Counted from the first letter of the stretch, positions 1-64,000 are shown. The stretch is 64,000 nucleotides of DNA from an uncultured bacterium (GCA_964403795.1 CAYOHP010000017.1:1821-65820); one strand, 5' to 3'. The notes: a model not told the origin generated them from the letters alone. Made by a program: numbers and translations.

Positions 1-1433
1 AGGTCGACCAGCCGGAGCCGGTCGATCTCGACCGGGCGCGGCTCCGAGACCGTGCCGTCGGGGAGTCGGAAACGGAACTCGACCCGGGATCCCGGTGCGA
101 ACCCGTCCGCCTCGACCCTGTGGGTGCGGGTCGGCCGGTCGGAGGCCGCGGCCACTTCCCGCCATTCCCCCCCGCCCGGCTCCCTCACCTCGATGCGACC
201 GATCGAGCGGGCCGTGGTCGTCCACTCGACCGCGAAGCCTGCCAGCCCAGGGACCACCCGGATCTCCTGGGGCACCGAGTTCCCGAAGCCCGGCATGAAG
301 AAGCCGGCGGCCACCAGCACCGCCAGCCCCAGGGCGATCAGCGGCGCCCGCCAGGGACGACCATCCACGGTCTGCACCGGGATCGCCCCGGTCCGGAAGC
401 CTGCCCCCGAGGCGGTGACCGAGCCGGGCCCGGGGAGCCGGCGCGGCTCGCTGGCCCCCAGGGGCCGCGGCGACGGGGTCGCGGCCCTGGCGGGATCGGT
501 CCGGGACCCCATCGGGCCGACCGGTGCCGTGGTCTCGGCCCCGGAACCCGGCCCGGGTGCGCTGCCGGTGGAGCGGGCCACCGGCTGGCCCCGGCGGATC
601 CTCTCCAGGTCCCGCACCAGGTCGGCCGCCCGGGGATAGCGTGCCTCCGGCTCGGTGGCCAGCAGGTTCCCGAGGGTGGCGGCCCAGGCGGGCGGGAGGC
701 CGGGGACCGCATCCTCGATGGGCGGGAAATCCCCGGAGAGGCAACGGGTGGCCACCTCCATGATGTCCTTGCCCCGCTGGGCCTGCTTCCCGGAGAGGGC
801 CTCGTAGAGGATAAGGCCCGTCTGGTAGAGGTCGGAGGCCGGTCCCACTTGGGAACCCCGCACCATCTCCGGCGACATGTAGAGCGGGGTCCCGACCAGG
901 GCCCCGGTGGCCGTCAGCTGGGTCCGGTTGGAGGCGAGTACCAGGCCGAAATCCATGAGGACCGGGTGGGGACCCGGCTTCACGATCACGTTCGAGGGCT
1001 TCAGGTCCCGGTGCACCAGGTCGCGGGTGTGGACGTAGTCGAGGGCCTTGGCGATCCCCAGACCGATCATGAGCGCCTCGGGGAGCGGGAGGGTGCGACC
1101 CCCCTCGAGCAGTTTCTCCAGGTCGGGATGGGCGAGGAAGTCCATGGCGTACCAGGGACGGTCCTCGTGGGTACCGTGTCCGTGCATCCTCACCACGTGG
1201 GGATGATCCAGATCCCGCATGATCTGGACTTCTCGCTCGAAGCGACGCAGGAACTCCGCCTGGGTCGCGACCTCGACCGGGAGGAACTTGACCGCTACCG
1301 GCTCGCCCCGGGCCTCGTCCAGGGCCAGGTAGACCGCCGCCATGCCGCCCTGGCCGACCTTCTTCTCGATCCGGAACCGCCCGGCCACCAGCTGGCCCGG
1401 CAGGGGATCTTGGGCGGCGGGTCCCTCCCGCAT
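1..1433 (-). CDS. Ser/Thr protein kinase (5'-partial; gene continues beyond window start)
   Basis: Minus-strand frame open to the window edge, so it is absent from the ORF track. Translation begins MREGPAAQDPLPGQLVAGRFRIEKKVGQGGMAAVYLA (glycine loop), with VAVK, HRDLKPSNVIV catalytic loop, DFGL, GTPLYMSPE. A TM helix and an extracytoplasmic C-terminal domain follow. Confidence 0.85.
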   Translation of the reverse strand, partial: MREGPAAQDPLPGQLVAGRFRIEKKVGQGGMAAVYLALDEARGEPVAVKFLPVEVATQAEFLRRFEREVQIMRDLDHPHVVRMHGHGTHEDRPWYAMDFLAHPDLEKLLEGGRTLPLPEALMIGLGIAKALDYVHTRDLVHRDLKPSNVIVKPGPHPVLMDFGLVLASNRTQLTATGALVGTPLYMSPEMVRGSQVGPASDLYQTGLILYEALSGKQAQRGKDIMEVATRCLSGDFPPIEDAVPGLPPAWAATLGNLLATEPEARYPRAADLVRDLERIRRGQPVARSTGSAPGPGSGAETTAPVGPMGSRTDPARAATPSPRPLGASEPRRLPGPGSVTASGAGFRTGAIPVQTVDGRPWRAPLIALGLAVLVAAGFFMPGFGNSVPQEIRVVPGLAGFAVEWTTTARSIGRIEVREPGGGEWREVAAASDRPTRTHRVEADGFAPGSRVEFRFRLPDGTVSEPRPVEIDRLRLVD

Positions 1434-1503
1434 GGGGTCCTCCTAGGCGCCTGGGCCAGGGTACCCCCTCGCTGCACCGGGCGCCGAGCCGGTCGAGGTC
1501 CGG

Positions 1504-2421
1504 TCAGGAACCAGGCTCGCCGGTCGCCGGGAGCCCGGACGGGACCGGCGGCTCGGAGGGCGCCGGGAGCTCGGAGGGATCGCAGAGGGTCACGAACAGG
1601 CGGGTACCCGAGACGGCCGCCACGGGCAGCACCAGGAACCCCATGAGCGGCACCATGCAGACCAGGTAGACGGCAGCCCCGAAGCCGAAGACCGCTCCCC
1701 TGCGACGCTGGAGCCAGGCCCGCCGCTGGGTCAGGCTCCAGCCGGCCCTGGACATCGGGAGGTCCAGGAACTCGGCGGCCAGGTACCAGATGGCGAAGTA
1801 GGAGTTGATCACGGTCACCGCCACGCCGCCGATCACCGGGACGATCAGGAGCGGCAGGGTCGCCACGAACAGGGTCGCCACCACCGTGAGCTTGAGGCAG
1901 GCCTGGACCACCGTGCGGGTGGCGTCCTCCATGAGCGCGCCCAGCGAGAACGGTCGCCCCAGGCTGCGCCCCAGTTCCAGGTTCTCGACCTTCTCGGAGA
2001 GGAGATCGAGGAAGGGGGCCGCGATCACGCTGCCGACCGCGGTGAAGGAGAGGGCCCCGACGACCGCCAACAGCAGGAGCGAGAGGAGCCAGACCAGCCA
2101 GCCCAGGAAGGGCCGGAGCACCGGTTCGACCCAGGACAACCACCAGGGGAAGGTGGTGGGCGTGAGCCAGCCGACCAGGACCGGCAGGACGTAGGCCACG
2201 GCCAGCCCGCCCAGGAACACGTAGAGCAACAGGTTCACGATCAGGGGTGCGGCCGCGAACGGCCACAGGTTGCGGTGCCCGAACAGGTACCAGGCGCCGG
2301 CAGGCAGGGCCGACAGACCGGTGGTGGCACTGGCGATCGCCCTCGCTCCCTTGACCACCACGCGTTCCTCCTGCGTCCCGAGGGCGAGCTCGCTCCCCTC
2401 ACCCATCGAATCCTCCCCCAT
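1504..2421 (-). CDS. EI24/CysZ-family integral membrane protein
   Basis: Multi-TM protein with the CysZ/EI24-like pattern (...AAPFLDLLSEKVENLELGR...). Start ambiguous (ATG at 2421 or 2406); the 5' end overlaps the TatD stop. Confidence 0.5.
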   Translation of the reverse strand: MGEDSMGEGSELALGTQEERVVVKGARAIASATTGLSALPAGAWYLFGHRNLWPFAAAPLIVNLLLYVFLGGLAVAYVLPVLVGWLTPTTFPWWLSWVEPVLRPFLGWLVWLLSLLLLAVVGALSFTAVGSVIAAPFLDLLSEKVENLELGRSLGRPFSLGALMEDATRTVVQACLKLTVVATLFVATLPLLIVPVIGGVAVTVINSYFAIWYLAAEFLDLPMSRAGWSLTQRRAWLQRRRGAVFGFGAAVYLVCMVPLMGFLVLPVAAVSGTRLFVTLCDPSELPAPSEPPVPSGLPATGEPGS

Positions 2422-3232
2422 GCCGGGCCGTGGCGTCGATCCCGAACCGCTCCAGGCCGAACAGGGAGATCGCGGTGCGGGTGGTGGCGAGGTCGACCTC
2501 CCGGGGGTCGAGGCCCTTGCACCGGGCGATCAGGTCGCGGGAGAGCCCGAGGTTCGCGGGCTCGTTGCGCTCGCCCCGGACCGGTCCGAGCACCGGGGCA
2601 TCGGTCTCCAGCAACAGTGCCTCCAGGGGGAGACGCTCGATCAGGCGGGCCGCCTGCTCCGAGCGGATCGAGGAAGGCGTGATCGAGAAGCGGTAGCCGT
2701 GGCGCTCCCAGGCCTCGGTGGCGAGCGAGACCTTGCCGTCGAAGGCGTGCATGAGGACCCGTTCGGCTCCGGCCCCGGCCAGCACCTCCAGGGTCCGGCG
2801 GGCCGCCCCCCGGGAGTGGACGTTCAGGGCCAGGCCGAGCTCCCGGGACAGGGCCGCGAACCCGGCGAGGACCTCCTCCTGGCGGGTCCGGCGCTCCGGA
2901 TCCTTGGTGTACCAGTGGTCGAGCCCCACTTCGCCGATCGCCGCCAGACCCGGGGCGGAGGCCCGGATCCGCTCGAAAACCGCCTCGAGATCGCCCCGGG
3001 GGGGCAGAGGCAGCGAGTCGGCGAGGCGGTCGGGGTGGTATCCGAAACAGGGGAGGAGGCGAGGCCAGCGCTCGTCCCGGAGCCCGGCGAGCGATCCGAC
3101 CCGATCGTCGTCACCGGCATCCTCGCCGACCACCAGGATGGCAGCCACTCCGGCCTCCCTGGCCCGGACCAGCACCTCGGTGCGGTCGACCTCGAAGGCC
3201 GGACCGTGGACGTGCGAATGGCAGTCGATCAT
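2399..3232 (-). CDS. tatD: TatD-family metal-dependent hydrolase (DNase)
   Basis: Internal start MIDCHSHVHGPAFEV (HxH motif). TatD-type TIM-barrel hydrolase signatures (GEVGLDHWY..., NVHSRGA..., ETDAPVL). The upstream part of the 349-aa ORF is low-complexity junk. Confidence 0.75.
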   Translation of the reverse strand: MIDCHSHVHGPAFEVDRTEVLVRAREAGVAAILVVGEDAGDDDRVGSLAGLRDERWPRLLPCFGYHPDRLADSLPLPPRGDLEAVFERIRASAPGLAAIGEVGLDHWYTKDPERRTRQEEVLAGFAALSRELGLALNVHSRGAARRTLEVLAGAGAERVLMHAFDGKVSLATEAWERHGYRFSITPSSIRSEQAARLIERLPLEALLLETDAPVLGPVRGERNEPANLGLSRDLIARCKGLDPREVDLATTRTAISLFGLERFGIDATARHGGGFDG

Positions 3233-3359
3233 CCCGGCCCAGGGTACCCCGGGCCATTCCCGGGCCTCCCGGGTGCGAGCGGGTCCATGGCACCCTGGGA
3301 GCGACCCGGAACGAGAGGCTCGAGTGTCCCGTCCCCCCCAGGATCCGTCGCCCCCGGCC

Positions 3360-4739
3360 ATGAGCGGGGCCCGGCTCGACGAACTCCTCGAGGACGAGGA
3401 CATGGAGACCTCCGTGACCCTGGTCCGGAAGTCGACGCCTCCGGCCACCGAGGCTCCGGTCCCGGCTCGCTCGCATCCCCCCGAACCGGCGACGCCCGTG
3501 GCGGAGGACCCGATTCCGACTCCGGTCCCGGCTCCGGCCCAGGCCGCCAGCCCGGAACCGACATCCGGATCCGCTCCCCTCCCGGAGCCCCCGAGCCCGG
3601 CTCCGCCTCCCGAGCCCGCGGCACCGCCGGCGCGGGGACCGATCCGCTCGCCGATCCCCGGCTACGAGGTCCTCGAGGAGCTGGGGCGGGGCGGCATGGC
3701 GATGGTCTTCCGGGCCCGTCAGACTTCGCTCGACCGGCAGGTAGCGCTGAAGGTGCTCTCCCCGCTGCTGGGGGAGGACGAACCCTTCGTCCGCCGATTC
3801 GAGCGGGAGGCGAAGATCCTGGCGGCCCTCGACCACAAGAACGTGGTCCGGGTCTTCGACCGGGGTCGCACCGGTGACCGCTGCTTCTATGCCATGGAAC
3901 TGGTCGACGGTCGGAGCCTGCGGGAGATCCTCGACTCGCGTCAGGGGCCGCTGCCCCCGGCCGAGGCCCTCGGCCTGATGCTGCAGCTCGCCGAGGCCCT
4001 GGCCTACGTCCACTCCCAAGGCGCGCTCCACCGGGACGTGAAGCCCGCCAACCTGCTGGTCACCGAGGACGGGATCGCCAAGCTCGCCGACTTCGGCCTG
4101 GTGGTCGATTCCGACCGGCTCCGCGACAACCTCACCCGCACCGGGGTCGGACTCGGCACCCTCGACTACATGCCGATCGAACAGCGGCAGGACGCCCGCT
4201 CGGTGGACCAGCGGGCCGACGTGTACGCCTTCGGGGTGACCCTGTACGAGACCCTGGTCGGCCACGTCCCTTCGATCGAGTACGCGGCCCCCAGCCGGAA
4301 GATCGAGGGCCTCGACCCGCGGCTCGACACCCTGCTGGACGGATGCCTGGCGATGCGTCCGGAGAACCGCCTGCCTTCGATGGAGCCGGTCCTCGCGGTG
4401 CTGCGGGACCTCGTCCGGTCGCCGGAGGCGGGCCGAGCGGCGCAGGGCAAGGAGCCCGAACCCACCCTGCACATTCCCCTGATCGAAGCCCAGGGAGGTC
4501 TCGAGGGGCCGGGCAAGGCTGGCAGCCTTCCCCCTGCCCGGAACCCGTCCTCACCGCCGGTCCGGCAGGCGGAGACGAAGCCCGCACCCGCGGCGCCTCG
4601 CGCCGAGAACCGGCTCCGCAAGGGGATCGACGAGCCCGCACCGGCAGTGCCTCGAGCATCCGGCAGCATCCAGGGATTGGCAGTGGCCCTGGTGTCGATC
4701 GTGTTGGCCCTGGTCGGGTTCCTGCTGGTCGGACGCTGA
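3360..4739 (+). CDS. Ser/Thr protein kinase, C-terminally membrane-anchored
   Basis: Internal ATG (MSGARLDELLED...) in frame with ORF 2718..4739. Kinase motifs GRGGMAMVFRA, ALKVL, HRDVKPANLLV, DFGL, then a Pro-rich linker and a single C-terminal TM helix (LAVALVSIVLALVGFLLVGR). Divergent from tatD. Confidence 0.8.
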   Translation: MSGARLDELLEDEDMETSVTLVRKSTPPATEAPVPARSHPPEPATPVAEDPIPTPVPAPAQAASPEPTSGSAPLPEPPSPAPPPEPAAPPARGPIRSPIPGYEVLEELGRGGMAMVFRARQTSLDRQVALKVLSPLLGEDEPFVRRFEREAKILAALDHKNVVRVFDRGRTGDRCFYAMELVDGRSLREILDSRQGPLPPAEALGLMLQLAEALAYVHSQGALHRDVKPANLLVTEDGIAKLADFGLVVDSDRLRDNLTRTGVGLGTLDYMPIEQRQDARSVDQRADVYAFGVTLYETLVGHVPSIEYAAPSRKIEGLDPRLDTLLDGCLAMRPENRLPSMEPVLAVLRDLVRSPEAGRAAQGKEPEPTLHIPLIEAQGGLEGPGKAGSLPPARNPSSPPVRQAETKPAPAAPRAENRLRKGIDEPAPAVPRASGSIQGLAVALVSIVLALVGFLLVGR

Positions 4740-4794
4740 GGCGGACCAGGAGGCCGATCGCGGCGACCGGGCGGAGCGCTCGTCCCGGCAGCGA

Positions 4795-6531
4795 CTACTT
4801 CAAGTAGGTGTCGAGGAACGTGATGGTGGCCGCCACCTCGTCCGCCATGAACTTCTCGTCGGGCTCGTGGGCGAGATCCGGGTAGATCTTGATGTCCACC
4901 GTGACCCCGGCGCCCTTCAGCTTGTCGCCGTAGGTCGTGCTCTGCTGGTAGGGGACCACCGGATCCTGCTGTCCGTGGCGGATCAGGTGCGGGGGATCGC
5001 CGCCGTCGACGTAGTCGAAGGGCGAGATGGCTCCCTGGCTCTGGAGGAACTGGGAGGCCAGGTCGGGGGGGAAGCCGCCGCCGCCCCGGTGCTCGGTGAA
5101 GGTGGCGAAGTTGGTCGGTCCGGCCCAGTCGACCACCGCCTGCACCGCAGGCGAGGTCCCGCTGCCGCCGCCCTCGCTGCCGAGCTTGCCCACGTTGCCG
5201 GTGGAGCCGACCGTGGCCGAGAGGTAGCCTCCGGCCGAGGCGCCCACCGCCGCGAACTTGGCGGCATCGAGGTTCCACTTGCCGGCGTTGTCCTTGAGCC
5301 AGCGCACCGCCTTGCGGGCGTCATAGGCAGCCTTGGCGATCTCGGCGACCTTCTCGATCGGGTTCGAGCCGCCCAGGGCGTCGCCGGCCAGCAGGTAGTA
5401 GTTGGCGCTGGCCAGGGCGTAGCCCTTTTCGAGCACCGGGAAGAAGGTCTTCACGTCCTTCTTGTCGCCCCGGTAGAAGCCGCCTCCGTGGAAGAACACG
5501 ATCACCGGGATGGGACCGGCCGGAGGGGTCGAGGGAAGGTAGAGGTCGAGGACCTGGCGGGCGTGGTCGGTGCCGTACTTGAGGTCGGCCCGATCGCCCA
5601 GGCTGGCGGCGGGATCGCTGGCCGGCGGGGTGGTCGGAGGCGGGGTGGTCCCGTCGGGGTTGGTCAGGTCCGGGACGTTCTCGCCACCGCCCGAGGGCGG
5701 GGGTGCATCGCCCTGGGGATCGCCCGATCCTGATCCGGTTCCCGGGGTGCCCTGCCCGTCGGTACCAGTACCGGTACCGGTACCGGTTCCCGTTCCGTCC
5801 CCCTCAGGCCTCGGATTGGAGGCAGAGCCCGGATCTCCAGCCCCTCCGCCCGAAGTCGATCCACCGTTGGCTCCGGCCGCGGCCGCGGCGGCCGCCTTGG
5901 CAGCCTCGTCGGCCGCTCGCTGGGCCGCCTGGACCCGCTCGACCTCCTGGGCCGCGATCGTGGAGGCGGAGCCGGGATCGCCCGCCACCAGCAGGCCCGC
6001 CTCGGCACCGTGGGCGACCATGTAGGCGATGGCGGACGCCGGGACCGAGTCGGCCCGGCTCGAACGCACCATCTGGGTGCCGGGTTCGAGGCTGACGACG
6101 TGACCCGAGTCGTCCCACTGCGTCCCCCGGGACGCTTCCTCGGCCTTCCAGGCATCCCAGAGGGCCCGGAGCGGTCCGGTCACGGCCGCCCAGTTGGAGG
6201 CATCGTGGACCGGTCGGACCGTGGTCCCCGGATCCGCCGAGCCCGGGGTGGTGGAACCCGGGCCCGGTCCCGAGGCGGGGACGGAGGAGGTCGGCTGGGG
6301 TGACGCCACCGGTGACGGGGTCGGGGAAGGCGTGGGGGCCACCGTGGTGGGCGTGGAGGACGTGGGGGCGCCGCCGCTCGACTCGGGCGAAGGGGTGGGA
6401 TTGGGCGTCTGGGCCCAGAGGGAGGCGCCAGGCAGCGCCAGGAGCAGGATTCCGAGCCCCAGGAGCCCGGGGAGTCCCGGGATGAAACCGCTCGCGCCGC
6501 GACCGTTCATGACCCTCCGACCGCTCTCCAC
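4795..6531 (-). CDS. Secreted alpha/beta-hydrolase (fold-3 esterase/lipase-like) with Pro/Thr/Ser-rich linker
   Basis: Signal peptide (GFIPGLPGLLGLGILLLALPGASLWAQ). Long PT/S-rich low-complexity region including a (GT)n repeat. C-terminal catalytic domain with HGGGF oxyanion motif, GASAGG (GxSxG) nucleophile, and later Asp/His. Confidence 0.75.
   Translation of the reverse strand: MESGRRVMNGRGASGFIPGLPGLLGLGILLLALPGASLWAQTPNPTPSPESSGGAPTSSTPTTVAPTPSPTPSPVASPQPTSSVPASGPGPGSTTPGSADPGTTVRPVHDASNWAAVTGPLRALWDAWKAEEASRGTQWDDSGHVVSLEPGTQMVRSSRADSVPASAIAYMVAHGAEAGLLVAGDPGSASTIAAQEVERVQAAQRAADEAAKAAAAAAAGANGGSTSGGGAGDPGSASNPRPEGDGTGTGTGTGTGTDGQGTPGTGSGSGDPQGDAPPPSGGGENVPDLTNPDGTTPPPTTPPASDPAASLGDRADLKYGTDHARQVLDLYLPSTPPAGPIPVIVFFHGGGFYRGDKKDVKTFFPVLEKGYALASANYYLLAGDALGGSNPIEKVAEIAKAAYDARKAVRWLKDNAGKWNLDAAKFAAVGASAGGYLSATVGSTGNVGKLGSEGGGSGTSPAVQAVVDWAGPTNFATFTEHRGGGGFPPDLASQFLQSQGAISPFDYVDGGDPPHLIRHGQQDPVVPYQQSTTYGDKLKGAGVTVDIKIYPDLAHEPDEKFMADEVAATITFLDTYLK
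5761..5790. repeat. Imperfect (GGTACC)5 hexanucleotide microsatellite inside the esterase linker (encodes GTGTGTGTGT)
   Basis: ggtaccagtaccggtaccggtaccggttcc. Contains three KpnI/Acc65I sites. Confidence 0.7.
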
Positions 6532-6571
6532 ATGGTAAGGACGTCGGATCGGGACGGAAGGATAGATCGCT

Positions 6572-7072
6572 TCAGACCAGGACCTTCAGATAGGTCACCT
6601 TGCCGTCCCCCGGCGCATAGTAGTCGACCAGGTGGGCTGCCTCGGAGTAACCGGCCCGGAGATAGAACTGGCGGGTGGAGAGGTACTGGGGTCGACCCGC
6701 GGTGTCGGCGTAGAGGCGGGTTCCTCCCCGGCGCCGGACGTCCTCCTCGACCGCCGCCACGATCCGCTTGCCGAGGCCGGTACCCCGCCGCGAGTCGTCG
6801 ACCACGATCCAGTAGAGGTCCCAGCTCGACTGCGTGGCCGGGACGGGGCCATAGCAGGCATAGCCGACGGTTCCGGTCTCGTCCTCCGCCATCAGGAACC
6901 AGTAGCCGCTCGCCTCCTCCCCGGTGCGCAACGCGGTCTCGGCCAGCTCCAGCGCGATCCCGACCTCCTCGGGGGAGAAGTAGCCGCTCGACTCGACCAG
7001 CCGGCGCAGCGGTCCCAGGTCCCGGGTCTCGACACCTCTCCGGATCCTCAGCTCGCCGGGCACGTCCGCCAT
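6572..7072 (-). CDS. GNAT-family N-acetyltransferase (candidate beta-lysine acetyltransferase)
   Basis: Internal start MADVPGELRIRRG. GNAT core (YWIVVDDSRRGTGLGKRIVAAVEED...LYADTAG). Last gene of the kamA-ddl-ddl operon. The upstream part of the 368-aa ORF is out-of-frame overlap junk. Confidence 0.7.
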   Translation of the reverse strand: MADVPGELRIRRGVETRDLGPLRRLVESSGYFSPEEVGIALELAETALRTGEEASGYWFLMAEDETGTVGYACYGPVPATQSSWDLYWIVVDDSRRGTGLGKRIVAAVEEDVRRRGGTRLYADTAGRPQYLSTRQFYLRAGYSEAAHLVDYYAPGDGKVTYLKVLV

Positions 7073-8043
7073 CCTTCCGCGGCTCCGCCCGGAGCGGTCG
7101 CCGCCTCCACGATCCGACCCACCGCATCCCGGTACGGGATTCCCGCCCTCTCCAGGGCCGCCGCGAACCCGGCATCGGGGGAGAGACAGGGGTTGGTGTT
7201 CAGTTCCAGCACCCACGGGTTCCCCGCCTCGTCCACCCGGAAGTCGACCCGCACGTAGCCGCCCGCCCCGAAGGCCGTCCAGGTCTTCCGGGCCAGCTCG
7301 GCCACCCGGACCAGGAGGGGATGGTCCGCCGACTCCCGGGGAGGCACCCGACAGGTCCGCTGGTACTCGGGGCTGTCCGGATCCCACTTGGCCTTGTAGT
7401 CGACGATCCGGGGTTCTCCCGGTGCGAAGTCCTCGAAGGCGATCTCGGCGATCGGGAGGACCTCGGGACCGGCCGGACCCGCCAACACCGCCACGTTGAA
7501 CTCCCGCCCCTCGATATAGGCCTCGGCCAGGAACTCGCCCCCGAACCGCGCCTCCCGATCGGCCAGGGTCCCCGGCACGTCCCCGGCCTCGACCACCGAC
7601 CCGGCGTCGAGCCCGATCGAGGCATGCTCCCAGACCGATTTCACGATGAAGCGGCCGTCCCGGGTCCCCGGCGTCCACGGCCTGGGGGTCGGGATCCCGG
7701 AGGCCTGCATCCAGCGCTTCGCCAGGCGCTTGTTGGCGGAGAGGAAGGTGGCCTCCGACCCGGAGCCGGTGAACGGCACCCCCAGGCTCTCGAGCACACC
7801 CGGGACCAGGTGGACCAGGGACCCCTTCCCGGAGAGCGACTCCACCAGGTTGAAGACCAGATCGGGTCGGTCCTCCCGCAGCCTGGCGGCGAGCGCTCCC
7901 AGGTCGAGGTCGCAGGGCAGGGCTTCGATCTCCCAGCCGGAGGCGGAGAGGGCTTCGCCCACCGCCTCCACCTGGTCGAGGACGTCGGCCTCGTCGGGGC
8001 TGGCGCCGGCGGCGATCGCCTGATGGGTCAGGAAGCAGCGCAT
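7048..8043 (-). CDS. D-alanine--D-alanine ligase-family ATP-grasp enzyme (paralog 2)
   Basis: Internal start MRCFLTHQ. ATP-grasp and Ddl-like C-terminus (EFNVAVL..., VLELNTNPCLSPDAGFAAALERAGIPY). Overlaps both neighbouring genes, which suggests translational coupling. Confidence 0.7.
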   Translation of the reverse strand: MRCFLTHQAIAAGASPDEADVLDQVEAVGEALSASGWEIEALPCDLDLGALAARLREDRPDLVFNLVESLSGKGSLVHLVPGVLESLGVPFTGSGSEATFLSANKRLAKRWMQASGIPTPRPWTPGTRDGRFIVKSVWEHASIGLDAGSVVEAGDVPGTLADREARFGGEFLAEAYIEGREFNVAVLAGPAGPEVLPIAEIAFEDFAPGEPRIVDYKAKWDPDSPEYQRTCRVPPRESADHPLLVRVAELARKTWTAFGAGGYVRVDFRVDEAGNPWVLELNTNPCLSPDAGFAAALERAGIPYRDAVGRIVEAATAPGGAAEGWRTCPAS

Positions 8044-9041
8044 GCCGAGGTCCGGCACGACCCGTGGGAGCGGACCCTCCGGGCCGCGCTCTCGACGATG
8101 CGACGGATCAGCTCCGGGTACTCCATCCCGGCCAGCCGGGCCAGGATCGAGAGGTCGCTGATGGTGGGGTTCAGCCCTGCCAGGGGATTGGCCTCGATGA
8201 ACGAGGGCTGCCCCCGGTCGTCGCTGCGGACGTCGACCCTGCCCCCGTCCCGGCAGTCGAGCAGGCGGTAGCTCCGCAGCGCCACGTCGGCGGCCTCCAT
8301 GGCCTCGGCGTCGCGGGCCAGCTTGTACTCGACCCGACCCTCGAAGCTCTGCTTGTTCTCGTAGGTATAGCCCTCGGCTTCCGCCTTGCCGGTGAGGGAC
8401 ACCTCGAGGACTCCCACCACCTCGGCCCGGTCGCCGGTGCCGACGATCCCGACCGTGAACTCGCGCCCGGGCAGATAGCGCTCCACCAGCACCGGCTGGC
8501 GGTAGGTGGCGAGGAGATCCTGGACCACCGGCGCCAGGCCGCTCCTCTCCTTGATCAGGGACCGGGCCGAGACCCCCCGGCTGGTCCCCTCGGCCACCGG
8601 CTTCACGAACAGCGGACACGGGAGGTCGATCCGGGCCAGGTCCTCCATGCGGGCGACCAGGCCGAAGGCCGCGGTCGGCACTCCCCCGGCCGCCACCACA
8701 TGCTTGGCGAGCCGCTTGTCGAGGCAGATCGCCAGGGCCAGGGGGTCGGCGAAGGTGTAGGGGATCTCGTAGACGTCGAGGATCGCCGGCACCTGGGACT
8801 CCCGGGCCGCGCCCTCGAGTCCTTCGGCGATGTTGAAGACGAGGTCCCAGCGCTCGCCGGCGGCCAGCCGGGAGACGAGCGCCGGAGCCCGCCCGATCCG
8901 CACCACCTCATGGCCGAGCGACTCGAGAGCCCCGGCGATCCCGTCGATGGTGTCCTCGCGGTCGAACTCGGCGATCCGCTCCTCGTCGAACCCGAGCGCC
9001 CGGTACTCGCTCTTCAGGTCGTAGGTGAACCCGATCCGCAT
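8028..9041 (-). CDS. D-alanine--D-alanine ligase-family ATP-grasp enzyme (paralog 1)
   Basis: 337 aa. MRIGFTYDLKSEY N-terminus. ATP-grasp motifs (NKRLAKHVVAAGGVPTAAF, EFTVGIVGTG, FIEANPLAGLNPTISDLSILARLAGMEYPELI). Confidence 0.75.
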   Translation of the reverse strand: MRIGFTYDLKSEYRALGFDEERIAEFDREDTIDGIAGALESLGHEVVRIGRAPALVSRLAAGERWDLVFNIAEGLEGAARESQVPAILDVYEIPYTFADPLALAICLDKRLAKHVVAAGGVPTAAFGLVARMEDLARIDLPCPLFVKPVAEGTSRGVSARSLIKERSGLAPVVQDLLATYRQPVLVERYLPGREFTVGIVGTGDRAEVVGVLEVSLTGKAEAEGYTYENKQSFEGRVEYKLARDAEAMEAADVALRSYRLLDCRDGGRVDVRSDDRGQPSFIEANPLAGLNPTISDLSILARLAGMEYPELIRRIVESAARRVRSHGSCRTSACAAS

Positions 9042-9066
9042 GGCAGGCCTCCCGATGGGGTCCGGA

Positions 9067-10455
9067 TCAGACGTCGAGCGGGGCCTCGGCGACCGGGTCC
9101 CGGTAGCGGTAGGTGTTGCCCTCGAAGTTCCGGAGCACCCAGTCGTCCCCGTCGCGGCCTTCGACGTAGCGGGGCTGGACCGGGATCTTGCCGCCGCCGC
9201 CGGGGGCGTCGACCGCGTAGGTCCAGACCGCGTACCCGGTGGTGTGGCCCCGGAGCCCCTCGATGATCTCGAGCCCCTTGGAGACCGAGGTCCGGAAGTG
9301 GGCCGACCCGGTGATCGGATCGCACTGGTAGAGGTAGTAGGGACGGACCCGCATCAGGAGCAGCTTGTGGCTGAGCAGCTTGATGGTCTCGACGTCGTCG
9401 TTGACGCCCTTCAGGAGCACCGCATGGGCCCCCATGGGGATCCCGGCGTCGGCGAGCATCTGGCAGGCCCGGAACGACTCGGGGGTGCACTCCTCGGGAT
9501 GGAGGTAGTGGACGCTCATCCACAGCGGATGGTGCTTCCGCAGCATGGCCACCAGCTCGGGGGTGATCCGCTGCGGAAGGACCGCAGGCATCTTGGTGCC
9601 GATGCGGACGAACTCGACGTGCGGGATGGAGCGCAGCTCGGTGAGGATCCAGTCGAGCTTGTCGTCGGACAGCGAGAGCGGGTCGCCGCCCGAGAGCAGC
9701 ACGTCCCGGATGGTCGGGGTGTTGCGGATGTAGTCGATGGCCTTGGAGAGGCGGTCCTTGCTGGCGCTCATCTCGCCCTGGCCGACCACCCGGGAGCGGG
9801 TGCAGTAGCGGCAGTAGGTGCTGCAGAAGTCGAGCACCAGGAAGAGCACCCGGTCGGGGTAGCGATGGACGATTCCATCCACCGGGCTGTCATGGTCCTC
9901 GGAGAGCGGGTCGATGCTCTCGCCGGCCGCATGCAGGAACTCGCCGGTGGAAGGCACCACGGTGCGCCGGATTGGGTGGGCAGGATCCTCGGGGTCCAGC
10001 AGGCTCATGTAATAGGGGGTGATGGCGACCGGGAGATTGGTGGCGCCGCGCTCGGCGGCGGACCGTTCGTCCGGTGAGAGGGTCAGCGCGGCTTCGAGCT
10101 GTTCGAGGCGCTGGTAGCGGTTGCGGACCTGCCACTTCCAGTCGTTCCAGGTGGCATCGTCGACCTGGGGGAAGTGCCGCTGGCGGAATCGCCGGGTCCG
10201 CTCGGTGGTGTCGGCCCTCAGCTCCTGGAGGAGGGGAACCGTCCGTCGGTGGGTAGGGCGGAGAGGGGTGGGAGTCGCCCCGCTGGTGCGGGGCTCGGGA
10301 GCCGGAGGCTCGGTCTCCTCGACGGAACGGGACTTCTGGGGGGCAGCGACATCGGCGGGGGATGGCACCTTGGACGCTCCAAAGATCGAGAGCTCCGCAT
10401 CCGGCGGAGGCGTTTTCGCGACGAGCATTTCGTCGGGTGCGGGAGTTTGTGTCAT
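9067..10455 (-). CDS. kamA: L-lysine 2,3-aminomutase (radical SAM, PLP-dependent) with ~100-aa Pro/Ala-rich N-terminal extension
   Basis: Near-colinear similarity to the recalled Clostridium KamA sequence: WNDWKWQVRNR, ITPYYMSLLDPEDPAHPIRR, DSPVDGIVHRYPDRVLFLVLDFCSTYCRYCTRSR (CxxxCxxC), DVLLSGGDPL, VLPQRITPELVAMLRKHHPLWMSVH, RPYYLYQCD, DAPGGGGK. Confidence 0.9.
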   Translation of the reverse strand: MTQTPAPDEMLVAKTPPPDAELSIFGASKVPSPADVAAPQKSRSVEETEPPAPEPRTSGATPTPLRPTHRRTVPLLQELRADTTERTRRFRQRHFPQVDDATWNDWKWQVRNRYQRLEQLEAALTLSPDERSAAERGATNLPVAITPYYMSLLDPEDPAHPIRRTVVPSTGEFLHAAGESIDPLSEDHDSPVDGIVHRYPDRVLFLVLDFCSTYCRYCTRSRVVGQGEMSASKDRLSKAIDYIRNTPTIRDVLLSGGDPLSLSDDKLDWILTELRSIPHVEFVRIGTKMPAVLPQRITPELVAMLRKHHPLWMSVHYLHPEECTPESFRACQMLADAGIPMGAHAVLLKGVNDDVETIKLLSHKLLLMRVRPYYLYQCDPITGSAHFRTSVSKGLEIIEGLRGHTTGYAVWTYAVDAPGGGGKIPVQPRYVEGRDGDDWVLRNFEGNTYRYRDPVAEAPLDV

Positions 10456-10506
10456 GCATTCGCGACTGTCAACACCCTACGGGACGGAATTCGTGCGATT
10501 AGTCGT

Positions 10507-12864
10507 TCAGCGCGCCCAGGCGCGAAAGCGCGCCAGCTCCTCGGGGGTGAATCCGTGGTCGAGGTTGCGGGCATCGGCCGCGAACCCCAGGAGCCTGGAC
10601 GCAAGTTCGGCGCGCGACGCCGGACGCAGCGTCTCGATCCGGTCCAGCCTCTCCAGGACCGCTGGGCGCAGACCTCGGGTGTCCCGTTCGGCAGCCATCC
10701 GGTGCAGCCGCCGGAGCAGGGCGAGTTCCGAGAGAAGGTCGTCGAGCTCCCCAGGTCGGGACCCGGTAACCCGATCCCAGATCGAGATCTCCCGGGAGTA
10801 CAACCCTTCGAGGTCCAGGGAATCGCGCAGCCAGGCGGTCTCGCTCCGATCCCGAAGGCACATGCGCCGGACCCAGAGTTGCATGGCGATGGTTTCGGCT
10901 TCGCGGCAGGCTCCGAGGCGGCCCGCGAGGTGAGGACCCAGGAGGGTGTCGGGATCCACCGTGGCGAAGGCCCCGAACCAGCCCTCGGGGAGCTGTTCGT
11001 GAGCCACCATCCACAGCGCCACGGTACGCTCCATGTCCGGCTCCCCGGCCCGTAGTCCGGCTCCCAGGGCCACCACGGTCCGGACCTGCGCCCGGTGGGC
11101 GACGGCCAGGTCGGCGGCCGCCCGGGCCCGCCACTCGGGGGCCCGGGCCGCGATCGAGAGGGCCCGGAGCAGCTCCCGGGCCCCGGACTCGCTGAAGGAG
11201 AGCAGCCGGCCGGTTCCCTCCGGAAACCATCGTGCGGGATCGGCCGCGATCCTGGCCTCGACGGCCTCGACCTCGACCCGGATCGTCTCGAGCTCCTCCA
11301 CCACCCGCCCGGACCATCCCGCGAAGGGCCGGTCAAGGTCGAGGACACGGCCCCGCACCGACTTCCGGAGGGCTCGAGCCAGGCCTTCCCCCACCCGGAT
11401 CGGGGCCGGAGCGGGCCCCGCCGCGGCGAGGATCCCGGCCAGCGAGGGGAGACCCTCTCCGACCAGCCTCCGGTCCAGCTCTTCGACCTCCTTCCGGGGG
11501 GAAGGAACCGGACGGGCCGTCGCCGCCCAGCCGACGTACTCGGCCAGGGCCGGCAGCCGGGAGACCGTGAACCCGAAACGCAGGGGATCGGGATCGAGGA
11601 GCGGCGGATCCCGATCGTCCTCCCGGTCGGTGGAAGGCTGGTAGACCCGGCCCGTCCCATCGATCCGCGAGGCCTGGGCCCGGTCGAGGTCTTCCGCCAG
11701 CCGCTCCGCCAGGCCCGGGGGAAGGCCGCCCGCGCGCCCCTGGGCGGCCTCCGGTGGCGGCCTCGTCGGCCCCTCCGGTACGGGGTGGTTCGGCGCCTTC
11801 GGGGAACCCGGGGTCCGGACCAGGGCCAGGGCAGCAAGCGCACCTCCGACCGCGACCAGCACCATCGAGAAGCCGAGGCGCCTCCGGTGGGCAGCCCGCC
11901 GACCCGAGGAGCCGGTGCCCCGGCCCCGGGGAGGCGGGGCGGGCAGCTTGGGAGGCGTCACCCGCTCGGGACGGGTCTGACCGGGGGTCAGCATGGTCCG
12001 GCCCGGGTCGTCCCGAGGGGCAGCTACCGGGGTGGGAAGAGGCGGGACCGAAACCAGGGCAGCCTCGAGGCTCGCTGCGAACGAAGCACCGGACTCGGGG
12101 CGCCGGGCCGGGTCACGGGCCAGGGCCCGGGCCAGCAGGGCGTCGAGCGGGCCCGGGAGACCCGGCCGCAGCCGGGAGGCGGGAGCCGGGTCCGTCCGCA
12201 GCATCTCCTCCAGGGTCTCGTCGGGCGGACCCAGCCGGGGCGGGCGCCCGGTCAGCATCTCGTAGGCGACCGCCCCCAGCGCATGGAGGTCGCAGGCCCG
12301 GGTCGCCCTCCCTCCACCCAGGTACTCCGGCGCCATGTAGGCGGGAGTACCCAGGATCCAGCCTTCCTCCGTGAGGGTTCCACCCTGCTCCGGCCGGGCC
12401 AGACCGAAGTCGAGCAGACGGAGGCTGCCGTCCCGCTCGACCATGACGTTGGCCGGCTTCAGGTCCCGGTGGACCAGGCCGGCGGCGTGGAGGGCGTCCA
12501 GCCCCTCGCCCAGATCGCGGCACCAGGCCACCACCCGACCGAAGTCGGGAAGACCCCGGGCGAGCACCTCTTCGAGCGGCCATCCCGACACGAACTCGTA
12601 GACCAGGGCCAGGTCCCCGGAACGCCTGCGGAACAGACCCAGGAACCGGACCAGTCTCGGGTGGCGGATCGCGGCGAGGAGCTCGGCTTCGCGCCCGATC
12701 CGCGCCGCCTGTTCGGGGGAGACCTCGTGGGGGATCTTGACGGCCACCGGAGCGCCCGTGTCCCGGAGCAAGCCCCGGAAGACCGCGCCGAAGGCACCGC
12801 GACCGACCTCGGCCTCGACCCGGCAGGCCTCCTCGAGGAGCGGGAGACTTCCCGCCGTGGACAT
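10507..12864 (-). CDS. Ser/Thr protein kinase with TM segment and large C-terminal domain
   Basis: Internal start MSTAGSLPLLEEA (M354 of the 1138-aa ORF, in frame). Motifs GRGAFGAVFRG, AVKI, HRDLKPANVMV, DFGL, GTPAYMAPE. A TM helix (MVLVAVGGALAALALV) precedes a ~400-aa domain. The upstream ORF portion is Arg/Gly/Pro junk. Confidence 0.8.
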   Translation of the reverse strand: MSTAGSLPLLEEACRVEAEVGRGAFGAVFRGLLRDTGAPVAVKIPHEVSPEQAARIGREAELLAAIRHPRLVRFLGLFRRRSGDLALVYEFVSGWPLEEVLARGLPDFGRVVAWCRDLGEGLDALHAAGLVHRDLKPANVMVERDGSLRLLDFGLARPEQGGTLTEEGWILGTPAYMAPEYLGGGRATRACDLHALGAVAYEMLTGRPPRLGPPDETLEEMLRTDPAPASRLRPGLPGPLDALLARALARDPARRPESGASFAASLEAALVSVPPLPTPVAAPRDDPGRTMLTPGQTRPERVTPPKLPAPPPRGRGTGSSGRRAAHRRRLGFSMVLVAVGGALAALALVRTPGSPKAPNHPVPEGPTRPPPEAAQGRAGGLPPGLAERLAEDLDRAQASRIDGTGRVYQPSTDREDDRDPPLLDPDPLRFGFTVSRLPALAEYVGWAATARPVPSPRKEVEELDRRLVGEGLPSLAGILAAAGPAPAPIRVGEGLARALRKSVRGRVLDLDRPFAGWSGRVVEELETIRVEVEAVEARIAADPARWFPEGTGRLLSFSESGARELLRALSIAARAPEWRARAAADLAVAHRAQVRTVVALGAGLRAGEPDMERTVALWMVAHEQLPEGWFGAFATVDPDTLLGPHLAGRLGACREAETIAMQLWVRRMCLRDRSETAWLRDSLDLEGLYSREISIWDRVTGSRPGELDDLLSELALLRRLHRMAAERDTRGLRPAVLERLDRIETLRPASRAELASRLLGFAADARNLDHGFTPEELARFRAWAR

Positions 12865-12950
12865 CCCGGCCCTCCCGTCCCTCCCCGCAGTGTGGCTCCC
12901 GGAGGGCGGTGGACGCCAGCGGCGGAAGCGCTCCCGGGAACCGCGGCCGG

Positions 12951-13871
12951 TCAGCCGCCCGATTCCGGGATCCAGCCGGCGAGCGGTTCCCGGTGGGCCA
13001 GCCAGGCCGGGGAGGGAGGTTGGAAGGCGGCCAGGATCCCGCCCACGATGGCGGTCGTGGTGTCCCGGTCGCCCCAGGCCGAGACCATGGTCCAGAGGCC
13101 GTCCTCGAGCGTCCCGGCGTGGCGATGGGCGACCCAGAGCGTGATCGGAACGGTATCGGCAGCCGAGATCCGTTCTCCGTTCCCGAGCCGGGCGACCGCC
13201 GAGGCCACCGGTGCGTCGCGGGGAACGGTAGCGGCGCGGGCGATCCCGTCCCGGACCTCTCCGGGAGGTACCCGGGCCAGGACCTCGGGGAAGAGCCGAG
13301 CCCGGAAGGCCTCGGGATCCTCCCGGCACTGCCAGGCGAGGGCGGTGGCCACGGCCGCGGCGATGGCCCCGGCCACGCCCTCGGGGTGGGCGTGGGTCAC
13401 CCGGGCGCTGGCCTCGGCCTCCGGGACCAGGCGATCCAGGTCGTCGCAGAAGTAGGCGCCGAGCGGGGCCACCCGCATCGCCCCTCCGTTTCCGTAGGAG
13501 CCTCCCCCGCGGAACAGTCCGGTCGAGTGGCGGCGCCAGTCGCCGGACACGGCCACCGCCTGGAGGACCTGGTGGGCACCGGACCCGTAGCCGCGGGCGG
13601 GATCCCGCCGGTAGATGCGCACGAAGCGGTCGGCGAGTTCGTCGGGATCGATCCTTCCCTTCGCGGCCAGCACCTGGAACACGGCACAGCCCATGGCGGT
13701 GTCGTCGGTCCAGCGCCAGGTGCCTGCGGGGAGTTCCCGCCGGGCCACCCGGGCCTCGGCCTGGCCCCGATCGCCGAAGAACCGTTCGCCGAAGGCATCG
13801 CCGACCGAGAGCCCGTCCAGGGCGATCCTGGCCCTTGCCAGACGCTCGGCATGGTCGCTGGGGAGGAGCAT
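12951..13871 (-). CDS. ADP-ribosylglycohydrolase-family protein (DraG-like)
   Basis: Internal start MLLPSDHAERLARARIALDGLSVGDAFGE. DraG/ARH signatures (GTWRWTDDTAMG, GNGGAMRVAPLG). 79 bp upstream of the kinase gene on the same strand. Confidence 0.7.
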   Translation of the reverse strand: MLLPSDHAERLARARIALDGLSVGDAFGERFFGDRGQAEARVARRELPAGTWRWTDDTAMGCAVFQVLAAKGRIDPDELADRFVRIYRRDPARGYGSGAHQVLQAVAVSGDWRRHSTGLFRGGGSYGNGGAMRVAPLGAYFCDDLDRLVPEAEASARVTHAHPEGVAGAIAAAVATALAWQCREDPEAFRARLFPEVLARVPPGEVRDGIARAATVPRDAPVASAVARLGNGERISAADTVPITLWVAHRHAGTLEDGLWTMVSAWGDRDTTTAIVGGILAAFQPPSPAWLAHREPLAGWIPESGG

Positions 13872-14016
13872 CGGAGCCTCCTTCCGGTTCGGGCCTCCAG
13901 GGAGTTTCGTGTAGAGAGTACACCTAGATTGGCCCAGGGCCACTTCCTCGGGATAGTCTCTCGGTCTCCGGCCGCGCCCTTGGGGGAGGCTCCGGTCCCG
14001 AGGGAAGGAACGGTCC

Positions 14017-15984
14017 ATGATCGTCGGCGTGATCGGTTCGGGGTCGATCGGCCCGGACCTGGCTTACGGCTTCGCTTCCGCCCTGGGCCAGAAGCCCGGC
14101 GCCAAGGTCTTCCTGCATGACATCTCCCAGGCTGCACTCGACGCCGGGATGGCCAGGATCCGCGGCTACGTCCAGAAGGGCGTGGCCAAGGGCAAGCTCT
14201 CGCCGAAAGCCGCGGCCGCGGTGGAGGCCGCCCTGGTCCCCACCCTGGCGGTCGGCGATCTGGCCGGATGCGAGTACGTGCTCGAGGCCGCCAGCGAGGA
14301 CCTGGGCGTGAAGCGGAAGATCCTGGCGAGCCTCGAGGCGGTGGTCGGTCCCGACTGCCTGATCGGCTTCGCCACCTCGGGGATCCCCCGCCGACAGATC
14401 GCAGCCGGCGCCCGGAAGCCGGAACGCTGCTTCGTGAACCACCCCTTCTTCCCGGCCTGGCGCTCGCTGCCGATCGAGGTGGTGCCCTCGGGCGACGCCG
14501 CACTCGGGGCAAGGATGCTCTCGACCCTGCGCCGACTCGGGAAGGTCCCGGTGGAGACCGCCGACGTGGAGTGCTTCGCGGCCGACGACATCTTCTGCAA
14601 CTACATCTGCGAGGCGGCCCGCATCGTCGAGGAGGGGCTGGCGACCCCGGCCCAGGTCGATGCCATCGTCGACGGGGCCATCGGGGGCGGCGGACCCTTC
14701 GCGGTGATGGACGGTACCCGCGGCAACCTGCTCACGGTCCACTGCCAGGAACTGATGCGCGAGGCCTCCACCGGATCCCCCTGGTTCAAGGCCCCGGCGA
14801 TCCTCTCGAAGCAGGGCGACAAGCCATGGTTTCCCAAGGGGCAGCCCGCCGACGGCACCCATGACGCGGACTTGGCAGAGCGCGTCATGGACCGGATCCT
14901 GGCGGTGTTGCTGGGCCGCACCGGGTTCGTGGTGGACCGGGGGATCTGTGCGCCCGACGACCTCGACTGGCTGACCCGCATGGCGCTGGGGTTCAGGAAG
15001 GGCCTGCTCTCGGTGGCCGCGGAACTCGGCGCCGCCAGGGTGGCGGATCTCTGTACCCGGTATGCCGGGAACAACCCGGGGTTCGAGGTCCCGGCTTCGA
15101 TCGCCGGGCGCCGGCTCCCGGCCTTCCACCGGAACATCCGGGTGGAGAAGGACGGGGAACTCGCGGTGGTCCGGGTGTTCCGGCCCGAGGTGCGCAACGC
15201 CCTCTCCGGCGAGACCATGGCGGAGATCGACGCCGCCGTCGCCACCTTGGCCGACGACAAGAAGATCCGCGGCATCGTGCTGACGAGCACCGACGGGGCC
15301 TTGGCCGGGGCCGACATCGGGGGCCTGGCCGCCCTTCCCGACCGGGAGTCCTGCCGGCAGATGTGCCGGCGAGGCTACGCGGTGCTGGCCCGGATCGAGG
15401 GGTGCCGCAAGCCGGTGGTGGCTGCGGTCGACGGGCCGGTCCTGGGCGGGGGTGCCGAGATCTCGATGGCCTGCCACGCCCGGGTGGTGGGCAAGTCGCT
15501 GATGCTGGGCCAGCCCGAGGTGAACCTGGGGATCATCCCCGGGTACGGAGGCACCCAGCGGCTGCCTCGCCTGGTCGGGGTGGAGAGGGCATTGGACCTG
15601 CTGCGCACCGCCAGGTCGGTGGGCGCCAAGGAGGCGTGCGCCTGGGGCTGGGCCACAGGGGAACCGGTCGACGACCCGGTGGCCGCGGCCAAGGCGCTCG
15701 TAAGGGAGCACCTGGACGGCCGCGCCAAGCTGGCCCCGGTGGACCCGAGACCGGTGGCGGTCCCCGCCAAGCTCGCCGGGGTCGACCTCGGCCACCACTC
15801 GCGGGCGATCGACGCCATCCTGGTCGACGTGGTGCGCACCGGGCTGGCCCGGCACCTCGCCGACGGGCTCGAGATCGAGGCCGAGGGTTTCGCCCGCTGC
15901 AAGGACACCGTGGACATGGACATCGGGATGAAGAACTTCCTGGCGAACGGGCCGCGCGTCCCCGCGGTCTTCCTGAACGAGTAG
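14017..15984 (+). CDS. Fused 3-hydroxyacyl-CoA dehydrogenase / enoyl-CoA hydratase (HAD-ECH order)
   Basis: N-terminal NAD-binding VIGSGSIG and HAD core (NHPFFP). C-terminal crotonase fold (VVAAVDGPVLGGGAEISMACHARV, QPEVNLGIIPGYGGTQRL). Domain order is reversed relative to FadB/FadJ. Confidence 0.8.
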   Translation: MIVGVIGSGSIGPDLAYGFASALGQKPGAKVFLHDISQAALDAGMARIRGYVQKGVAKGKLSPKAAAAVEAALVPTLAVGDLAGCEYVLEAASEDLGVKRKILASLEAVVGPDCLIGFATSGIPRRQIAAGARKPERCFVNHPFFPAWRSLPIEVVPSGDAALGARMLSTLRRLGKVPVETADVECFAADDIFCNYICEAARIVEEGLATPAQVDAIVDGAIGGGGPFAVMDGTRGNLLTVHCQELMREASTGSPWFKAPAILSKQGDKPWFPKGQPADGTHDADLAERVMDRILAVLLGRTGFVVDRGICAPDDLDWLTRMALGFRKGLLSVAAELGAARVADLCTRYAGNNPGFEVPASIAGRRLPAFHRNIRVEKDGELAVVRVFRPEVRNALSGETMAEIDAAVATLADDKKIRGIVLTSTDGALAGADIGGLAALPDRESCRQMCRRGYAVLARIEGCRKPVVAAVDGPVLGGGAEISMACHARVVGKSLMLGQPEVNLGIIPGYGGTQRLPRLVGVERALDLLRTARSVGAKEACAWGWATGEPVDDPVAAAKALVREHLDGRAKLAPVDPRPVAVPAKLAGVDLGHHSRAIDAILVDVVRTGLARHLADGLEIEAEGFARCKDTVDMDIGMKNFLANGPRVPAVFLNE

Positions 15985-15998
15985 GAGCCGCCCCCATC

Positions 15999-17474
15999 AT
16001 GAAGACCAAGCAGAAGAGCAGGACCAAGGCGAAGGCGACGCCCAAGGCGAAGCCACCGGCGAGGAAGGCTGCCAAGGCCAAGGCGCAGGCGAGGAAGGCG
16101 AAGCCCGCCCCCAAGGCCAGGAAGCCTGCCCCCGCCCCCAAGGCCAAGGCGGTCCCGGCGAAGCCGGCACCCAGGTCAGCGCCCGCGGCGCGATCCCCGG
16201 TCGCCGAGACGATCGTGATCCTCGAGGGGGCGAAGCGCACTCCCCGCGCCGACATCCTGGTGAACAACCGCGATCCGGGGCTGTTCTCCGGGTTCTCGGC
16301 CACCCGGCTCGGCGGGATGGCGATCGCCGGCACCCTGGCCGGGACCCGGCTCGATCCGGGGCGCATCGGGCACGTGATCATGGGCATGGCGTCCCATAGC
16401 CATCGCGATTCGATCTACGGGGCCCAGGGCATGCGCTGGCGGGGCGGGTTGGGGGAGGACGTGCCGGCCCTGACCGTGGCCCGGATCTGCGGCTCCGGTG
16501 CCGAGGCGGTGGCGGTCGGGTCCGAGATGATCCTGGCCGGCCTGCGTCATGACCGATCCCGTCCCTACATGGTGGTGGGCGGCGCCGAGAGCATGCAGTA
16601 CCCGTTCGTGGTCTACGGGCTCCGGGGCAAGAAGGTGGGCGGAACCACCCAGAAGTACGGGCCGGTCGACCCCAAGGGCCTCGAAGCCGGGACCCACCTC
16701 CAGGATTCGCTGCTCATGGGCCTCTACGATCCTTCCTCGGGGATGGCCATGGCCAACACCGCGGAGGAACTGGGGCGGCGGTACCGCATCACCCGGGAAG
16801 AGGCCGACGCCTTCGGCTACCGCTCCCAGGTGCGCGCCAAGCAGGCGCGCGACTCGGGCGCCTTCCTGGAGGAGACGGTCCCGGTCGAGGTGCGTCCCGA
16901 CGGCTCCTCCGAGCCGTTCACGGTGGTGCACGACACCCACATCCTCGAGGACGTGAGCCTGGCGAAGATGGGGCGGCTCCCGGCCGCCTTCGAGCCGGGC
17001 GGGATCGTGACCGCCGGCAACGCCAGCGCAGTGGTCGACGGCGCCGCCGCCATGGTGATCGGACGGCTGTCGGATGCGACCCGCGACGGGGCCAAGCCCC
17101 TGGCGAGGATCGCCGGGATCGGGGTCGCCGCCTGCGAGGCGAAGATCATGGGCTGGGGACCGGTGCCGGCCACCCGGATCGCGCTGGCCTCGGCGGGGAT
17201 CTCGGGTGGGGACATCGACCGGGTCGAACTGAACGAGGCTTTCGCCCCCCAGGCGCTGGCCTGCATCCGCGATTTCGAGACCATGGGGATCGATCCCGAG
17301 AAGGTGAACCCGGAAGGTGGGGCCATCGCCCTGGGACACCCGCTCGGCGCCACCGGTGCGATCCTGACGCTGACCTGCGCCTACGGGCTGCGCCGCCGGC
17401 GCCAGCGCTACGGCCTGGTCACCATGTGCATCGGCGGAGGCCAGGGCATCTCGCTGGTGCTGGAGGCGATGTAG
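15999..17474 (+). CDS. Acetyl-CoA acetyltransferase / 3-ketoacyl-CoA thiolase with ~65-aa Lys/Ala/Pro-rich (histone H1-like) N-terminal tail
   Basis: Internal ATG (MKTKQKSRTKAKATPKAKPPARKAAKAKA...), in frame with no stop before the thiolase core. Thiolase motifs (ARICGSGAEAV, NASAVVDGAAAMV, GHPLGATGA, CIGGGQGISLVLE). 15 bp downstream of the HAD/ECH gene. Confidence 0.8.
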   Translation: MKTKQKSRTKAKATPKAKPPARKAAKAKAQARKAKPAPKARKPAPAPKAKAVPAKPAPRSAPAARSPVAETIVILEGAKRTPRADILVNNRDPGLFSGFSATRLGGMAIAGTLAGTRLDPGRIGHVIMGMASHSHRDSIYGAQGMRWRGGLGEDVPALTVARICGSGAEAVAVGSEMILAGLRHDRSRPYMVVGGAESMQYPFVVYGLRGKKVGGTTQKYGPVDPKGLEAGTHLQDSLLMGLYDPSSGMAMANTAEELGRRYRITREEADAFGYRSQVRAKQARDSGAFLEETVPVEVRPDGSSEPFTVVHDTHILEDVSLAKMGRLPAAFEPGGIVTAGNASAVVDGAAAMVIGRLSDATRDGAKPLARIAGIGVAACEAKIMGWGPVPATRIALASAGISGGDIDRVELNEAFAPQALACIRDFETMGIDPEKVNPEGGAIALGHPLGATGAILTLTCAYGLRRRRQRYGLVTMCIGGGQGISLVLEAM

Positions 17475-17483
17475 GGGTCGAGC

Positions 17484-19058
17484 TCAGCGCGAGTGCAGGG
17501 ACTCGAAGGTCTCCTGGGCGGGATGGGGGATGACCCCGAGGTCCTCGCTCCGGCACAGGGTCTCGCAGGCCGGCGGGTCGAGCGACAGGTCGCGACGGTA
17601 GAGGTTGCGGTGGTAGATGCCCCGGATCACGTCGAGCAGGAACTGCTGGTCGGCGCCCGGCACGCTCTTCAGGCGCAGCGGGTCGATGGGTGCGCCCACG
17701 AACACGTCGACCGCCATGGGCCGGTCCTTGGAGGGCTCGTCCTCGGTGGCCTCCCACCCGATGGCGGTGTCCACGATGGTGATCGGGACGATGTAGACCG
17801 GCTCCTCCGAGACCTCGGCGGTGATCACGTCGATCCCGACCCTGAGCGGCCGGGTCTCGCCCTGGGGGGTGGGGACGTTGCCCTCGGGGAAGAGCGCCAG
17901 GTTGCGACCCTGACGGATCGCCTCGATGGCCTCCGCCACCGCGTCGACCTTGGTGCCGTCGGGATGCTTGCCGCCCACCGCGATCACCGTGGGATCGGCG
18001 ACCAGCTTCTTCTGGAGCCACTTCGGCATGGCCCGCACCGCCCACATGAACGAATAGGTGCCGGGGACCACCGCGGCCATGGTCATGGCGTCCTCGATGG
18101 TCGCCCGATGGGAGAGGGCGAAGACGATGGGAGCGTCGGTCGGGATCCCCTCTTGCCCGTGGACCCGGAGCTTCAGCCCCGCCGCCCAGCGGTAGGACTT
18201 CGAGAAGAAACGCACCAGGTCGTTGGTCTGGTCCGGAGCGTGGTCCTTGGCCCAGAACGGGCGCAGGAAGAGGTGCACGAAGAGGCGCGTCATGGCCGGC
18301 AGCGAGAGGGCGTTGATCTTCACCGCCCGGGCCTTGTCCTTGAGGCCCCGGAAGAAGTTCCCCACCCGGTGCCCGAAGGGCAGCTTGGGGGCGAGCCCGA
18401 ACTTCCGCTCGTAGCGCAGCAGCAGCTCGTCGAGATCGGCAGCCAGGAACCAGAGTTCCTTGGCCTCCTCGGAGCGGGTGTGGAAGGGGTCGGCGGGATC
18501 GGCCAGCCGCTCCCGGTAGGTCCTCTCCTCGGTCTCGAGGCGGGCGAAGGCCCTGGAGAACTCCTGGCGGTGCTTCTCCTTGGTGACCAGGGGGAGCAGC
18601 GCCTCGCGCCGCTCCAGCGCCCCCAGGATCGCGCCGTAGGTGCGGAGGTGGATCTCGTCCCGCTGGTAGGCGTCGTAGGCCGCGAAGTACTCGGCGAGCG
18701 CCTTCTTCATGCCCGCGAAGTTCGGTGCCGCGGCCTCGAACACCGCCCGCTTGGCTTCGGGCAGGGCGGATGCGCCCCCGGCGAGCAGCGCTTGGCGCTC
18801 GCCGGGGTCCAGGGGCACCCGGTGCAGGTCCTGCATGTGGCGCACGAACTCGGGGAGCCGGGGGATGACCGCCAGGGCCTTGGGACCGACCTTGGTCTGG
18901 AGACCCTTGACCGACTCGGAGAGCCCGGCGAGTTCGGCGCGGCGAGCGGGGAGGTCGACCGGCACCACCTCGGCGGCCCGGAGGCTCGAGAGGGCGAGGA
19001 CCAGGGCGAGGGGGAAGGCGGCGAGGCCGCGTGCCGGGACGGGCGGGGCGAGGCGCAA
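17484..19058 (-). CDS. Secreted protein with C-terminal lysophospholipid acyltransferase (PlsC/LPLAT-like) domain
   Basis: Signal peptide (MRLAPPVPARGLAAFPLALVLALSSLRAAEV). C-terminal ALSHRATIEDA (Hx5D variant of HX4D) and FPEGN motif. Convergent with the thiolase with only a 9-bp gap. Confidence 0.55.
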   Translation of the reverse strand: MRLAPPVPARGLAAFPLALVLALSSLRAAEVVPVDLPARRAELAGLSESVKGLQTKVGPKALAVIPRLPEFVRHMQDLHRVPLDPGERQALLAGGASALPEAKRAVFEAAAPNFAGMKKALAEYFAAYDAYQRDEIHLRTYGAILGALERREALLPLVTKEKHRQEFSRAFARLETEERTYRERLADPADPFHTRSEEAKELWFLAADLDELLLRYERKFGLAPKLPFGHRVGNFFRGLKDKARAVKINALSLPAMTRLFVHLFLRPFWAKDHAPDQTNDLVRFFSKSYRWAAGLKLRVHGQEGIPTDAPIVFALSHRATIEDAMTMAAVVPGTYSFMWAVRAMPKWLQKKLVADPTVIAVGGKHPDGTKVDAVAEAIEAIRQGRNLALFPEGNVPTPQGETRPLRVGIDVITAEVSEEPVYIVPITIVDTAIGWEATEDEPSKDRPMAVDVFVGAPIDPLRLKSVPGADQQFLLDVIRGIYHRNLYRRDLSLDPPACETLCRSEDLGVIPHPAQETFESLHSR

Positions 19059-19114
19059 GGCGGGCTCCGTTTCGCTCGGACGACGGCCCCACAGTACCAG
19101 TCCGGCGTGGTGGC

Positions 19115-20365
19115 ATGGAGGCCTTCCCCGTGGACAACCTGACCCACAGCCTGGCCGGGATCGCGCTCGCCGAACTGGCGTTGCTGGCCCGTCGCGACCC
19201 CGAGGCAGCGGGTCGTGATCGCCCCTGGCTCTGGGCAGCCTCGATCCTCGGGAACAACGTCCCGGACCACGACGTGTTCTGGTCGCACTTCCTGGGCGGG
19301 CGGCTCGGCTATCTGCTCCACCATCGCGGGCACACGCATACCGTGGTGGCCGGCCTGCTCCATGGGTTGGTGCTGGTGGCGGGGCTGGCAGCCTGGGGTC
19401 GCCGGCGCGGCGCGGCCGTTCCGATGGCGGCCTTCGGGCTCGCCCTGGTCGGTCCCCAGCTCCACCTCTGGATGGACGGGTGGAACCTCTACGGGGTCCA
19501 CCCCTGGTGGCCGTGGGATCCTTCGTGGAGGTACGGCGACCGCGTCTTCGTGGTCGAGCCCTGGCTCTGGGTCTTCCTCATGCCGGCCGCGGCCGCCACT
19601 CCGCCCATGGCGGGATGGGGTCGGAGGCTGCTGCTGGCGGCCTTCGCAGGCGGCGTGGCGGTGGCGCTGGCGACCGGCCTGGTTCCCCTCCCCCTGCTCC
19701 TCGGGCTGGTCGCGGCGCTCTCTGGGTGGTGGCGCTTCCTCCCTGGCCTGGGCCGGGCCGCCATGCCGGTGGCGGTGGCCGCCTCGCTGGTCCTGGTCCT
19801 CGGCCTCGGTGTGGTTTCGGAGCGGGCCAAGGCGAGGGTGCGGGGCGTACTCCCCGATCCGGTCCACGACGTCCTGGTCTCGCCCGGACCCGCGGATCCG
19901 ACATGCTGGATGGTCATGGCGGTGGAAGCCGGTCCCGGCACCGATCTGTACCGGGTCCGGCGAGGCCTGTGGTCCTCCCTCGGTTCCGGCGTCGAGCGCT
20001 GCACGGGCCGCCTTCCCACGGCCTCGACCGCGCCGCTCTCGCCGGTGACGCTCCCGGGCGCGCCCGATCTCCTCTGGGACCGGGAGTTCACGGGGTCGCG
20101 GGCCGCGCTGCGCGAACTGGCCCGGGACGACTGCCGATTCCGGGCCATGCTCGAGTTCGTGCGGATCCCGTACTGGCACACCCGGCCCGACGGTTCCCGG
20201 GTCTACGGGGATCTGCGCTTCGATCGGGGACCCGAGATCGGCTTCGCGGAGTTCGAGGCCGGACCGAACCCGGGGGACTGCTCCGACCTGGTGGTCCCGG
20301 GGTGGCCTCCCCCGGTAGGCCCGCTCCTGGTGGAGCCGGGGGAATCGCCGGGGTCCGGCGGGTAG
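19115..20365 (+). CDS. Membrane-bound metal-dependent hydrolase (YdjM/DUF457-like) with C-terminal extension
   Basis: Internal start MEAFPVDNLTHSLAG. HRGHTHT motif and multiple TM helices. Confidence 0.55.
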   Translation: MEAFPVDNLTHSLAGIALAELALLARRDPEAAGRDRPWLWAASILGNNVPDHDVFWSHFLGGRLGYLLHHRGHTHTVVAGLLHGLVLVAGLAAWGRRRGAAVPMAAFGLALVGPQLHLWMDGWNLYGVHPWWPWDPSWRYGDRVFVVEPWLWVFLMPAAAATPPMAGWGRRLLLAAFAGGVAVALATGLVPLPLLLGLVAALSGWWRFLPGLGRAAMPVAVAASLVLVLGLGVVSERAKARVRGVLPDPVHDVLVSPGPADPTCWMVMAVEAGPGTDLYRVRRGLWSSLGSGVERCTGRLPTASTAPLSPVTLPGAPDLLWDREFTGSRAALRELARDDCRFRAMLEFVRIPYWHTRPDGSRVYGDLRFDRGPEIGFAEFEAGPNPGDCSDLVVPGWPPPVGPLLVEPGESPGSGG

Positions 20366-20524
20366 GCGCCGAAGCGGGCACGCGCCGAATCAGTTCGGAC
20401 TCAAGATTGATTCGGGAGACCCTTCGGTCGCAGCGTCCGGGGCCCCGATGCGTGGTGGCACGCGCCTTGCCAGGTACGGCCTCGCTCCCTGCCCGACCGG
20501 CGGGAACGTACTCCTGGAGGCTCC

Positions 20525-21529
20525 ATGCGCATGTCCACCGCCGTCGGCGCCGGCGCCGTGATCCTGTCCCTCGCCCTGGTTCCCCTCGCGATCCAGCGGA
20601 TCGCCACCTTCCCGGCCGTGGTCGCCCACGTGGAGGCCGAGTGCCTGCCGGTCCCGGAGCCGAACTGGGACGGAGAGCAGGAGTTCCTGGCCTTCTGGAA
20701 GGCGCTGCCCGAGGACGGGTCCACGATGCCGGGTTTCCACGCCGCCCTGCTCGAGGGCGAGGCCGGTCCGGTCCGGGTCGCGGAGGCCCGGTCCTACCTG
20801 GAACTGCGGGAGCGGGAGGGGCTCTGGTACAGGTCAGGACCGAGCGACGACCCGCCGGGCAGGGACCCGGTGCTGGCGCGCCCGATCCCGGCGGGGATCC
20901 TCTGGACCTGGCCGAGCCCGACCCGGCGCAGCCCGGTCGGTGTCGCCTGGCAACTGGGTGCGGAGGCCGCCGCCTTGTTCCTGGCCGGGCGCGGCCGGGA
21001 GGGACTCGACGCCCTCGAAGTGGCCTATCGCTTCACCCGGATCGTGGGTCGCGGCCAGCATTCCACCCGCGACATGCTGCTGGTCCTGGGCGGGATCGAC
21101 GCCGCCCACCACCTCGATCGCCTGGTGCAAGTGCTGCTGCGCACCGACCTGGTGGCGGAGGACGAGCTGGGGCGCCTCCACTCGATCCTGGAGGACGACG
21201 CCACCCTCCGGGTCCGGCCCCATCACTGGCTGGATCGTGACCTCGAGTTCCGGCGCCGCGCCATCCGGCTGGTGGGGAGCTGGCTCGGACCCTTCGCCCC
21301 GATCGGGGACTGGTACTGGGGCGACTCGAACAGGCGGATCGCCACCATCCGGTACCGGTTCGCACAAGGGAACCCCATGGAGCGGAGCGAGCTCGCCGGC
21401 GCCCATCCGGTCTTCGCCTTCTTCCTCCCGAACCATGGCATGGCGCTGCGCTCCGAGGCGAGCGCGACCCGGATGCGGGACCGGATGCTCGCCACCCTGG
21501 TCCACCGCCGGCTGGCGCCGGGTAGGTGA
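20525..21529 (+). CDS. Hypothetical protein (N-terminal signal/TM anchor)
   Basis: 334-aa ORF with balanced composition (W/Y/F/H present) and hydrophobic N-terminus. The antisense ORF is Arg/Gly/Pro junk. No recognised motif. Confidence 0.4.
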   Translation: MRMSTAVGAGAVILSLALVPLAIQRIATFPAVVAHVEAECLPVPEPNWDGEQEFLAFWKALPEDGSTMPGFHAALLEGEAGPVRVAEARSYLELREREGLWYRSGPSDDPPGRDPVLARPIPAGILWTWPSPTRRSPVGVAWQLGAEAAALFLAGRGREGLDALEVAYRFTRIVGRGQHSTRDMLLVLGGIDAAHHLDRLVQVLLRTDLVAEDELGRLHSILEDDATLRVRPHHWLDRDLEFRRRAIRLVGSWLGPFAPIGDWYWGDSNRRIATIRYRFAQGNPMERSELAGAHPVFAFFLPNHGMALRSEASATRMRDRMLATLVHRRLAPGR

Positions 21530-21597
21530 CCTCGTGACCCCACCCCCTGGGCCGGCTCCGGCAGGCCCGGGGGCCTCTGCTACCTTGGGTCCCGACC

Positions 21598-22921
<1,324 letters not shown>

Positions 22922-22947
<26 letters not shown>

Positions 22948-24946
22948 GGTCGCGGCGCGCCGGGCGCGACTTCCCCTGGCCGCTCTGGACCGCCAGGAAG
23001 TGCGCGGTCCGGGCCTCGAGATCGGCCGACGAGGCTCCGCTCCTGAGTCGCGAGCCCCGGGAGGCGCGGAGCAGGGCCACGGCCAGCCCGGCCTGCTCGG
23101 CCCGCACCGGGGGAGCGCCCAGGATCCGGACGGGATCGAGGTAGGCGAGCTCCCCCAGCACCAGCTCGGGCCGACGATCGAGCTCGGAGGCGACCAGGGT
23201 CGCCACCCGGGATGCGTCGGTCTCGCCCGCCTCGACCGCCCGCGCCGCCCGGTAACAGGCCGACGCCAGGAAGCGACTCACCGGCTCCAGGGCTCGCGCC
23301 AGTTCGATCCGTCCCTGGCGGGTGGCCGCCAGGGTCCTGTGCTCCCTCAAGCCCAAGGTCAAGGGATTGCCGATCCCGCTCCCGACCGAGGAGGGACCCG
23401 GCCACCGGTCGGCGTCGAGTCCGTAGCCCTCGGCGAGCCGTCGCTCCACCGCCGCCAGCTCCTCCCGGGATCTCTGCAGGGCGTCGAGGGCACCCCCGGA
23501 CCAACCCCTGAGGAGGGTTCCCGCCACCAGTCCGGGATGGCCGGCCTGGTCGTCGGTGGTGGCCAGGGTGGCCCCGGTCGGCAGCGGCTCGACGAAGGCG
23601 AGCAGGGGATGTCCGAGGCCCGCCCAGGCCAACTCCTGGTCCACCTCCCGGAGGAGTTCGCGGGTCTCCCTGGCCAGCCGTTCCGGGCGTCCCCCCTCGC
23701 CGAGCCAGACATGGAATGCGACGATCGGGGGGGAACCGGCCAGGATGGATTCCCGCTCGGCGGGATCGAGTTCCGGGGGCCCGGGCGTAGCCGAGAGCCA
23801 ATCCCGGATCCCGCTCGCCAGTTCGAGGATCCTCTTGTCCTCGCCTTCATGCCGGGCGTCGATCGGGGCCTTGGGATCAGGGGCCGCCGCGGCCGTACCC
23901 GGAGCGCCAGGGTCCACCCACGACCAGGCCACCAGGCCGGCGAGCGCGAGGACCGCCAGCAGCGAGGAGACCTCGAGGGCACGCCATGGGGCGCGGCGCG
24001 TGGTGCGGAGCCCGGCCGAGCGCATGGGGACGCTGCGGGCCGATCGAAGGTCGCCTGGATCCCGAGTCCCGTGGTCGGATGCCCGGTCGCCACGACAGGC
24101 TTTCTCCAACAGCTCCCGGGCGATCCCGGCGTCCCGGGGCCGGTCCTCCCTCTCCTTCTCCAGGAGCGTCGCCACCCATGAGGCCAGACCGGGAGGGATT
24201 CGGGGGTCGACCCGATCGAGACGCGGCGGGACCAGGACGGCGTGGTTCTCGAACACCCGGTCGATGCGATCGCTGCGGAAGGGATTGGCGCCGGTCAGGA
24301 GCTCGTAGACGATCACTCCCAGCGCATAGAGATCGTCGCGGGGATCGGGTTCGGCTCCGGTGGCCTGCTCCGGGGAGGCGTAGGCCGGGGTCCCGAGGAA
24401 GCAGCCGCTGGCCGTGAGTCCGGTCTCGTCGGAGACATGGGAGAGCCCGAAGTCGATCAGCTGGACCGACCCGTCGGGGAGCACCAGGACATTGGCCGGC
24501 TTCAGGTCGCGGTGGACCACTCCTTCGCGGTGGGCAGCCCGGAGGCCGGACAGCAGCTCCTCGGCCAGACGTCGGACCGCCTCGATCTCCCAGGGTCCGT
24601 TCCCGAGGAGGGTATCGAGCGATCGTCCTCCCGAATCCGGGTAGGCCAGGAAGAGGACCGCTCCTTCCGCCCCGTAGTCGAGGATGCTCACGATGTTGGG
24701 GTGCTGGAGACGGGCGAGCACCCTGGCCTCGCGCAGGAACCGGGCGGCGAGCCGGGTCTCGCGGTCCTCGGAGACCTTCACGACCTTCAGGATCACGGAC
24801 CGGTCGAGGTTCGCCTGGCGGGCCCGATAGACCCGGGATGCCGCCCCCGTCCCCACCGGTACCAGGTCGAGGTACCTTCCCCGGATCCCGGTCGGCAACC
24901 CGCTCTGCTGCGCCTCGGCCAGGGCGTACCCGGATTCCCCGGTCAT
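22922..24946 (-). CDS. Ser/Thr protein kinase with TM helix and C-terminal extracytoplasmic domain
   Basis: Internal start MTGESGYALAEA, in frame with the 934-aa ORF. Motifs VGTGAASRVYRA, HRDLKPANVLV, DFGL, GTPAYASPE. TM helix (LLAVLALAGLVAWSW). 3' end overlaps the convergent sigma-54 activator gene by ~26 bp. Start overlaps the epimerase stop (ATGA). Confidence 0.8.
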
Positions 24947-25944
24947 GGCGGGATCCCCTGCCGGGAGGCCGGTGCCTCCCGCGGCACCGGTCCGGGGAGC
25001 CGGCCCGACCAGGCCAGGAAGCGCCGGACCCCCTCCTCGAACCCGACCCTCGGCCGGTACCCGTAGCGCGCCTCGGCCCGGTCGAGCGAGGCCCAGGTGA
25101 TCCCGGGCTCGAACGGACGTCCCGGCGAGGCCGTCACCGTCGCCTTGCGTCCGAGCAGCTCCTCGAGCACGGCCACCACGCGGGCCAGGGCGATGGGCCG
25201 ACCCGCACCGAGGTTCACGATCTCGAACCCTCCGGAGCCGTCCAGGATCCGCAACAGTCCGTCGACCGCGTCGTCCACATAGGTGTAGTCCCGCGCCGAT
25301 CCGGGATCGAAGAGCTCGATCGCCTGGCCCCGGACGATGGCCTCGGTGAAGCGGGCGATCGCCATGTCGGGACGCTGGCGGGGTCCGTAGACCGTGAACA
25401 GGCGGGCGCAGCAGAGGGAGAGCCCGCTCGGCGACGAGACCTCGCGGGCGACCCGCTCGGCGTCCCGCTTGGAAACGGCGTACGGCGAGAGCGGCCGATC
25501 GACCGGGAGCTCCTCCTCGAGCCGAGCACCTCCGGCGTCGCCGTAGACACTCGAGGACGAGGCATGGACCAGGCGCTCCACCCCGACCTCGACCGCCGCC
25601 TCGAACACGTTGCGGGCGCCCTCCAGGTTGACCGCCGCGCAGCCAGCGGGATCGAGGAAGCTGGCCGCCACCCCGGGTCGCGCCGCCAGGTGGACCACCC
25701 GCTCGGGCCGCCAGCGACGGAACCACTCGAAGAGCGGCTCCCGGTCACGGATGTCGAGTCGGACGAGTTCGAATCGGGGATGGGTCTGGAGGTCCGCGAG
25801 GTTGGACTCGAGGCGCGGCCTCTCCCCGGGAGGATCGAAGGCGTCCAGGCAGGCGACCCGATCGCCGCCGGACAGCAGGCGCAGGCAGAGGTGGCTCCCC
25901 ACGAAGCCCGCCCCGCCGGTCACCAGGATCCTCCGGCATCGCAT
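24943..25944 (-). CDS. NAD-dependent epimerase/dehydratase (GalE / UDP-sugar epimerase family)
   Basis: MRCRRILVTGGAGFVGSHL Rossmann motif. YAVSK (YxxxK) catalytic dyad. 333 aa. Confidence 0.8.
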   Translation of the reverse strand: MRCRRILVTGGAGFVGSHLCLRLLSGGDRVACLDAFDPPGERPRLESNLADLQTHPRFELVRLDIRDREPLFEWFRRWRPERVVHLAARPGVAASFLDPAGCAAVNLEGARNVFEAAVEVGVERLVHASSSSVYGDAGGARLEEELPVDRPLSPYAVSKRDAERVAREVSSPSGLSLCCARLFTVYGPRQRPDMAIARFTEAIVRGQAIELFDPGSARDYTYVDDAVDGLLRILDGSGGFEIVNLGAGRPIALARVVAVLEELLGRKATVTASPGRPFEPGITWASLDRAEARYGYRPRVGFEEGVRRFLAWSGRLPGPVPREAPASRQGIPP

Positions 25945-25971
25945 GGTTAGGCTCCCGATCCGCCGTCCGCC

Positions 25972-27873
25972 TCAGACCGCGGCCGCCAGGACCGCATCCT
26001 CGGCCGCGGCCTCGAAGCGATGGAGCAGGGCCGGGGAAGCCAGGGCGAGCGGCACCCAGCTCCCGTCCAGTTCCGCCATCCAGCCCCGCCGGACCGCCTC
26101 GGCGTAGGCCTGGCGCGAGGTCCGCGCCACCGGTCGCCGGACCAGGAGCCGACCGGCCTCTTCCGCCGAGAGGTCGATCCGCTCGGGTCCGAGGCCGAGG
26201 CCCCGGGTGTCGAGGAGCCGGAAGCCGGCTCCCTGCGCTTCGATCCGGAGCGTCGGAGGCTCGGCCCGGCTCCGGGCCCAGAGCGCCCTCCAGCTGGCCA
26301 CGGCCTGGCCGAGTTCCAGCATCAGCGGGCGGTTGCCGGGATCCAGCGCCGCGCTCGGGTAGGTACCGGTGAAGTGGTAGGCGATCCGGTCCACCGGGGA
26401 ACCGGGCGGGAACACGTCCCGGTACGACGCCAGGGGAGCCAGGCCGCTCACGCCATGCTCCTCGGCCCGGTCGAAATAGGGCGAGAAGCGGCTGACCATC
26501 ACCGGGACGATGGCCGGTGGCGGGAGGTGCCGGAGCCGAGGCACCAGTGCGAGGGTCTCCCGGTAGAACTCCACGAGGTCGTTGGGGAAGGCGACCAGCA
26601 GGTTCCAGTGCATGGCGATGCCGTAGGCCGAGGCGTAGCGCAGCGCCGCCACGTTCTGGGAGGCCGTCACCCCCTTGTCCATGAGGCGGAGCAGGCCCGA
26701 GGAGATGGCCTCGATCCCCGGCTGGATCGCGGTCACCCCGGCCTCCCGGAGCAGCCGCACCTTCTCCAGGGTGAGGTTCGACTTCTGCTCGTACCCGATC
26801 TCGAGCCCCGGGAGCTCCCCGGCTAGGCGCGGCAACAGGGTGCGGAAGTACTGGTGCGGCATGATGTTGTCGGTCATGGCGATGCGCCGGGTGGGGCTCG
26901 CGGAGACCAGCGTGCGGAGTTCGTGGACGACCTTGTCGGGGGACTTCTGGCGGAACCCCATCCCCTCGCCGTTCAGTCCGCAGAAGGTGCAGTGGCGCTT
27001 CTGCCCCCACCAGCAGCCCCGGCTCGATTCGTAGGGGATCCAGAGCTGCCCGGTCCTCGCCGCCTCGCTCCCGGGCAGGAGCCGCTCCAGGGCCCCGTGG
27101 AACTCCGAGAAGTCGGTGGTGGGGAGGGCCTCGAGATCGCGGCACGGCTCCCCGACCAGGATCCTCGGCGAAGGCTCGCCCCGGGCGCGCCGGGCGAGGA
27201 AGTCGGTGAAGGTGGCCTCGCTCTCCCCCGAGAAGACGTGATCGACCCAGGGCGCCACCGCCGCGATCCCCTCGCCCATGGCGGCTTCGCAGTTGGCACC
27301 CCCGATCAGGGTGAGGATCCCGGGACGGCGTCGCTTCACTTCCCGGAGCAGCGCCAGCGAGGCCCCGGTCTGTTCGAAGGTCGAGGTGCAGCCGACCACC
27401 TCGGGGTCGCCGGCGAGGATCGCGTCGACCGCCCCCGGGATCCAGGCGTGGGCCCGGGCCTCGAGGTCAAGGAGCAGGGACCGGGCCTGGTCGGGAGCCA
27501 CCACCCTGCCTCCCTCCCGGGCCAGCCAGGCCACGAACTCGGCCAGGATGCGTTCGCCCCCGTCGGCGCCCAGGGGCGGGAGGTCATGGGCCGCCCGGGC
27601 GAAGAGCCGCTCGCCGGCCAGCCAGGCCAGCGCCATGTGCTCGAAGTTGGCGTACTGGCGTTCGCCCAGACGGGCGGCCAGGGAGAGGTTGGCGTACTCG
27701 ATCCGGACCCGGTGGCCGGCGGCCCGGGCACAGGCCTGGAGGACATGCACTCCCAGCGAGGGGCGATCCAGGCTCCCGAAGGGCGGGACCACCAGGACGA
27801 CGGGAGCGGATCCGGGCCCGGGCCGCGAAGCCGCCGGCTGGATCCGGTCGGAAGGCATGCCGCGAGGGTACAC
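25972..27873 (-). CDS. B12-binding-domain radical SAM protein with non-canonical CX7CX2C cluster motif
   Basis: N-terminal cobalamin-binding-like Rossmann region. SRGCWWGQKRHCTFCGL in place of CxxxCxxC. Radical-SAM core follows. 633 aa. Confidence 0.7.
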   Translation of the reverse strand: MYPRGMPSDRIQPAASRPGPGSAPVVLVVPPFGSLDRPSLGVHVLQACARAAGHRVRIEYANLSLAARLGERQYANFEHMALAWLAGERLFARAAHDLPPLGADGGERILAEFVAWLAREGGRVVAPDQARSLLLDLEARAHAWIPGAVDAILAGDPEVVGCTSTFEQTGASLALLREVKRRRPGILTLIGGANCEAAMGEGIAAVAPWVDHVFSGESEATFTDFLARRARGEPSPRILVGEPCRDLEALPTTDFSEFHGALERLLPGSEAARTGQLWIPYESSRGCWWGQKRHCTFCGLNGEGMGFRQKSPDKVVHELRTLVSASPTRRIAMTDNIMPHQYFRTLLPRLAGELPGLEIGYEQKSNLTLEKVRLLREAGVTAIQPGIEAISSGLLRLMDKGVTASQNVAALRYASAYGIAMHWNLLVAFPNDLVEFYRETLALVPRLRHLPPPAIVPVMVSRFSPYFDRAEEHGVSGLAPLASYRDVFPPGSPVDRIAYHFTGTYPSAALDPGNRPLMLELGQAVASWRALWARSRAEPPTLRIEAQGAGFRLLDTRGLGLGPERIDLSAEEAGRLLVRRPVARTSRQAYAEAVRRGWMAELDGSWVPLALASPALLHRFEAAAEDAVLAAAV

Positions 27874-27910
27874 GAGGGCCGGCTCCCGGGACCGGATCCG
27901 AGCGGCCGGA

Positions 27911-28372
27911 TCAGCCCGGTTCGGGTGACGCTGCGCCCAGCTCCCACTCCAGGTTGCGCTTCACTCCCGCATCCATGCGGATGAGCCGCGCCCAGCCGGG
28001 ACGGAACACCCAGAACCTGTGCCCGGCAGCCGCCGCGACCATGGGAGCGGCCATCGGGAAGCGCGAGAGGTAGAGCCTCGTCAGCTCCGCCTGCCGATCC
28101 GGCGGAGCCTCGGCGCGACCGGAGAGCTGGACCCCCCGGATCGAGGCGACACCCGGGTCGGACTCCGCGATCGCCACCCCGGCACGCGGCTCGCCGACCA
28201 GATCGCGCGAGTGCCGGGTCGAGTCGGCGCTGATCCACACGAGTTCGAGACTGCCGGCGGCCCGGGCGAAGAACAGGGACGCGGCATGGGGACCGGCTCC
28301 GCTCCAGGTCGAGAGGTGGAGCACATGGTGGCGGTCGAGGTACTCGTGGAGAGGTTGCAGGTCGTCCGCCAT
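27911..28372 (-). CDS. Pyridoxamine 5'-phosphate oxidase-like FMN-binding split-barrel protein
   Basis: Internal start MADDLQPLHEYLDRHHVLHLSTWSGAGPHAASLFFA. PNPOx/general-stress-protein-26 fold pattern. ~153 aa. The upstream part of the 488-aa ORF is junk. Confidence 0.55.
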   Translation of the reverse strand: MADDLQPLHEYLDRHHVLHLSTWSGAGPHAASLFFARAAGSLELVWISADSTRHSRDLVGEPRAGVAIAESDPGVASIRGVQLSGRAEAPPDRQAELTRLYLSRFPMAAPMVAAAAGHRFWVFRPGWARLIRMDAGVKRNLEWELGAASPEPG

Positions 28373-28389
28373 GGCGCCGGATCCGGGTC

Positions 28390-29409
28390 TCAGCGTTGAC
28401 CGAGCGTGCCGGAGTCGGTCCCGTGGGACCCGGGTCGGGTCGCGGGCACTGTGCCCACCGGCGCACCGCCGGGCTGGAGCCCGGCCGCCTGCCTGGCGAG
28501 CCAGTCCTGGCGAGCCTTGGCCACCTTGGCCCGGACCCTCCGGATCCACTCGTTGTCCAGGGTGTTCAGGCGCCGGAGCAGCTCCGCCAGGTCGGCGGGC
28601 GGATCGAGTCCGAGGATCCCCCGGTACATCTGGAGTTTCAGCCAGTCCCGGCCTGCTTCCTGCCAGTGGACGTAGGCCGGGCCACTGATCCCGCTCGACT
28701 GGAACATGGCCTCGTCGTAGACGCTGGCGTACCCGAACCGGATCCTCAAGATCCGCTGGTCCCAGCCGCTCTGGGTATCGGCCGGGGGGAGGAAGAGGGT
28801 GCTGCCCCAGCGGGCGGCCTCGGCGGCATCCCTCGGCTTCCCCCCTGCGAACACGGTGTTGTAGAGCACCAGGTCGTCGACGGCCTCGAAGACCTGCATG
28901 ATCGACTTGCCCATGAAGTAGCCGCAGACCTCGTCGGCCTTCATCCGGGGATAGCGGGCCAGACCCAGGAAGCGGTGGTTGGGATCGTGGTAGAGGTCGG
29001 CCCAGATCGACTGCATGGAGTCGTAGTGGATCCGTTCCGGGGTGCCGGCGGCGGCCGTCTCGCTGGCCATGACGTCGTTGTCGGCATGGGTGAGCTCGTG
29101 GATCAGGGTCGCGATCTGGGTCGTCTCGAGGGCGAACTTGATGCGCTGGGTGCCTTCCACCCGCATGGTGGGGGGGATGTAGACATTGTCTGTGAGGTAT
29201 CCGTAGGAGGCCTCGGCGACGTCGGACGACGCCTGGAAGAAGAGCTCGATCTTCGCTACCAGGCGTCTCAGGTACTCGGTCTTCAAGCCGATCGACTCGA
29301 GCCGGGTGTAGAACTCGGCCGGATCGGCCTCGTCGCCGGCCCTGGCACCGGAACCCAAGGCCAGGAGTCCTGCACACACCAAGGCCTGGACCCGACGGAG
29401 CGAACCCAT
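28390..29409 (-). CDS. Secreted hypothetical protein with HExxH (HELTH) zinc-metallopeptidase-like motif
   Basis: Internal start MGSLRRVQALVCAGLLALGSGARAG (signal peptide). HELTHADND motif. Realistic composition. Confidence 0.5.
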   Translation of the reverse strand: MGSLRRVQALVCAGLLALGSGARAGDEADPAEFYTRLESIGLKTEYLRRLVAKIELFFQASSDVAEASYGYLTDNVYIPPTMRVEGTQRIKFALETTQIATLIHELTHADNDVMASETAAAGTPERIHYDSMQSIWADLYHDPNHRFLGLARYPRMKADEVCGYFMGKSIMQVFEAVDDLVLYNTVFAGGKPRDAAEAARWGSTLFLPPADTQSGWDQRILRIRFGYASVYDEAMFQSSGISGPAYVHWQEAGRDWLKLQMYRGILGLDPPADLAELLRRLNTLDNEWIRRVRAKVAKARQDWLARQAAGLQPGGAPVGTVPATRPGSHGTDSGTLGQR

Positions 29410-29487
29410 GGAGACCTCCCGAGGGACGCAGCGAGTGTAGCGTTCCGGAGGCCGCATCCGATCACGGGTTCGCCGACGTGAGGCGAC

Positions 29488-31872
29488 TCACCGTCGGGCC
29501 AGGCGCAGCTCCACCAGCAGGGGCAGGTGGTCCGAAGCCAGCCGGGTCAGGCGGTTCCTGGGTACCTCGACGGCCACCACCTCGACCTCCGGCGACACGA
29601 AGACGTGGTCGATGCGTCGCACCGGCAGGGCCGCGGTCCAGGTCGGCAGCGGGCGGTGACCCGAGAGGCCGACCTGGACGTCCCGGAGCCGGCGGGGAGG
29701 CCGTCCCGCCAGCATTCCCGGCTTCATGGCGTTGAAATCCCCGGCCAGGACCAGGGGTGCCTCGGCCTGCGGATCCCCCAGCCACTCCGGGCCGAGCAGG
29801 GCCTCGGCCTGGACCCGGCACTCCTCGGGGTGGAGCCCGAAGTGGGTGTTCAGGAGCTGGACCCTGGCCCCGTCGACGTCGAGCTCCACCCAGACCGCAC
29901 CCCGCGGCTCGCTCCTCGCCCCGGGGCGACGTCGGGGCAGGGCACCGGCCCGGACCAGCCGCATCGGGAAGCGGCTGATCACGGCATTGCCGTACTCCTC
30001 CTCCTCGATCCGGAAGCTGGCATGGAAGTGATGGAACATGGCCAGCCGGTCGGCGATCTCCCGGGCCTGGTGCAGGCCATTGCTGCGGGACCGGCCCACG
30101 TCGAGTTCCTGGAGGGCGATCACATCGGGATCGAGCGAGGAGAGCACCCGGGCGATGCGATCGCTGGAGACCCTGCCGTCGCTGCCGCGGCAGCCGTGGG
30201 CGTTGTAGGTGACGATCCGCAGCGTCTCGGGTCTGCGCTCGCCGGTCCGGGGCGGAGGCGGACGGGAGGGAGCCAGGCGGGAGAGATGGGCCAGGGCCTC
30301 CTCCCGGAGGTCACCGGCGCGCAGGACCCGCCCCGGATCCCGGTGCAGCAGGCACCCGGGGGGCAGCATCGCGAAGGCCAGGGTCTCCTCCGGGGAGAAC
30401 CCGGCATGCGAACCATGCTCGGCCGCGAAGGTGACGGGTGCGACGCCCGGAGCCCACCCGGAGAGGACCAGCTCCCCGGCATCGGGATGCCGCACCAGCG
30501 CGGCCAGGTCGCCCGGGACCGCGGTACCGAAGGGGTGGTCGGCACCCAGTACCGGGAGCGGATCAGCTTCGAGATCGAAGACCCCGGCGCGGGATCGCAC
30601 CCGGATGCGGTCCTCCCCATCCCGCCAGAGGACCTGGGGGATCGCGAACTCCTCCACCAGCCGCGCCGCCACCTGCTCCCGCGCCCCGGGGGCCAGCGAG
30701 GGCTCCGGGTGGACATGTCCCAGTGGCCCCAGGGCCGCCAGGGTGAACCCAGGGCCGGTCTCGGCCTGGTCCTCGTCCTGGCCGAGGAGGCGGGCCATCC
30801 AACCCACCCCGCTCCACAGCACCCGCCCCGTCTCGGAACCCCGGTGGACCCCGGAACCCGGTGCCCTCGGGGCCTGGGAGAGCGCTTCCTCCACGGCCTC
30901 GGCCAGGGTCCGGCCGGCGACCAGCGGGTAGGGACGGGCGTCGTCCTGGCCGTGGTCGGAGTGGATCCAGACCTCGTAGTCGCGCCGGGCCGAGCGCCAG
31001 GCGCTCTTGGCCAGGCGTGCCACCGCATGGTCGATGGCCCCGAGGCTCCACTGGGCGAAGCGCGACCCGGGCCCGCGTCGGTGGGCCTGCTCGTCGAACC
31101 CGATCAGGTTCACGTGGACCACCGGGAGACCGCGAGCCAGGTCCATCCGGGCCGAGCGCACCGTGAACTCGCGCATCGCCACGCACAGGAGCGCCCTCGC
31201 CAGCACGAAGCGCAGCTCGGCGCCCGCGTCATGGCCCTCCCGGACGCCGTGCAGGGCATCCCAGAGCCCGACCAGCAGTTCCACCACGACCATGCCCGCG
31301 GTCCGTAGCGCCACCAGGCCATGGACCAGGACCAGGGCCAACAGCCGCAGCGGGGACAGCGCGGTCAGCAGGGACCCGAAGCCGAAGGAGGCCGCGCACA
31401 GGTGCGGCTCGGCGGCGCCGCCGGTGAATACGTCGCCATAGGCGGATCCGCCCGCCAGCAGGCCTTCCCTGCCGTCCGCGAGTCGGACCTCGACCCGGGC
31501 CGCGGTGGCCGGCAGGTACATCTTCTCCAGCGCCCCGGTGTCATGGTCCCGGAACCCGAAGCCCGGGACCGCGGTGCGGACCCCGTAGAAGAGTTCGCCC
31601 TGGAAGGCCGGGGTCGAGGCCGGGCACCCGCTGTAGAGGCTGTGCAAGCGGTAGCCGTCGCGCTGGAGCAGGCGGGCCGTGAAGGGCATCCGTCCCTCTC
31701 CCAGCGCCCTTTCCAGATGCGTCTTCCCGAGTCCGTCGATCTGGATCACCAGCAGGCCCGGCTCGATCCCGCTGCCGGGATCGCGCGGCAATCCCAGGAG
31801 CGCCACCATCCATTCGCTGGGATCGAGGAGCCGGACCAGCCTGCGGACCTGGGCCTCGAGCCGGGCGAGCAT
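29488..31872 (-). CDS. Two-domain membrane protein: type I phosphodiesterase/nucleotide pyrophosphatase (AlkP-superfamily) domain + endonuclease/exonuclease/phosphatase (EEP) domain
   Basis: N-terminal region LLVIQIDGLGKTH...SGCPASTPAFQGELFYG...VWIHSDHGQDD (PF01663-like). Hydrophobic segments. C-terminal EEP (LRIVTYNAHGCRG, DVIALQELD, SDHLPLLVEL). Confidence 0.65.
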   Translation of the reverse strand: MLARLEAQVRRLVRLLDPSEWMVALLGLPRDPGSGIEPGLLVIQIDGLGKTHLERALGEGRMPFTARLLQRDGYRLHSLYSGCPASTPAFQGELFYGVRTAVPGFGFRDHDTGALEKMYLPATAARVEVRLADGREGLLAGGSAYGDVFTGGAAEPHLCAASFGFGSLLTALSPLRLLALVLVHGLVALRTAGMVVVELLVGLWDALHGVREGHDAGAELRFVLARALLCVAMREFTVRSARMDLARGLPVVHVNLIGFDEQAHRRGPGSRFAQWSLGAIDHAVARLAKSAWRSARRDYEVWIHSDHGQDDARPYPLVAGRTLAEAVEEALSQAPRAPGSGVHRGSETGRVLWSGVGWMARLLGQDEDQAETGPGFTLAALGPLGHVHPEPSLAPGAREQVAARLVEEFAIPQVLWRDGEDRIRVRSRAGVFDLEADPLPVLGADHPFGTAVPGDLAALVRHPDAGELVLSGWAPGVAPVTFAAEHGSHAGFSPEETLAFAMLPPGCLLHRDPGRVLRAGDLREEALAHLSRLAPSRPPPPRTGERRPETLRIVTYNAHGCRGSDGRVSSDRIARVLSSLDPDVIALQELDVGRSRSNGLHQAREIADRLAMFHHFHASFRIEEEEYGNAVISRFPMRLVRAGALPRRRPGARSEPRGAVWVELDVDGARVQLLNTHFGLHPEECRVQAEALLGPEWLGDPQAEAPLVLAGDFNAMKPGMLAGRPPRRLRDVQVGLSGHRPLPTWTAALPVRRIDHVFVSPEVEVVAVEVPRNRLTRLASDHLPLLVELRLARR

Positions 31873-31875
31873 GGC

Positions 31876-33219
31876 TCAATCCCTCCGGTCCGGGACGGTT
31901 CCGGCATCGCCGGGGGAGCCGCGCTCGGCGTCCGTACCGGAGATCCCCAGGACTCCCGAGAGGGCGCTGGCGGTGGCCGCCGCCATGTTCCCCCAGAGCT
32001 CGAACTCGGCCTCCGCTCCGCGCAGGAGCACGTCCCAGAGGCCTTCCTCCTCGGGGTCGCGCAGGAAGCGATGGGCCTCCACCAAGGACCCGTAGCAGGC
32101 CAGGGCACGGTCGGCCGTGGCCTCCACCGAGAACTCCCGGGCCGTCGCCCGCGCCGCTTCCCGGAGCCCTTGTCGGGCTTCCTCGGGAGCCGCCAGCATC
32201 GCCAGGAGCGCCTGGGTCATGGCCTCGGGCGCGCTCGCCGCCGGGAGCAGCCTTCCGTTCTCCCCATCCCGCACCACCTCGCGCACCCCATGGGCGTCGA
32301 GGGCCACCACCGGCGTCCCGGCCGCCATCGCCTCGGTCAGGACCATGCCCTGGGTCTCCGAGAACGAGGAGAACGCGAAGACATCGGCAGCCGCGTAGGC
32401 ATCGGCCAGCTCCCCGCCGCGGAGCACGCCGAGATGGTGGTAGCGGTCCGCCACGCCCGCCTCCCCCAGGATGCGCTCGACCTCCGGGAGCGAGGATCCT
32501 TCCCCGACGAGCACGAAGCGGGCGTCCCGTCGCCGGGCCAGGCAGGCGGCCACCGCCCTGGCCAGGAAGCCGAGGTTCTTCTCGGGCGCCAACCTCCCCA
32601 CATGGGCGATCACCGGGACGGTCGCCGGCAGGCCCATCTCGCGCCGGAACCGCGCCCGGTCTCCGGCCCCGAACACGGACAGGTCGACCCCCGTCGGCAC
32701 CACCTCGATGGGACGCCGCACGCCGCCTGCCGCGAGATCCCGGGCCACGCTGGCGCTGGGTGCGAAGACCAGGTCGGAGAGGTTGGCGTAGCCGCGGGTC
32801 AGGTCGCGCACGAAGACCCCCAGCGCCTCCGAGTCGCCCGGTGCGTAGTGGGTGTAGTGCTCGAAACGGGTGTGGTGAGTGAAGACCAGCGGCAGGTCGC
32901 GACGGCCCGCCAGGCGCAGGGCCGCGTCCCCGAGCAGGAACGGGTGGTGGGAGTGGACCAGATCGGGCGCGAAGTCCCCGAGCGCCAGGTCCAGGTACCC
33001 GGGCACCGGGAGCGAGAGCGAGAAGCTCGAGTCGAAGACGTCGGGGATCGCCGGGAAGCGGATCACGTCGGTCTCGTCGCCCGGGTCGCCGGGGTACTCG
33101 GGGGCCAGTACCACGACCCTGTGCCCGCGCCGGCGGTACTCGCGGGTGAAGCGGTCGACCGAGTTCGCCACCCCCCCGACGTGCGGAAGGTAGGTGTTGG
33201 TGACCATGAGCAGGTTCAT
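31876..33219 (-). CDS. Glycosyltransferase family 4 (GT-B fold)
   Basis: Internal start MNLLMVTNTYLPHVGGVANSV. GT4 C-terminal E-x7-E region (FSSFSETQGMVLTEAMAAGTPVVA). 4-bp overlap with the upstream glycoside hydrolase gene. Confidence 0.75.
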   Translation of the reverse strand: MNLLMVTNTYLPHVGGVANSVDRFTREYRRRGHRVVVLAPEYPGDPGDETDVIRFPAIPDVFDSSFSLSLPVPGYLDLALGDFAPDLVHSHHPFLLGDAALRLAGRRDLPLVFTHHTRFEHYTHYAPGDSEALGVFVRDLTRGYANLSDLVFAPSASVARDLAAGGVRRPIEVVPTGVDLSVFGAGDRARFRREMGLPATVPVIAHVGRLAPEKNLGFLARAVAACLARRRDARFVLVGEGSSLPEVERILGEAGVADRYHHLGVLRGGELADAYAAADVFAFSSFSETQGMVLTEAMAAGTPVVALDAHGVREVVRDGENGRLLPAASAPEAMTQALLAMLAAPEEARQGLREAARATAREFSVEATADRALACYGSLVEAHRFLRDPEEEGLWDVLLRGAEAEFELWGNMAAATASALSGVLGISGTDAERGSPGDAGTVPDRRD

Positions 33220-35537
33220 CCGCCAGGCTCCCGTATCGCCTCGACCTCGCCGACCGCCAGCTCGACCTCGAGGGGGTGGTGCCCGGGGAGAACCACCCGG
33301 GCCCGCTCCCCGGCCGCCTCCCGGAGCCCGGACCAGCGCACCCGGGTGGACCCGAGCCCCGCCTCGACCTCGACCGAGAGGGCACCGTAGGGCGTGGCGG
33401 TGGGACCGAAGGCGAGCCGGGTCCCTGGCCGCGTCCACTCTTCGCGGAGGCCGGCGCCGAGCCGCAGCCCGTCGGGCTCCTCGATCACGAACAGGGCCCG
33501 CATCATGAGCACCCACTCGGCCGAGGCCCAGGCGTGGTGGCCGTCCCCCATGCAGCCCCCCAGGGTCCGGGGATGGGCGGCCTCGGGCCACTGCCCGGTG
33601 GGCGAAGCCAGCGCCGCCACCGCGTCGACCAGGGGAAGCGCGCGGAGATCTCCGGCCCGGAGCAGGGCCTCGGCCATGTGCAGGGTGAGGTAGGCATTGA
33701 GACCGGAGTGGATCATGTCCTGGAAGAAGAGACCCTTCACCATGCAGTGGTCGAGCAGGTACCCGAGGGTGGCGATCAGGCGCGGGTCGTCGGGAGGATA
33801 GAGACCGAGCGGATACCAGGCGGCCAGGGAGCCGATGGCCCCCGCGTCCATCCGCCGCCCCGGTGCGGCGGGGACTCCCGGCCTTCCCCCTCGGGCTGCG
33901 ACCTTGGCCAGGGCGCGATCGACGGCCGAGCGGAACCGTCTCGCCTCCTCGGCGAACCGGGCTGCGCCGGTGCGGTCCCCATGCACCGCCAGCAACCAGG
34001 CGGCGGCGTCGAGACCCGCCACGCCCCAGAAGTCGTCCCAGAAGTAGTGGTCGTTGGGGCCCAGGTGCTCGGCGCTGAAGCCGGCCGGGAGGAGCCCCGC
34101 GTGGGGCTCGGGGAGGTCGTCGGGGAGGCGCTTGCCCACGATCCAGTCGCCGGCCTGCCGCACCGAGTCGAGGAGCGGGGCGTCGAGCCGGGCACCCGAG
34201 AGTTCGACGTGGCGGCGCAGGATCCACAGCGCCTCGCCGTTCGAATCCCACTCGCCCTCCTGGGAGAGGAAGTAACCGTCCCGCCCCTGGCGCTCCGGGA
34301 AGCGCTTGAGGCCGCGGGCCACCCGGTCGTCGTGGCCGAGCACCGCGAGGGCGTGGAGCAGGAAGGCCGAGTCGCGGAACCAGAAGCGCCGGTAGGTGTA
34401 GGGACCCGGGTAGGCCTCGCCCGGGGAGAGCAGCACCAGGGTCCGCTCGGCGGCGGTGAAGAGCTCGACGAAGCGGGGATCGGGGACCTCGAGACGACAG
34501 CGTCCGAGGCGGGGCGAGGCCCAGGATCCGAGGGTGAACCCGGGCTCGGGGGCCTCGTCCCGGGGCAGCACCACCGAGGCCTCCAGGCTGCGTTCGGACC
34601 CCGGAGCCAGCCGGAACATGGCAGCTGCGGTGGCGAGGCCCACCGGGCACTCGACCGAGGTCCGCTCCCGCGGGTCGGCGAGGTGGAGGTAGACGTCGCC
34701 GGAGCGGTAGTCGGAGGCCTCGTGGCGTTCGACCGGCTCCGAGAAGCGGACCTCGACCGCGTCGTCGACCGACCAGGCGCGCCGGTCGTCGGCCAGCCGC
34801 ACCGAGTGGACGAAGCTCACGCCCTCGGGATTGGCGGGCCGGAGCGCGACCACCAGCCAGCCGGCGGCTTCGGATCCCGCGGTGACGCGCAACCGGAACC
34901 TGGCTTCGGTCCCGGAGGCCTCGACCCACCCCCGGGTGGCGAGCCGGCGGGTCGCGTCATGGGTGCGGGTGACCACCGCCATCCCGGGGTCGGTCTCCAG
35001 CCGCTGCTCGGCCGCCGCGGCCCGGGAGGGGAGCAGGATCCCTGCATCGTCCTGCACCCAGGCGTCGAGCGACCAGCCGTCGTAGAGCGGGGTCGCCAGG
35101 CCCCGGGGATCCAGGATCGGGTAGAGCGGGCAGTCGGGCAGGCCGACCGCGGTCCAGTTGCGGTGGGTCAGGTTCACGTGGGTGATCGAGAAGGCCCGGG
35201 GCACGAACGACTCGTCCTCGGGATCGAACTGGCGCTCGACCCAGTACGGCCAGACCCAGTCGAGGTTGTGCTGGATCGCCTTGGTGTTCACGAGGCCCCG
35301 GGCGTGGAACACCACCCCGGCCCGGAGCAGCTCGATCGGCTCGCGGACCTCGCTCGGCTGGGCGAAGCCCTCGAGGCGGGCGAGCAGGGCCACCGGATCC
35401 AGGAACCCGTGCGACTCGGCCAGCTTCCGCAGCAGCCAGCGCCACGGCATGAAGCGTCGCCACGCCACCGTCGCCTCCCATGGGAGGGTATACCTCCGGG
35501 CCGCTCCCTGGCGGATCACGCGCAGTCTGGACTCCAT
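33216..35537 (-). CDS. (alpha/alpha)6-barrel glycoside hydrolase (GDE_C / GH15-GH63-like)
   Basis: Internal start MESRLRVIRQ. ~773 aa with six-hairpin glycosidase-like regions (DGYFLSQEGEWDSNGEALWIL, GLFFQDMIHSGLNAY). The exact GH family is not assignable by eye. Confidence 0.55.
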   Translation of the reverse strand: MESRLRVIRQGAARRYTLPWEATVAWRRFMPWRWLLRKLAESHGFLDPVALLARLEGFAQPSEVREPIELLRAGVVFHARGLVNTKAIQHNLDWVWPYWVERQFDPEDESFVPRAFSITHVNLTHRNWTAVGLPDCPLYPILDPRGLATPLYDGWSLDAWVQDDAGILLPSRAAAAEQRLETDPGMAVVTRTHDATRRLATRGWVEASGTEARFRLRVTAGSEAAGWLVVALRPANPEGVSFVHSVRLADDRRAWSVDDAVEVRFSEPVERHEASDYRSGDVYLHLADPRERTSVECPVGLATAAAMFRLAPGSERSLEASVVLPRDEAPEPGFTLGSWASPRLGRCRLEVPDPRFVELFTAAERTLVLLSPGEAYPGPYTYRRFWFRDSAFLLHALAVLGHDDRVARGLKRFPERQGRDGYFLSQEGEWDSNGEALWILRRHVELSGARLDAPLLDSVRQAGDWIVGKRLPDDLPEPHAGLLPAGFSAEHLGPNDHYFWDDFWGVAGLDAAAWLLAVHGDRTGAARFAEEARRFRSAVDRALAKVAARGGRPGVPAAPGRRMDAGAIGSLAAWYPLGLYPPDDPRLIATLGYLLDHCMVKGLFFQDMIHSGLNAYLTLHMAEALLRAGDLRALPLVDAVAALASPTGQWPEAAHPRTLGGCMGDGHHAWASAEWVLMMRALFVIEEPDGLRLGAGLREEWTRPGTRLAFGPTATPYGALSVEVEAGLGSTRVRWSGLREAAGERARVVLPGHHPLEVELAVGEVEAIREPGG

Positions 35538-35655
35538 CTTGATTCCCGAGTCCAGGGGGAAGGCGGCCAAGCCGCGCCCGGAGCGGCTCTCCCCGGTCGG
35601 CACGGGCCGTGCGTGGCCCCAGGGCGGAAGGGGCCCAGGCCCCGCGGAGGTCACC

Positions 35656-37125
35656 GTGCCGTTTCGTCCGTTCCATCCCCGGACCGTTCCCCTGCGGGTC
35701 GGGGCCCTGCTCCTGGCCTGCGTGGGACCGGTCACCGCCGAGCGCCACCTCATGCTCGCCAACCAGGGTCGGGAACCTCTCTGCGTGGAGGGGACGAGCG
35801 TGCGGGGAGGCGTCGCCCCCGGCGCCTGGCAGGAACCCTCGGGGGGACGCCCCCGGCCCGACCTGGAATGCCGCTACCTGGTCGAGCCGGGGGAACGGAT
35901 CGAGTTCCTGCGCACCAACTGGGACCAGGGCGTCCCCGACGGCTCCTCCTCGTGGTTCTCGACCCGGGTCCGGAGCGTCGACGGCGAGCGGATCGAACTC
36001 GCCCACAAGCTGGACGGCGAGACCATCGGCAGCAACCTCTGGCGCCGGGTCGGAGGCTCGACCTGGGTCGACGACGACGCCCCCCGGACCCACGCCTGGG
36101 TGAGGCGGGACGGGGCGGCGCCGATCGAGGTGGTGGTGGACGGGCGGCGGGTCGAGTACCGCTTCGGAGCGGTCCGGCCAGTGCCGGCGACGACGGATCC
36201 CGAGGGCTTCCGGGTGCTGGCCTTCAATGCCGCGCTGCTGCCGGCCGGGGGCACCGGGGTCGAGGCCCGCGCCGCCCGATTGGCCGAGGTGCTCGGTGGC
36301 CATGACGCCCTGGTGCTCTCGGAGCTCTTCGCCGACGACGCCCGGGAGCGGCTGCTCCGCGATCTCTCGCCCGAGTACCCCTGGCAGACCTCGGTGCTGG
36401 AGGACGACGATCCCCTGGCCCAGGACGGCGGGGTGGTGATCGTCTCCCGCTGGCCCATCCTCCACCAGGCGGAGCACTTCTACACGGGAGGAGTGGGCAC
36501 CGATTCCCTCTCGGCCAAGGGCGCCATGGTGGCTTCGATCCGAGGACCACAGGGGATCCTCCACCTGGTGGGGACCCACACCCAGTCCGACGCCGACGGC
36601 TGGGCCGATTCGGTGATCGACGGGATCGCCTTCCCCGGAGTCTTCACCCGGCCTGCGCCTGCCGCGGTGCGGGACCGCCAGTTCCGGTCGCTGGAGGCGT
36701 TCCTGGCCGGCCTCGGCCTGCCGGAGGACGAGCCCCTGGTGATCGCCGGGGACCTGAACGTGGCCAGGGCCTCGACCCGGGAGTTCGAGGCCATGCTCAG
36801 AACCCTCGGGGCGGTCGAGCCGGCGGGCGACCGGGAGGGACCGACCTGGGATCCGGGCAACGAGCTCGTCGCCGACGGGGACCGGCCGGCCCGCCTGGAC
36901 TACCTGCTGGTCTCGCTCCGCCACCGGGGCATCGACCCCGCGGCCTCCCGGACCGAGGTGGTCCGGCTCAGGTCCCCGACGCCCTGGGACGGGTCGCGGA
37001 CCGACCTCTCGGACCACTACGCGGTGTCGACCCGGCTTCAGTTCGCAGGGGGGAAGTCGGCCGCCGCGTTCCCGGCTGGCCCGGAGGGAGCCGACTCGGG
37101 CGGCTTCCTCGGGCAGGGGGAATAG
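35656..37125 (+). CDS. Secreted endonuclease/exonuclease/phosphatase-family protein (sphingomyelinase/phosphodiesterase-like)
   Basis: Putative GTG start giving signal peptide MPFRPFHPRTVPLRVGALLLACVGPVTA. EEP motifs (FRVLAFNAAL, VLSELF, GTHTQSD, IAGDLNVARAS, LSDHYAVS). Divergent from the glycan operon. Start uncertain (alternative upstream ATG at ~35449). Confidence 0.6.
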   Translation: MPFRPFHPRTVPLRVGALLLACVGPVTAERHLMLANQGREPLCVEGTSVRGGVAPGAWQEPSGGRPRPDLECRYLVEPGERIEFLRTNWDQGVPDGSSSWFSTRVRSVDGERIELAHKLDGETIGSNLWRRVGGSTWVDDDAPRTHAWVRRDGAAPIEVVVDGRRVEYRFGAVRPVPATTDPEGFRVLAFNAALLPAGGTGVEARAARLAEVLGGHDALVLSELFADDARERLLRDLSPEYPWQTSVLEDDDPLAQDGGVVIVSRWPILHQAEHFYTGGVGTDSLSAKGAMVASIRGPQGILHLVGTHTQSDADGWADSVIDGIAFPGVFTRPAPAAVRDRQFRSLEAFLAGLGLPEDEPLVIAGDLNVARASTREFEAMLRTLGAVEPAGDREGPTWDPGNELVADGDRPARLDYLLVSLRHRGIDPAASRTEVVRLRSPTPWDGSRTDLSDHYAVSTRLQFAGGKSAAAFPAGPEGADSGGFLGQGE

Positions 37126-37132
37126 CGACGGG

Positions 37133-38029
37133 TTACAGATCCAAGCGCCAGTTGGCGAGGATCCCGAACTGGAGGAGGGCGACGTCCCGGGCGAGCTGGG
37201 CGTTCTGCTTCCAGTGGCCGTCGACGTACTCGCGACCCCAGGCCTCGGCGGTCTGGCCGCCGGCGAGCGGCGGGCGCACCCAGAGGTCGTAGACCAGCAC
37301 GTCGCCCGGCGCGAGCCCCAGGGTGTTCAGGGTCCGCTGGGGGGGCTGGCCGGGACGGCGCAGGTCCATCCAGCGCACCTTGGCGGGATCGGCCCAGGCG
37401 GCGTTGGAGATGAGACCCACGCCCGCGTGGTTGGGCGTCAGCCACTCGAGCTCGACCACGCCCTCGCCCACCACCGAGAGGTCCTGGACCCGGATCCGCT
37501 GGTCGGCGAGGTGGACGAGCGCGGGATCGGCCAGGGCCAGGTCCACGAGCTTCAGGAGGAGCTGCTGATGATCGCCGCAGATCCCCCAGCCCCGGCGCAC
37601 GATCAGCCGGTAGTCGTTCTCCTTCGAGGTGAAGCCCTGGGCGATGGCGCCGGGAGCCCGGCGGGCTCCCTGGACGAACCCTGCGTTGGAGGCATAGGGG
37701 GTGTCGCTCACCCAGCGCCGGGTCAACTCGCCCAGCAGGTCCTCCATGGTGATGTCCTGGGGGTCCGGGGCCTGGCTCCGGAGCTGCCAGGCGACCAGGC
37801 GCACGAACCGGCGCAGGACGTCGTCCACTTCCTGGTCGGTGAGGGCCTTGCCGGTGGGCCAGAAGGCCCGGGCGTCGCGACCCGGCCAGACCGGACCCTG
37901 GGCCCGGAGCGCCGGGGCGGCCGGCAGGCCGTCGTCGGGATCCTGGCCGAGGGCCTGGGCCGGGAGGTTCGCCGGATGGGAGGCGAGCAGGAGGGCGAGC
38001 CCTCCGAACACCAGGCGCGTCCAGACCAT
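37133..38029 (-). CDS. Hypothetical secreted protein
   Basis: Signal peptide (MVWTRLVFGGLALLLASHPANLPAQA). Normal amino-acid composition. Convergent with the EEP gene with a 7-bp gap. Confidence 0.45.
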   Translation of the reverse strand: MVWTRLVFGGLALLLASHPANLPAQALGQDPDDGLPAAPALRAQGPVWPGRDARAFWPTGKALTDQEVDDVLRRFVRLVAWQLRSQAPDPQDITMEDLLGELTRRWVSDTPYASNAGFVQGARRAPGAIAQGFTSKENDYRLIVRRGWGICGDHQQLLLKLVDLALADPALVHLADQRIRVQDLSVVGEGVVELEWLTPNHAGVGLISNAAWADPAKVRWMDLRRPGQPPQRTLNTLGLAPGDVLVYDLWVRPPLAGGQTAEAWGREYVDGHWKQNAQLARDVALLQFGILANWRLDL

Positions 38030-38164
38030 CGGGACCTCCCTTCCATGGATACGCCGAAGGGCGTAGCGGGGTTGCGGGCCGGCCCTCCGGACGCGCAGCG
38101 CCCCCGGGGCCCGGCTCGGGGCCGGATCCGGGGGCGCTGCGTCGGGGGCGGAGACCCTTGGGCC

Positions 38165-38896
38165 TCAGGTCCTCTCGTTCTGGACCTCCTCGAGGCGGCG
38201 GTACAGGAGCTGGAAGCGCTCCTCGTCGTTGTAGCCGAGCCGCTCGGCCTCGTCGGCCACCATCTGGATCAACGGCCGGTACATCTCGCCGAAGCGCTCG
38301 GTCTGGAACCGGATGAAGTCGGCCTTGGGGACGGTCTCGCCGGCCCCGGAGAGTCCGGTGTCCCGGGCTGCGGCATTGGTGATGTCCTCGAGCATCTCCT
38401 CCCGCTCCTTGGCGGTGAGCGACCGGCCGAGCTGGCGCTCCCGCTCGGCGATCCGCTCCCGGGCACGCCGCATCGCGCCCTGCAGGTCCTCGGGCACGCC
38501 GTTGACCCGGACGAGGGCCTCGCACTCCGAGAGCACCTGGCGGCTGCCGGCCTCGGCGGCCTCGATCAGGCACTCCTTGGTGGGGATCCGGACGCCGTCC
38601 CTGGGGCTCAGGCGATCCGGGTCGGTGAACCCGTTGGCGGCCGCCAGCAGGTCGACCAGACCACCCTGGCCCCAGAGAGGCAGATCGGTGCGGCCGATGT
38701 CCCGGCGGACCTTCTGGGCGATCTCGCCCAGGGTGTCGCCCCGCATCACCAGGGCGCCGTTGCCCACGGCCTCTCCGCCCTCGATCTGGTCGGAGGACAC
38801 GAAGGCCGGAGCCGAAGTGATGCGTCCGGGATCGACCGGGGCGGTGCCCAGGCCGCAGTCCATGCCCATCCCGAGCAGGTTGGCGTCGCCTTCCGT
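38165..38896. repeat. Segmental duplication copy A (3' ~730 bp of LysM gene A)
   Basis: Nucleotide-level similarity to 39800..~40531 visible by eye (e.g. gaagcgctcctcgtcgttgtagcc / gaagcgctcgtcgtcgttgtaacc; gccgaagcgctcggtctggaaccggatgaagtcggccttggg). Extent approximate. Confidence 0.6.
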
Positions 38897-39448
38897 GCAC
38901 TCGATCTTGCTCTCGTCGTCGGCCAGGGCCGAGGCCACGTTGCGGGTGCTGCGGGCCCGTTCGACGAGGCTCTTGAACCGGTCGCCGCGAAGAAGTTCTT
39001 CCGGTGTGGCCGGGTTCTGGATCGCTCCGTCGAGTCGCTCGTAGATCTTCTGCATCGGGCAGCCCATCTCCTTGCAGAACCAGATCGCGTGGACCTTGGC
39101 AGCGATCTCCTCCCGGAGCGCCTCGGCCCGACGCTTGGTAGCCGTGTAGGTCTGGGTGGCAACGGAGAACCGCGTCTCGTTGGCCCCGAGAGCCCGGCAG
39201 GAGTCGCCCCGTCCCTGGCCCTGGAGACAGCTCTTGGCTGCCTCCTGGAGGGCGAGCGCGGCCGCCATCTGGTCGCTGCGGGCGGCTTCGAGGGCCGTCA
39301 CCATCTCGTCCACCTGTTCCCGCTCCGCCCTCCCGGGATCGGTGCGGATCGCCCAGACGCTGGTGGCCGGGCCGGACCAGAGGGCGAGGGCAAGGCCCAG
39401 GCGGGCCAGCCGGAGGGTATTGCTGCGGACCGTCTCGATGTTTCGCAC
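38165..39448 (-). CDS. Secreted Cys-containing LysM-domain protein (paralog A)
   Basis: Putative GTG start (MRNIETVRSNTLRLARLGLALALWSGPATSVWA signal peptide). LysM-like motif (MRGDTLGEIAQKV...LPLWGQGGLVDLLAAANGFTDPDRLSPRDGVRIP). C-terminal ~240 aa are ~70-80% identical to the downstream paralog. Confidence 0.65.
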   Translation of the reverse strand: MRNIETVRSNTLRLARLGLALALWSGPATSVWAIRTDPGRAEREQVDEMVTALEAARSDQMAAALALQEAAKSCLQGQGRGDSCRALGANETRFSVATQTYTATKRRAEALREEIAAKVHAIWFCKEMGCPMQKIYERLDGAIQNPATPEELLRGDRFKSLVERARSTRNVASALADDESKIECTEGDANLLGMGMDCGLGTAPVDPGRITSAPAFVSSDQIEGGEAVGNGALVMRGDTLGEIAQKVRRDIGRTDLPLWGQGGLVDLLAAANGFTDPDRLSPRDGVRIPTKECLIEAAEAGSRQVLSECEALVRVNGVPEDLQGAMRRARERIAERERQLGRSLTAKEREEMLEDITNAAARDTGLSGAGETVPKADFIRFQTERFGEMYRPLIQMVADEAERLGYNDEERFQLLYRRLEEVQNERT

Positions 39449-39501
39449 GATGGGTTCCTTCCTGCTCCGAGGTGTCGGATCGGCCCGACGTAATCGGACA
39501 A

Positions 39502-39517
39502 AGCAACGCCCGTGCCA
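39502..39517 (-). promoter_or_regulatory. Sigma-54 (RpoN) -24/-12 promoter upstream of LysM gene A
   Basis: Minus-strand sequence TGGCACGGGCGTTGCT matches TGGCACG-N4-TTGCW at every constrained position. ~55-70 bp upstream of the GTG start. Coordinates may be off by 1-2. Confidence 0.65.
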
Positions 39518-39637
39518 GGCACCCACGGGCCACCACCATGACCATGAAGATCCGCTTCTGGAGCGGATCCACGCAGAGCGTCCCCGCATGCAGGAGGCGC
39601 CCTGGCCGGTGAGACGCAGGAGCGGTCCCGGCGCACC

Positions 39638-39652
39638 GGAGTCTCAAACTCC
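39638..39652. promoter_or_regulatory. Conserved inverted-repeat element (GGAGTCTCAAACTCC), candidate enhancer-binding-protein site ~125 bp upstream of sigma-54 promoter A
   Basis: Perfect IR GGAGT-N5-ACTCC. The 13-mer CGGAGTCTCAAAC recurs at the same distance upstream of promoter B. Confidence 0.4.
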
Positions 39653-39799
39653 GTCGCGACGTATCCCCGACATGCAAACCGCCGCCCCCGGGGGCGGACC
39701 CGGGGGCGGCGGCGGGCGTGCGGGCGATGGGAGGTGCCGGTCCTCTCTCCGGCATCGGTGGGAAGGGCTAGGGATCGAGGTAGCGAACCCGGGGGCCTC

Positions 39800-40531
39800 T
39801 CAGTCGGTGCTGGCTTCCCGCATGCGGCGCTCCAAGTGGAGGAAGCGCTCGTCGTCGTTGTAACCCCGGGCCTCGGCCTCGTCGGCGACCTGGGTGATCA
39901 GGTCCTTCCAGGCTTCGCCGAAGCGCTCGGTCTGGTTCCGGATGAAGTCGGCCTTGGGTACCGAGCTCAGCCCGGCGAAGTCGTTGGCCGGGCTGGCCGC
40001 CACGTTGGCGGCGTCCTCGAGCATCTCGACCCGCTCCTTGTCGGTGAGCTTGCGGCCCAGCCGGGCCTCGGCCTCGACGATCCGCTCCCGGGCCCGCCGC
40101 ATGGCGGCCTGGAGGTTCTCGGGCACGCCCTGGACCCGCACCAGCTCCTCGCACTCCGAGAGGACCTGACGGCTCCCCGCCTCGGCGGCTTCGACCAGGC
40201 ACTCCTTGGTGGGGATCCGGATCCCGTCCTTGGGGTTCAGGCGATCCGGATTGGTGACCCCGTTGGCGGCCGCCAGCAGGTCGACCAGGCCACCGTTGCC
40301 CCAGAGCGGCAGGTCGGGGCGGCCGAGCTGGCGGCGCACCGCCTGGGCGATGTGGCCCAGCGTGTCGCCCTTCATCACGGTGGCGCCGTTGCCGAGCGCC
40401 TCGGTGGTCGCCAGGGCGGAGGTGGGCACGAACTCGGGAGCCGTGCGATCCGGCACGTGGTGGGCGAGGCGGCCCACCTCGCCGCAATCGATGCCCATCC
40501 CGAGCAGGCTGGCATCGCCCTGCTGGCAGCG
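39800..40531. repeat. Segmental duplication copy B (3' ~730 bp of LysM gene B)
   Basis: See copy A. Extent approximate. Confidence 0.6.
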
Positions 40532-41713
40532 GATGCTCCCAGAGTTCCCGGCCAGCACGCTGTCGACGGCCCGCTGCCGGCGGCCCTGGGCCTCGACGTC
40601 GTCGGCGATGCCATCGGCGATCTCGCCGACCTCGTCGAAGCCGGGATTCCCGGTCACGACTCGCTCCGGCTCGACATCCGGGGCGATCCGCAGGGCCTCG
40701 TCCTCGGGCTTCATGTTCCCCGCCAGACAGCGCTCCTGGAACCGATTGCATTCGGTGGCCCTTCCGGGACCGTTGCGGAGGAAGCCCACGATGTCGTGTC
40801 GCACCACTGCGGGCTCCATGCCGCTCCGGACCTCGGGATCGCAGATCGCGCGGAACGCATTGGATGGGTCGTTCCCCCAGGCCGCGCAGGCCTCCTCGAA
40901 GGTGAGCACCGGGGGCATCTCGGCGGCGCGCAGGGCGACGTTGGTCTTCTCGCGGTAGACGCCGACATAGAAGTCGGTCAGGCCGTCCTTGCAGGTCGCG
41001 TCGTCCGGGTAATTCCGGCACTTCACGATCGCATCGCCGAGCTGGGTGGGAGTGGCGCTCCGGGCCCAGTTCCGGCGAGCCTCCAGGGCCGCCTCGGCCT
41101 CCCGCTGGGCGGCCAGGGCCGCCATCGAGGCCGCGTCGGCGGCCCGCACCCGGGCCTGCTGGGCCCGGGTCACCGCGGCGTCGACCCCGGAGACCAGCCG
41201 ACGGTGCTCGTCGAGGGCATCTCCCAGGCCGGCCTCGACCTCGCCGACGTAGCCCCGGTAGCCGGTCTTGTTCGCTTCGCAGTTCGACTCCCGGACTCCG
41301 AAGGTGATGCCGTTCAGGAAGGCCCCGACGATGTCCGTGGCCTGGCAGGACTCGGCGAGGGCCCGCTCCACCCGGACCCCGAGCTCGGTCACGGCCTCCC
41401 TGGCATAGGCCACCGCCGCCTGGTGGCTCTCCTCGGCTCTTCGATAGGTGGCGACCGCATCATCGAGGCCGCGGCACGCATTCGCCTCGCCGGAAGCCAT
41501 GGCGCAGGCCTCGGCCAAGGACCTCACCCGGTCGGCAGCGCCTCCCAGGCGGATCCTCTCCGACTCGAGCGCCCCGATCCTCTGGAAGGCCTCGAATCGG
41601 ACGTCCTCCACGTGGGGCATGTCGGCGAAGTTCCCGCCCGACACCGGCGACCACGGCAACACCCCGAGCGCCATCCCCAGCACCGCCGCATTCAACCCGT
41701 AGCGTCCCGCCAT
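39800..41713 (-). CDS. Secreted Cys-rich LysM-domain protein (paralog B)
   Basis: 637 aa. N-terminal hydrophobic signal. Same LysM-containing C-terminal module (MKGDTLGHIAQAV...LPLWGNGGLVDLLAAANGVTNPDRLNPKDGIRIP). Confidence 0.65.
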   Translation of the reverse strand: MAGRYGLNAAVLGMALGVLPWSPVSGGNFADMPHVEDVRFEAFQRIGALESERIRLGGAADRVRSLAEACAMASGEANACRGLDDAVATYRRAEESHQAAVAYAREAVTELGVRVERALAESCQATDIVGAFLNGITFGVRESNCEANKTGYRGYVGEVEAGLGDALDEHRRLVSGVDAAVTRAQQARVRAADAASMAALAAQREAEAALEARRNWARSATPTQLGDAIVKCRNYPDDATCKDGLTDFYVGVYREKTNVALRAAEMPPVLTFEEACAAWGNDPSNAFRAICDPEVRSGMEPAVVRHDIVGFLRNGPGRATECNRFQERCLAGNMKPEDEALRIAPDVEPERVVTGNPGFDEVGEIADGIADDVEAQGRRQRAVDSVLAGNSGSIRCQQGDASLLGMGIDCGEVGRLAHHVPDRTAPEFVPTSALATTEALGNGATVMKGDTLGHIAQAVRRQLGRPDLPLWGNGGLVDLLAAANGVTNPDRLNPKDGIRIPTKECLVEAAEAGSRQVLSECEELVRVQGVPENLQAAMRRARERIVEAEARLGRKLTDKERVEMLEDAANVAASPANDFAGLSSVPKADFIRNQTERFGEAWKDLITQVADEAEARGYNDDERFLHLERRMREASTD

Positions 41714-41760
41714 GTCCCTGCCTCCGTGACGTCGGGTCCGCCCCCGACGGGACCCGGAGA

Positions 41761-41776
41761 TGCAACCCCCGTGCCA
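41761..41776 (-). promoter_or_regulatory. Sigma-54 (RpoN) -24/-12 promoter upstream of LysM gene B
   Basis: Minus-strand sequence TGGCACGGGGGTTGCA matches TGGCACG-N4-TTGCW exactly. ~50-65 bp upstream of the start at 41713. Confidence 0.65.
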
Positions 41777-41892
41777 GCCGACCAGGTACCTCGGAGCCTC
41801 CCGCCCAAACCAGCTCCGGCAGCCGATCCTGGCCTCCGGTTCCGACCACGGGGTGTTCCCCGGATCTCACCCCGACCGGGATCGTCGCGGCG

Positions 41893-41917
41893 GAGTCTCA
41901 AACCAGTGTCCGACTCC
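41893..41917. promoter_or_regulatory. Conserved inverted-repeat element (GGAGTCTCAAAC...GACTCC), candidate enhancer-binding-protein site ~120 bp upstream of sigma-54 promoter B
   Basis: Shares the CGGAGTCTCAAAC 13-mer with element A. IR half-sites GGAGTC / GACTCC with a 14-bp spacer. Confidence 0.4.
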
Positions 41918-42038
41918 CGGACACCCCCGCACCGGTCGAGCGAGGCGGGCCGCCTGATCCATCCCGGGCCAGGGACGCGGCTCCCGGCCTTCCCCCGGTG
42001 CAACTGGTAGCATCGCCCCCCCACCGCGAGGAGTCCCC

Positions 42039-43055
42039 GTGATCGAGGTCGAGGCACTGAGGAAGACGTTCCGGGTCCACCGCAAGGATCCGGGGTTCTG
42101 GGGATCGGTGCGCTCGCTCTTCTCCCGGGAGACGATCGAGAAGCCGGCCGTGAAGGACGTCTCGTTCCGGGTCGAGGAGGGCGAGATCGTCGGGCTGGTG
42201 GGCGCCAACGGGGCGGGCAAGACCACCCTGGTCAAGATGCTCGCCGGGATCATCCATCCCTCGGGAGGCGACGCCCGGGTGCTGGGGCACAGGCCCTGGG
42301 AACGGCACGACGAGTTCCGCCACCAGATCGCCCTGATCATGGGCCAGAAGGCCCAGCTCTGGTGGGACCTGCCGGCCGCCGACGGGTTCCTGCTGCTGAA
42401 GGAGGTCTACCGGATCGACGAGACCCGCTACCGGGAGACCCTCGCCTACCTGACCGAGGTCCTCGGGGTCGGCGCCGAACTGAACATCCAGATCCGGCGG
42501 CTGTCGCTGGGCGAGCGCATGAAGATGGAGCTGATCGCGGCCCTGCTCCATGCGCCCCGGGTGGTCTACCTCGACGAGCCGACCATCGGGCTCGACCTCA
42601 CCGCCCAGCGGGCGATCCGGGACTTCCTGCTCGCCTACCGGGAGGAGCACCGCCCGGCGATGCTCCTGACCAGCCACTACATGGAGGACATCCAGCGCCT
42701 CTGCAAGCGGATCCTCATCCTGCGCGACGGCGAGCTGGTCTACGACGGGGCGCTCTCCGAGGTGGTGCGGCGCTACGCTCCGGACCGGCTGGTCACGGTC
42801 CACCTGGCGCGCGACCGGGAGGACGGCCGGGCCGGGCTCGACCTGGCAGCCTTCGGCGAGGTGGTGGCCTCGGACGCCGACCAGCTCCGCCTGCGGGTGG
42901 CGCGGGAGCGGGTGCCCGAGGTCTCCTCGGCGCTCCTGGCGCGCCTCGCAGTGGTCGACCTCCAGATCGCCGAGGACGACGTGGGGTCCATCATCGAGCG
43001 GATCATGGGGGCCCGGGGCGGGATGCCGGCGGCCGCCGGACCGGGCGCGTCATGA
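42039..43055 (+). CDS. ABC transporter ATP-binding protein
   Basis: GTG start. Walker A GANGAGKTT, ABC signature LSLGERMKMELIAALL, Walker B VVYLDEPTIGLD, H-loop SHYM. Confidence 0.85.
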   Translation: MIEVEALRKTFRVHRKDPGFWGSVRSLFSRETIEKPAVKDVSFRVEEGEIVGLVGANGAGKTTLVKMLAGIIHPSGGDARVLGHRPWERHDEFRHQIALIMGQKAQLWWDLPAADGFLLLKEVYRIDETRYRETLAYLTEVLGVGAELNIQIRRLSLGERMKMELIAALLHAPRVVYLDEPTIGLDLTAQRAIRDFLLAYREEHRPAMLLTSHYMEDIQRLCKRILILRDGELVYDGALSEVVRRYAPDRLVTVHLARDREDGRAGLDLAAFGEVVASDADQLRLRVARERVPEVSSALLARLAVVDLQIAEDDVGSIIERIMGARGGMPAAAGPGAS

Positions 43056-43864
43056 CGCCGTCGCTCTTCTTCTCGGTGCTCTCGCTGGAGGCCCGCACCC
43101 GCATGAGCTACCGGGTCGACTTCTGGCTGCGCACGGTGCTGGCACTGCTGGCCGAGCTGGGAGCCTTCGTGTTCCTGGCCTGGGCGCTGTTCGCCGAGAC
43201 CGGGGCCAGCGAGATCCGCGGCTTCACCCAGGGCGGGCTGGTCCTCTACTACGCGGCGGTGATGCTGCTCGGCAAGCTGGTCGCCGGGGCCGACCTCGGG
43301 AGCGACGTGTCCCAGGACATCTACGGCGGCGGCCTCACCCGCTACCTGATGTTCCCCCGGGCCTACGTCCCCTTCAAGTACGCCCAGCAGCTCGGCGGCC
43401 AGACCCCGGCGGTGTTCCAGGCCGCGATCTTCGGGATCCTGCTCTTCGCCGTGGGCGACCGGATCGGGGCGACCCCGCCGGGTCCCGCGGCCCTCGCCAT
43501 GACGCTCCTCTCGCTGGCGCTGGGGAACCTCATCTACTTCCTGCTGCGCCTGCCACTGGAGATGGTCGCTTTCTGGCACGACAACGTCTGGAGCCTGGTG
43601 GTGCTGCTGCGCAACGTGAGCCGCATCCTGGGAGGCGCCACCCTGCCGCTCGCCATGTTCCCGGGCGCGGTCGCCGACATCCTCTGGTGGCTGCCCTTCC
43701 GCCTGGTCTACGAGGTCCCGGTGGCCTGCCTGCTGGGTCGCATCACGCCCGGGGAGTGGCTCGCCTCGCTGGGGCTCGCAGCGGCCTGGATCGCGGTGCT
43801 CGCCCTGACCACCCTGGCGGTGTGGCGACGCGGGACGCTCCAGTACACCGGAGTCGGGATCTAG
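43052..43864 (+). CDS. ABC-2-type transporter permease
   Basis: ATGA overlap with the ATPase stop. ~6 TM helices. 270 aa. Confidence 0.65.
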   Translation: MTPSLFFSVLSLEARTRMSYRVDFWLRTVLALLAELGAFVFLAWALFAETGASEIRGFTQGGLVLYYAAVMLLGKLVAGADLGSDVSQDIYGGGLTRYLMFPRAYVPFKYAQQLGGQTPAVFQAAIFGILLFAVGDRIGATPPGPAALAMTLLSLALGNLIYFLLRLPLEMVAFWHDNVWSLVVLLRNVSRILGGATLPLAMFPGAVADILWWLPFRLVYEVPVACLLGRITPGEWLASLGLAAAWIAVLALTTLAVWRRGTLQYTGVGI

Positions 43865-43866
43865 CC

Positions 43867-44655
43867 ATGACGCGCTACCTCCGGCTCTACCTCCACTTCC
43901 TGCGCTTCTCGTTCTCCCGGGCCATGGAGTTCCGCTTCGACTTCGGATTCCGGATCGTGATGGACGTGGTCTGGTACCTGAACAACCTGGCCCTCTACGG
44001 GGTGCTCTACCGGCACACCTCGCTGCTCGGGGGCTGGAACGAGGACCAGTCGCTGGTCTTCCTCGGCACGCTGTTCCTGGCCGACGCCCTGAACATGACG
44101 ATCTTCGCCAACAACATGTGGTGGTTCCCGATCTTCGTGAACCAGGGCGACCTCGACTACTACCTGGTGCGCCCGGTCTCGTCGCTGTTCTTCCTTTCGT
44201 TCCGCGACTTCGCGGCCAACTCGTTCGTGAACCTCTTGATGACCTTCGGGTTCATGGCCTGGGCACTGGCCCGCTATCCCGGCGAACTGGGCGCCGTGAA
44301 CCTGGCGATCTGGGCGGTGATGCTGGCCGGCGGGGTGATCCTCCACTGGCTGGTGGAGCTCTGCTTCCTGATCCCGGTCTTCTGGCTCCACCAGGGCACG
44401 GGTCTCCGCGACATCGCCTGGAGCCTGAACCGCTACTCGCAGTACCCCGACGGCATCTACACCGGCTGGATGCGGCGGATCGTGGTCTCGCTGCTGCCGT
44501 TCGCGCTGATGGCCTCGTTCCCGTGCCGGGCGCTGTTCTCGTCCGACCCGTGGCCGGTGTTGCTGCACACCACGGTGGTGGTGGCCGGGTTCTCGATCTT
44601 CGTGGCCTGGCTCTGGGACCGGGGACTGCGCTCCTACTCGTCGGCGTCGTCGTAG
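43867..44655 (+). CDS. ABC-2-type transporter permease (second subunit)
   Basis: Internal ATG (MTRYLRLYLHF) 2 bp after the previous stop. Multi-TM. 262 aa. Confidence 0.65.
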   Translation: MTRYLRLYLHFLRFSFSRAMEFRFDFGFRIVMDVVWYLNNLALYGVLYRHTSLLGGWNEDQSLVFLGTLFLADALNMTIFANNMWWFPIFVNQGDLDYYLVRPVSSLFFLSFRDFAANSFVNLLMTFGFMAWALARYPGELGAVNLAIWAVMLAGGVILHWLVELCFLIPVFWLHQGTGLRDIAWSLNRYSQYPDGIYTGWMRRIVVSLLPFALMASFPCRALFSSDPWPVLLHTTVVVAGFSIFVAWLWDRGLRSYSSASS

Positions 44656-44669
44656 CGCGGGGTCCGGGC

Positions 44670-46193
44670 TCACTTCCCGGCCGGCACCTCCGGGTCGCGC
44701 CGACCGCCTGGGCGAGCCAGGCAGTCGATCACGGACTGGCAGAGTTCGGTCAGGCGGTAGGGCTTCCGAAGGATCTGGCTGGAGGTCCTCAGGATGAGCT
44801 GCTCCGTCTCGGGATCATCGGCTCCCCCGGTCGAGAACAGGAAGCGGGGCGTACCGTCACCCAGCGCCGAGGCGACGGTACGGTAGAGTCCCAGGCCATC
44901 CATCCTGGGCATGCGCAGGTCGCAGACCACCAGGTCGTAGGGGACCGCCAGGATCCTCCGGAACGCCTCCACCCCGTCGTGGACCGCGTCGAGGCGCTCC
45001 AGACCCATCTCGGAGAGCGCCCTCCGGGCCAGGTCGAGGAATTCGATCTGGTCGTCGACCACCAGGACCCTCGACCCGCGCGGCGCCCGCCCACCGGAGC
45101 CGGGCGCCGGTCCCTCGGACTCCCTGGGGAAGTCGGCGCCGGGCACGGATACCGGGAGGGGAACCCGGAGCTGGACCCTGGCGCCACCCAGGTCGCCCTC
45201 GCCGACCTCGAGCCGGCCTCCGTGGGCGGCTGCGGTGGCCGCAGCCATGGCCAGGCCCAACCCGGTCCCCTTGCCGGGGGCCTTGGTGGTGAAGAAGGCC
45301 TCCGTCACCCGATCCCGGATCTCGGGAGCGATTCCCGGACCGTCGTCCGAGACCGACAGGAGGGCCTGGCGATCCGGCAGTACCGAGAGTTCGACGCGGA
45401 TCCGTCCCAGTCCTCCGACCTCCTGGATCGCATCGCGGGCGTTGGCCATCAGGTTCAGGACCATCTGCATCAGGGCATCGCGATCCATCGGCAGCACCAC
45501 GTTGTGGACCGGCTCTTCCCACTCGATCTCCACGCCCTCCCGGCGGTACATCGGAGCCATCAGTCCGACCGCATCCGAGACCGGCTCCCGCAGGTCCCCG
45601 GGCACGAAGTCGGTGGCAGGACGCCGGACCGCGTGCAGGAGTCGGGCGACGATCACCCGGCAATGGTCGGCAGCGGCCCCGATCTTCTCCACCGCTTCCA
45701 GGTCCGCATGGGCGAGGACCGTTCCCCGGAGCACATCGGTGTATCCGAGGATGATGGCCAGCGGATTGTTCAGGTCATGGGCGACCCCTCCGAGGACCTG
45801 GCCGATGAGGCGCAGGCGCTCGGTGTCGGCGAGGCGCTCCTCGAGATCGAGCTCCGTCCTGAGGTCGGCGAACGAGTGCACGGTGCGCTCGTCGTCGATC
45901 ACGCTCGCCGACCATCGCACCGGGATCCGTTCCCCCGAGGCGTGCCTCAGGTGGATGACCCTCAACCGGGTCATGGAGGTCCGGGCCTTGTAGGCCCTTC
46001 CCTTTGGATCCCCGGGACTCCCTTGGCTCGACAGCATCTCGGGGAGCCGAACTCCTTGGAGATCCACCTCGGACCGGCCGGAGAGCTTCTGGAGAGCCGG
46101 ATTGGTGACCAGGATCCGGCTCTCCCGGTCCACCACGGCGACGCCCTCCCGAAGGCTGCAGAAGGCACTCGCCAAGTGCCCGGAGTCTTTCAT
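44670..46193 (-). CDS. Hybrid sensor histidine kinase / response regulator (PAS-HisKA-HATPase-REC)
   Basis: PAS (VAVVDRESRILVTNPAL). H-box VAHDLNNPLAII. HATPase G-boxes (DDGPGI, GTGLGLAM). C-terminal receiver (RVLVVDDQ...DLVVCDLRMPRMDG). Confidence 0.85.
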   Translation of the reverse strand: MKDSGHLASAFCSLREGVAVVDRESRILVTNPALQKLSGRSEVDLQGVRLPEMLSSQGSPGDPKGRAYKARTSMTRLRVIHLRHASGERIPVRWSASVIDDERTVHSFADLRTELDLEERLADTERLRLIGQVLGGVAHDLNNPLAIILGYTDVLRGTVLAHADLEAVEKIGAAADHCRVIVARLLHAVRRPATDFVPGDLREPVSDAVGLMAPMYRREGVEIEWEEPVHNVVLPMDRDALMQMVLNLMANARDAIQEVGGLGRIRVELSVLPDRQALLSVSDDGPGIAPEIRDRVTEAFFTTKAPGKGTGLGLAMAAATAAAHGGRLEVGEGDLGGARVQLRVPLPVSVPGADFPRESEGPAPGSGGRAPRGSRVLVVDDQIEFLDLARRALSEMGLERLDAVHDGVEAFRRILAVPYDLVVCDLRMPRMDGLGLYRTVASALGDGTPRFLFSTGGADDPETEQLILRTSSQILRKPYRLTELCQSVIDCLARPGGRRDPEVPAGK

Positions 46194-46341
46194 CTTCCGT
46201 CCTTCCGGGATCGCGGGACCCGGAGGCCTCGTCCCCTACATTGTCCACCTCTGGTCCCTTCTCCGGAAGGTGAGAACGCCTACTCGTGTGCGCGTGGCGC
46301 TCCGGCAGGACGGAGTCCAGGGAAAGGGGCGGACGCCGTCC

Positions 46342-47811
46342 TCACGCCGGGAGGACGCGGACCCCGTCCTCCGGGACGGCGGTCAGGCGAGCCAGGTTGT
46401 CGGGACTGGTGCGGACCGTGAAGGTCACACCCTCGGCCCCATAGGCCTCGGCGATCACCCGCACCGCGGCCCTCACCCGGCCCACCGCTCCCTGGCTGGC
46501 GAAGGGCACGAACACCTGCCGCTCCACCATGTCGCGCTCGAAGTGGCGGCGGATCCGCTCCGAGAGGCGGGCCACGTCGCCGGGTACGAAGACCGAGAGG
46601 ATCTCGGCCTCCGGGTCGGCGGCGGCCAGCCCCGCCCGCGCCCCGGGATCGAGCCGGTCCGCCTTGTTCAGGACCAGGATCCGCGGCAGGGAGTCGGCGC
46701 CCACCTCGGAGAGGGTCTCCCGCACCACTTCGAGATGGTTGCGGAAGGCCGGATCGGAGGCGTCGGCCATGACCAGGAGGAGCGAGGCGTTCCTGGCCTC
46801 CTCGAGGGTCGACCGGAAACAGGCCACCAGCGCGTGGGGGAGGTTCCGGATGAAACCCACCGTGTCGGTCACCAGGATCCTCGGCACCGATTCCGGCTGG
46901 AGCGGTCGCACCGTGGTGTCGAGGGTCGCGAAGAGCTTGTCCTGGACCAGGACCTCGCTGCCGGTCAGCGCCCGCATCATCGAGGACTTGCCGGCGTTGG
47001 TGTAGCCGACCAGCGCTACCGTGTCGCCGTCGGCGCGCCGCTCCCGGCGCCGACCGTCCTCGGCGGCCACGGTCTCGAGCTCGACCTCGATCTCGCGGAC
47101 CCGGTCGCGGATCCGGCGCCGGTCGAGCTCGGCCTTCGATTCGCCCACGCCCTTGGCCCCGATCCCGCCGCCGCTGCGCTCGCTGCGCCCGGTCTCCCGC
47201 ATGCGGGGCGCCAGGTAGCGCAGGCGCGCCGCCTCGACCTGGAGCTTGGCGGCCCGGCTGCGGGCGTGGCGGCCGAAGATCTGGATGATGACCGCGGGCC
47301 GGTCGAGGACCTCGGCACCGGTGGCCGACTCGAGGTTCCGCATCTGGGTCGGGGAGAGCTCGCAGTCGAAGATCACCAGGCCCGGGCGCGGCGAGCCGGC
47401 CGGGCCCTCGGGGCGGGCCTCGGGGGGTGGCTCCCGGCCTTCCTCCGACGGACCGACGGCTTCGGCTTCGACTTCGGCGGCCTCGGCCTGGGCCCGGAGC
47501 TTGGCCTTGTGGGGGCGCGGCCGGGCCTTGGGCGCCACCTTGCCGCTGCCGCCCGTCAGCTCCGCCAGCTCCCGGAGCTTGCCCTCGCCCAGGATGGTCG
47601 GACCGGTCAGGTTGGGGCGGGGCTGGACCATGGTGGCGACGGTGGGATGGCCCAGGGTCTCGACCAGGCGGGTCAGTTCGGCGAGCGACTCGGCGACCTC
47701 GGCGTCGCTATGGCCGGGCAGTCGGATCCCGACCAGGACGGCAGAAGGGACCTCGGGACGGGTGGTCGGCACGGGGACACGCGATCCTCTCGACCGGGCC
47801 GCCGGCCGCAC
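46342..47811 (-). CDS. hflX: GTPase HflX (with low-complexity insert)
   Basis: HflX N-domain. G-domain (VALVGYTNAGKSSMMRALTG G1, DTVGF, LNKADR G4). N-terminal start may lie slightly downstream of the listed ATG. Confidence 0.8.
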   Translation of the reverse strand: MRPAARSRGSRVPVPTTRPEVPSAVLVGIRLPGHSDAEVAESLAELTRLVETLGHPTVATMVQPRPNLTGPTILGEGKLRELAELTGGSGKVAPKARPRPHKAKLRAQAEAAEVEAEAVGPSEEGREPPPEARPEGPAGSPRPGLVIFDCELSPTQMRNLESATGAEVLDRPAVIIQIFGRHARSRAAKLQVEAARLRYLAPRMRETGRSERSGGGIGAKGVGESKAELDRRRIRDRVREIEVELETVAAEDGRRRERRADGDTVALVGYTNAGKSSMMRALTGSEVLVQDKLFATLDTTVRPLQPESVPRILVTDTVGFIRNLPHALVACFRSTLEEARNASLLLVMADASDPAFRNHLEVVRETLSEVGADSLPRILVLNKADRLDPGARAGLAAADPEAEILSVFVPGDVARLSERIRRHFERDMVERQVFVPFASQGAVGRVRAAVRVIAEAYGAEGVTFTVRTSPDNLARLTAVPEDGVRVLPA

Positions 47812-47847
47812 GGACGGGGCGCGGCGCTCCGGGAAAACCTCACGGCT

Positions 47848-48330
47848 TCAGCGTACCGCAGGGGAAGGACGGGAAGGTGGGTCCCGGAGCGTTTCGCCCG
47901 GGAGTCCCGCGGAAGTGGAGAGCCGCTCGAGGGCCTCGTGCAGCCAGGCCACCGAGACCCGGGTGGGACCGCAGGGGATCGGCTCATGCGTCCCGTCGGG
48001 GCGGGTGCGGGCGAAGAGGAGGGTGAGGCGGCCGGGGGACGGACGCGCCTGGCAGGCCGCTCCCGGGATGGGCGGAGCCAGGTCGAGATACGGGAGGGCA
48101 GGGTTCGGCCCCTTGAAGACCCGGCGGACCACGAAGCGGGAGGGCGCCAGCGGTTCCGAGGGTACCGAGGGGTTCTCCATGGTGAAGCCCTCGACCACCA
48201 GGTCGGCGCGGGCGAAGTCGGGAGCCGGGTCGAAGGGGGCGTCGCAGGCGCAGGCCCGGGCGCGGCCCGCGGCCAACGGCCCGAGGGCGAGGGAGAGGGC
48301 GAGGGCGAGGGCGAGCCGGACGAAACGCAT
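47848..48330 (-). CDS. Small hypothetical secreted protein
   Basis: Internal start MRFVRLALALALSLALGPLAAGRARA (signal peptide encoded by a (GAGGGC)n hexanucleotide run). ~160 aa. Confidence 0.4.
   Translation of the reverse strand: MRFVRLALALALSLALGPLAAGRARACACDAPFDPAPDFARADLVVEGFTMENPSVPSEPLAPSRFVVRRVFKGPNPALPYLDLAPPIPGAACQARPSPGRLTLLFARTRPDGTHEPIPCGPTRVSVAWLHEALERLSTSAGLPGETLRDPPSRPSPAVR
48283..48316. repeat. (GAGGGC)n hexanucleotide run encoding the Leu/Ala-rich signal peptide of a small secreted protein
   Basis: gagggcgagggagagggcgagggcgagggcgagc. Confidence 0.5.
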
Positions 48331-48478
48331 GGAGGTTCCCCGGGCTCCGCATCGGCGGGTCCCATCCGGACCATCGGCGGACCCGGATCGGGGGATGAGG
48401 GGCGGTCGCGATGCGAGCTGGACCTTTGAACCTCGGGTCAGGTCCGACCGTCTCTGCCTGTGGAGACGGAGGACCCCG

Positions 48479-49297
48479 ATGGGCCGACCCGAGGGCAAAC
48501 ACGGCGAACCGGAGAGCGCGGGGGTCGAGAGCGCGATCCCTCCCTATGCCTGGCTGGGACGCCCGCCCGGCGAGTGGTCACCGGTGGAACTCCCGGGCAT
48601 GGCCCTGCAGGTACTCCTCCGTTGGCCGCTCACCTGGTTGGTGGTGGCGGCGGGATCCGCCCTGGTATGGGGCTTCGTCCTCGCCCTTTCGGTCCCGATC
48701 TGCCGCTCCCCCGACCCCTTCGTGCCGTCGCTGGTGGGCTTCTTCCTGGCACTCGCCGTCACCGGCACCTGGATCCGCCTCGGGGACGAGGCCCTGGCCT
48801 GGGGGCCGGGGGCGAGCCGGGCCCGGGCCATGGCGCCGGACTTCTCCCGATGGCTCCCGATGTTCGGGGTCGCCCTGATCCTCGCTCTCTCCGGTGGGGT
48901 CCTCTACCTCGCCGGCCTCGGTGCCTTCCACCTGACGGGCAGCCGCCCCGCCGGTTGGCTGGTCCTGGCCGGAGGTGCCGTGGCGATGTTCCGGCTGGGT
49001 TCCATGGCGCTCCACGAGATCCTGGTGCGGGGAGCCGGGCCCCTCGCCGCCCTGTCCGGTTCGTGGCGCCTGACCCGCTCCTCGGCGAGCGGACTCCTCC
49101 TGGCCGCGGTGCTCTACGGAACGGTGGCTGGGTTGTGCCGGGCCCTGCTCGGCTTCGTGGGGAGCGCCACCGCCAATCAACTCGGTCCGGTCGCCACGGT
49201 CCCGGCCATCACCCTCACCCTGCTGCTCCCGGTCTGGGCCAGCCTGGTCTGGACCGCCGCCTACGTCTCCGCAAGGTCGCGGGAGGAGTTCCCTTGA
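48479..49297 (+). CDS. Hypothetical integral membrane protein
   Basis: Internal ATG (MGRPEGKHGEPESAG) in frame with ORF 47246..49297. ~6 hydrophobic helices. Stop overlaps the next gene start (TTGA). Confidence 0.45.
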   Translation: MGRPEGKHGEPESAGVESAIPPYAWLGRPPGEWSPVELPGMALQVLLRWPLTWLVVAAGSALVWGFVLALSVPICRSPDPFVPSLVGFFLALAVTGTWIRLGDEALAWGPGASRARAMAPDFSRWLPMFGVALILALSGGVLYLAGLGAFHLTGSRPAGWLVLAGGAVAMFRLGSMALHEILVRGAGPLAALSGSWRLTRSSASGLLLAAVLYGTVAGLCRALLGFVGSATANQLGPVATVPAITLTLLLPVWASLVWTAAYVSARSREEFP

Positions 49298-49821
49298 GGC
49301 TGTGCCGACTGCTCACCATCGTTGCCTTCCTGCTCTCGGTCGGTGCCGGCTCCGTCGAGGCCTGCTGCCGCCCGGTGCGCCGCGGGTGCTTCGCCAACCA
49401 GAAGACGATCGCGGGCGCGATCGAGATGTACAACCTCGACTTCAACCAGGCCGTCGACGTGATCCCGTGGGAGGTCCTGAAGCAGTACGGCTACCTCCAA
49501 TCGATCCCCGACGATCCCGGGGAGGGGCCCGGGAGCCGGGAGAACTACCTGCTCGTCGACGGCAGGGTCTTCTGCCTCCGACACGGGACGATCCAGGGAT
49601 CCGGCAATCCCCGCCAGGACCTGAGGGACCTCGGCGTCACGGATCCCGCGCTGCTGGGCCGGGCGGCGACCGAGGCGGCCGGCAGGTTCCCCGACGATCC
49701 TCCCCGGCCCGGCCAGGTCGCCTTCCTTCCCGCGGCGGCCGCCTGGTTCGCCCTGATCGCGGTCTCGCCGCTCCACGCCTACGCCCTGCCGCTCCGGGAC
49801 CCGTTGGGGACCGGGCCCTGA
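49294..49821 (+). CDS. Secreted protein with GspG-like pseudopilin globular fold but Sec-type (not prepilin) signal
   Basis: TTG start preceded by GGGAGGAG Shine-Dalgarno 5-6 bp upstream. MRLCRLLTIVAFLLSVGAGSVEA signal. NQKTIAGAIEMYNLDFNQ...LKQYGYLQSIPDDPGEG resembles pseudopilin signatures (xRTIATALEMYxxDNG...GYL...P.DPWG). Confidence 0.45.
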   Translation: MRLCRLLTIVAFLLSVGAGSVEACCRPVRRGCFANQKTIAGAIEMYNLDFNQAVDVIPWEVLKQYGYLQSIPDDPGEGPGSRENYLLVDGRVFCLRHGTIQGSGNPRQDLRDLGVTDPALLGRAATEAAGRFPDDPPRPGQVAFLPAAAAWFALIAVSPLHAYALPLRDPLGTGP

Positions 49822-50901
49822 TCAGGCCGCTCTTCGATGCGGGTTCCTGCGGGCTCCCCGGTGCGGCTCGTCGCGCCGAGCGATGCCCCGGGTGAGGCGC
49901 CCCAGCAGGTCGGCACCGGTGACCACCCGTCGGATCGGACCCCAGAGCAGGATCAGATCCTGATCGACCAGGTCGCCGCCCCCGCCGCGCCGGCGCGCCC
50001 GGAGCCTTTCCAGGACCTTGCCGAGCGGCGTCGCCGGATCCCTCACCAGGATCGGCTCGTGGAAGCACCGCGCCAGGTCGGCGCGTGGTCCGCCGAAGAG
50101 CACCCCGCGCAGGAAGCGGTGGGCGTCGAGCGCCAGGCGCGGCTCGCCCTGGGGATCGGTGAGCACCAGCCACTTCACCCCGGGGGCCGCCACGCTCTGC
50201 AGGAAGGGATCGTCAGGAGCCGGGCTCCACTTCGGGAGCACAGGACGCCCCCGGCGGATCGGGAGGGCCAGGACGCTGCCGGTCTCGAGGGGCGTGCCCA
50301 GTTCATGGAGGGGGAGGTCGTCGATGTCCAGGAAGTTCATGGCGCCCCGCCCCTCGACCGGCCCCACCTCCGAATCCGGGTGATGCATGTGGTGGTGGAG
50401 CAGGCGACGGAGTGCTCCCTCGCTCCAGGTCTTCACCTCCTCCGGTCCCAGCAGCCGGTCCAGCAGCCAGGCCGTGGGACGGACCACCGGGAAGAGCAGC
50501 ACGCCATAGACGTCCACCAGCGGCGCCAGCCTGGAGGCCACGCCCAGGGCATGCCGGGAGACATAGGCCTGGGGCAGGAGTTCCCCCAGGAAGGCGATGG
50601 CGAGCGTCGAGACGACGAAGGCCCCGGCCCCGCCGAGCAGCGAGCCTGCGAGCACGGTGAGTGCGCAGTTCACGGTGACATTGCCCCAGAGGATGGTGGC
50701 GAGCAGCCCATGGGGATCACGCCGGATGGCCAACACCCGCGCCGCCCTGGGGTCGCCTTCCGCGGCATCAGCCTCGAGGCGGATCCGGTTCACCCCGAAG
50801 AACGCCAGGTTGGCTCCCGAGAACATCGCCGACTGGCCCAGGCAGACGGCGAAGCCGGCCAACTGCCACTCGAACACGGTCCTCAGCCCCTCGCTCCGCA
50901 T
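49822..50901 (-). CDS. CNNM/DUF21 + CBS-pair transporter-associated protein (CorC/HlyC family)
   Basis: Internal start MRSEGLRTVFEWQLAGFAV. DUF21 TM domain (MFSGANLAFFGVNRIRLE...ILWGNVTVN) and CBS region. Abuts the convergent upstream gene (TGATCA). Confidence 0.65.
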   Translation of the reverse strand: MRSEGLRTVFEWQLAGFAVCLGQSAMFSGANLAFFGVNRIRLEADAAEGDPRAARVLAIRRDPHGLLATILWGNVTVNCALTVLAGSLLGGAGAFVVSTLAIAFLGELLPQAYVSRHALGVASRLAPLVDVYGVLLFPVVRPTAWLLDRLLGPEEVKTWSEGALRRLLHHHMHHPDSEVGPVEGRGAMNFLDIDDLPLHELGTPLETGSVLALPIRRGRPVLPKWSPAPDDPFLQSVAAPGVKWLVLTDPQGEPRLALDAHRFLRGVLFGGPRADLARCFHEPILVRDPATPLGKVLERLRARRRGGGGDLVDQDLILLWGPIRRVVTGADLLGRLTRGIARRDEPHRGARRNPHRRAA

Positions 50902-51086
50902 GGAATCTAGGTCCGGAGCGAGGGCTCGCCAACCCGGGTGAGAAACCGCGCCCCACGGCCCGCTGGGGTCGCACCCGGTCTCGGAGCCCATGGTCTCGCG
51001 AGACCGCGTCGGGGACCGACACACCGGGCGATGCGGCTGGGGATCGATCTGGCCCGGTATGTGCGAAGGCCAGCTGCGGAGGCCTC

Positions 51087-51941
51087 ATGTCGTTCCGAAC
51101 TCCCCGCATCCTTCGCCGCCGGCCGATGCTCCTGTCCGTCCTCTTCGTCTCGATCGGGCTGACCACGCCGCCCCGCTCCCTCCGGGCGGCCCCGGCCGGA
51201 CCGGAACCCGGAGGCCAGAGCGGTTTCCTCGGGCAGGAGGAGGGACCGGGTCTGCCTTCCGGACCGCTCCCGGGGCCTTCCGGCCCCGAACTCCGCGAGG
51301 CGCCCCTCCCGGCGCTGCGGGAAGTCCCCTCTCCCGCGCTCCGGGTCGTGGCAGGGCCGCCGGCACTCTCCGGGGACCTGGATCCCGACGGCTTCGTCTT
51401 CTCTTCGGAGTGGCCCAAGCGTATCCCGCTCGGGTCGGGTGGAGGCGGCGAGTCCTGGAGGGGATCGCCGAGGCCCGCGGTCTCGCAGGGCTTCCATCGC
51501 GGCCTGCTCCACTGGAGCTTCCTGCGCGGCCTGGACGACCACTCGCAGGCCAGTCCCTCGCTGGGAGAGGTCGAGGCCGACCTGTCGCGCCGGCGTGCCG
51601 GAGGCGAGCGGCTGGTCTCCACGCTGTACCGGGCCATGTGCGAATGGTCGGCTGCCCGCGACGGCCTGGCCGCCGCGGAGGGTCGGGATACCGAGGCTCG
51701 CCAGGCCGTCTGGAGACGATGGGTGGAAGAACTGGATGTCGAGATCGTGGCCCTCCGGGCGCTCGGGGCCCGGCTGGCGCCTTCCCGTAGCGCGGCGCTC
51801 CCCATGCACGAGGCCGCAGGCCGGATCTACGGAGCGAGCCCCGCGGGGAGCGTCGAGGAGGGCACCGCCCTGCGCTGGGTCGAGGAGCTGGAGACGGATC
51901 TCCGCGCCTACGGATTCGGCCCCGAGTCTCCGAGACCCTGA
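51087..51941 (+). CDS. Hypothetical secreted protein (Pro-rich N-terminal region)
   Basis: Signal-like MLLSVLFVSIGLTTPPRSLRAAPAG. Realistic downstream composition. The alternative long minus ORF here is Arg/Gly/Pro junk. Confidence 0.35.
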   Translation: MSFRTPRILRRRPMLLSVLFVSIGLTTPPRSLRAAPAGPEPGGQSGFLGQEEGPGLPSGPLPGPSGPELREAPLPALREVPSPALRVVAGPPALSGDLDPDGFVFSSEWPKRIPLGSGGGGESWRGSPRPAVSQGFHRGLLHWSFLRGLDDHSQASPSLGEVEADLSRRRAGGERLVSTLYRAMCEWSAARDGLAAAEGRDTEARQAVWRRWVEELDVEIVALRALGARLAPSRSAALPMHEAAGRIYGASPAGSVEEGTALRWVEELETDLRAYGFGPESPRP

Positions 51942-51962
51942 GCCGGTGCAACGGCAAGGCCC

Positions 51963-52646
51963 GTGTCTGGGGTGGGCGTGCCTCCGAGGTCTCCCCCCCG
52001 CTCCGCCACTCGCCGAGGCCAGAGCCGCTGTCTGGTTTGCGGTACCGGCGTCGGGCACCGGGACTCCGTCGCATGCCGGCGCTGCGAGACCCCGGTCCAC
52101 CCGGAATGCTGGAGCTACGCGGGTGTCTGCCCCGTCTACGGATGCCGGTCGCGGGAGCGGATCGAGGCTGGCCCGGGAGTCCCATCCCACCCCGTGACCG
52201 CGGCTCCCGCGGATCGAGGTCCTGGGCAGCGGGTGCCCGACTGGACCGACATGGGAGTCTGGGTACGCGACTGCGTGCTCGTGATCGTCCGGTTCGCCAT
52301 GATGCTGGGCCTGGTCCTGGCCATCCAGATGGAGATCGGGACGATCCGGGAGCCGACCCTCTGGTCGGTGGGCCTCCTCGTGACGTCGATCGGGTACGCA
52401 GCCGGGTACTCGTCCCGGTTCGCCATCCCGGAGAACTCGACCGGGGAGGGCGAACGCCATGGGGCCGCCTGGCTTCTCGGGTTCCTCATCGAGGCCGCAG
52501 TGGTGGCAGCGAGTTCCGTGGCCTGCATCCCGGTGGGAACGATAGGTCTGGCCTGCGTGCTCCATGGCGCAATGCCGGATCTCGAATGCACGGCAGCGAT
52601 CTGCGGCGCGCCCTATCAGCTGGGCCACAGGTTGGCCTGGGGCTGA
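51963..52646 (+). CDS. Hypothetical membrane protein with N-terminal Cys-rich zinc-ribbon-like motif
   Basis: CLVCGTGVGHRDSVACRRCETPVHPECWSYAGVCPVYGC (CxxC...CxxC...H..C) followed by ~4 TM helices. Confidence 0.4.
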   Translation: MSGVGVPPRSPPRSATRRGQSRCLVCGTGVGHRDSVACRRCETPVHPECWSYAGVCPVYGCRSRERIEAGPGVPSHPVTAAPADRGPGQRVPDWTDMGVWVRDCVLVIVRFAMMLGLVLAIQMEIGTIREPTLWSVGLLVTSIGYAAGYSSRFAIPENSTGEGERHGAAWLLGFLIEAAVVAASSVACIPVGTIGLACVLHGAMPDLECTAAICGAPYQLGHRLAWG

Positions 52647-52690
52647 GGGGGGCGTTACTCCAGCGAACCGGCCCGCGGCACGCCCGGACG

Positions 52691-53998
52691 CTATTCCTCC
52701 GGCTCGGCCTCTCCCCCGCCGCGCATGACGGTGAGCCGGCGGTACAAGGTCGCCCTGCCGATCCCCAGCATCCGGGCAGCCCGGTTGCGATTGCCGCCGC
52801 AGCGGTCCAGGGCGACCTCGATCTCGGCGTCGGTGAGCGAGGCCGTCCGTTCCCGCTGGGCACGCATGATCTCCCCGGCCTCGCGACTCCATCCGGTCCT
52901 CGGGGCCGAACCGATCCTGAGGTCCCGCGCCCGGAGGATCCCATCGAGGGATACCGCCGCCGCGCCCCGGAGCACATAGGCCAGCTCCCGGATGTTCCCG
53001 GGCCAGGCATGGGCCCGCATGGCGTCCTTGGCATCGTCGGCCAGCGAGATCCCGGCCGGCAGGAACTCCCGGGCCAGGAGGAAGAGGTCGTCGCCCCGGG
53101 CCCGCAGGGGAGGGACGTCGAGGACCACCGCGCTCAGCCGGAAGAAGAGATCGGCCCGGAACGTCCCCTCGGCGACCCGGGCCGCCAGGTCCCGGTGGGA
53201 GGCGCTCACCACCCTCACCCGGACCCGCAGCGTCCCGGTGCTGCCCAGGGGCCGCACCTCCCCTTCCTGCAGGGCCCGCAGCAACTGGGACTGGATCGCC
53301 GCCGGCAGCTCCCCGATCTCGTCCAGGAAGAGGGTGCCGCCGTCCGCCGCCACGAAGGCTCCCTGGCGGGCCGCTCCCGCCCCCGTGTAGGCGCCCTCGA
53401 CGTGTCCGAACAACTCGCTCCGGGCGGTCTCGGGATCCGAGAGCTGGGTGCAGTCCACGACCTGGTAGGGACCTTCGGGATCCCGCCCGAGGCGATGGAT
53501 GGCGCGGGCCAGGAGTTCCTTGCCGGTCCCCGTCTCGCCCTGGAGCAGCAGGGGGAGGTCGAGCGGCGCCACCTTCTCGACCAGCGAGAGCAGGTCGGCG
53601 AGCGCTCGGCTGTTGCCGATCACCCCCGCGAAGCTCTCCCTCCGGGGGGGCGTGACCGGGAGGTGGTCCGTCCGGGAGCGCAGCACGAAGGCACTCGATC
53701 CAAGGCGCACGGTCTGATCCGGGGCCAGGTCGGCATCGCGGACCCTGACCTTCTCGACGAAGGTCCCGGACCGGGACTCGAGATCGACGACCCGGTATCC
53801 GGTACCGGAGGGTTCGAGGCGCAGGTGCTCGCGCGAGACCGAAGGATCCCGGAACACCAGGTCCGCGGTCTCGGAACGTCCCAGGATCACAGGCTGGTCC
53901 GTGAGGGCCCGTTCGAGTCCGGCCTCGGGCCCCTCGGTCACGACCAGGACCATCCGTTCGAGCCGCAGGGCGACCCCCTGGGCCGAGGTGGTCAGCAT
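52691..53998 (-). CDS. Sigma-54-dependent transcriptional activator with N-terminal FHA domain (paralog 2)
   Basis: Internal start MLTTSAQGVALRLERMVLVV (alternative ATG 54 bp upstream). FHA (VILGRSETADLVFRDPSVSREHLRLEPSGTGYRVVDLESRSGTFV). AAA+ (GETGTGKE, ELFGHVEGAYTGA, DLFFRLSAV). HTH (AARMLGIGRATLYRRL). Confidence 0.9.
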   Translation of the reverse strand: MLTTSAQGVALRLERMVLVVTEGPEAGLERALTDQPVILGRSETADLVFRDPSVSREHLRLEPSGTGYRVVDLESRSGTFVEKVRVRDADLAPDQTVRLGSSAFVLRSRTDHLPVTPPRRESFAGVIGNSRALADLLSLVEKVAPLDLPLLLQGETGTGKELLARAIHRLGRDPEGPYQVVDCTQLSDPETARSELFGHVEGAYTGAGAARQGAFVAADGGTLFLDEIGELPAAIQSQLLRALQEGEVRPLGSTGTLRVRVRVVSASHRDLAARVAEGTFRADLFFRLSAVVLDVPPLRARGDDLFLLAREFLPAGISLADDAKDAMRAHAWPGNIRELAYVLRGAAAVSLDGILRARDLRIGSAPRTGWSREAGEIMRAQRERTASLTDAEIEVALDRCGGNRNRAARMLGIGRATLYRRLTVMRGGGEAEPEE

Positions 53999-54099
53999 GC
54001 TGCGGGTGGTGGATTCGCTCACCCCGCCATTGCACCAGAGGGCCGGTGCCATCGCAATTCCGCTCTGCCGCGTCCCAGGTCGCCCGTACACTCGTCCCG

Positions 54100-56148
54100 A
54101 TGACAGGTCCCGATCCCGACCCGCGCTACGGACGTCGCTACCAGGCGATCCGCCTGGTCGGGAAGGGCGCCAACGGCGAGGTCTACGAGGCCCTCGACAC
54201 CCGCCTGGAACGGAGGGTGGCGGTGAAGGTCTTCGGGGCGAGCCCCGACTTCGACGCCGGTCGGCAGCGCTTCACCCGGGAGGCAAGGCTGCTCGGTTCC
54301 CACCCGCACCCCGCGATCGTCGCGGTCCTCGATGTGGACATGGAGTCGGATCCGCCCTTCCTGGTGCTGGCCTGGATGCCGGGGGGAGACCTGGCGGACC
54401 TGCTGCGCCTGAGCGGTGCCCTGCCGGCGGCCGAGGTGGTCCGGATCGGTGCCCGTCTGGCCTCCGCCCTCGCCCACCTCCACGGGCTCGGGATCCTGCA
54501 CCGGGACGTGAAGCTCGAGAACGTCCTGCGGGACGAGGCCGGGGAGGTCGCGCTCGCCGACCTGGGCCTCGCCGCCGGTGAGGGCATGGCGCCCCTGACC
54601 AAGACGGGATTCCTGGTAGGGACGCCCCGCTACATGGCGCCCGAGCTCGCCCACGAGGGGGTCTACTCGGCGGCCTCCGACCTCTTCGCCCTGGGTGTGG
54701 TCCTGGCGGAACTGGGGACCGGGCAGCGGCGGAGCGTCTCGGCGCCCGACCGGGATCGGGAATCCGAGGACCTGGCGGGGAGCCTCGAGCCGGCGTCGCT
54801 CCGGACCCTGGTCCGCAGCCTCCTCCACAGCCAACCGGGATGGAGACCGGCCAGCGCCAGGGAAATCGCGGAACGCCTGGACGCGATCGGGAGCGAGCTC
54901 TCGGGCGCACCCGTGGGACGCGTCCCGACCTCCACCCTCGAGGACGCGACCAGCGAGGTCCCCGGATCCACGGTGGTGGCACCCGGGAGGCCATCTGCGG
55001 TCGCGGGGCAGGAAGCCGGGTGGTCTGCCGTGCGCCGCCGGGCGGCAGGCGCGGCGGTCGGCGCCCTGGTGGCGCTGCTGGCGATGTCATGGGCGAGGAT
55101 CCGACCCGTCCTCGGTGGCGATCCCGGTTCCGGGGATCCCCGACCCGGGTCGACGAACGTCCCTGCCCCGCCACCCGGGCCGGGAGCCGCGGAAGCGCTG
55201 GCGAAGGCCATGGCGCCTCGTCGCAGGTGTCTGCTCGAGAGCTGGGACCGGACCGACCCGGCGGCCCTGGAGGGACTCGCCGCCCGGATCGAGCGGGTCG
55301 CCGACCAGGAGTGCTTCCAGAGACGAGGGGAACTCCGGGAGATCCTCGCCCGCGCCCTCGACGGAGGCCGTGACGGCGCCACGGCCCCGGTCCTGGAAGC
55401 CTCGGCTCCCTGGTTCGAGGCTGCCGAGCAGGTGCGCCTGCTCACCATGGACCTCGGGACATGGAACCTGGAGCGCTTCGACCGTCGGGACGAGTTCCTG
55501 GCGATGACCGAACGCCTGGAGCAGGTCCAGGACCTGGATCGGCAGCTCGCTTCCGAGATCCTGGTGCCGCGGTTCTCGGAACGGGCGGGCCTGCTCGACC
55601 TGGCGATGCTCGCAGAGGCCCGGCGCACCGATCTGCTCCCGGGGTTCGACGACGTGCTACTGGCGCGGCGCCTGGCCGCCGGGCTCCGGGACGGGGGGGA
55701 GGTCGCAGGCGTCGACGCAGCCGGCACCGCGCTCGCCCGGCTGCTCGACCACGCGCTCCAGCGGGCCCAGACCGACGCCCTGGGACCCGGCCGGCCGCTG
55801 CCCCTGGAACACCTCGATCTCCTGGTCGGCCTGGCGATCCGTCCCGGGAGCCCGGATCGCCACCGGGTCTCGTTCCTCGACCACACCCTCGCCCTGGCGG
55901 CCCACTACGTCTTCATGAGCGCGTTCCGGGACGTGGTCCCTGCGGTACGCGCCGCCGAGCTGGCCCAGCGGCTCCTGGACCGGATCGAGCAGGATGGCGG
56001 TCGCGCCCGCTTCGGCTACCGCCTCCCTGAGGAAGGCTGGTGGGGGCCGCGGCAGCCGGCCTCGAACGCCACCAACCCGGCCGTGGCGGCGCTGCGGTCC
56101 CGCATCCTCTCGCTGCTCGGGCCGGAGGCGTCCCCGACCGGGAGGTGA
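54100..56148 (+). CDS. Ser/Thr protein kinase with TM helix and C-terminal domain
   Basis: Internal start MTGPDPDPRYGRRYQAIRLVGKGANGEVYEA (ORF begins at a GTG 54 bp upstream). HRDVKLENVL, DLGLA, GTPRYMAPE. TM (AAVGALVALLAMSWA). Divergent from the FHA sigma-54 activator with a ~100-bp intergenic region. Confidence 0.8.
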   Translation: MTGPDPDPRYGRRYQAIRLVGKGANGEVYEALDTRLERRVAVKVFGASPDFDAGRQRFTREARLLGSHPHPAIVAVLDVDMESDPPFLVLAWMPGGDLADLLRLSGALPAAEVVRIGARLASALAHLHGLGILHRDVKLENVLRDEAGEVALADLGLAAGEGMAPLTKTGFLVGTPRYMAPELAHEGVYSAASDLFALGVVLAELGTGQRRSVSAPDRDRESEDLAGSLEPASLRTLVRSLLHSQPGWRPASAREIAERLDAIGSELSGAPVGRVPTSTLEDATSEVPGSTVVAPGRPSAVAGQEAGWSAVRRRAAGAAVGALVALLAMSWARIRPVLGGDPGSGDPRPGSTNVPAPPPGPGAAEALAKAMAPRRRCLLESWDRTDPAALEGLAARIERVADQECFQRRGELREILARALDGGRDGATAPVLEASAPWFEAAEQVRLLTMDLGTWNLERFDRRDEFLAMTERLEQVQDLDRQLASEILVPRFSERAGLLDLAMLAEARRTDLLPGFDDVLLARRLAAGLRDGGEVAGVDAAGTALARLLDHALQRAQTDALGPGRPLPLEHLDLLVGLAIRPGSPDRHRVSFLDHTLALAAHYVFMSAFRDVVPAVRAAELAQRLLDRIEQDGGRARFGYRLPEEGWWGPRQPASNATNPAVAALRSRILSLLGPEASPTGR

Positions 56149-56241
56149 TCCGGGGGCGACCAGGAGGGTCGGACCCGACTCCGGAGGCCTCCCTGGCACC
56201 GCGCCCGGATGCGGGCTACCCTCGAAGGGGAGGTCGTGACG

Positions 56242-56775
56242 ATGCCCCTGCATCCCGGTCGCTGCCTGTTCCTCGCCTGCCTCCTGATGGTGCCTGCAGG
56301 CGCACTCCGGGCCGAACCGCCCCTGCCGTCCGACGAGCGCCTCGCCCTGATGGAGGAGGCTGCCGCCCCCCTCGACGGGGTCTGGACCGGTGAGTTCCGC
56401 CAGTTCGACCCGGGACGGTTCATGGGCTACCCGATGCGCATGGAGGTCACCAGCCGGACCGAGCCCGATGGACGGGTGCGGATCGAGGGAACCCTCCACT
56501 GGCCCACCCTGCGGGATGGTGTGACCTCGCTCTCGGGATCCCGGCGCGGCAACATGCTGCGTTTCACCGAACCGGAACTCCTGCAGGGCTCCGAGCTGGT
56601 GCTCCTCGGCGACTACCAGGCCTCGTTCCGGACCCCTGACCGGATCGAGGGTGTCTGGGTGCATCCGGACCGGAATGCCCGGGACGGCTTCGGGACCTTC
56701 GTGCTCGAGCGCAGCTCCCTGGCCCGGACCTGGCAAGTGCAGGAGCCGGGCTGGCTGGAGGCTCCGGGACGCTGA
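56242..56775 (+). CDS. Small hypothetical secreted protein
   Basis: Internal start MPLHPGRCLFLACLLMVPAGALRA (signal peptide). ~177 aa with balanced composition. Confidence 0.45.
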   Translation: MPLHPGRCLFLACLLMVPAGALRAEPPLPSDERLALMEEAAAPLDGVWTGEFRQFDPGRFMGYPMRMEVTSRTEPDGRVRIEGTLHWPTLRDGVTSLSGSRRGNMLRFTEPELLQGSELVLLGDYQASFRTPDRIEGVWVHPDRNARDGFGTFVLERSSLARTWQVQEPGWLEAPGR

Positions 56776-56793
56776 AGGGTCGTCGCCGGCCGG

Positions 56794-58179
56794 CTACCCG
56801 ACGCCGAGATCGAGTCGATCCGCCAGTTCCTCCAGCGAGGGGTGGAGGATCCGGCCGTCCCCCAGCGATCCGGCCTCGGCCGGGAGGTTCCGGGTGAGGC
56901 GCTTCAAGCCGTAGAAGCCGTTCATGGCCGCCGAGAGCACCTGGCCGCCACGGGAAAGCTGCCTCGCCCCTCGTACCAGGCGCGCCGCCACCCTCCCGGG
57001 CGAGAACGTCCGATCCCACAGTTCCCGGTGGGCCCGTAGCAGCTCGTCCGGCGTCATCCGCGCCGGCGTGAAGGCCACGTTGTAGCCGTTGTAGTGGTCC
57101 CAGCCGAGCTCCGGGCGGAGCCGACCCGAACCGAGCCATTCCTGGTAGATGCGGGTCCCCCGGAAGGGCGTGAGGATGCTGAGGAAGGGCACGTCGAACT
57201 CGAGCTCCTGGAGCTGGTCCGCCATCCGCACGATGCTCTCCGGCGTCTGGCAGTCGAAGCCCGCGATGAATCCGGCCATGACGCAGATGCCCCGGTCATG
57301 GAGGCGCTCCACCGCCTCGCCGTAGGCGGCCACCCGGTTCTGGCGCTTGGTCACGCTCTCGAGGGCATCCTCCTCGAAGCTCTCGATCCCGAGGAAGATG
57401 CCGGCACAGCCGGAAGCCTCCATGAGATCGAGCAGCTCGGGATCCCTCACGATGTCGATGCTGGCCTGGGTGAGCCACCACCGGTCGAGGCCCCGGAGCT
57501 CGCGCAGGAGGTCCTTGGCCCAGGCGCGCTGGACCAGCAGGTTGTCGTCCCAGAACCAGACCAGTCGCTCCTGCCACCAGTGGGGGAAGTGCGACCCGGC
57601 GACGTCCCGCACCACCTCCTCGACCGGCCGGACCCGGAAGCCCGGGTTCAGGTCGGGCACGGTGCAGAACCCGCAGGTGAAGGGGCAGCCCCGGGTCGCC
57701 TGCAGGACCCGCGGCACCATGAAGGCCGGCTCGAGCAGGTCGTAGCGGGGCGTGGGGAGGCCGGCCAGTTCCGGGGCACCACCCCGGTAGACCCGGTCCG
57801 GGGTCCCGGCCGAGAAGTCCTCCACCACCCGAGGCCAGATCGCATCGGCCTCGCCGGTCACCACCGCGTCGAAGTGCTGGAGGGCCTCGTCCACCCAGTA
57901 GGTGACATGGGGGCCGCCGGCCACCACCGGGACACCCAGGGCCCGGTAGGCGTCGGCGACCTCGTAGGCCCGGCGGGCGAAACCGGAGAAGAAGCTGATC
58001 GCCACCAGATCGGGCCAGCCGTCCACGGGTACCGGGCGCACCTGTTCATGGACCAGATCGACTTCGTGCTCGCGGGGCGTCAGCGCTGCCAGGTGCATGC
58101 CCGTCACCGGGGGAACCATGTGCCAGGCATGCCCCCGGAGGTAGCGGGGCAGGTAGCTGACCACGATGCGGATCCTCAC
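56794..58179 (-). CDS. B12-binding-domain radical SAM protein (canonical CxxxCxxC)
   Basis: Putative GTG start (MRIRIVVSYLPRYL, Rossmann strand of the B12 domain). Radical-SAM motif ATRGCPFTCGFCTV. Upstream ORF portion is junk. Alternative ATG starts lie 60-80 bp downstream. Confidence 0.7.
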   Translation of the reverse strand: MRIRIVVSYLPRYLRGHAWHMVPPVTGMHLAALTPREHEVDLVHEQVRPVPVDGWPDLVAISFFSGFARRAYEVADAYRALGVPVVAGGPHVTYWVDEALQHFDAVVTGEADAIWPRVVEDFSAGTPDRVYRGGAPELAGLPTPRYDLLEPAFMVPRVLQATRGCPFTCGFCTVPDLNPGFRVRPVEEVVRDVAGSHFPHWWQERLVWFWDDNLLVQRAWAKDLLRELRGLDRWWLTQASIDIVRDPELLDLMEASGCAGIFLGIESFEEDALESVTKRQNRVAAYGEAVERLHDRGICVMAGFIAGFDCQTPESIVRMADQLQELEFDVPFLSILTPFRGTRIYQEWLGSGRLRPELGWDHYNGYNVAFTPARMTPDELLRAHRELWDRTFSPGRVAARLVRGARQLSRGGQVLSAAMNGFYGLKRLTRNLPAEAGSLGDGRILHPSLEELADRLDLGVG

Positions 58180-58299
58180 GAGGCGCCTCCCTCGGTCCCT
58201 GCGAAGGTAGCCCGGCCCCTGCTCCCGGAGACGCCGGGCACCGGCGGCGGCACCCACCGGATACACTCGGAGGGGTCGGATCCCCGCACCGGAACCTCC

Positions 58300-59139
58300 A
58301 TGCTCGCGATCTACGCGTTCCTCTCGGTCGTCGCCATCTCGCTCCTGATCCTCAGGGTCGGGACCATCGCCCTCATGCTGACCGGCCTCTCGGAGGACCT
58401 CGCTGCCTTCCAGGCACTCTCGGCCTTCACCGGGACGGGCTTCACGACCTCCGAGGCCGAGTCGATGATGAGCCATCCCGGGCGTCGCAGGATCGTCCGC
58501 GACCTGATGATCCTCGGGAACATGGGAGTCGTCTCGGCCGTCTCGACCGCGATCCTGACGGTGGGCTCGCTCGCAAGCTCCCAGCAGGGGGAGCAGTCCC
58601 TGATGGTGCTCCTCTGCGGCCTCGGCCTGATCTCGGCGACCAGTTTCCACCCGAAGTTGCGGCGGGCCATCTCGATTCCCATCCAGAAGTCCCTCGAGGC
58701 GCTCACGGACCTCGAACTCAAGGACTACGCGGACCTGCTCCAGGTCGAGGGCGGCTACCGGGTAGCCGAGCTGCGGATCGGCGCCGACCACTGGGCCTGC
58801 GGGAAGACCCTGCTGCAGCTCCGCCTCGCCGACGAAGGCGTCTGGATCCTGGGGATCCGCCGGGCCGACGGACGCTATCTCGGGGTCCCGGTGCCGACGA
58901 CCGCCGTCCTGGCCGAAGACCACCTGATCGTCTACGGGAAGGCCCAGGAACTCGCCGACCTGGCCCACCGCAAGCAGGGCCCCGAAGGGGACGCCGAGCA
59001 CCGCGCCGCCAAGATCCGGGCAGACCGGATCGAAGCGGCCGAGATCCTGGAGGACCGCCTGGCATTGGAGGCTCCGGAACCCGCGGATCCGGAGGGTCCG
59101 CGCGGGGATCCCCCCGGGAACCCTTCTCAGGGCTCGTAG
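58300..59139 (+). CDS. 2-TM ion-channel-like membrane protein with C-terminal RCK_C (TrkA-C) domain
   Basis: Internal ATG (MLAIYAFLSVVAISLL) with GGAGGGG upstream. TM1 - pore-like segment ALSAFTGTGFTTSE - TM2 - RCK_C (YRVAELRIGADHWACGKTLLQLRL...HLIVYG). Confidence 0.55.
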   Translation: MLAIYAFLSVVAISLLILRVGTIALMLTGLSEDLAAFQALSAFTGTGFTTSEAESMMSHPGRRRIVRDLMILGNMGVVSAVSTAILTVGSLASSQQGEQSLMVLLCGLGLISATSFHPKLRRAISIPIQKSLEALTDLELKDYADLLQVEGGYRVAELRIGADHWACGKTLLQLRLADEGVWILGIRRADGRYLGVPVPTTAVLAEDHLIVYGKAQELADLAHRKQGPEGDAEHRAAKIRADRIEAAEILEDRLALEAPEPADPEGPRGDPPGNPSQGS

Positions 59140-59230
59140 CCGGTCTTCGACCTGCCGAGGGGGATCTGCCGATGAGGACCACCGGCTCCCGGATCCCCGG
59201 GTACTCTGGCCCCCGACCCAGGAAGGCTCC

Positions 59231-60199
59231 ATGCGACACCCGTCCTCGTTCCTCGTGCTGGTCCTCGCTTCGGGGCTGGGGCTGGCGTCGGCCGGATGGG
59301 CCGGAGACCCGGCGAATGCCCCTGGACGCACCTTCGCCCCGCCCACGGTGTTTCCCCAGCCCTCGGTCGAGGCGCTCCCCACCATGCGGTCGGCGGCCGG
59401 CGAGCTGGTGGCCCGTGCCAAGGTGACCCTCCCTCCCGGGGCCTACATGCGTCCCCCGGGAGAGGAGCTCTCGCCCCTGGTGGTGCAACCCGCACCGGGA
59501 CCCGGCATCGAGTGGGGGACCATAGAGTTGGAACCGGTCCGATCCCGTCCTCCCCGGGGCAACGCGGTCTTCGACGCGCTGGTGGGAGAGTTCGAGGTGA
59601 GGGTTCGCTCCAGGGCCCCTGCTCCCCCGGTCGCGACCTGGTCGCCTGGACTGGCGCTCCGGGGCGCGATCGAGCTGGCCGGGGGAGTCTGCATTCCCCT
59701 CTCTCGCGAGGTCCTGGCACCGGCAGGAGACTCCTCGGCTCCCTCCCCGGGCAGCGCCCGCGAAGGTCGCCTCCGGGTGGAGGCCGGGCAGCCCGACGCC
59801 CGTACCCGGATCCTCCCGGGCGAGCGCATGATGATCGGGGCCGCGGCCGTGACCGAGCTTCCTGCGGGCAGCTACCACCTGGTGATCGACGCTCCCCACC
59901 GCCATCCGGAGCGTCGCCAGGTCACCGTGGAGCCAGGGCGCGAGACCGTGGTCACGACCTCCCTGGCACCGGCACGGCCGGCGCACCTCCTGCTCTCGGT
60001 CTTCCCCGAGGGCGCCCGGGTAGAGGAAGGCGGGAAGCTGCTCGGCATCTCGGGCCCCCACCTCGTCCTGACCCTGGAGCCCGGGTTCCACGTGCTCGAA
60101 CTCCGACTGCCCGGGCACCGGGAGGTCTTTCCCAGCTTCGAGCTGCGCTCCGGCGAGCGCCGGCGGGCGCTCCACCGACTCATCCCCGAATCGAGGTAG
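59231..60199 (+). CDS. Secreted PEGA-domain protein
   Basis: Signal peptide (MRHPSSFLVLVLASGLGLASAGWAG). C-terminal PEGA-like beta-sandwich (LLLSVFPEGARVEEGGKLLG...GFHVLELRLPGH), preceded by a similar repeat. Confidence 0.55.
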   Translation: MRHPSSFLVLVLASGLGLASAGWAGDPANAPGRTFAPPTVFPQPSVEALPTMRSAAGELVARAKVTLPPGAYMRPPGEELSPLVVQPAPGPGIEWGTIELEPVRSRPPRGNAVFDALVGEFEVRVRSRAPAPPVATWSPGLALRGAIELAGGVCIPLSREVLAPAGDSSAPSPGSAREGRLRVEAGQPDARTRILPGERMMIGAAAVTELPAGSYHLVIDAPHRHPERRQVTVEPGRETVVTTSLAPARPAHLLLSVFPEGARVEEGGKLLGISGPHLVLTLEPGFHVLELRLPGHREVFPSFELRSGERRRALHRLIPESR

Positions 60200-60275
60200 C
60201 GGCCGGCGGCAGCGGCCGCCCGAGTCGTCTCCGGAGCGTGTACGCTCGACCAGGCCGAATCCGAGGGGGCATGGC

Positions 60276-62033
60276 ATGAGGACCCACGAGACGAGCGAGG
60301 CCTGGTTCCAGGGATCCGACGGGGCCCGCCTCTTCTACCGCATGTGGAAGCCCCGGGAGCCGAGCAACCGGGCCGTGTTCCTGTTCCATCGGGGGCACGA
60401 GCACTCGGGTCGGCTGATGGAGCTGGCCGAGGACCTGGAGCTGGACGGGTTCTGGATCTTCGCCTGGGACCAGCGGGGCCACGGCCGCTCTCCGGGCGAC
60501 CGGGGCTACGCCGACAGCCTGTCCCAGGTGGTCGCCGACCTCGACCGCTTCGTCGCCCACGTGGGCGCGACCCACGGCATCCCGATCGAGGAGACGGCGG
60601 TGGTCGCCTACAGCGTGGCCAGCGTGATCGTCTCGGCCTGGGTGCATGACTACGCACCCCGGATCCGCGCCATGGTGCTCGCCGCCCCGGCGCTACGGGT
60701 CAAGCTCTACGTGCCCTTCGCCCTGCCCCTGCTCCGCCTCCAGAGGTGGCTCCTGGGTCCTGCGGCCCGGGTCGACAGCTACGTGAAGTCGCGGATGCTG
60801 ACCAGCGACCCCGAGAAGGCCCGCGAGTACGACGCCGATCCCCTGATCGCCCGGGCCATCGCCACCAACCTGTTGATCGACCTCTTCGACACCTCGACCC
60901 GGCTGATGGCAGATGCCGGCGCCATCCGGGTCCCGACCCTGCTCCTGACCGCGGGCTCCGACTGGGTGGTGGAGACCGAGCCCCAGCGCAGGCTGTTCGA
61001 GGGTTTGGGATCCCGCATCAAGGAGCACGAGGTCTATCCCTCCTTCCACCACGCCATCTTCCACGAGAAGCAACGCCACCTCCCGGTGGAGCGGACCCGG
61101 CGCTTCCTGTTCGAGGCCTTCGCCTCCCCTCCCGAGGACGAGTCCGACCTGCTCGAGGCGGACCGCCATGGCTACACCCGCGACGAGTTCGAGCGCCTGA
61201 ACCGCCAGCTCCGTCCCACCGACCCCAAGGCCTGGTGGTTCGCCCTGGGTCGGCTCTTCCTCGATACCGTGGGGCGGCTCTCCGACGGGGTCCGGATCGG
61301 ATGGGCCAGCGGCTTCGATTCGGGCGAGATGCTGGACTACGTCTACGAGGACCGGGCCTCGGGGCTCGGGACCGCAGGCCGCCTTCTGGACCGGGTCTAC
61401 CTCGACCAGATCGGGTGGGAGGGGATCCGGATCCGCCGGCGACACCTGGCCGCCCGGGTGAGGACCGCCATCGACGAGGCGCTGGCGGCACGCGGCAAGG
61501 CCCACGTCGTCGACGTGGCGGCCGGTCCCGGCCGGTACCTGATCGAGCTCTCCCGGGAACTCGGCGAGGCGCCGGTCACCATGCTCTGTCGCGACTGGAG
61601 CGAGACCGCGGTCCAGGCCGGCCGTGTCCTGGCCCGCCGGCAGGGCGCTACCCGGGTCGCCCACGCCCGGGGCGACGCCTTCGACCCCGACTCCCTGGCC
61701 GCCCTCGATCCCCGGCCCGACGTGGCCGTGATCTCCGGGCTGTTCGAACTCTTCCCCGAGAACGCCCCGATCCGCCGGTGCCTGGCGGGACTCCGCAGGG
61801 CCCTGCCCCAGGGCGGGACGCTGGTCTACACCAACCAGCCCTGGCACCCGCAGGTGGAGGACATCGCCCGGATGCTGGTGAACCGGGAGGGCAAGGCCTG
61901 GATCATGCGCCGGCGCACCCAGGCGGAGATGGATGCCCTGGTCCGGGAGGCCGGCTTCGAGAAGCAGGGAATGGACGTCGATCCCTGGGGGATCTTCACC
62001 GTCTCCCGGGCGGTCCTCCGCTCGCCGCAGTGA
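60276..62033 (+). CDS. Bifunctional alpha/beta-hydrolase (lysophospholipase/MGL-like) / class I SAM-dependent methyltransferase
   Basis: N-terminal region (FLFHRGHEHSGR, VVAYSVAS GxSxG-like nucleophile elbow, PTLLLTAGSDWVV). C-terminal SAM-methyltransferase fold (HVVDVAAGPGRYL motif I, DVAVISGLFE). Confidence 0.7.
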   Translation: MRTHETSEAWFQGSDGARLFYRMWKPREPSNRAVFLFHRGHEHSGRLMELAEDLELDGFWIFAWDQRGHGRSPGDRGYADSLSQVVADLDRFVAHVGATHGIPIEETAVVAYSVASVIVSAWVHDYAPRIRAMVLAAPALRVKLYVPFALPLLRLQRWLLGPAARVDSYVKSRMLTSDPEKAREYDADPLIARAIATNLLIDLFDTSTRLMADAGAIRVPTLLLTAGSDWVVETEPQRRLFEGLGSRIKEHEVYPSFHHAIFHEKQRHLPVERTRRFLFEAFASPPEDESDLLEADRHGYTRDEFERLNRQLRPTDPKAWWFALGRLFLDTVGRLSDGVRIGWASGFDSGEMLDYVYEDRASGLGTAGRLLDRVYLDQIGWEGIRIRRRHLAARVRTAIDEALAARGKAHVVDVAAGPGRYLIELSRELGEAPVTMLCRDWSETAVQAGRVLARRQGATRVAHARGDAFDPDSLAALDPRPDVAVISGLFELFPENAPIRRCLAGLRRALPQGGTLVYTNQPWHPQVEDIARMLVNREGKAWIMRRRTQAEMDALVREAGFEKQGMDVDPWGIFTVSRAVLRSPQ

Positions 62034-63340
62034 GTCCGCCCCCCGGCCCGGCCCGGTCGCTCCCGGCAGCCACCGGCTGGATGCTGGCGTGCTCCGTCTG
62101 GTTCATGCTGGCCTACAACGCCTGCACCTGGATCACGTCGCGCCGGAGCGACGTCGGCACCTGGTTCTTCGAATGGGAACTCTCGATCCCGTTCGTGCCG
62201 GCCATGATCGTCCCCTACTGGTCGCTCGACCTCCTGTTCGTGGCCGGCTTCTTCGTGTGCCGGAGCCGCGACGAGGTCGCGGTGCTCGGCAAGCGACTGG
62301 CCCTGGCGACCCTGGCGGCCTCCGTCGGCTTCCTCCTCTTCCCCCTCCGGCTCGGCTTCCCGAGACCCCCGGTCGAGGGCTTCTACGGGATGCTCTTCGA
62401 CTTGCTCCGCAGCTTCGACGCTCCCTTCAACCTCTGCCCTTCGCTGCACATCGCGCTCCGCACCCTCCTCGCCGACACCTATGCCCGCCATACCCGGGGA
62501 GCGCTCCGGGTCGCGGTCCATCTGTGGTTCTCGCTGATCGGGTTCTCGACGCTGCTCACCTGGCAGCACCACCTGATCGACGTGGCCGGCGGGTTCGTAC
62601 TGGCGACGCTGTGCTTCTACGCGGTGAGGGAACGGCCCTCGACAGGGGTGGTGCCGAATCCCAGGATCGCCCTCTGGTACGGCCTGGCGCTCGTCGCCTG
62701 TCTCGGGGCCGCCCGAGCCACGGGCGGACCGGTCGGCCTGCTGCTGCTCTGGCCGGCCCTCTGCTTCGGGCTCCTGGTGGCCGGGTACCTGCGCCTCGGT
62801 CCATGGGTCTACGGCAAGACCGGCCCGGAGATCCCCCTGGCACCGCGACTGGTGATGGCACCATGCCGCCTCGGACAGGAGCTGTCACGACGCTGGTACG
62901 CGAAGGAGTGCCGGCCCTGGGACCCGGTCGCCCCGGGGATCTGGATCGGACGCCAGCTCGACGACGCCGAGGCCGCCGCGGCAGTGGCCCAGGGGGTCAC
63001 CGCGGTCCTCGACCTCACCGCCGAGTTCCAGGCTCCGGGGCCCTTCGCGGCGCTTCCCCGGCTCGACCTGCCGGTCCTCGACCTCACTCGCCCCTCCCGC
63101 GCCGAGCTCGAGGCCGGGCTCGCCTTCCTCGCCGAACACGCGCCCCGGGGCACCGTCTACGTGCACTGCAAGATCGGCTACTCGCGCTCGGCCGCCATGG
63201 TGGGCGCATGGCTGATCCGCTCCGGGGCGGTCCGGGATGCCGAGGCCGCAGTGGCCCGCCTCCGGGAGGTGCGGCCCACGATCGTGGTGCGACCGGAGGC
63301 CTGGGACGCACTCCGCGAGATCGCTGCCTCGGGGCGCTGA
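62030..63340 (+). CDS. PAP2 (type-2 phosphatidic-acid-phosphatase) membrane domain fused to dual-specificity protein-phosphatase (CX5R) domain
   Basis: GTG start overlapping the upstream stop (GTGA), or ATG 51 bp downstream. PAP2 motifs (CPSLHIA, LTWQHHLIDV). 6 TM helices. C-terminal VHCKIGYSRSAAMV = HCxxGxxRS phosphatase P-loop. Confidence 0.65.
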   Translation: MSPPPGPARSLPAATGWMLACSVWFMLAYNACTWITSRRSDVGTWFFEWELSIPFVPAMIVPYWSLDLLFVAGFFVCRSRDEVAVLGKRLALATLAASVGFLLFPLRLGFPRPPVEGFYGMLFDLLRSFDAPFNLCPSLHIALRTLLADTYARHTRGALRVAVHLWFSLIGFSTLLTWQHHLIDVAGGFVLATLCFYAVRERPSTGVVPNPRIALWYGLALVACLGAARATGGPVGLLLLWPALCFGLLVAGYLRLGPWVYGKTGPEIPLAPRLVMAPCRLGQELSRRWYAKECRPWDPVAPGIWIGRQLDDAEAAAAVAQGVTAVLDLTAEFQAPGPFAALPRLDLPVLDLTRPSRAELEAGLAFLAEHAPRGTVYVHCKIGYSRSAAMVGAWLIRSGAVRDAEAAVARLREVRPTIVVRPEAWDALREIAASGR

Positions 63341-63344
63341 GAGA

Positions 63345-63986
63345 TCACTCCCAGGCCGGGAACTTGCCCTCTTCCGCCAGGCGGGCCATGCGCTCGCCGA
63401 GCTCGGCCATGAAGCCTTCCTTGGTACCGGTCCACGAGAATGGTTCCCCCACGAAGACGTCGCAGAAGAACGGCACCAACAGGGCCTCTCCCTTGGGCAG
63501 GGCCTTCCCCAGCCCGTGCATGAAGACGGGATAGACCGGGACCTCGGGGAAGGTCTCGGCCAGGAAGGCGACTCCGCTCTTCAGCGGCTTGGCGCGCTCC
63601 GGATCCCCACGGGTCCCCTCCGGGAAGAAGATCACGATGCGGTCCTCGGCCAGGGCATCGAGCACCGGGGCCAGGATCTCCTGGCGGGACTTCCCGCCGG
63701 ATCGGTCCAGCGGGATGATCCCCAGGATCGTGCGCGAGAACCAGGACAGCAACGCATTCCGGAAGAAGTAGTCGGCGGCCCCGACCGGACGCACCATCGG
63801 CAACCGTCGGGTCGGGAAGAGGCTCATCAGCACCAGGGCATCGAGGTGGCTGTTGTGGTTGGCGACCACCAGGGCCGGACCTCGGGAAGGCAGGCGGCGA
63901 CGATGGCGCACGTTCACTCCCAGCGCCAGGGCCAGGAAGGGGCGCACCACCAGGCTGAAGAAGAGACGGCGCAGGAAGTGGTTCAC
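63345..63986 (-). CDS. plsC: 1-acyl-sn-glycerol-3-phosphate acyltransferase (PlsC/LPLAT family)
   Basis: NHNSHLDA (HX4D), FPEGTR, LAETFPEVPVYPVF motifs. 213 aa. Confidence 0.8.
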   Translation of the reverse strand: MNHFLRRLFFSLVVRPFLALALGVNVRHRRRLPSRGPALVVANHNSHLDALVLMSLFPTRRLPMVRPVGAADYFFRNALLSWFSRTILGIIPLDRSGGKSRQEILAPVLDALAEDRIVIFFPEGTRGDPERAKPLKSGVAFLAETFPEVPVYPVFMHGLGKALPKGEALLVPFFCDVFVGEPFSWTGTKEGFMAELGERMARLAEEGKFPAWE

Positions 63987-64000
63987 GGGGTCCAGGGCAG

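Follow-up and report, generated by a model that had tools for sequence, protein, structure and literature searches.

Probable Arc1-type accessory phospholipid genes at a window edge, beside an unrelated B12-radical-SAM gene, in an uncultured bacterium

Six genes occupy positions 56794 to 63986 of a 64,000-nucleotide stretch of DNA from an uncultured bacterium (GCA_964403795.1 CAYOHP010000017.1:1821-65820), referred to here as the window. All six, with the domains ascribed to them in a first-pass annotation made from the sequence alone, are present as described: the strands hold, the domains are matched by Pfam, and codon-position GC is consistent with the gene calls (Table 1). The radical-SAM gene starts at a GTG preceded by a GGGAGG site; it runs divergently from the other genes, with 120 bp between, and therefore lies outside their transcription unit. 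A competing ORF of 875 aa over the same region, running to 59421, was rejected as a high-GC artefact. The genes for the TrkA_C and PEGA proteins are on the same strand as, and upstream of, the gene for a hydrolase-methyltransferase fusion, while plsC is convergent with the gene for a PAP2/dual-specificity-phosphatase (PAP2-DSP) fusion, with 4 nt between them. All three lipid proteins of the window (hydrolase-methyltransferase, PAP2-DSP and PlsC) have intact catalytic motifs.

Table 1. Genes and protein domains in the 7-kb stretch, in window coordinates.
Feature	Coordinates	Strand	Remarks
B12-radical-SAM gene	56794-58179	-	461 aa; Pfam Radical_SAM 59.5 bits, B12-binding 35.3 bits
TrkA_C-domain membrane protein	58300-59139	+	Pfam TrkA_C 39.3 bits
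PEGA-domain secreted protein	59231-60199	+	Pfam PEGA 33.8 bits
Hydrolase-methyltransferase fusion, Arc1B-like	60276-62033	+	585 aa; Hydrolase_4 211.8 bits, Methyltransf_20 371.5 bits
Hydrolase domain, monoacylglycerol-lipase/lysophospholipase-like	60363-61073	+	residues 30-266, N-terminal
Methyltransf_20 domain	61098-62012	+	residues 275-579, C-terminal; SAM-binding motif DVAAGPG
PAP2/dual-specificity-phosphatase fusion, Arc1C-like	62030-63340	+	PAP2_3 27.9 bits (cut-off 27), DSPc 50.8 bits
PAP2_3 catalytic core	62249-62623	+	PSLH and QHHxxD, the invariant His-His-Asp set
Dual-specificity phosphatase domain	62972-63322	+	P-loop HCKIGYSR (CX5R) at residue 362; conserved upstream Asp in LDLT
PlsC-type lysophospholipid acyltransferase, Arc1E-like	63345-63986	-	at least 213 aa; Pfam Acyltransferase 89.8 bits

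The hydrolase-methyltransferase fusion (Pfam Hydrolase_4, E 1.2e-62; Methyltransf_20, E 4e-111) belongs to a family named in RefSeq 'bifunctional alpha/beta hydrolase/class I SAM-dependent methyltransferase'. Its hydrolase domain has a nucleophile elbow, AYSVA (Ser113), together with GSDW (Asp229) and the FHH/FHE histidines, and the closest solved structures are monoacylglycerol lipases, those of M. tuberculosis (6eic, E 1.3e-24) and human (MGLL, E 3e-16). For the methyltransferase domain, an AF2 model (pLDDT 93.5) was compared with known folds by Foldseek. An uncharacterised Bordetella protein (3ocj) ranked first. Next came the small-molecule methyltransferases RdmB, DnrK and PhzM, as well as Rv2258c, and none of the high-ranking matches was a lipid-specific methyltransferase. 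This domain is without an informative relative, a point counted against the cluster explanation developed below.

The PAP2-DSP protein is 436 aa long if read from GTG 62030, or 419 aa from ATG 62081, and both starts are used by gene callers. The GTGA overlap with the preceding gene, read in the first-pass annotation as coupling, is real, while the alternative ATG leaves the choice of start ambiguous. Overlapping starts are usual for this pair of genes in other genomes. An N-terminal PAP2_3 domain of eight helices is followed by a C-terminal cytoplasmic dual-specificity-phosphatase domain, an architecture shared by more than 2000 homologues (RefSeq 'phosphatase PAP2/dual specificity phosphatase family protein'). 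The fusion and its CX5R motif stand as annotated; the membrane domain, labelled there simply a lipid-phosphate phosphatase, instead matches PAP2_3, the Aur1/sphingomyelin-synthase-like branch. The C1 motif of phosphatases, KxxxxxxRP, lacks its Lys here and retains RP alone, and the top fold matches are SMSr, inositol-phosphorylceramide (IPC) synthase and Aur1, at sequence identities of 13-16% and with a small margin over PAP2 phosphatases. The window's PAP2_3 gene has no ceramide pathway nearby, and a transferase role like that of the SMS/IPC-synthase branch (SMSr, Aur1) is putative. For the second domain, a profile of 23 homologues found PTPMT1 as the top PDB match (3rgo, E 2.1e-17). This mitochondrial phosphatidylglycerophosphate phosphatase is the closest solved relative of the domain, and the P-loop HCKxGxSR is common to both; the window's version is bacterial and is joined to a membrane domain of eight helices, and its lipid substrate is putative.

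The product of plsC has the acyltransferase motifs HX4D (HNSHLD) and PEGTR. Its scores, 64.1 against a cut-off of 102.95 for TIGR00530 and 21.6 against 501 for PRK15018, are below the cut-offs of the PlsC (1-acyl-sn-glycerol-3-phosphate acyltransferase) equivalog; as judged from its sequence, the protein can be assigned no more narrowly than to the lysophospholipid acyltransferase family at large. Its reading frame continues without a stop to base 63998, so that translation may in fact begin outside the window, which ends 14 nt past the called start. Public contigs that carry this sequence end inside plsC, and no record of its product was found. In almost every other cluster of this kind (see below) a CdsA-like gene lies directly upstream of plsC. 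Neither a CdsA-like nor a CDP-alcohol phosphatidyltransferase gene was found in the 64-kb window. The cluster is probably cut at base 64000, just before the CdsA-like gene, and its completeness in this genome is inferred.

The first-pass annotation did not recognise this combination of genes. It is that of the Arc1 cluster of Pseudomonas aeruginosa (PMC8926400), as judged by primer location, architecture and sequence identities. PA2541-36 are arc1A-F, antagonism resistance cluster 1 (Ting et al. 2022), of which five of six genes are related to phospholipid metabolism; the core phospholipid genes of P. aeruginosa are located elsewhere (PMC8926400). Four Arc1 genes are homologous to enzymes of phosphatidylglycerol synthesis, and the genes have been taken as phosphatidylglycerol-type (PMC8926400). 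Arc1 defends the cell against type VI secretion (lipase) attack and is induced through Gac/Rsm (PMC8926400), and arc1A has been linked to resistance against lipase effectors (PMC12663445). The evidence for Gac/Rsm regulation and for the type VI defence role comes from Pseudomonas alone. The literature searched reports no lipid product for Arc1-type clusters.

The Arc1 locus was located with primers published for deleting PA2541 and PA2536 in PAO1, which flank a six-gene locus with exact matches in contigs L088, L090 and L093 and 0-2 mismatches in L087. By Pfam its order is CDP-OH_P_transf / Hydrolase_4+Methyltransf_20 / PAP2+DSPc / 150-aa protein / Acyltransferase / CTP_transf_1. The window's hydrolase-methyltransferase has the same Pfam architecture as the gene at the PA2540 position, just downstream of PA2541; across 581 aa it is 49.6-49.7% identical to the copies of that gene in P. 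aeruginosa contigs L090 and L093. The PAP2-DSP fusion is 39% identical to the gene at the Arc1C position over 410 aa. The acyltransferase is 33% identical to Pseudomonas PlsC, compared with 54-61% to PlsC proteins inside the Arc1-type clusters L003, L057 and L068. The CdsA-like and small CDP-alcohol transferase genes of Arc1 also occur in other members of the family. In Arc1 plsC is co-directional, whereas in the window it is convergent, an arrangement not seen among 45 well-flanked loci. The 150-aa Arc1D-like gene has no homologue in the window or at 84 non-Pseudomonas loci; it is confined to Pseudomonas and Burkholderia loci and thus does not belong to the core of the family as a whole.

A genome scan with an alignment of the PAP2-DSP protein gave matches in 314 species, and 84 loci were used for neighbourhood analysis. 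The hydrolase-methyltransferase gene adjoins PAP2-DSP in 79 of these, the remaining loci being interrupted by contig ends; about 60 have a CdsA-like gene, 53 have PlsC and about 59 have a CDP-alcohol transferase. When only the 45 loci with at least 6 kb on each side are considered, the two fusions are adjacent in every one (45/45), and all four partners of PAP2-DSP, i.e., the full five-gene set, occur in 34. Three long contigs for which Pfam calls already existed, and a Burkholderia record annotated by RefSeq, agree with this. The core in other genomes thus consists of a small CDP-alcohol phosphatidyltransferase, a CdsA-like phosphatidate cytidylyltransferase, a PlsC-type acyltransferase and the two fusions; the window shows the last three of these five. 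Five-gene co-occurrence extends to Planctomycetota, Verrucomicrobiota, Acidobacteriota, Methylomirabilota, Nitrospirota, Elusimicrobia and Pseudomonadota. The triad of hydrolase-methyltransferase, PAP2-DSP and plsC singled out in the first-pass annotation is a co-conserved glycerolipid unit; its three genes lie side by side far beyond chance, and the grouping recurs across phyla. We estimate a probability of roughly 0.8 that 60276-63986 is the visible part of a widespread Arc1-type accessory phospholipid cluster and that the radical-SAM, TrkA_C and PEGA genes are unrelated, lineage-specific neighbours.

The reaction types encoded by such clusters (acylation, CTP activation, phosphatidyl transfer and dephosphorylation) are those of the canonical phosphatidylglycerol pathway (PlsC, CdsA, PgsA, PgpA/B/C). 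The proteins differ from it in several ways. The phosphatase is a PTPMT1-like cysteine phosphatase joined to an SMS/Aur1-like PAP2_3 domain rather than PgpA, PgpB or PgpC, phosphatidylinositol-phosphate (PIP) synthases are closer to the transferase than PgsA is, a lipase-methyltransferase fusion is added, and no Arc1-type cluster protein is at an equivalog cut-off. In the proposed scheme PlsC would make phosphatidate and the CdsA-like enzyme would activate it, giving the cluster a CDP-diacylglycerol branch of its own. The phosphatidyltransferase could then add a phosphorylated polyol, with glycerol-3-phosphate or an inositol-phosphate-like compound as acceptor, and the cytoplasmic dual-specificity phosphatase domain would take off the terminal phosphate, as PTPMT1 does on phosphatidylglycerophosphate. 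The sphingomyelin/IPC-synthase-like PAP2_3 domain may move or remove the phospho-headgroup, and the hydrolase-methyltransferase is predicted to deacylate a lyso- or monoacyl-lipid and to methylate a product. The P. aeruginosa operon is induced by danger sensing and guards against type VI-delivered lipases; by analogy with it, the general role is probably to renew or remodel the phospholipid of the membrane when phospholipases or lysolipids put it under stress. Since the host is not a gammaproteobacterium, Gac/Rsm control cannot apply, and the presence of the cluster in phyla without Gac/Rsm signalling suggests general membrane maintenance rather than a Pseudomonas-specific defence.

Some class-B radical-SAM enzymes act on lipids, for example HpnP and HpnR. 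The first-pass annotation joined the B12-radical-SAM enzyme and the lipid genes of the window in a single lipid-tailoring system (C-methylation, membrane-spanning or ether lipids). In such a system the substrate of the radical-SAM enzyme would be provided or processed by the acyltransferase and the phosphatases. The genes do lie within 7 kb, and the canonical CX3CX2C motif (CPFTCGFC, at residue 165) and the B12-binding domain are confirmed, an architecture shared with HpnP/HpnR/HpnJ, the ladderane family TIGR04072, BchE and PhpK. Across these families, however, the protein scores 40-84 bits against cut-offs of 360-650 (HpnJ, 64 vs 578; HpnR, 39.7 vs 650; TIGR04072, 43.3 vs 360), HpnP is not among its matches at E 0.01, and no curated class-B family cut-off in NCBIfam, lipid-related or other, is reached. 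Its closest solved relative is AprD4, a diol dehydratase (E 8e-11). Orthologues with 65-73% identity occur in Polyangia (Polyangium, Sorangium, Labilithrix); all five orthologue loci compared (proteins of 67-72% identity) are without any lipid gene and have no neighbour in common with the window, and none of the 84 Arc1-type loci has a radical-SAM homologue within 10 kb of the cluster. The lipid genes are without a relative above 60% identity, which suggests separate histories. With the gene also divergent, the radical-SAM gene is a stand-alone class-B (B12-binding) enzyme and not part of the lipid unit; a joint system is close to refuted by the absent co-conservation and the family scores, and we regard it as highly improbable. 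The TrkA_C and PEGA genes, also placed in the lipid neighbourhood, drop out of it, with homologues at 0/84 Arc1-type loci. A chance juxtaposition of housekeeping lipid genes with no dedicated pathway would be favoured by how common PlsC-type acyltransferases and PAP2 proteins are in bacterial genomes, but it is refuted by the co-occurrence counts (fusions adjacent 45/45, five genes together across the groups listed above), and its probability is negligible. The encoding of the P. aeruginosa core phospholipid genes elsewhere (PMC8926400) also counts against it.

Kinase genes nearby could point to the dual-specificity domain as a protein phosphatase in Ser/Thr/Tyr signalling, with the PAP2 domain acting on undecaprenyl pyrophosphate or lipid A. 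This is very unlikely: the fusion is invariably beside phospholipid-synthesis genes across phyla, the top match of the domain is the lipid phosphatase PTPMT1, and the kinase is not co-conserved. More probable than this, though still less likely than not, is the idea that the cluster is biosynthetic rather than for repair and makes a distinct lipid with a modified headgroup: a PIP-synthase-like enzyme would form a phosphatidyl-polyol-phosphate, the DSP domain would dephosphorylate it, PAP2_3 would transfer the phospho-polyol to a second lipid, and the methyltransferase would O-methylate it. The CDP-alcohol transferases of the clusters score higher for archaetidylinositol-phosphate synthase (60-74 bits) and PIP synthase (36-51 bits) than for PgsA (about 20 bits), and their closest solved relatives are PIP synthases; the fold matches of PAP2_3 (SMSr, IPC synthase, Aur1) and the small-molecule type of methyltransferase fold also fit. 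Since the transferase scores better against (archaetidyl)inositol-phosphate synthases than against PgsA, the headgroup is uncertain. Against a biosynthetic role, its scores are all far below the family cut-offs (170-180 bits), and among 51 loci there is no co-conserved gene for an inositol-phosphate synthase or for any other supply of a headgroup. P. aeruginosa is not known to make inositol lipids, which also counts against it. The published view of Arc1 as phosphatidylglycerol-type (PMC8926400) is a further objection. More speculative still, Arc1-type clusters may encode an undescribed phospholipase-resistant lipid, made by a PIP-synthase-like step that yields a phosphatidyl-polyol-phosphate, PTPMT1-type dephosphorylation, headgroup transfer to a second lipid by PAP2_3, and trimming and O-methylation by the lipase-methyltransferase. 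Such a pathway would be of ancient origin and widely distributed among Planctomycetota, Verrucomicrobiota, Acidobacteriota and Myxococcota-like bacteria.

An Arc1-type accessory phospholipid cluster remains the preferred reading, and the window's genes are then a further, edge-cut copy of a cluster already named and already reported to be widely conserved. What the domain analysis adds is a set of testable hypotheses on its chemistry: a PTPMT1-like phosphatase, a sphingomyelin/IPC-synthase-like PAP2 domain, a phosphatidyltransferase nearer to PIP synthases than to PgsA, and a monoacylglycerol-lipase-like hydrolase with a small-molecule-type methyltransferase. A false lead has also been removed, and a B12-radical-SAM gene beside lipid genes needs a check of co-conservation before any lipid-tailoring role is read into it. 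A phospholipase-resistant lipid, if such a product is made, could explain the protection that Arc1 gives against type VI lipases.

At the end of the window, the hydrolase-methyltransferase fusion, the PAP2-DSP fusion and plsC form a new, window-truncated member of an already described gene cluster, the Arc1 type. All six genes listed by the first-pass annotation in this region are present, with significant Pfam matches for their domains and with their catalytic motifs. The interpretation that they make up one lipid-tailoring neighbourhood holds in part. The triad does form a co-conserved lipid unit; the B12-radical-SAM, TrkA_C and PEGA genes are neighbours unrelated to it. Since GC is about 71-72% across the whole window, spurious long open reading frames are abundant, and gene limits were set by codon-position GC and inspection of start sites. 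Transcription of the radical-SAM gene diverges from that of the other genes, with a gap of 120 bp between. plsC is read towards the phosphatase fusion, from a called start 14 nt before the end of the window. Scanning 56-64 kb for promoters and terminators gave nothing informative in this 71% GC DNA.

Genes between 56794 and 63986 of the window, with domain matches and motifs
Gene	Position	Strand	Evidence	Remark
B12-binding radical-SAM	56794-58179	-	significant Pfam matches; CPFTCGFC	
TrkA_C-domain membrane protein	58300-59139	+	significant Pfam match	
PEGA protein	59231-60199	+	significant Pfam match	
Hydrolase_4 + Methyltransf_20 fusion	60276-62033	+	Pfam; AYSVA, GSDW, DVAAGPG	
PAP2_3 + DSPc fusion	62030-63340	+	Pfam; PSLH, QHHLID, HCKIGYSR	alternative start ATG 62081
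PlsC-type acyltransferase	63345-63986	-	Pfam; HNSHLD, PEGTR	

The PAP2-DSP fusion is widespread: over 2000 homologues share its architecture. An alignment scan of one genome per species found it in 314 species, predominantly Planctomycetota and Verrucomicrobiota, with others in Acidobacteriota, Methylomirabilota, Binatia, Nitrospirota, Elusimicrobia and some Pseudomonadota. Three long contigs with homologues of 51-55% identity share one neighbourhood: CTP_transf_1 (CdsA-like), acyltransferase, Hydrolase_4/Methyltransf_20, PAP2/DSP and a weak CDP-OH_P_transf. Radical-SAM, TrkA_C and PEGA genes occur in none of the three. By tblastn of 84 loci, the hydrolase-methyltransferase is found in 79 (the misses are contig ends), a CdsA-like gene in about 60, a small CDP-alcohol transferase in about 59 and PlsC in 53; none of the 84 has the window's radical-SAM, TrkA_C or PEGA protein. 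Conservation of the triad was a check that the first-pass annotation had proposed. In the 45 loci flanked by 6 kb or more on either side, the hydrolase-methyltransferase accompanies PAP2-DSP in every case, and all four partners are present in 34. When all open reading frames of 51 well-flanked loci were clustered, the only recurrent families were the five core ones and their antisense shadows, with no sixth conserved partner such as an inositol-phosphate synthase or flippase. ABC ATPase, CorA-like and glyoxalase-like families occur in a few related genomes only. The lipid genes of the window have no relative more than 60% identical.

This gene set is reminiscent of PA2536-PA2541 of Pseudomonas aeruginosa. 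That operon has been named arc1A-F ('antagonism resistance cluster 1'); it is controlled by Gac/Rsm and required for survival of Burkholderia thailandensis type VI attack. Five of the six genes are predicted to function in phospholipid metabolism, and four resemble enzymes of phosphatidylglycerol synthesis, the core pathway for which is encoded elsewhere (PMC8926400). A 2025 study implicates arc1A in resisting lipase effectors (PMC12663445), and PA2537 is reported to be an acyltransferase homologue that is toxic when overexpressed (PMC4086342). The literature searched reports no Arc1 product, and a search for Methyltransf_20 / PF12147 found no papers.

The published deletion primer across the PA2541 start codon, searched for as an exact match in metagenome contigs, recovered Pseudomonas contigs of about 68.5% GC. 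Other PA2541 primers are exact in three contigs (L088, L090, L093), and one locus, L087, is bracketed by PA2541 and PA2536 primers with 0-2 mismatches. The order in the Pseudomonas locus is CDP-OH_P_transf, Hydrolase_4+Methyltransf_20, PAP2+DSPc, a 150-aa protein, Acyltransferase and CTP_transf_1. Compared with the window, the Arc1 proteins show 49.6% identity for the hydrolase-methyltransferase (581 aa), 39% for PAP2-DSP (410 aa) and 33% for the PlsC-type protein. A RefSeq-annotated Burkholderia ambifaria record has the same six genes, named phosphatidate cytidylyltransferase, lysophospholipid acyltransferase family protein, CDP-alcohol phosphatidyltransferase family protein, bifunctional alpha/beta hydrolase/class I SAM-dependent methyltransferase, phosphatase PAP2/dual specificity phosphatase family protein and hypothetical protein. 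The whole Arc1-like set stands beside the cellulose synthesis genes bcsB and bcsZ in a 19-kb B. ambifaria 'plasmid' record (L102, NZ_CP066768.1), typed as non-mobilizable, which may be a chromosomal fragment and not a plasmid. The 150-aa protein, Arc1D, is limited to Pseudomonas and Burkholderia loci, so the phylogenetically broad core consists of five genes, three of them visible in the window. In 12 Verrucomicrobiota loci (L041, 11276-11707, and 11 others) the PAP2-DSP gene is immediately followed by a membrane ORF of some 144 aa; it has the position and size of Arc1D, with no BLAST similarity, and is possibly a positional analogue.

The 64-kb window itself has neither a CdsA-like nor a CDP-alcohol transferase gene. 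In almost every cluster plsC is directly preceded by a CdsA-like gene, and by analogy one would lie just past base 64000 here. With the PAP2-DSP and radical-SAM proteins as queries, the only sequences retrieved were Logan contigs, every one ending within plsC. An exact sequence look-up of the PlsC product gave no match, probably because the true start is outside the window. Three independent public assemblies (L097, L098 and L099, each at position 1) break off at one and the same base within plsC, window position ~63870, and the window sequence itself runs on from there to 64000. As this common end suggests, there may be a repeat, strain variation or a coverage problem just past it.

The radical-SAM protein is a tightly conserved stand-alone enzyme. 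Its orthologues include proteins of Polyangium, Sorangium and Labilithrix and are 65-73% identical, in contrast to the lipid genes with their relatives of at most 60%. In five orthologue loci, viewed to 8 kb on either side (Polyangium aurulentum, a Sorangium strain and three metagenomic contigs), there are no lipid genes, and the loci have no neighbour in common with one another or with the window; tblastn of all the window's neighbour proteins confirms this. Against NCBI curated models, hopanoid and ladderane lipid families included, the protein scores 40-84 bits for cut-offs of 360-650, and its best solved relative is AprD4. Homologues of the window's three radical-SAM proteins are absent from the ORFs of the 51 well-flanked Arc1-type loci. 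The first-pass annotation had made this enzyme part of the lipid system and had named neighbours not co-conserved with it as evidence to the contrary, and that is what both sets of loci show.

The window's other B12-radical-SAM gene (25972-27873) lies a gene or two from an FHA-sigma54 activator/Ser-Thr kinase pair (21598-22947 / 22922-24946), as does the one treated here (pair at 52691-54052 / 54100-56148); the recurrence may reflect a regulatory theme, or coincidence, the genome being rich in kinases. At only 24% identity over 243 residues, the two are unlikely to be paralogues in a shared system. The third radical-SAM gene (9067-10428, minus strand) is of the lysine-2,3-aminomutase type (LAM_C + Radical_SAM, CSTYCRYC). 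The TrkA_C protein has an SAFTGTGF loop between two hydrophobic helices, which resembles the selectivity loop of TrkH/KtrB potassium transporters. A TrkH gene adjoins the radical-SAM orthologue in a Sorangium genome (L100, 9404-11149); two of six genomes thus have a K+-transport gene next to this radical-SAM gene, perhaps by chance.

Relatives of the individual domains bear on what an Arc1-type cluster makes. The best solved relatives of the hydrolase domain are monoacylglycerol lipases. The DSP-domain profile first matches PTPMT1, the mitochondrial phosphatidylglycerophosphate phosphatase. For the PAP2-DSP proteins of the window and L087 (7957-9240), the sole NCBIfam match is PRK12361, a 546-aa 'hypothetical protein' model (68-86 bits, cut-off 505); the match spans positions 14-234, and the DSP-containing half is therefore common to a longer, uncharacterised family. 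In a fold search, the model of the methyltransferase domain (pLDDT 93.5) is similar to an uncharacterised Bordetella protein and to generic small-molecule methyltransferases; by sequence, the domain has only a marginal match among solved structures (5f8c, E 0.007). The CDP-alcohol phosphatidyltransferases of three clusters (L087 5407-6042, L003 9286-9972, L001 5836-6558) score 60-74 bits with archaetidylinositol-phosphate synthase, 36-51 with PIP synthase and about 20 with PgsA, all below cut-offs, and the best solved relatives of Arc1-type phosphatidyltransferases are PIP synthases. From these sequence comparisons, the published PgsA-like reading of Arc1A may be too narrow.

Together, the relatives of the hydrolase, DSP, methyltransferase and phosphatidyltransferase suggest a CDP-diacylglycerol branch that is self-contained. 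A phosphatidyl-(polyol-phosphate) would be formed and then dephosphorylated on the cytoplasmic side; the headgroup would next be transferred or removed at the PAP2_3 site, and a lyso- or monoacyl intermediate would lose an acyl chain and gain a methyl group through the lipase-methyltransferase. Such a branch fits a cluster that renews or repairs phospholipid during phospholipase stress, in line with the Pseudomonas phenotypes, and it also fits one that synthesises a distinct modified lipid. For the chemistry of the Arc1 pathway, the domain assignments made here supply concrete experiments.
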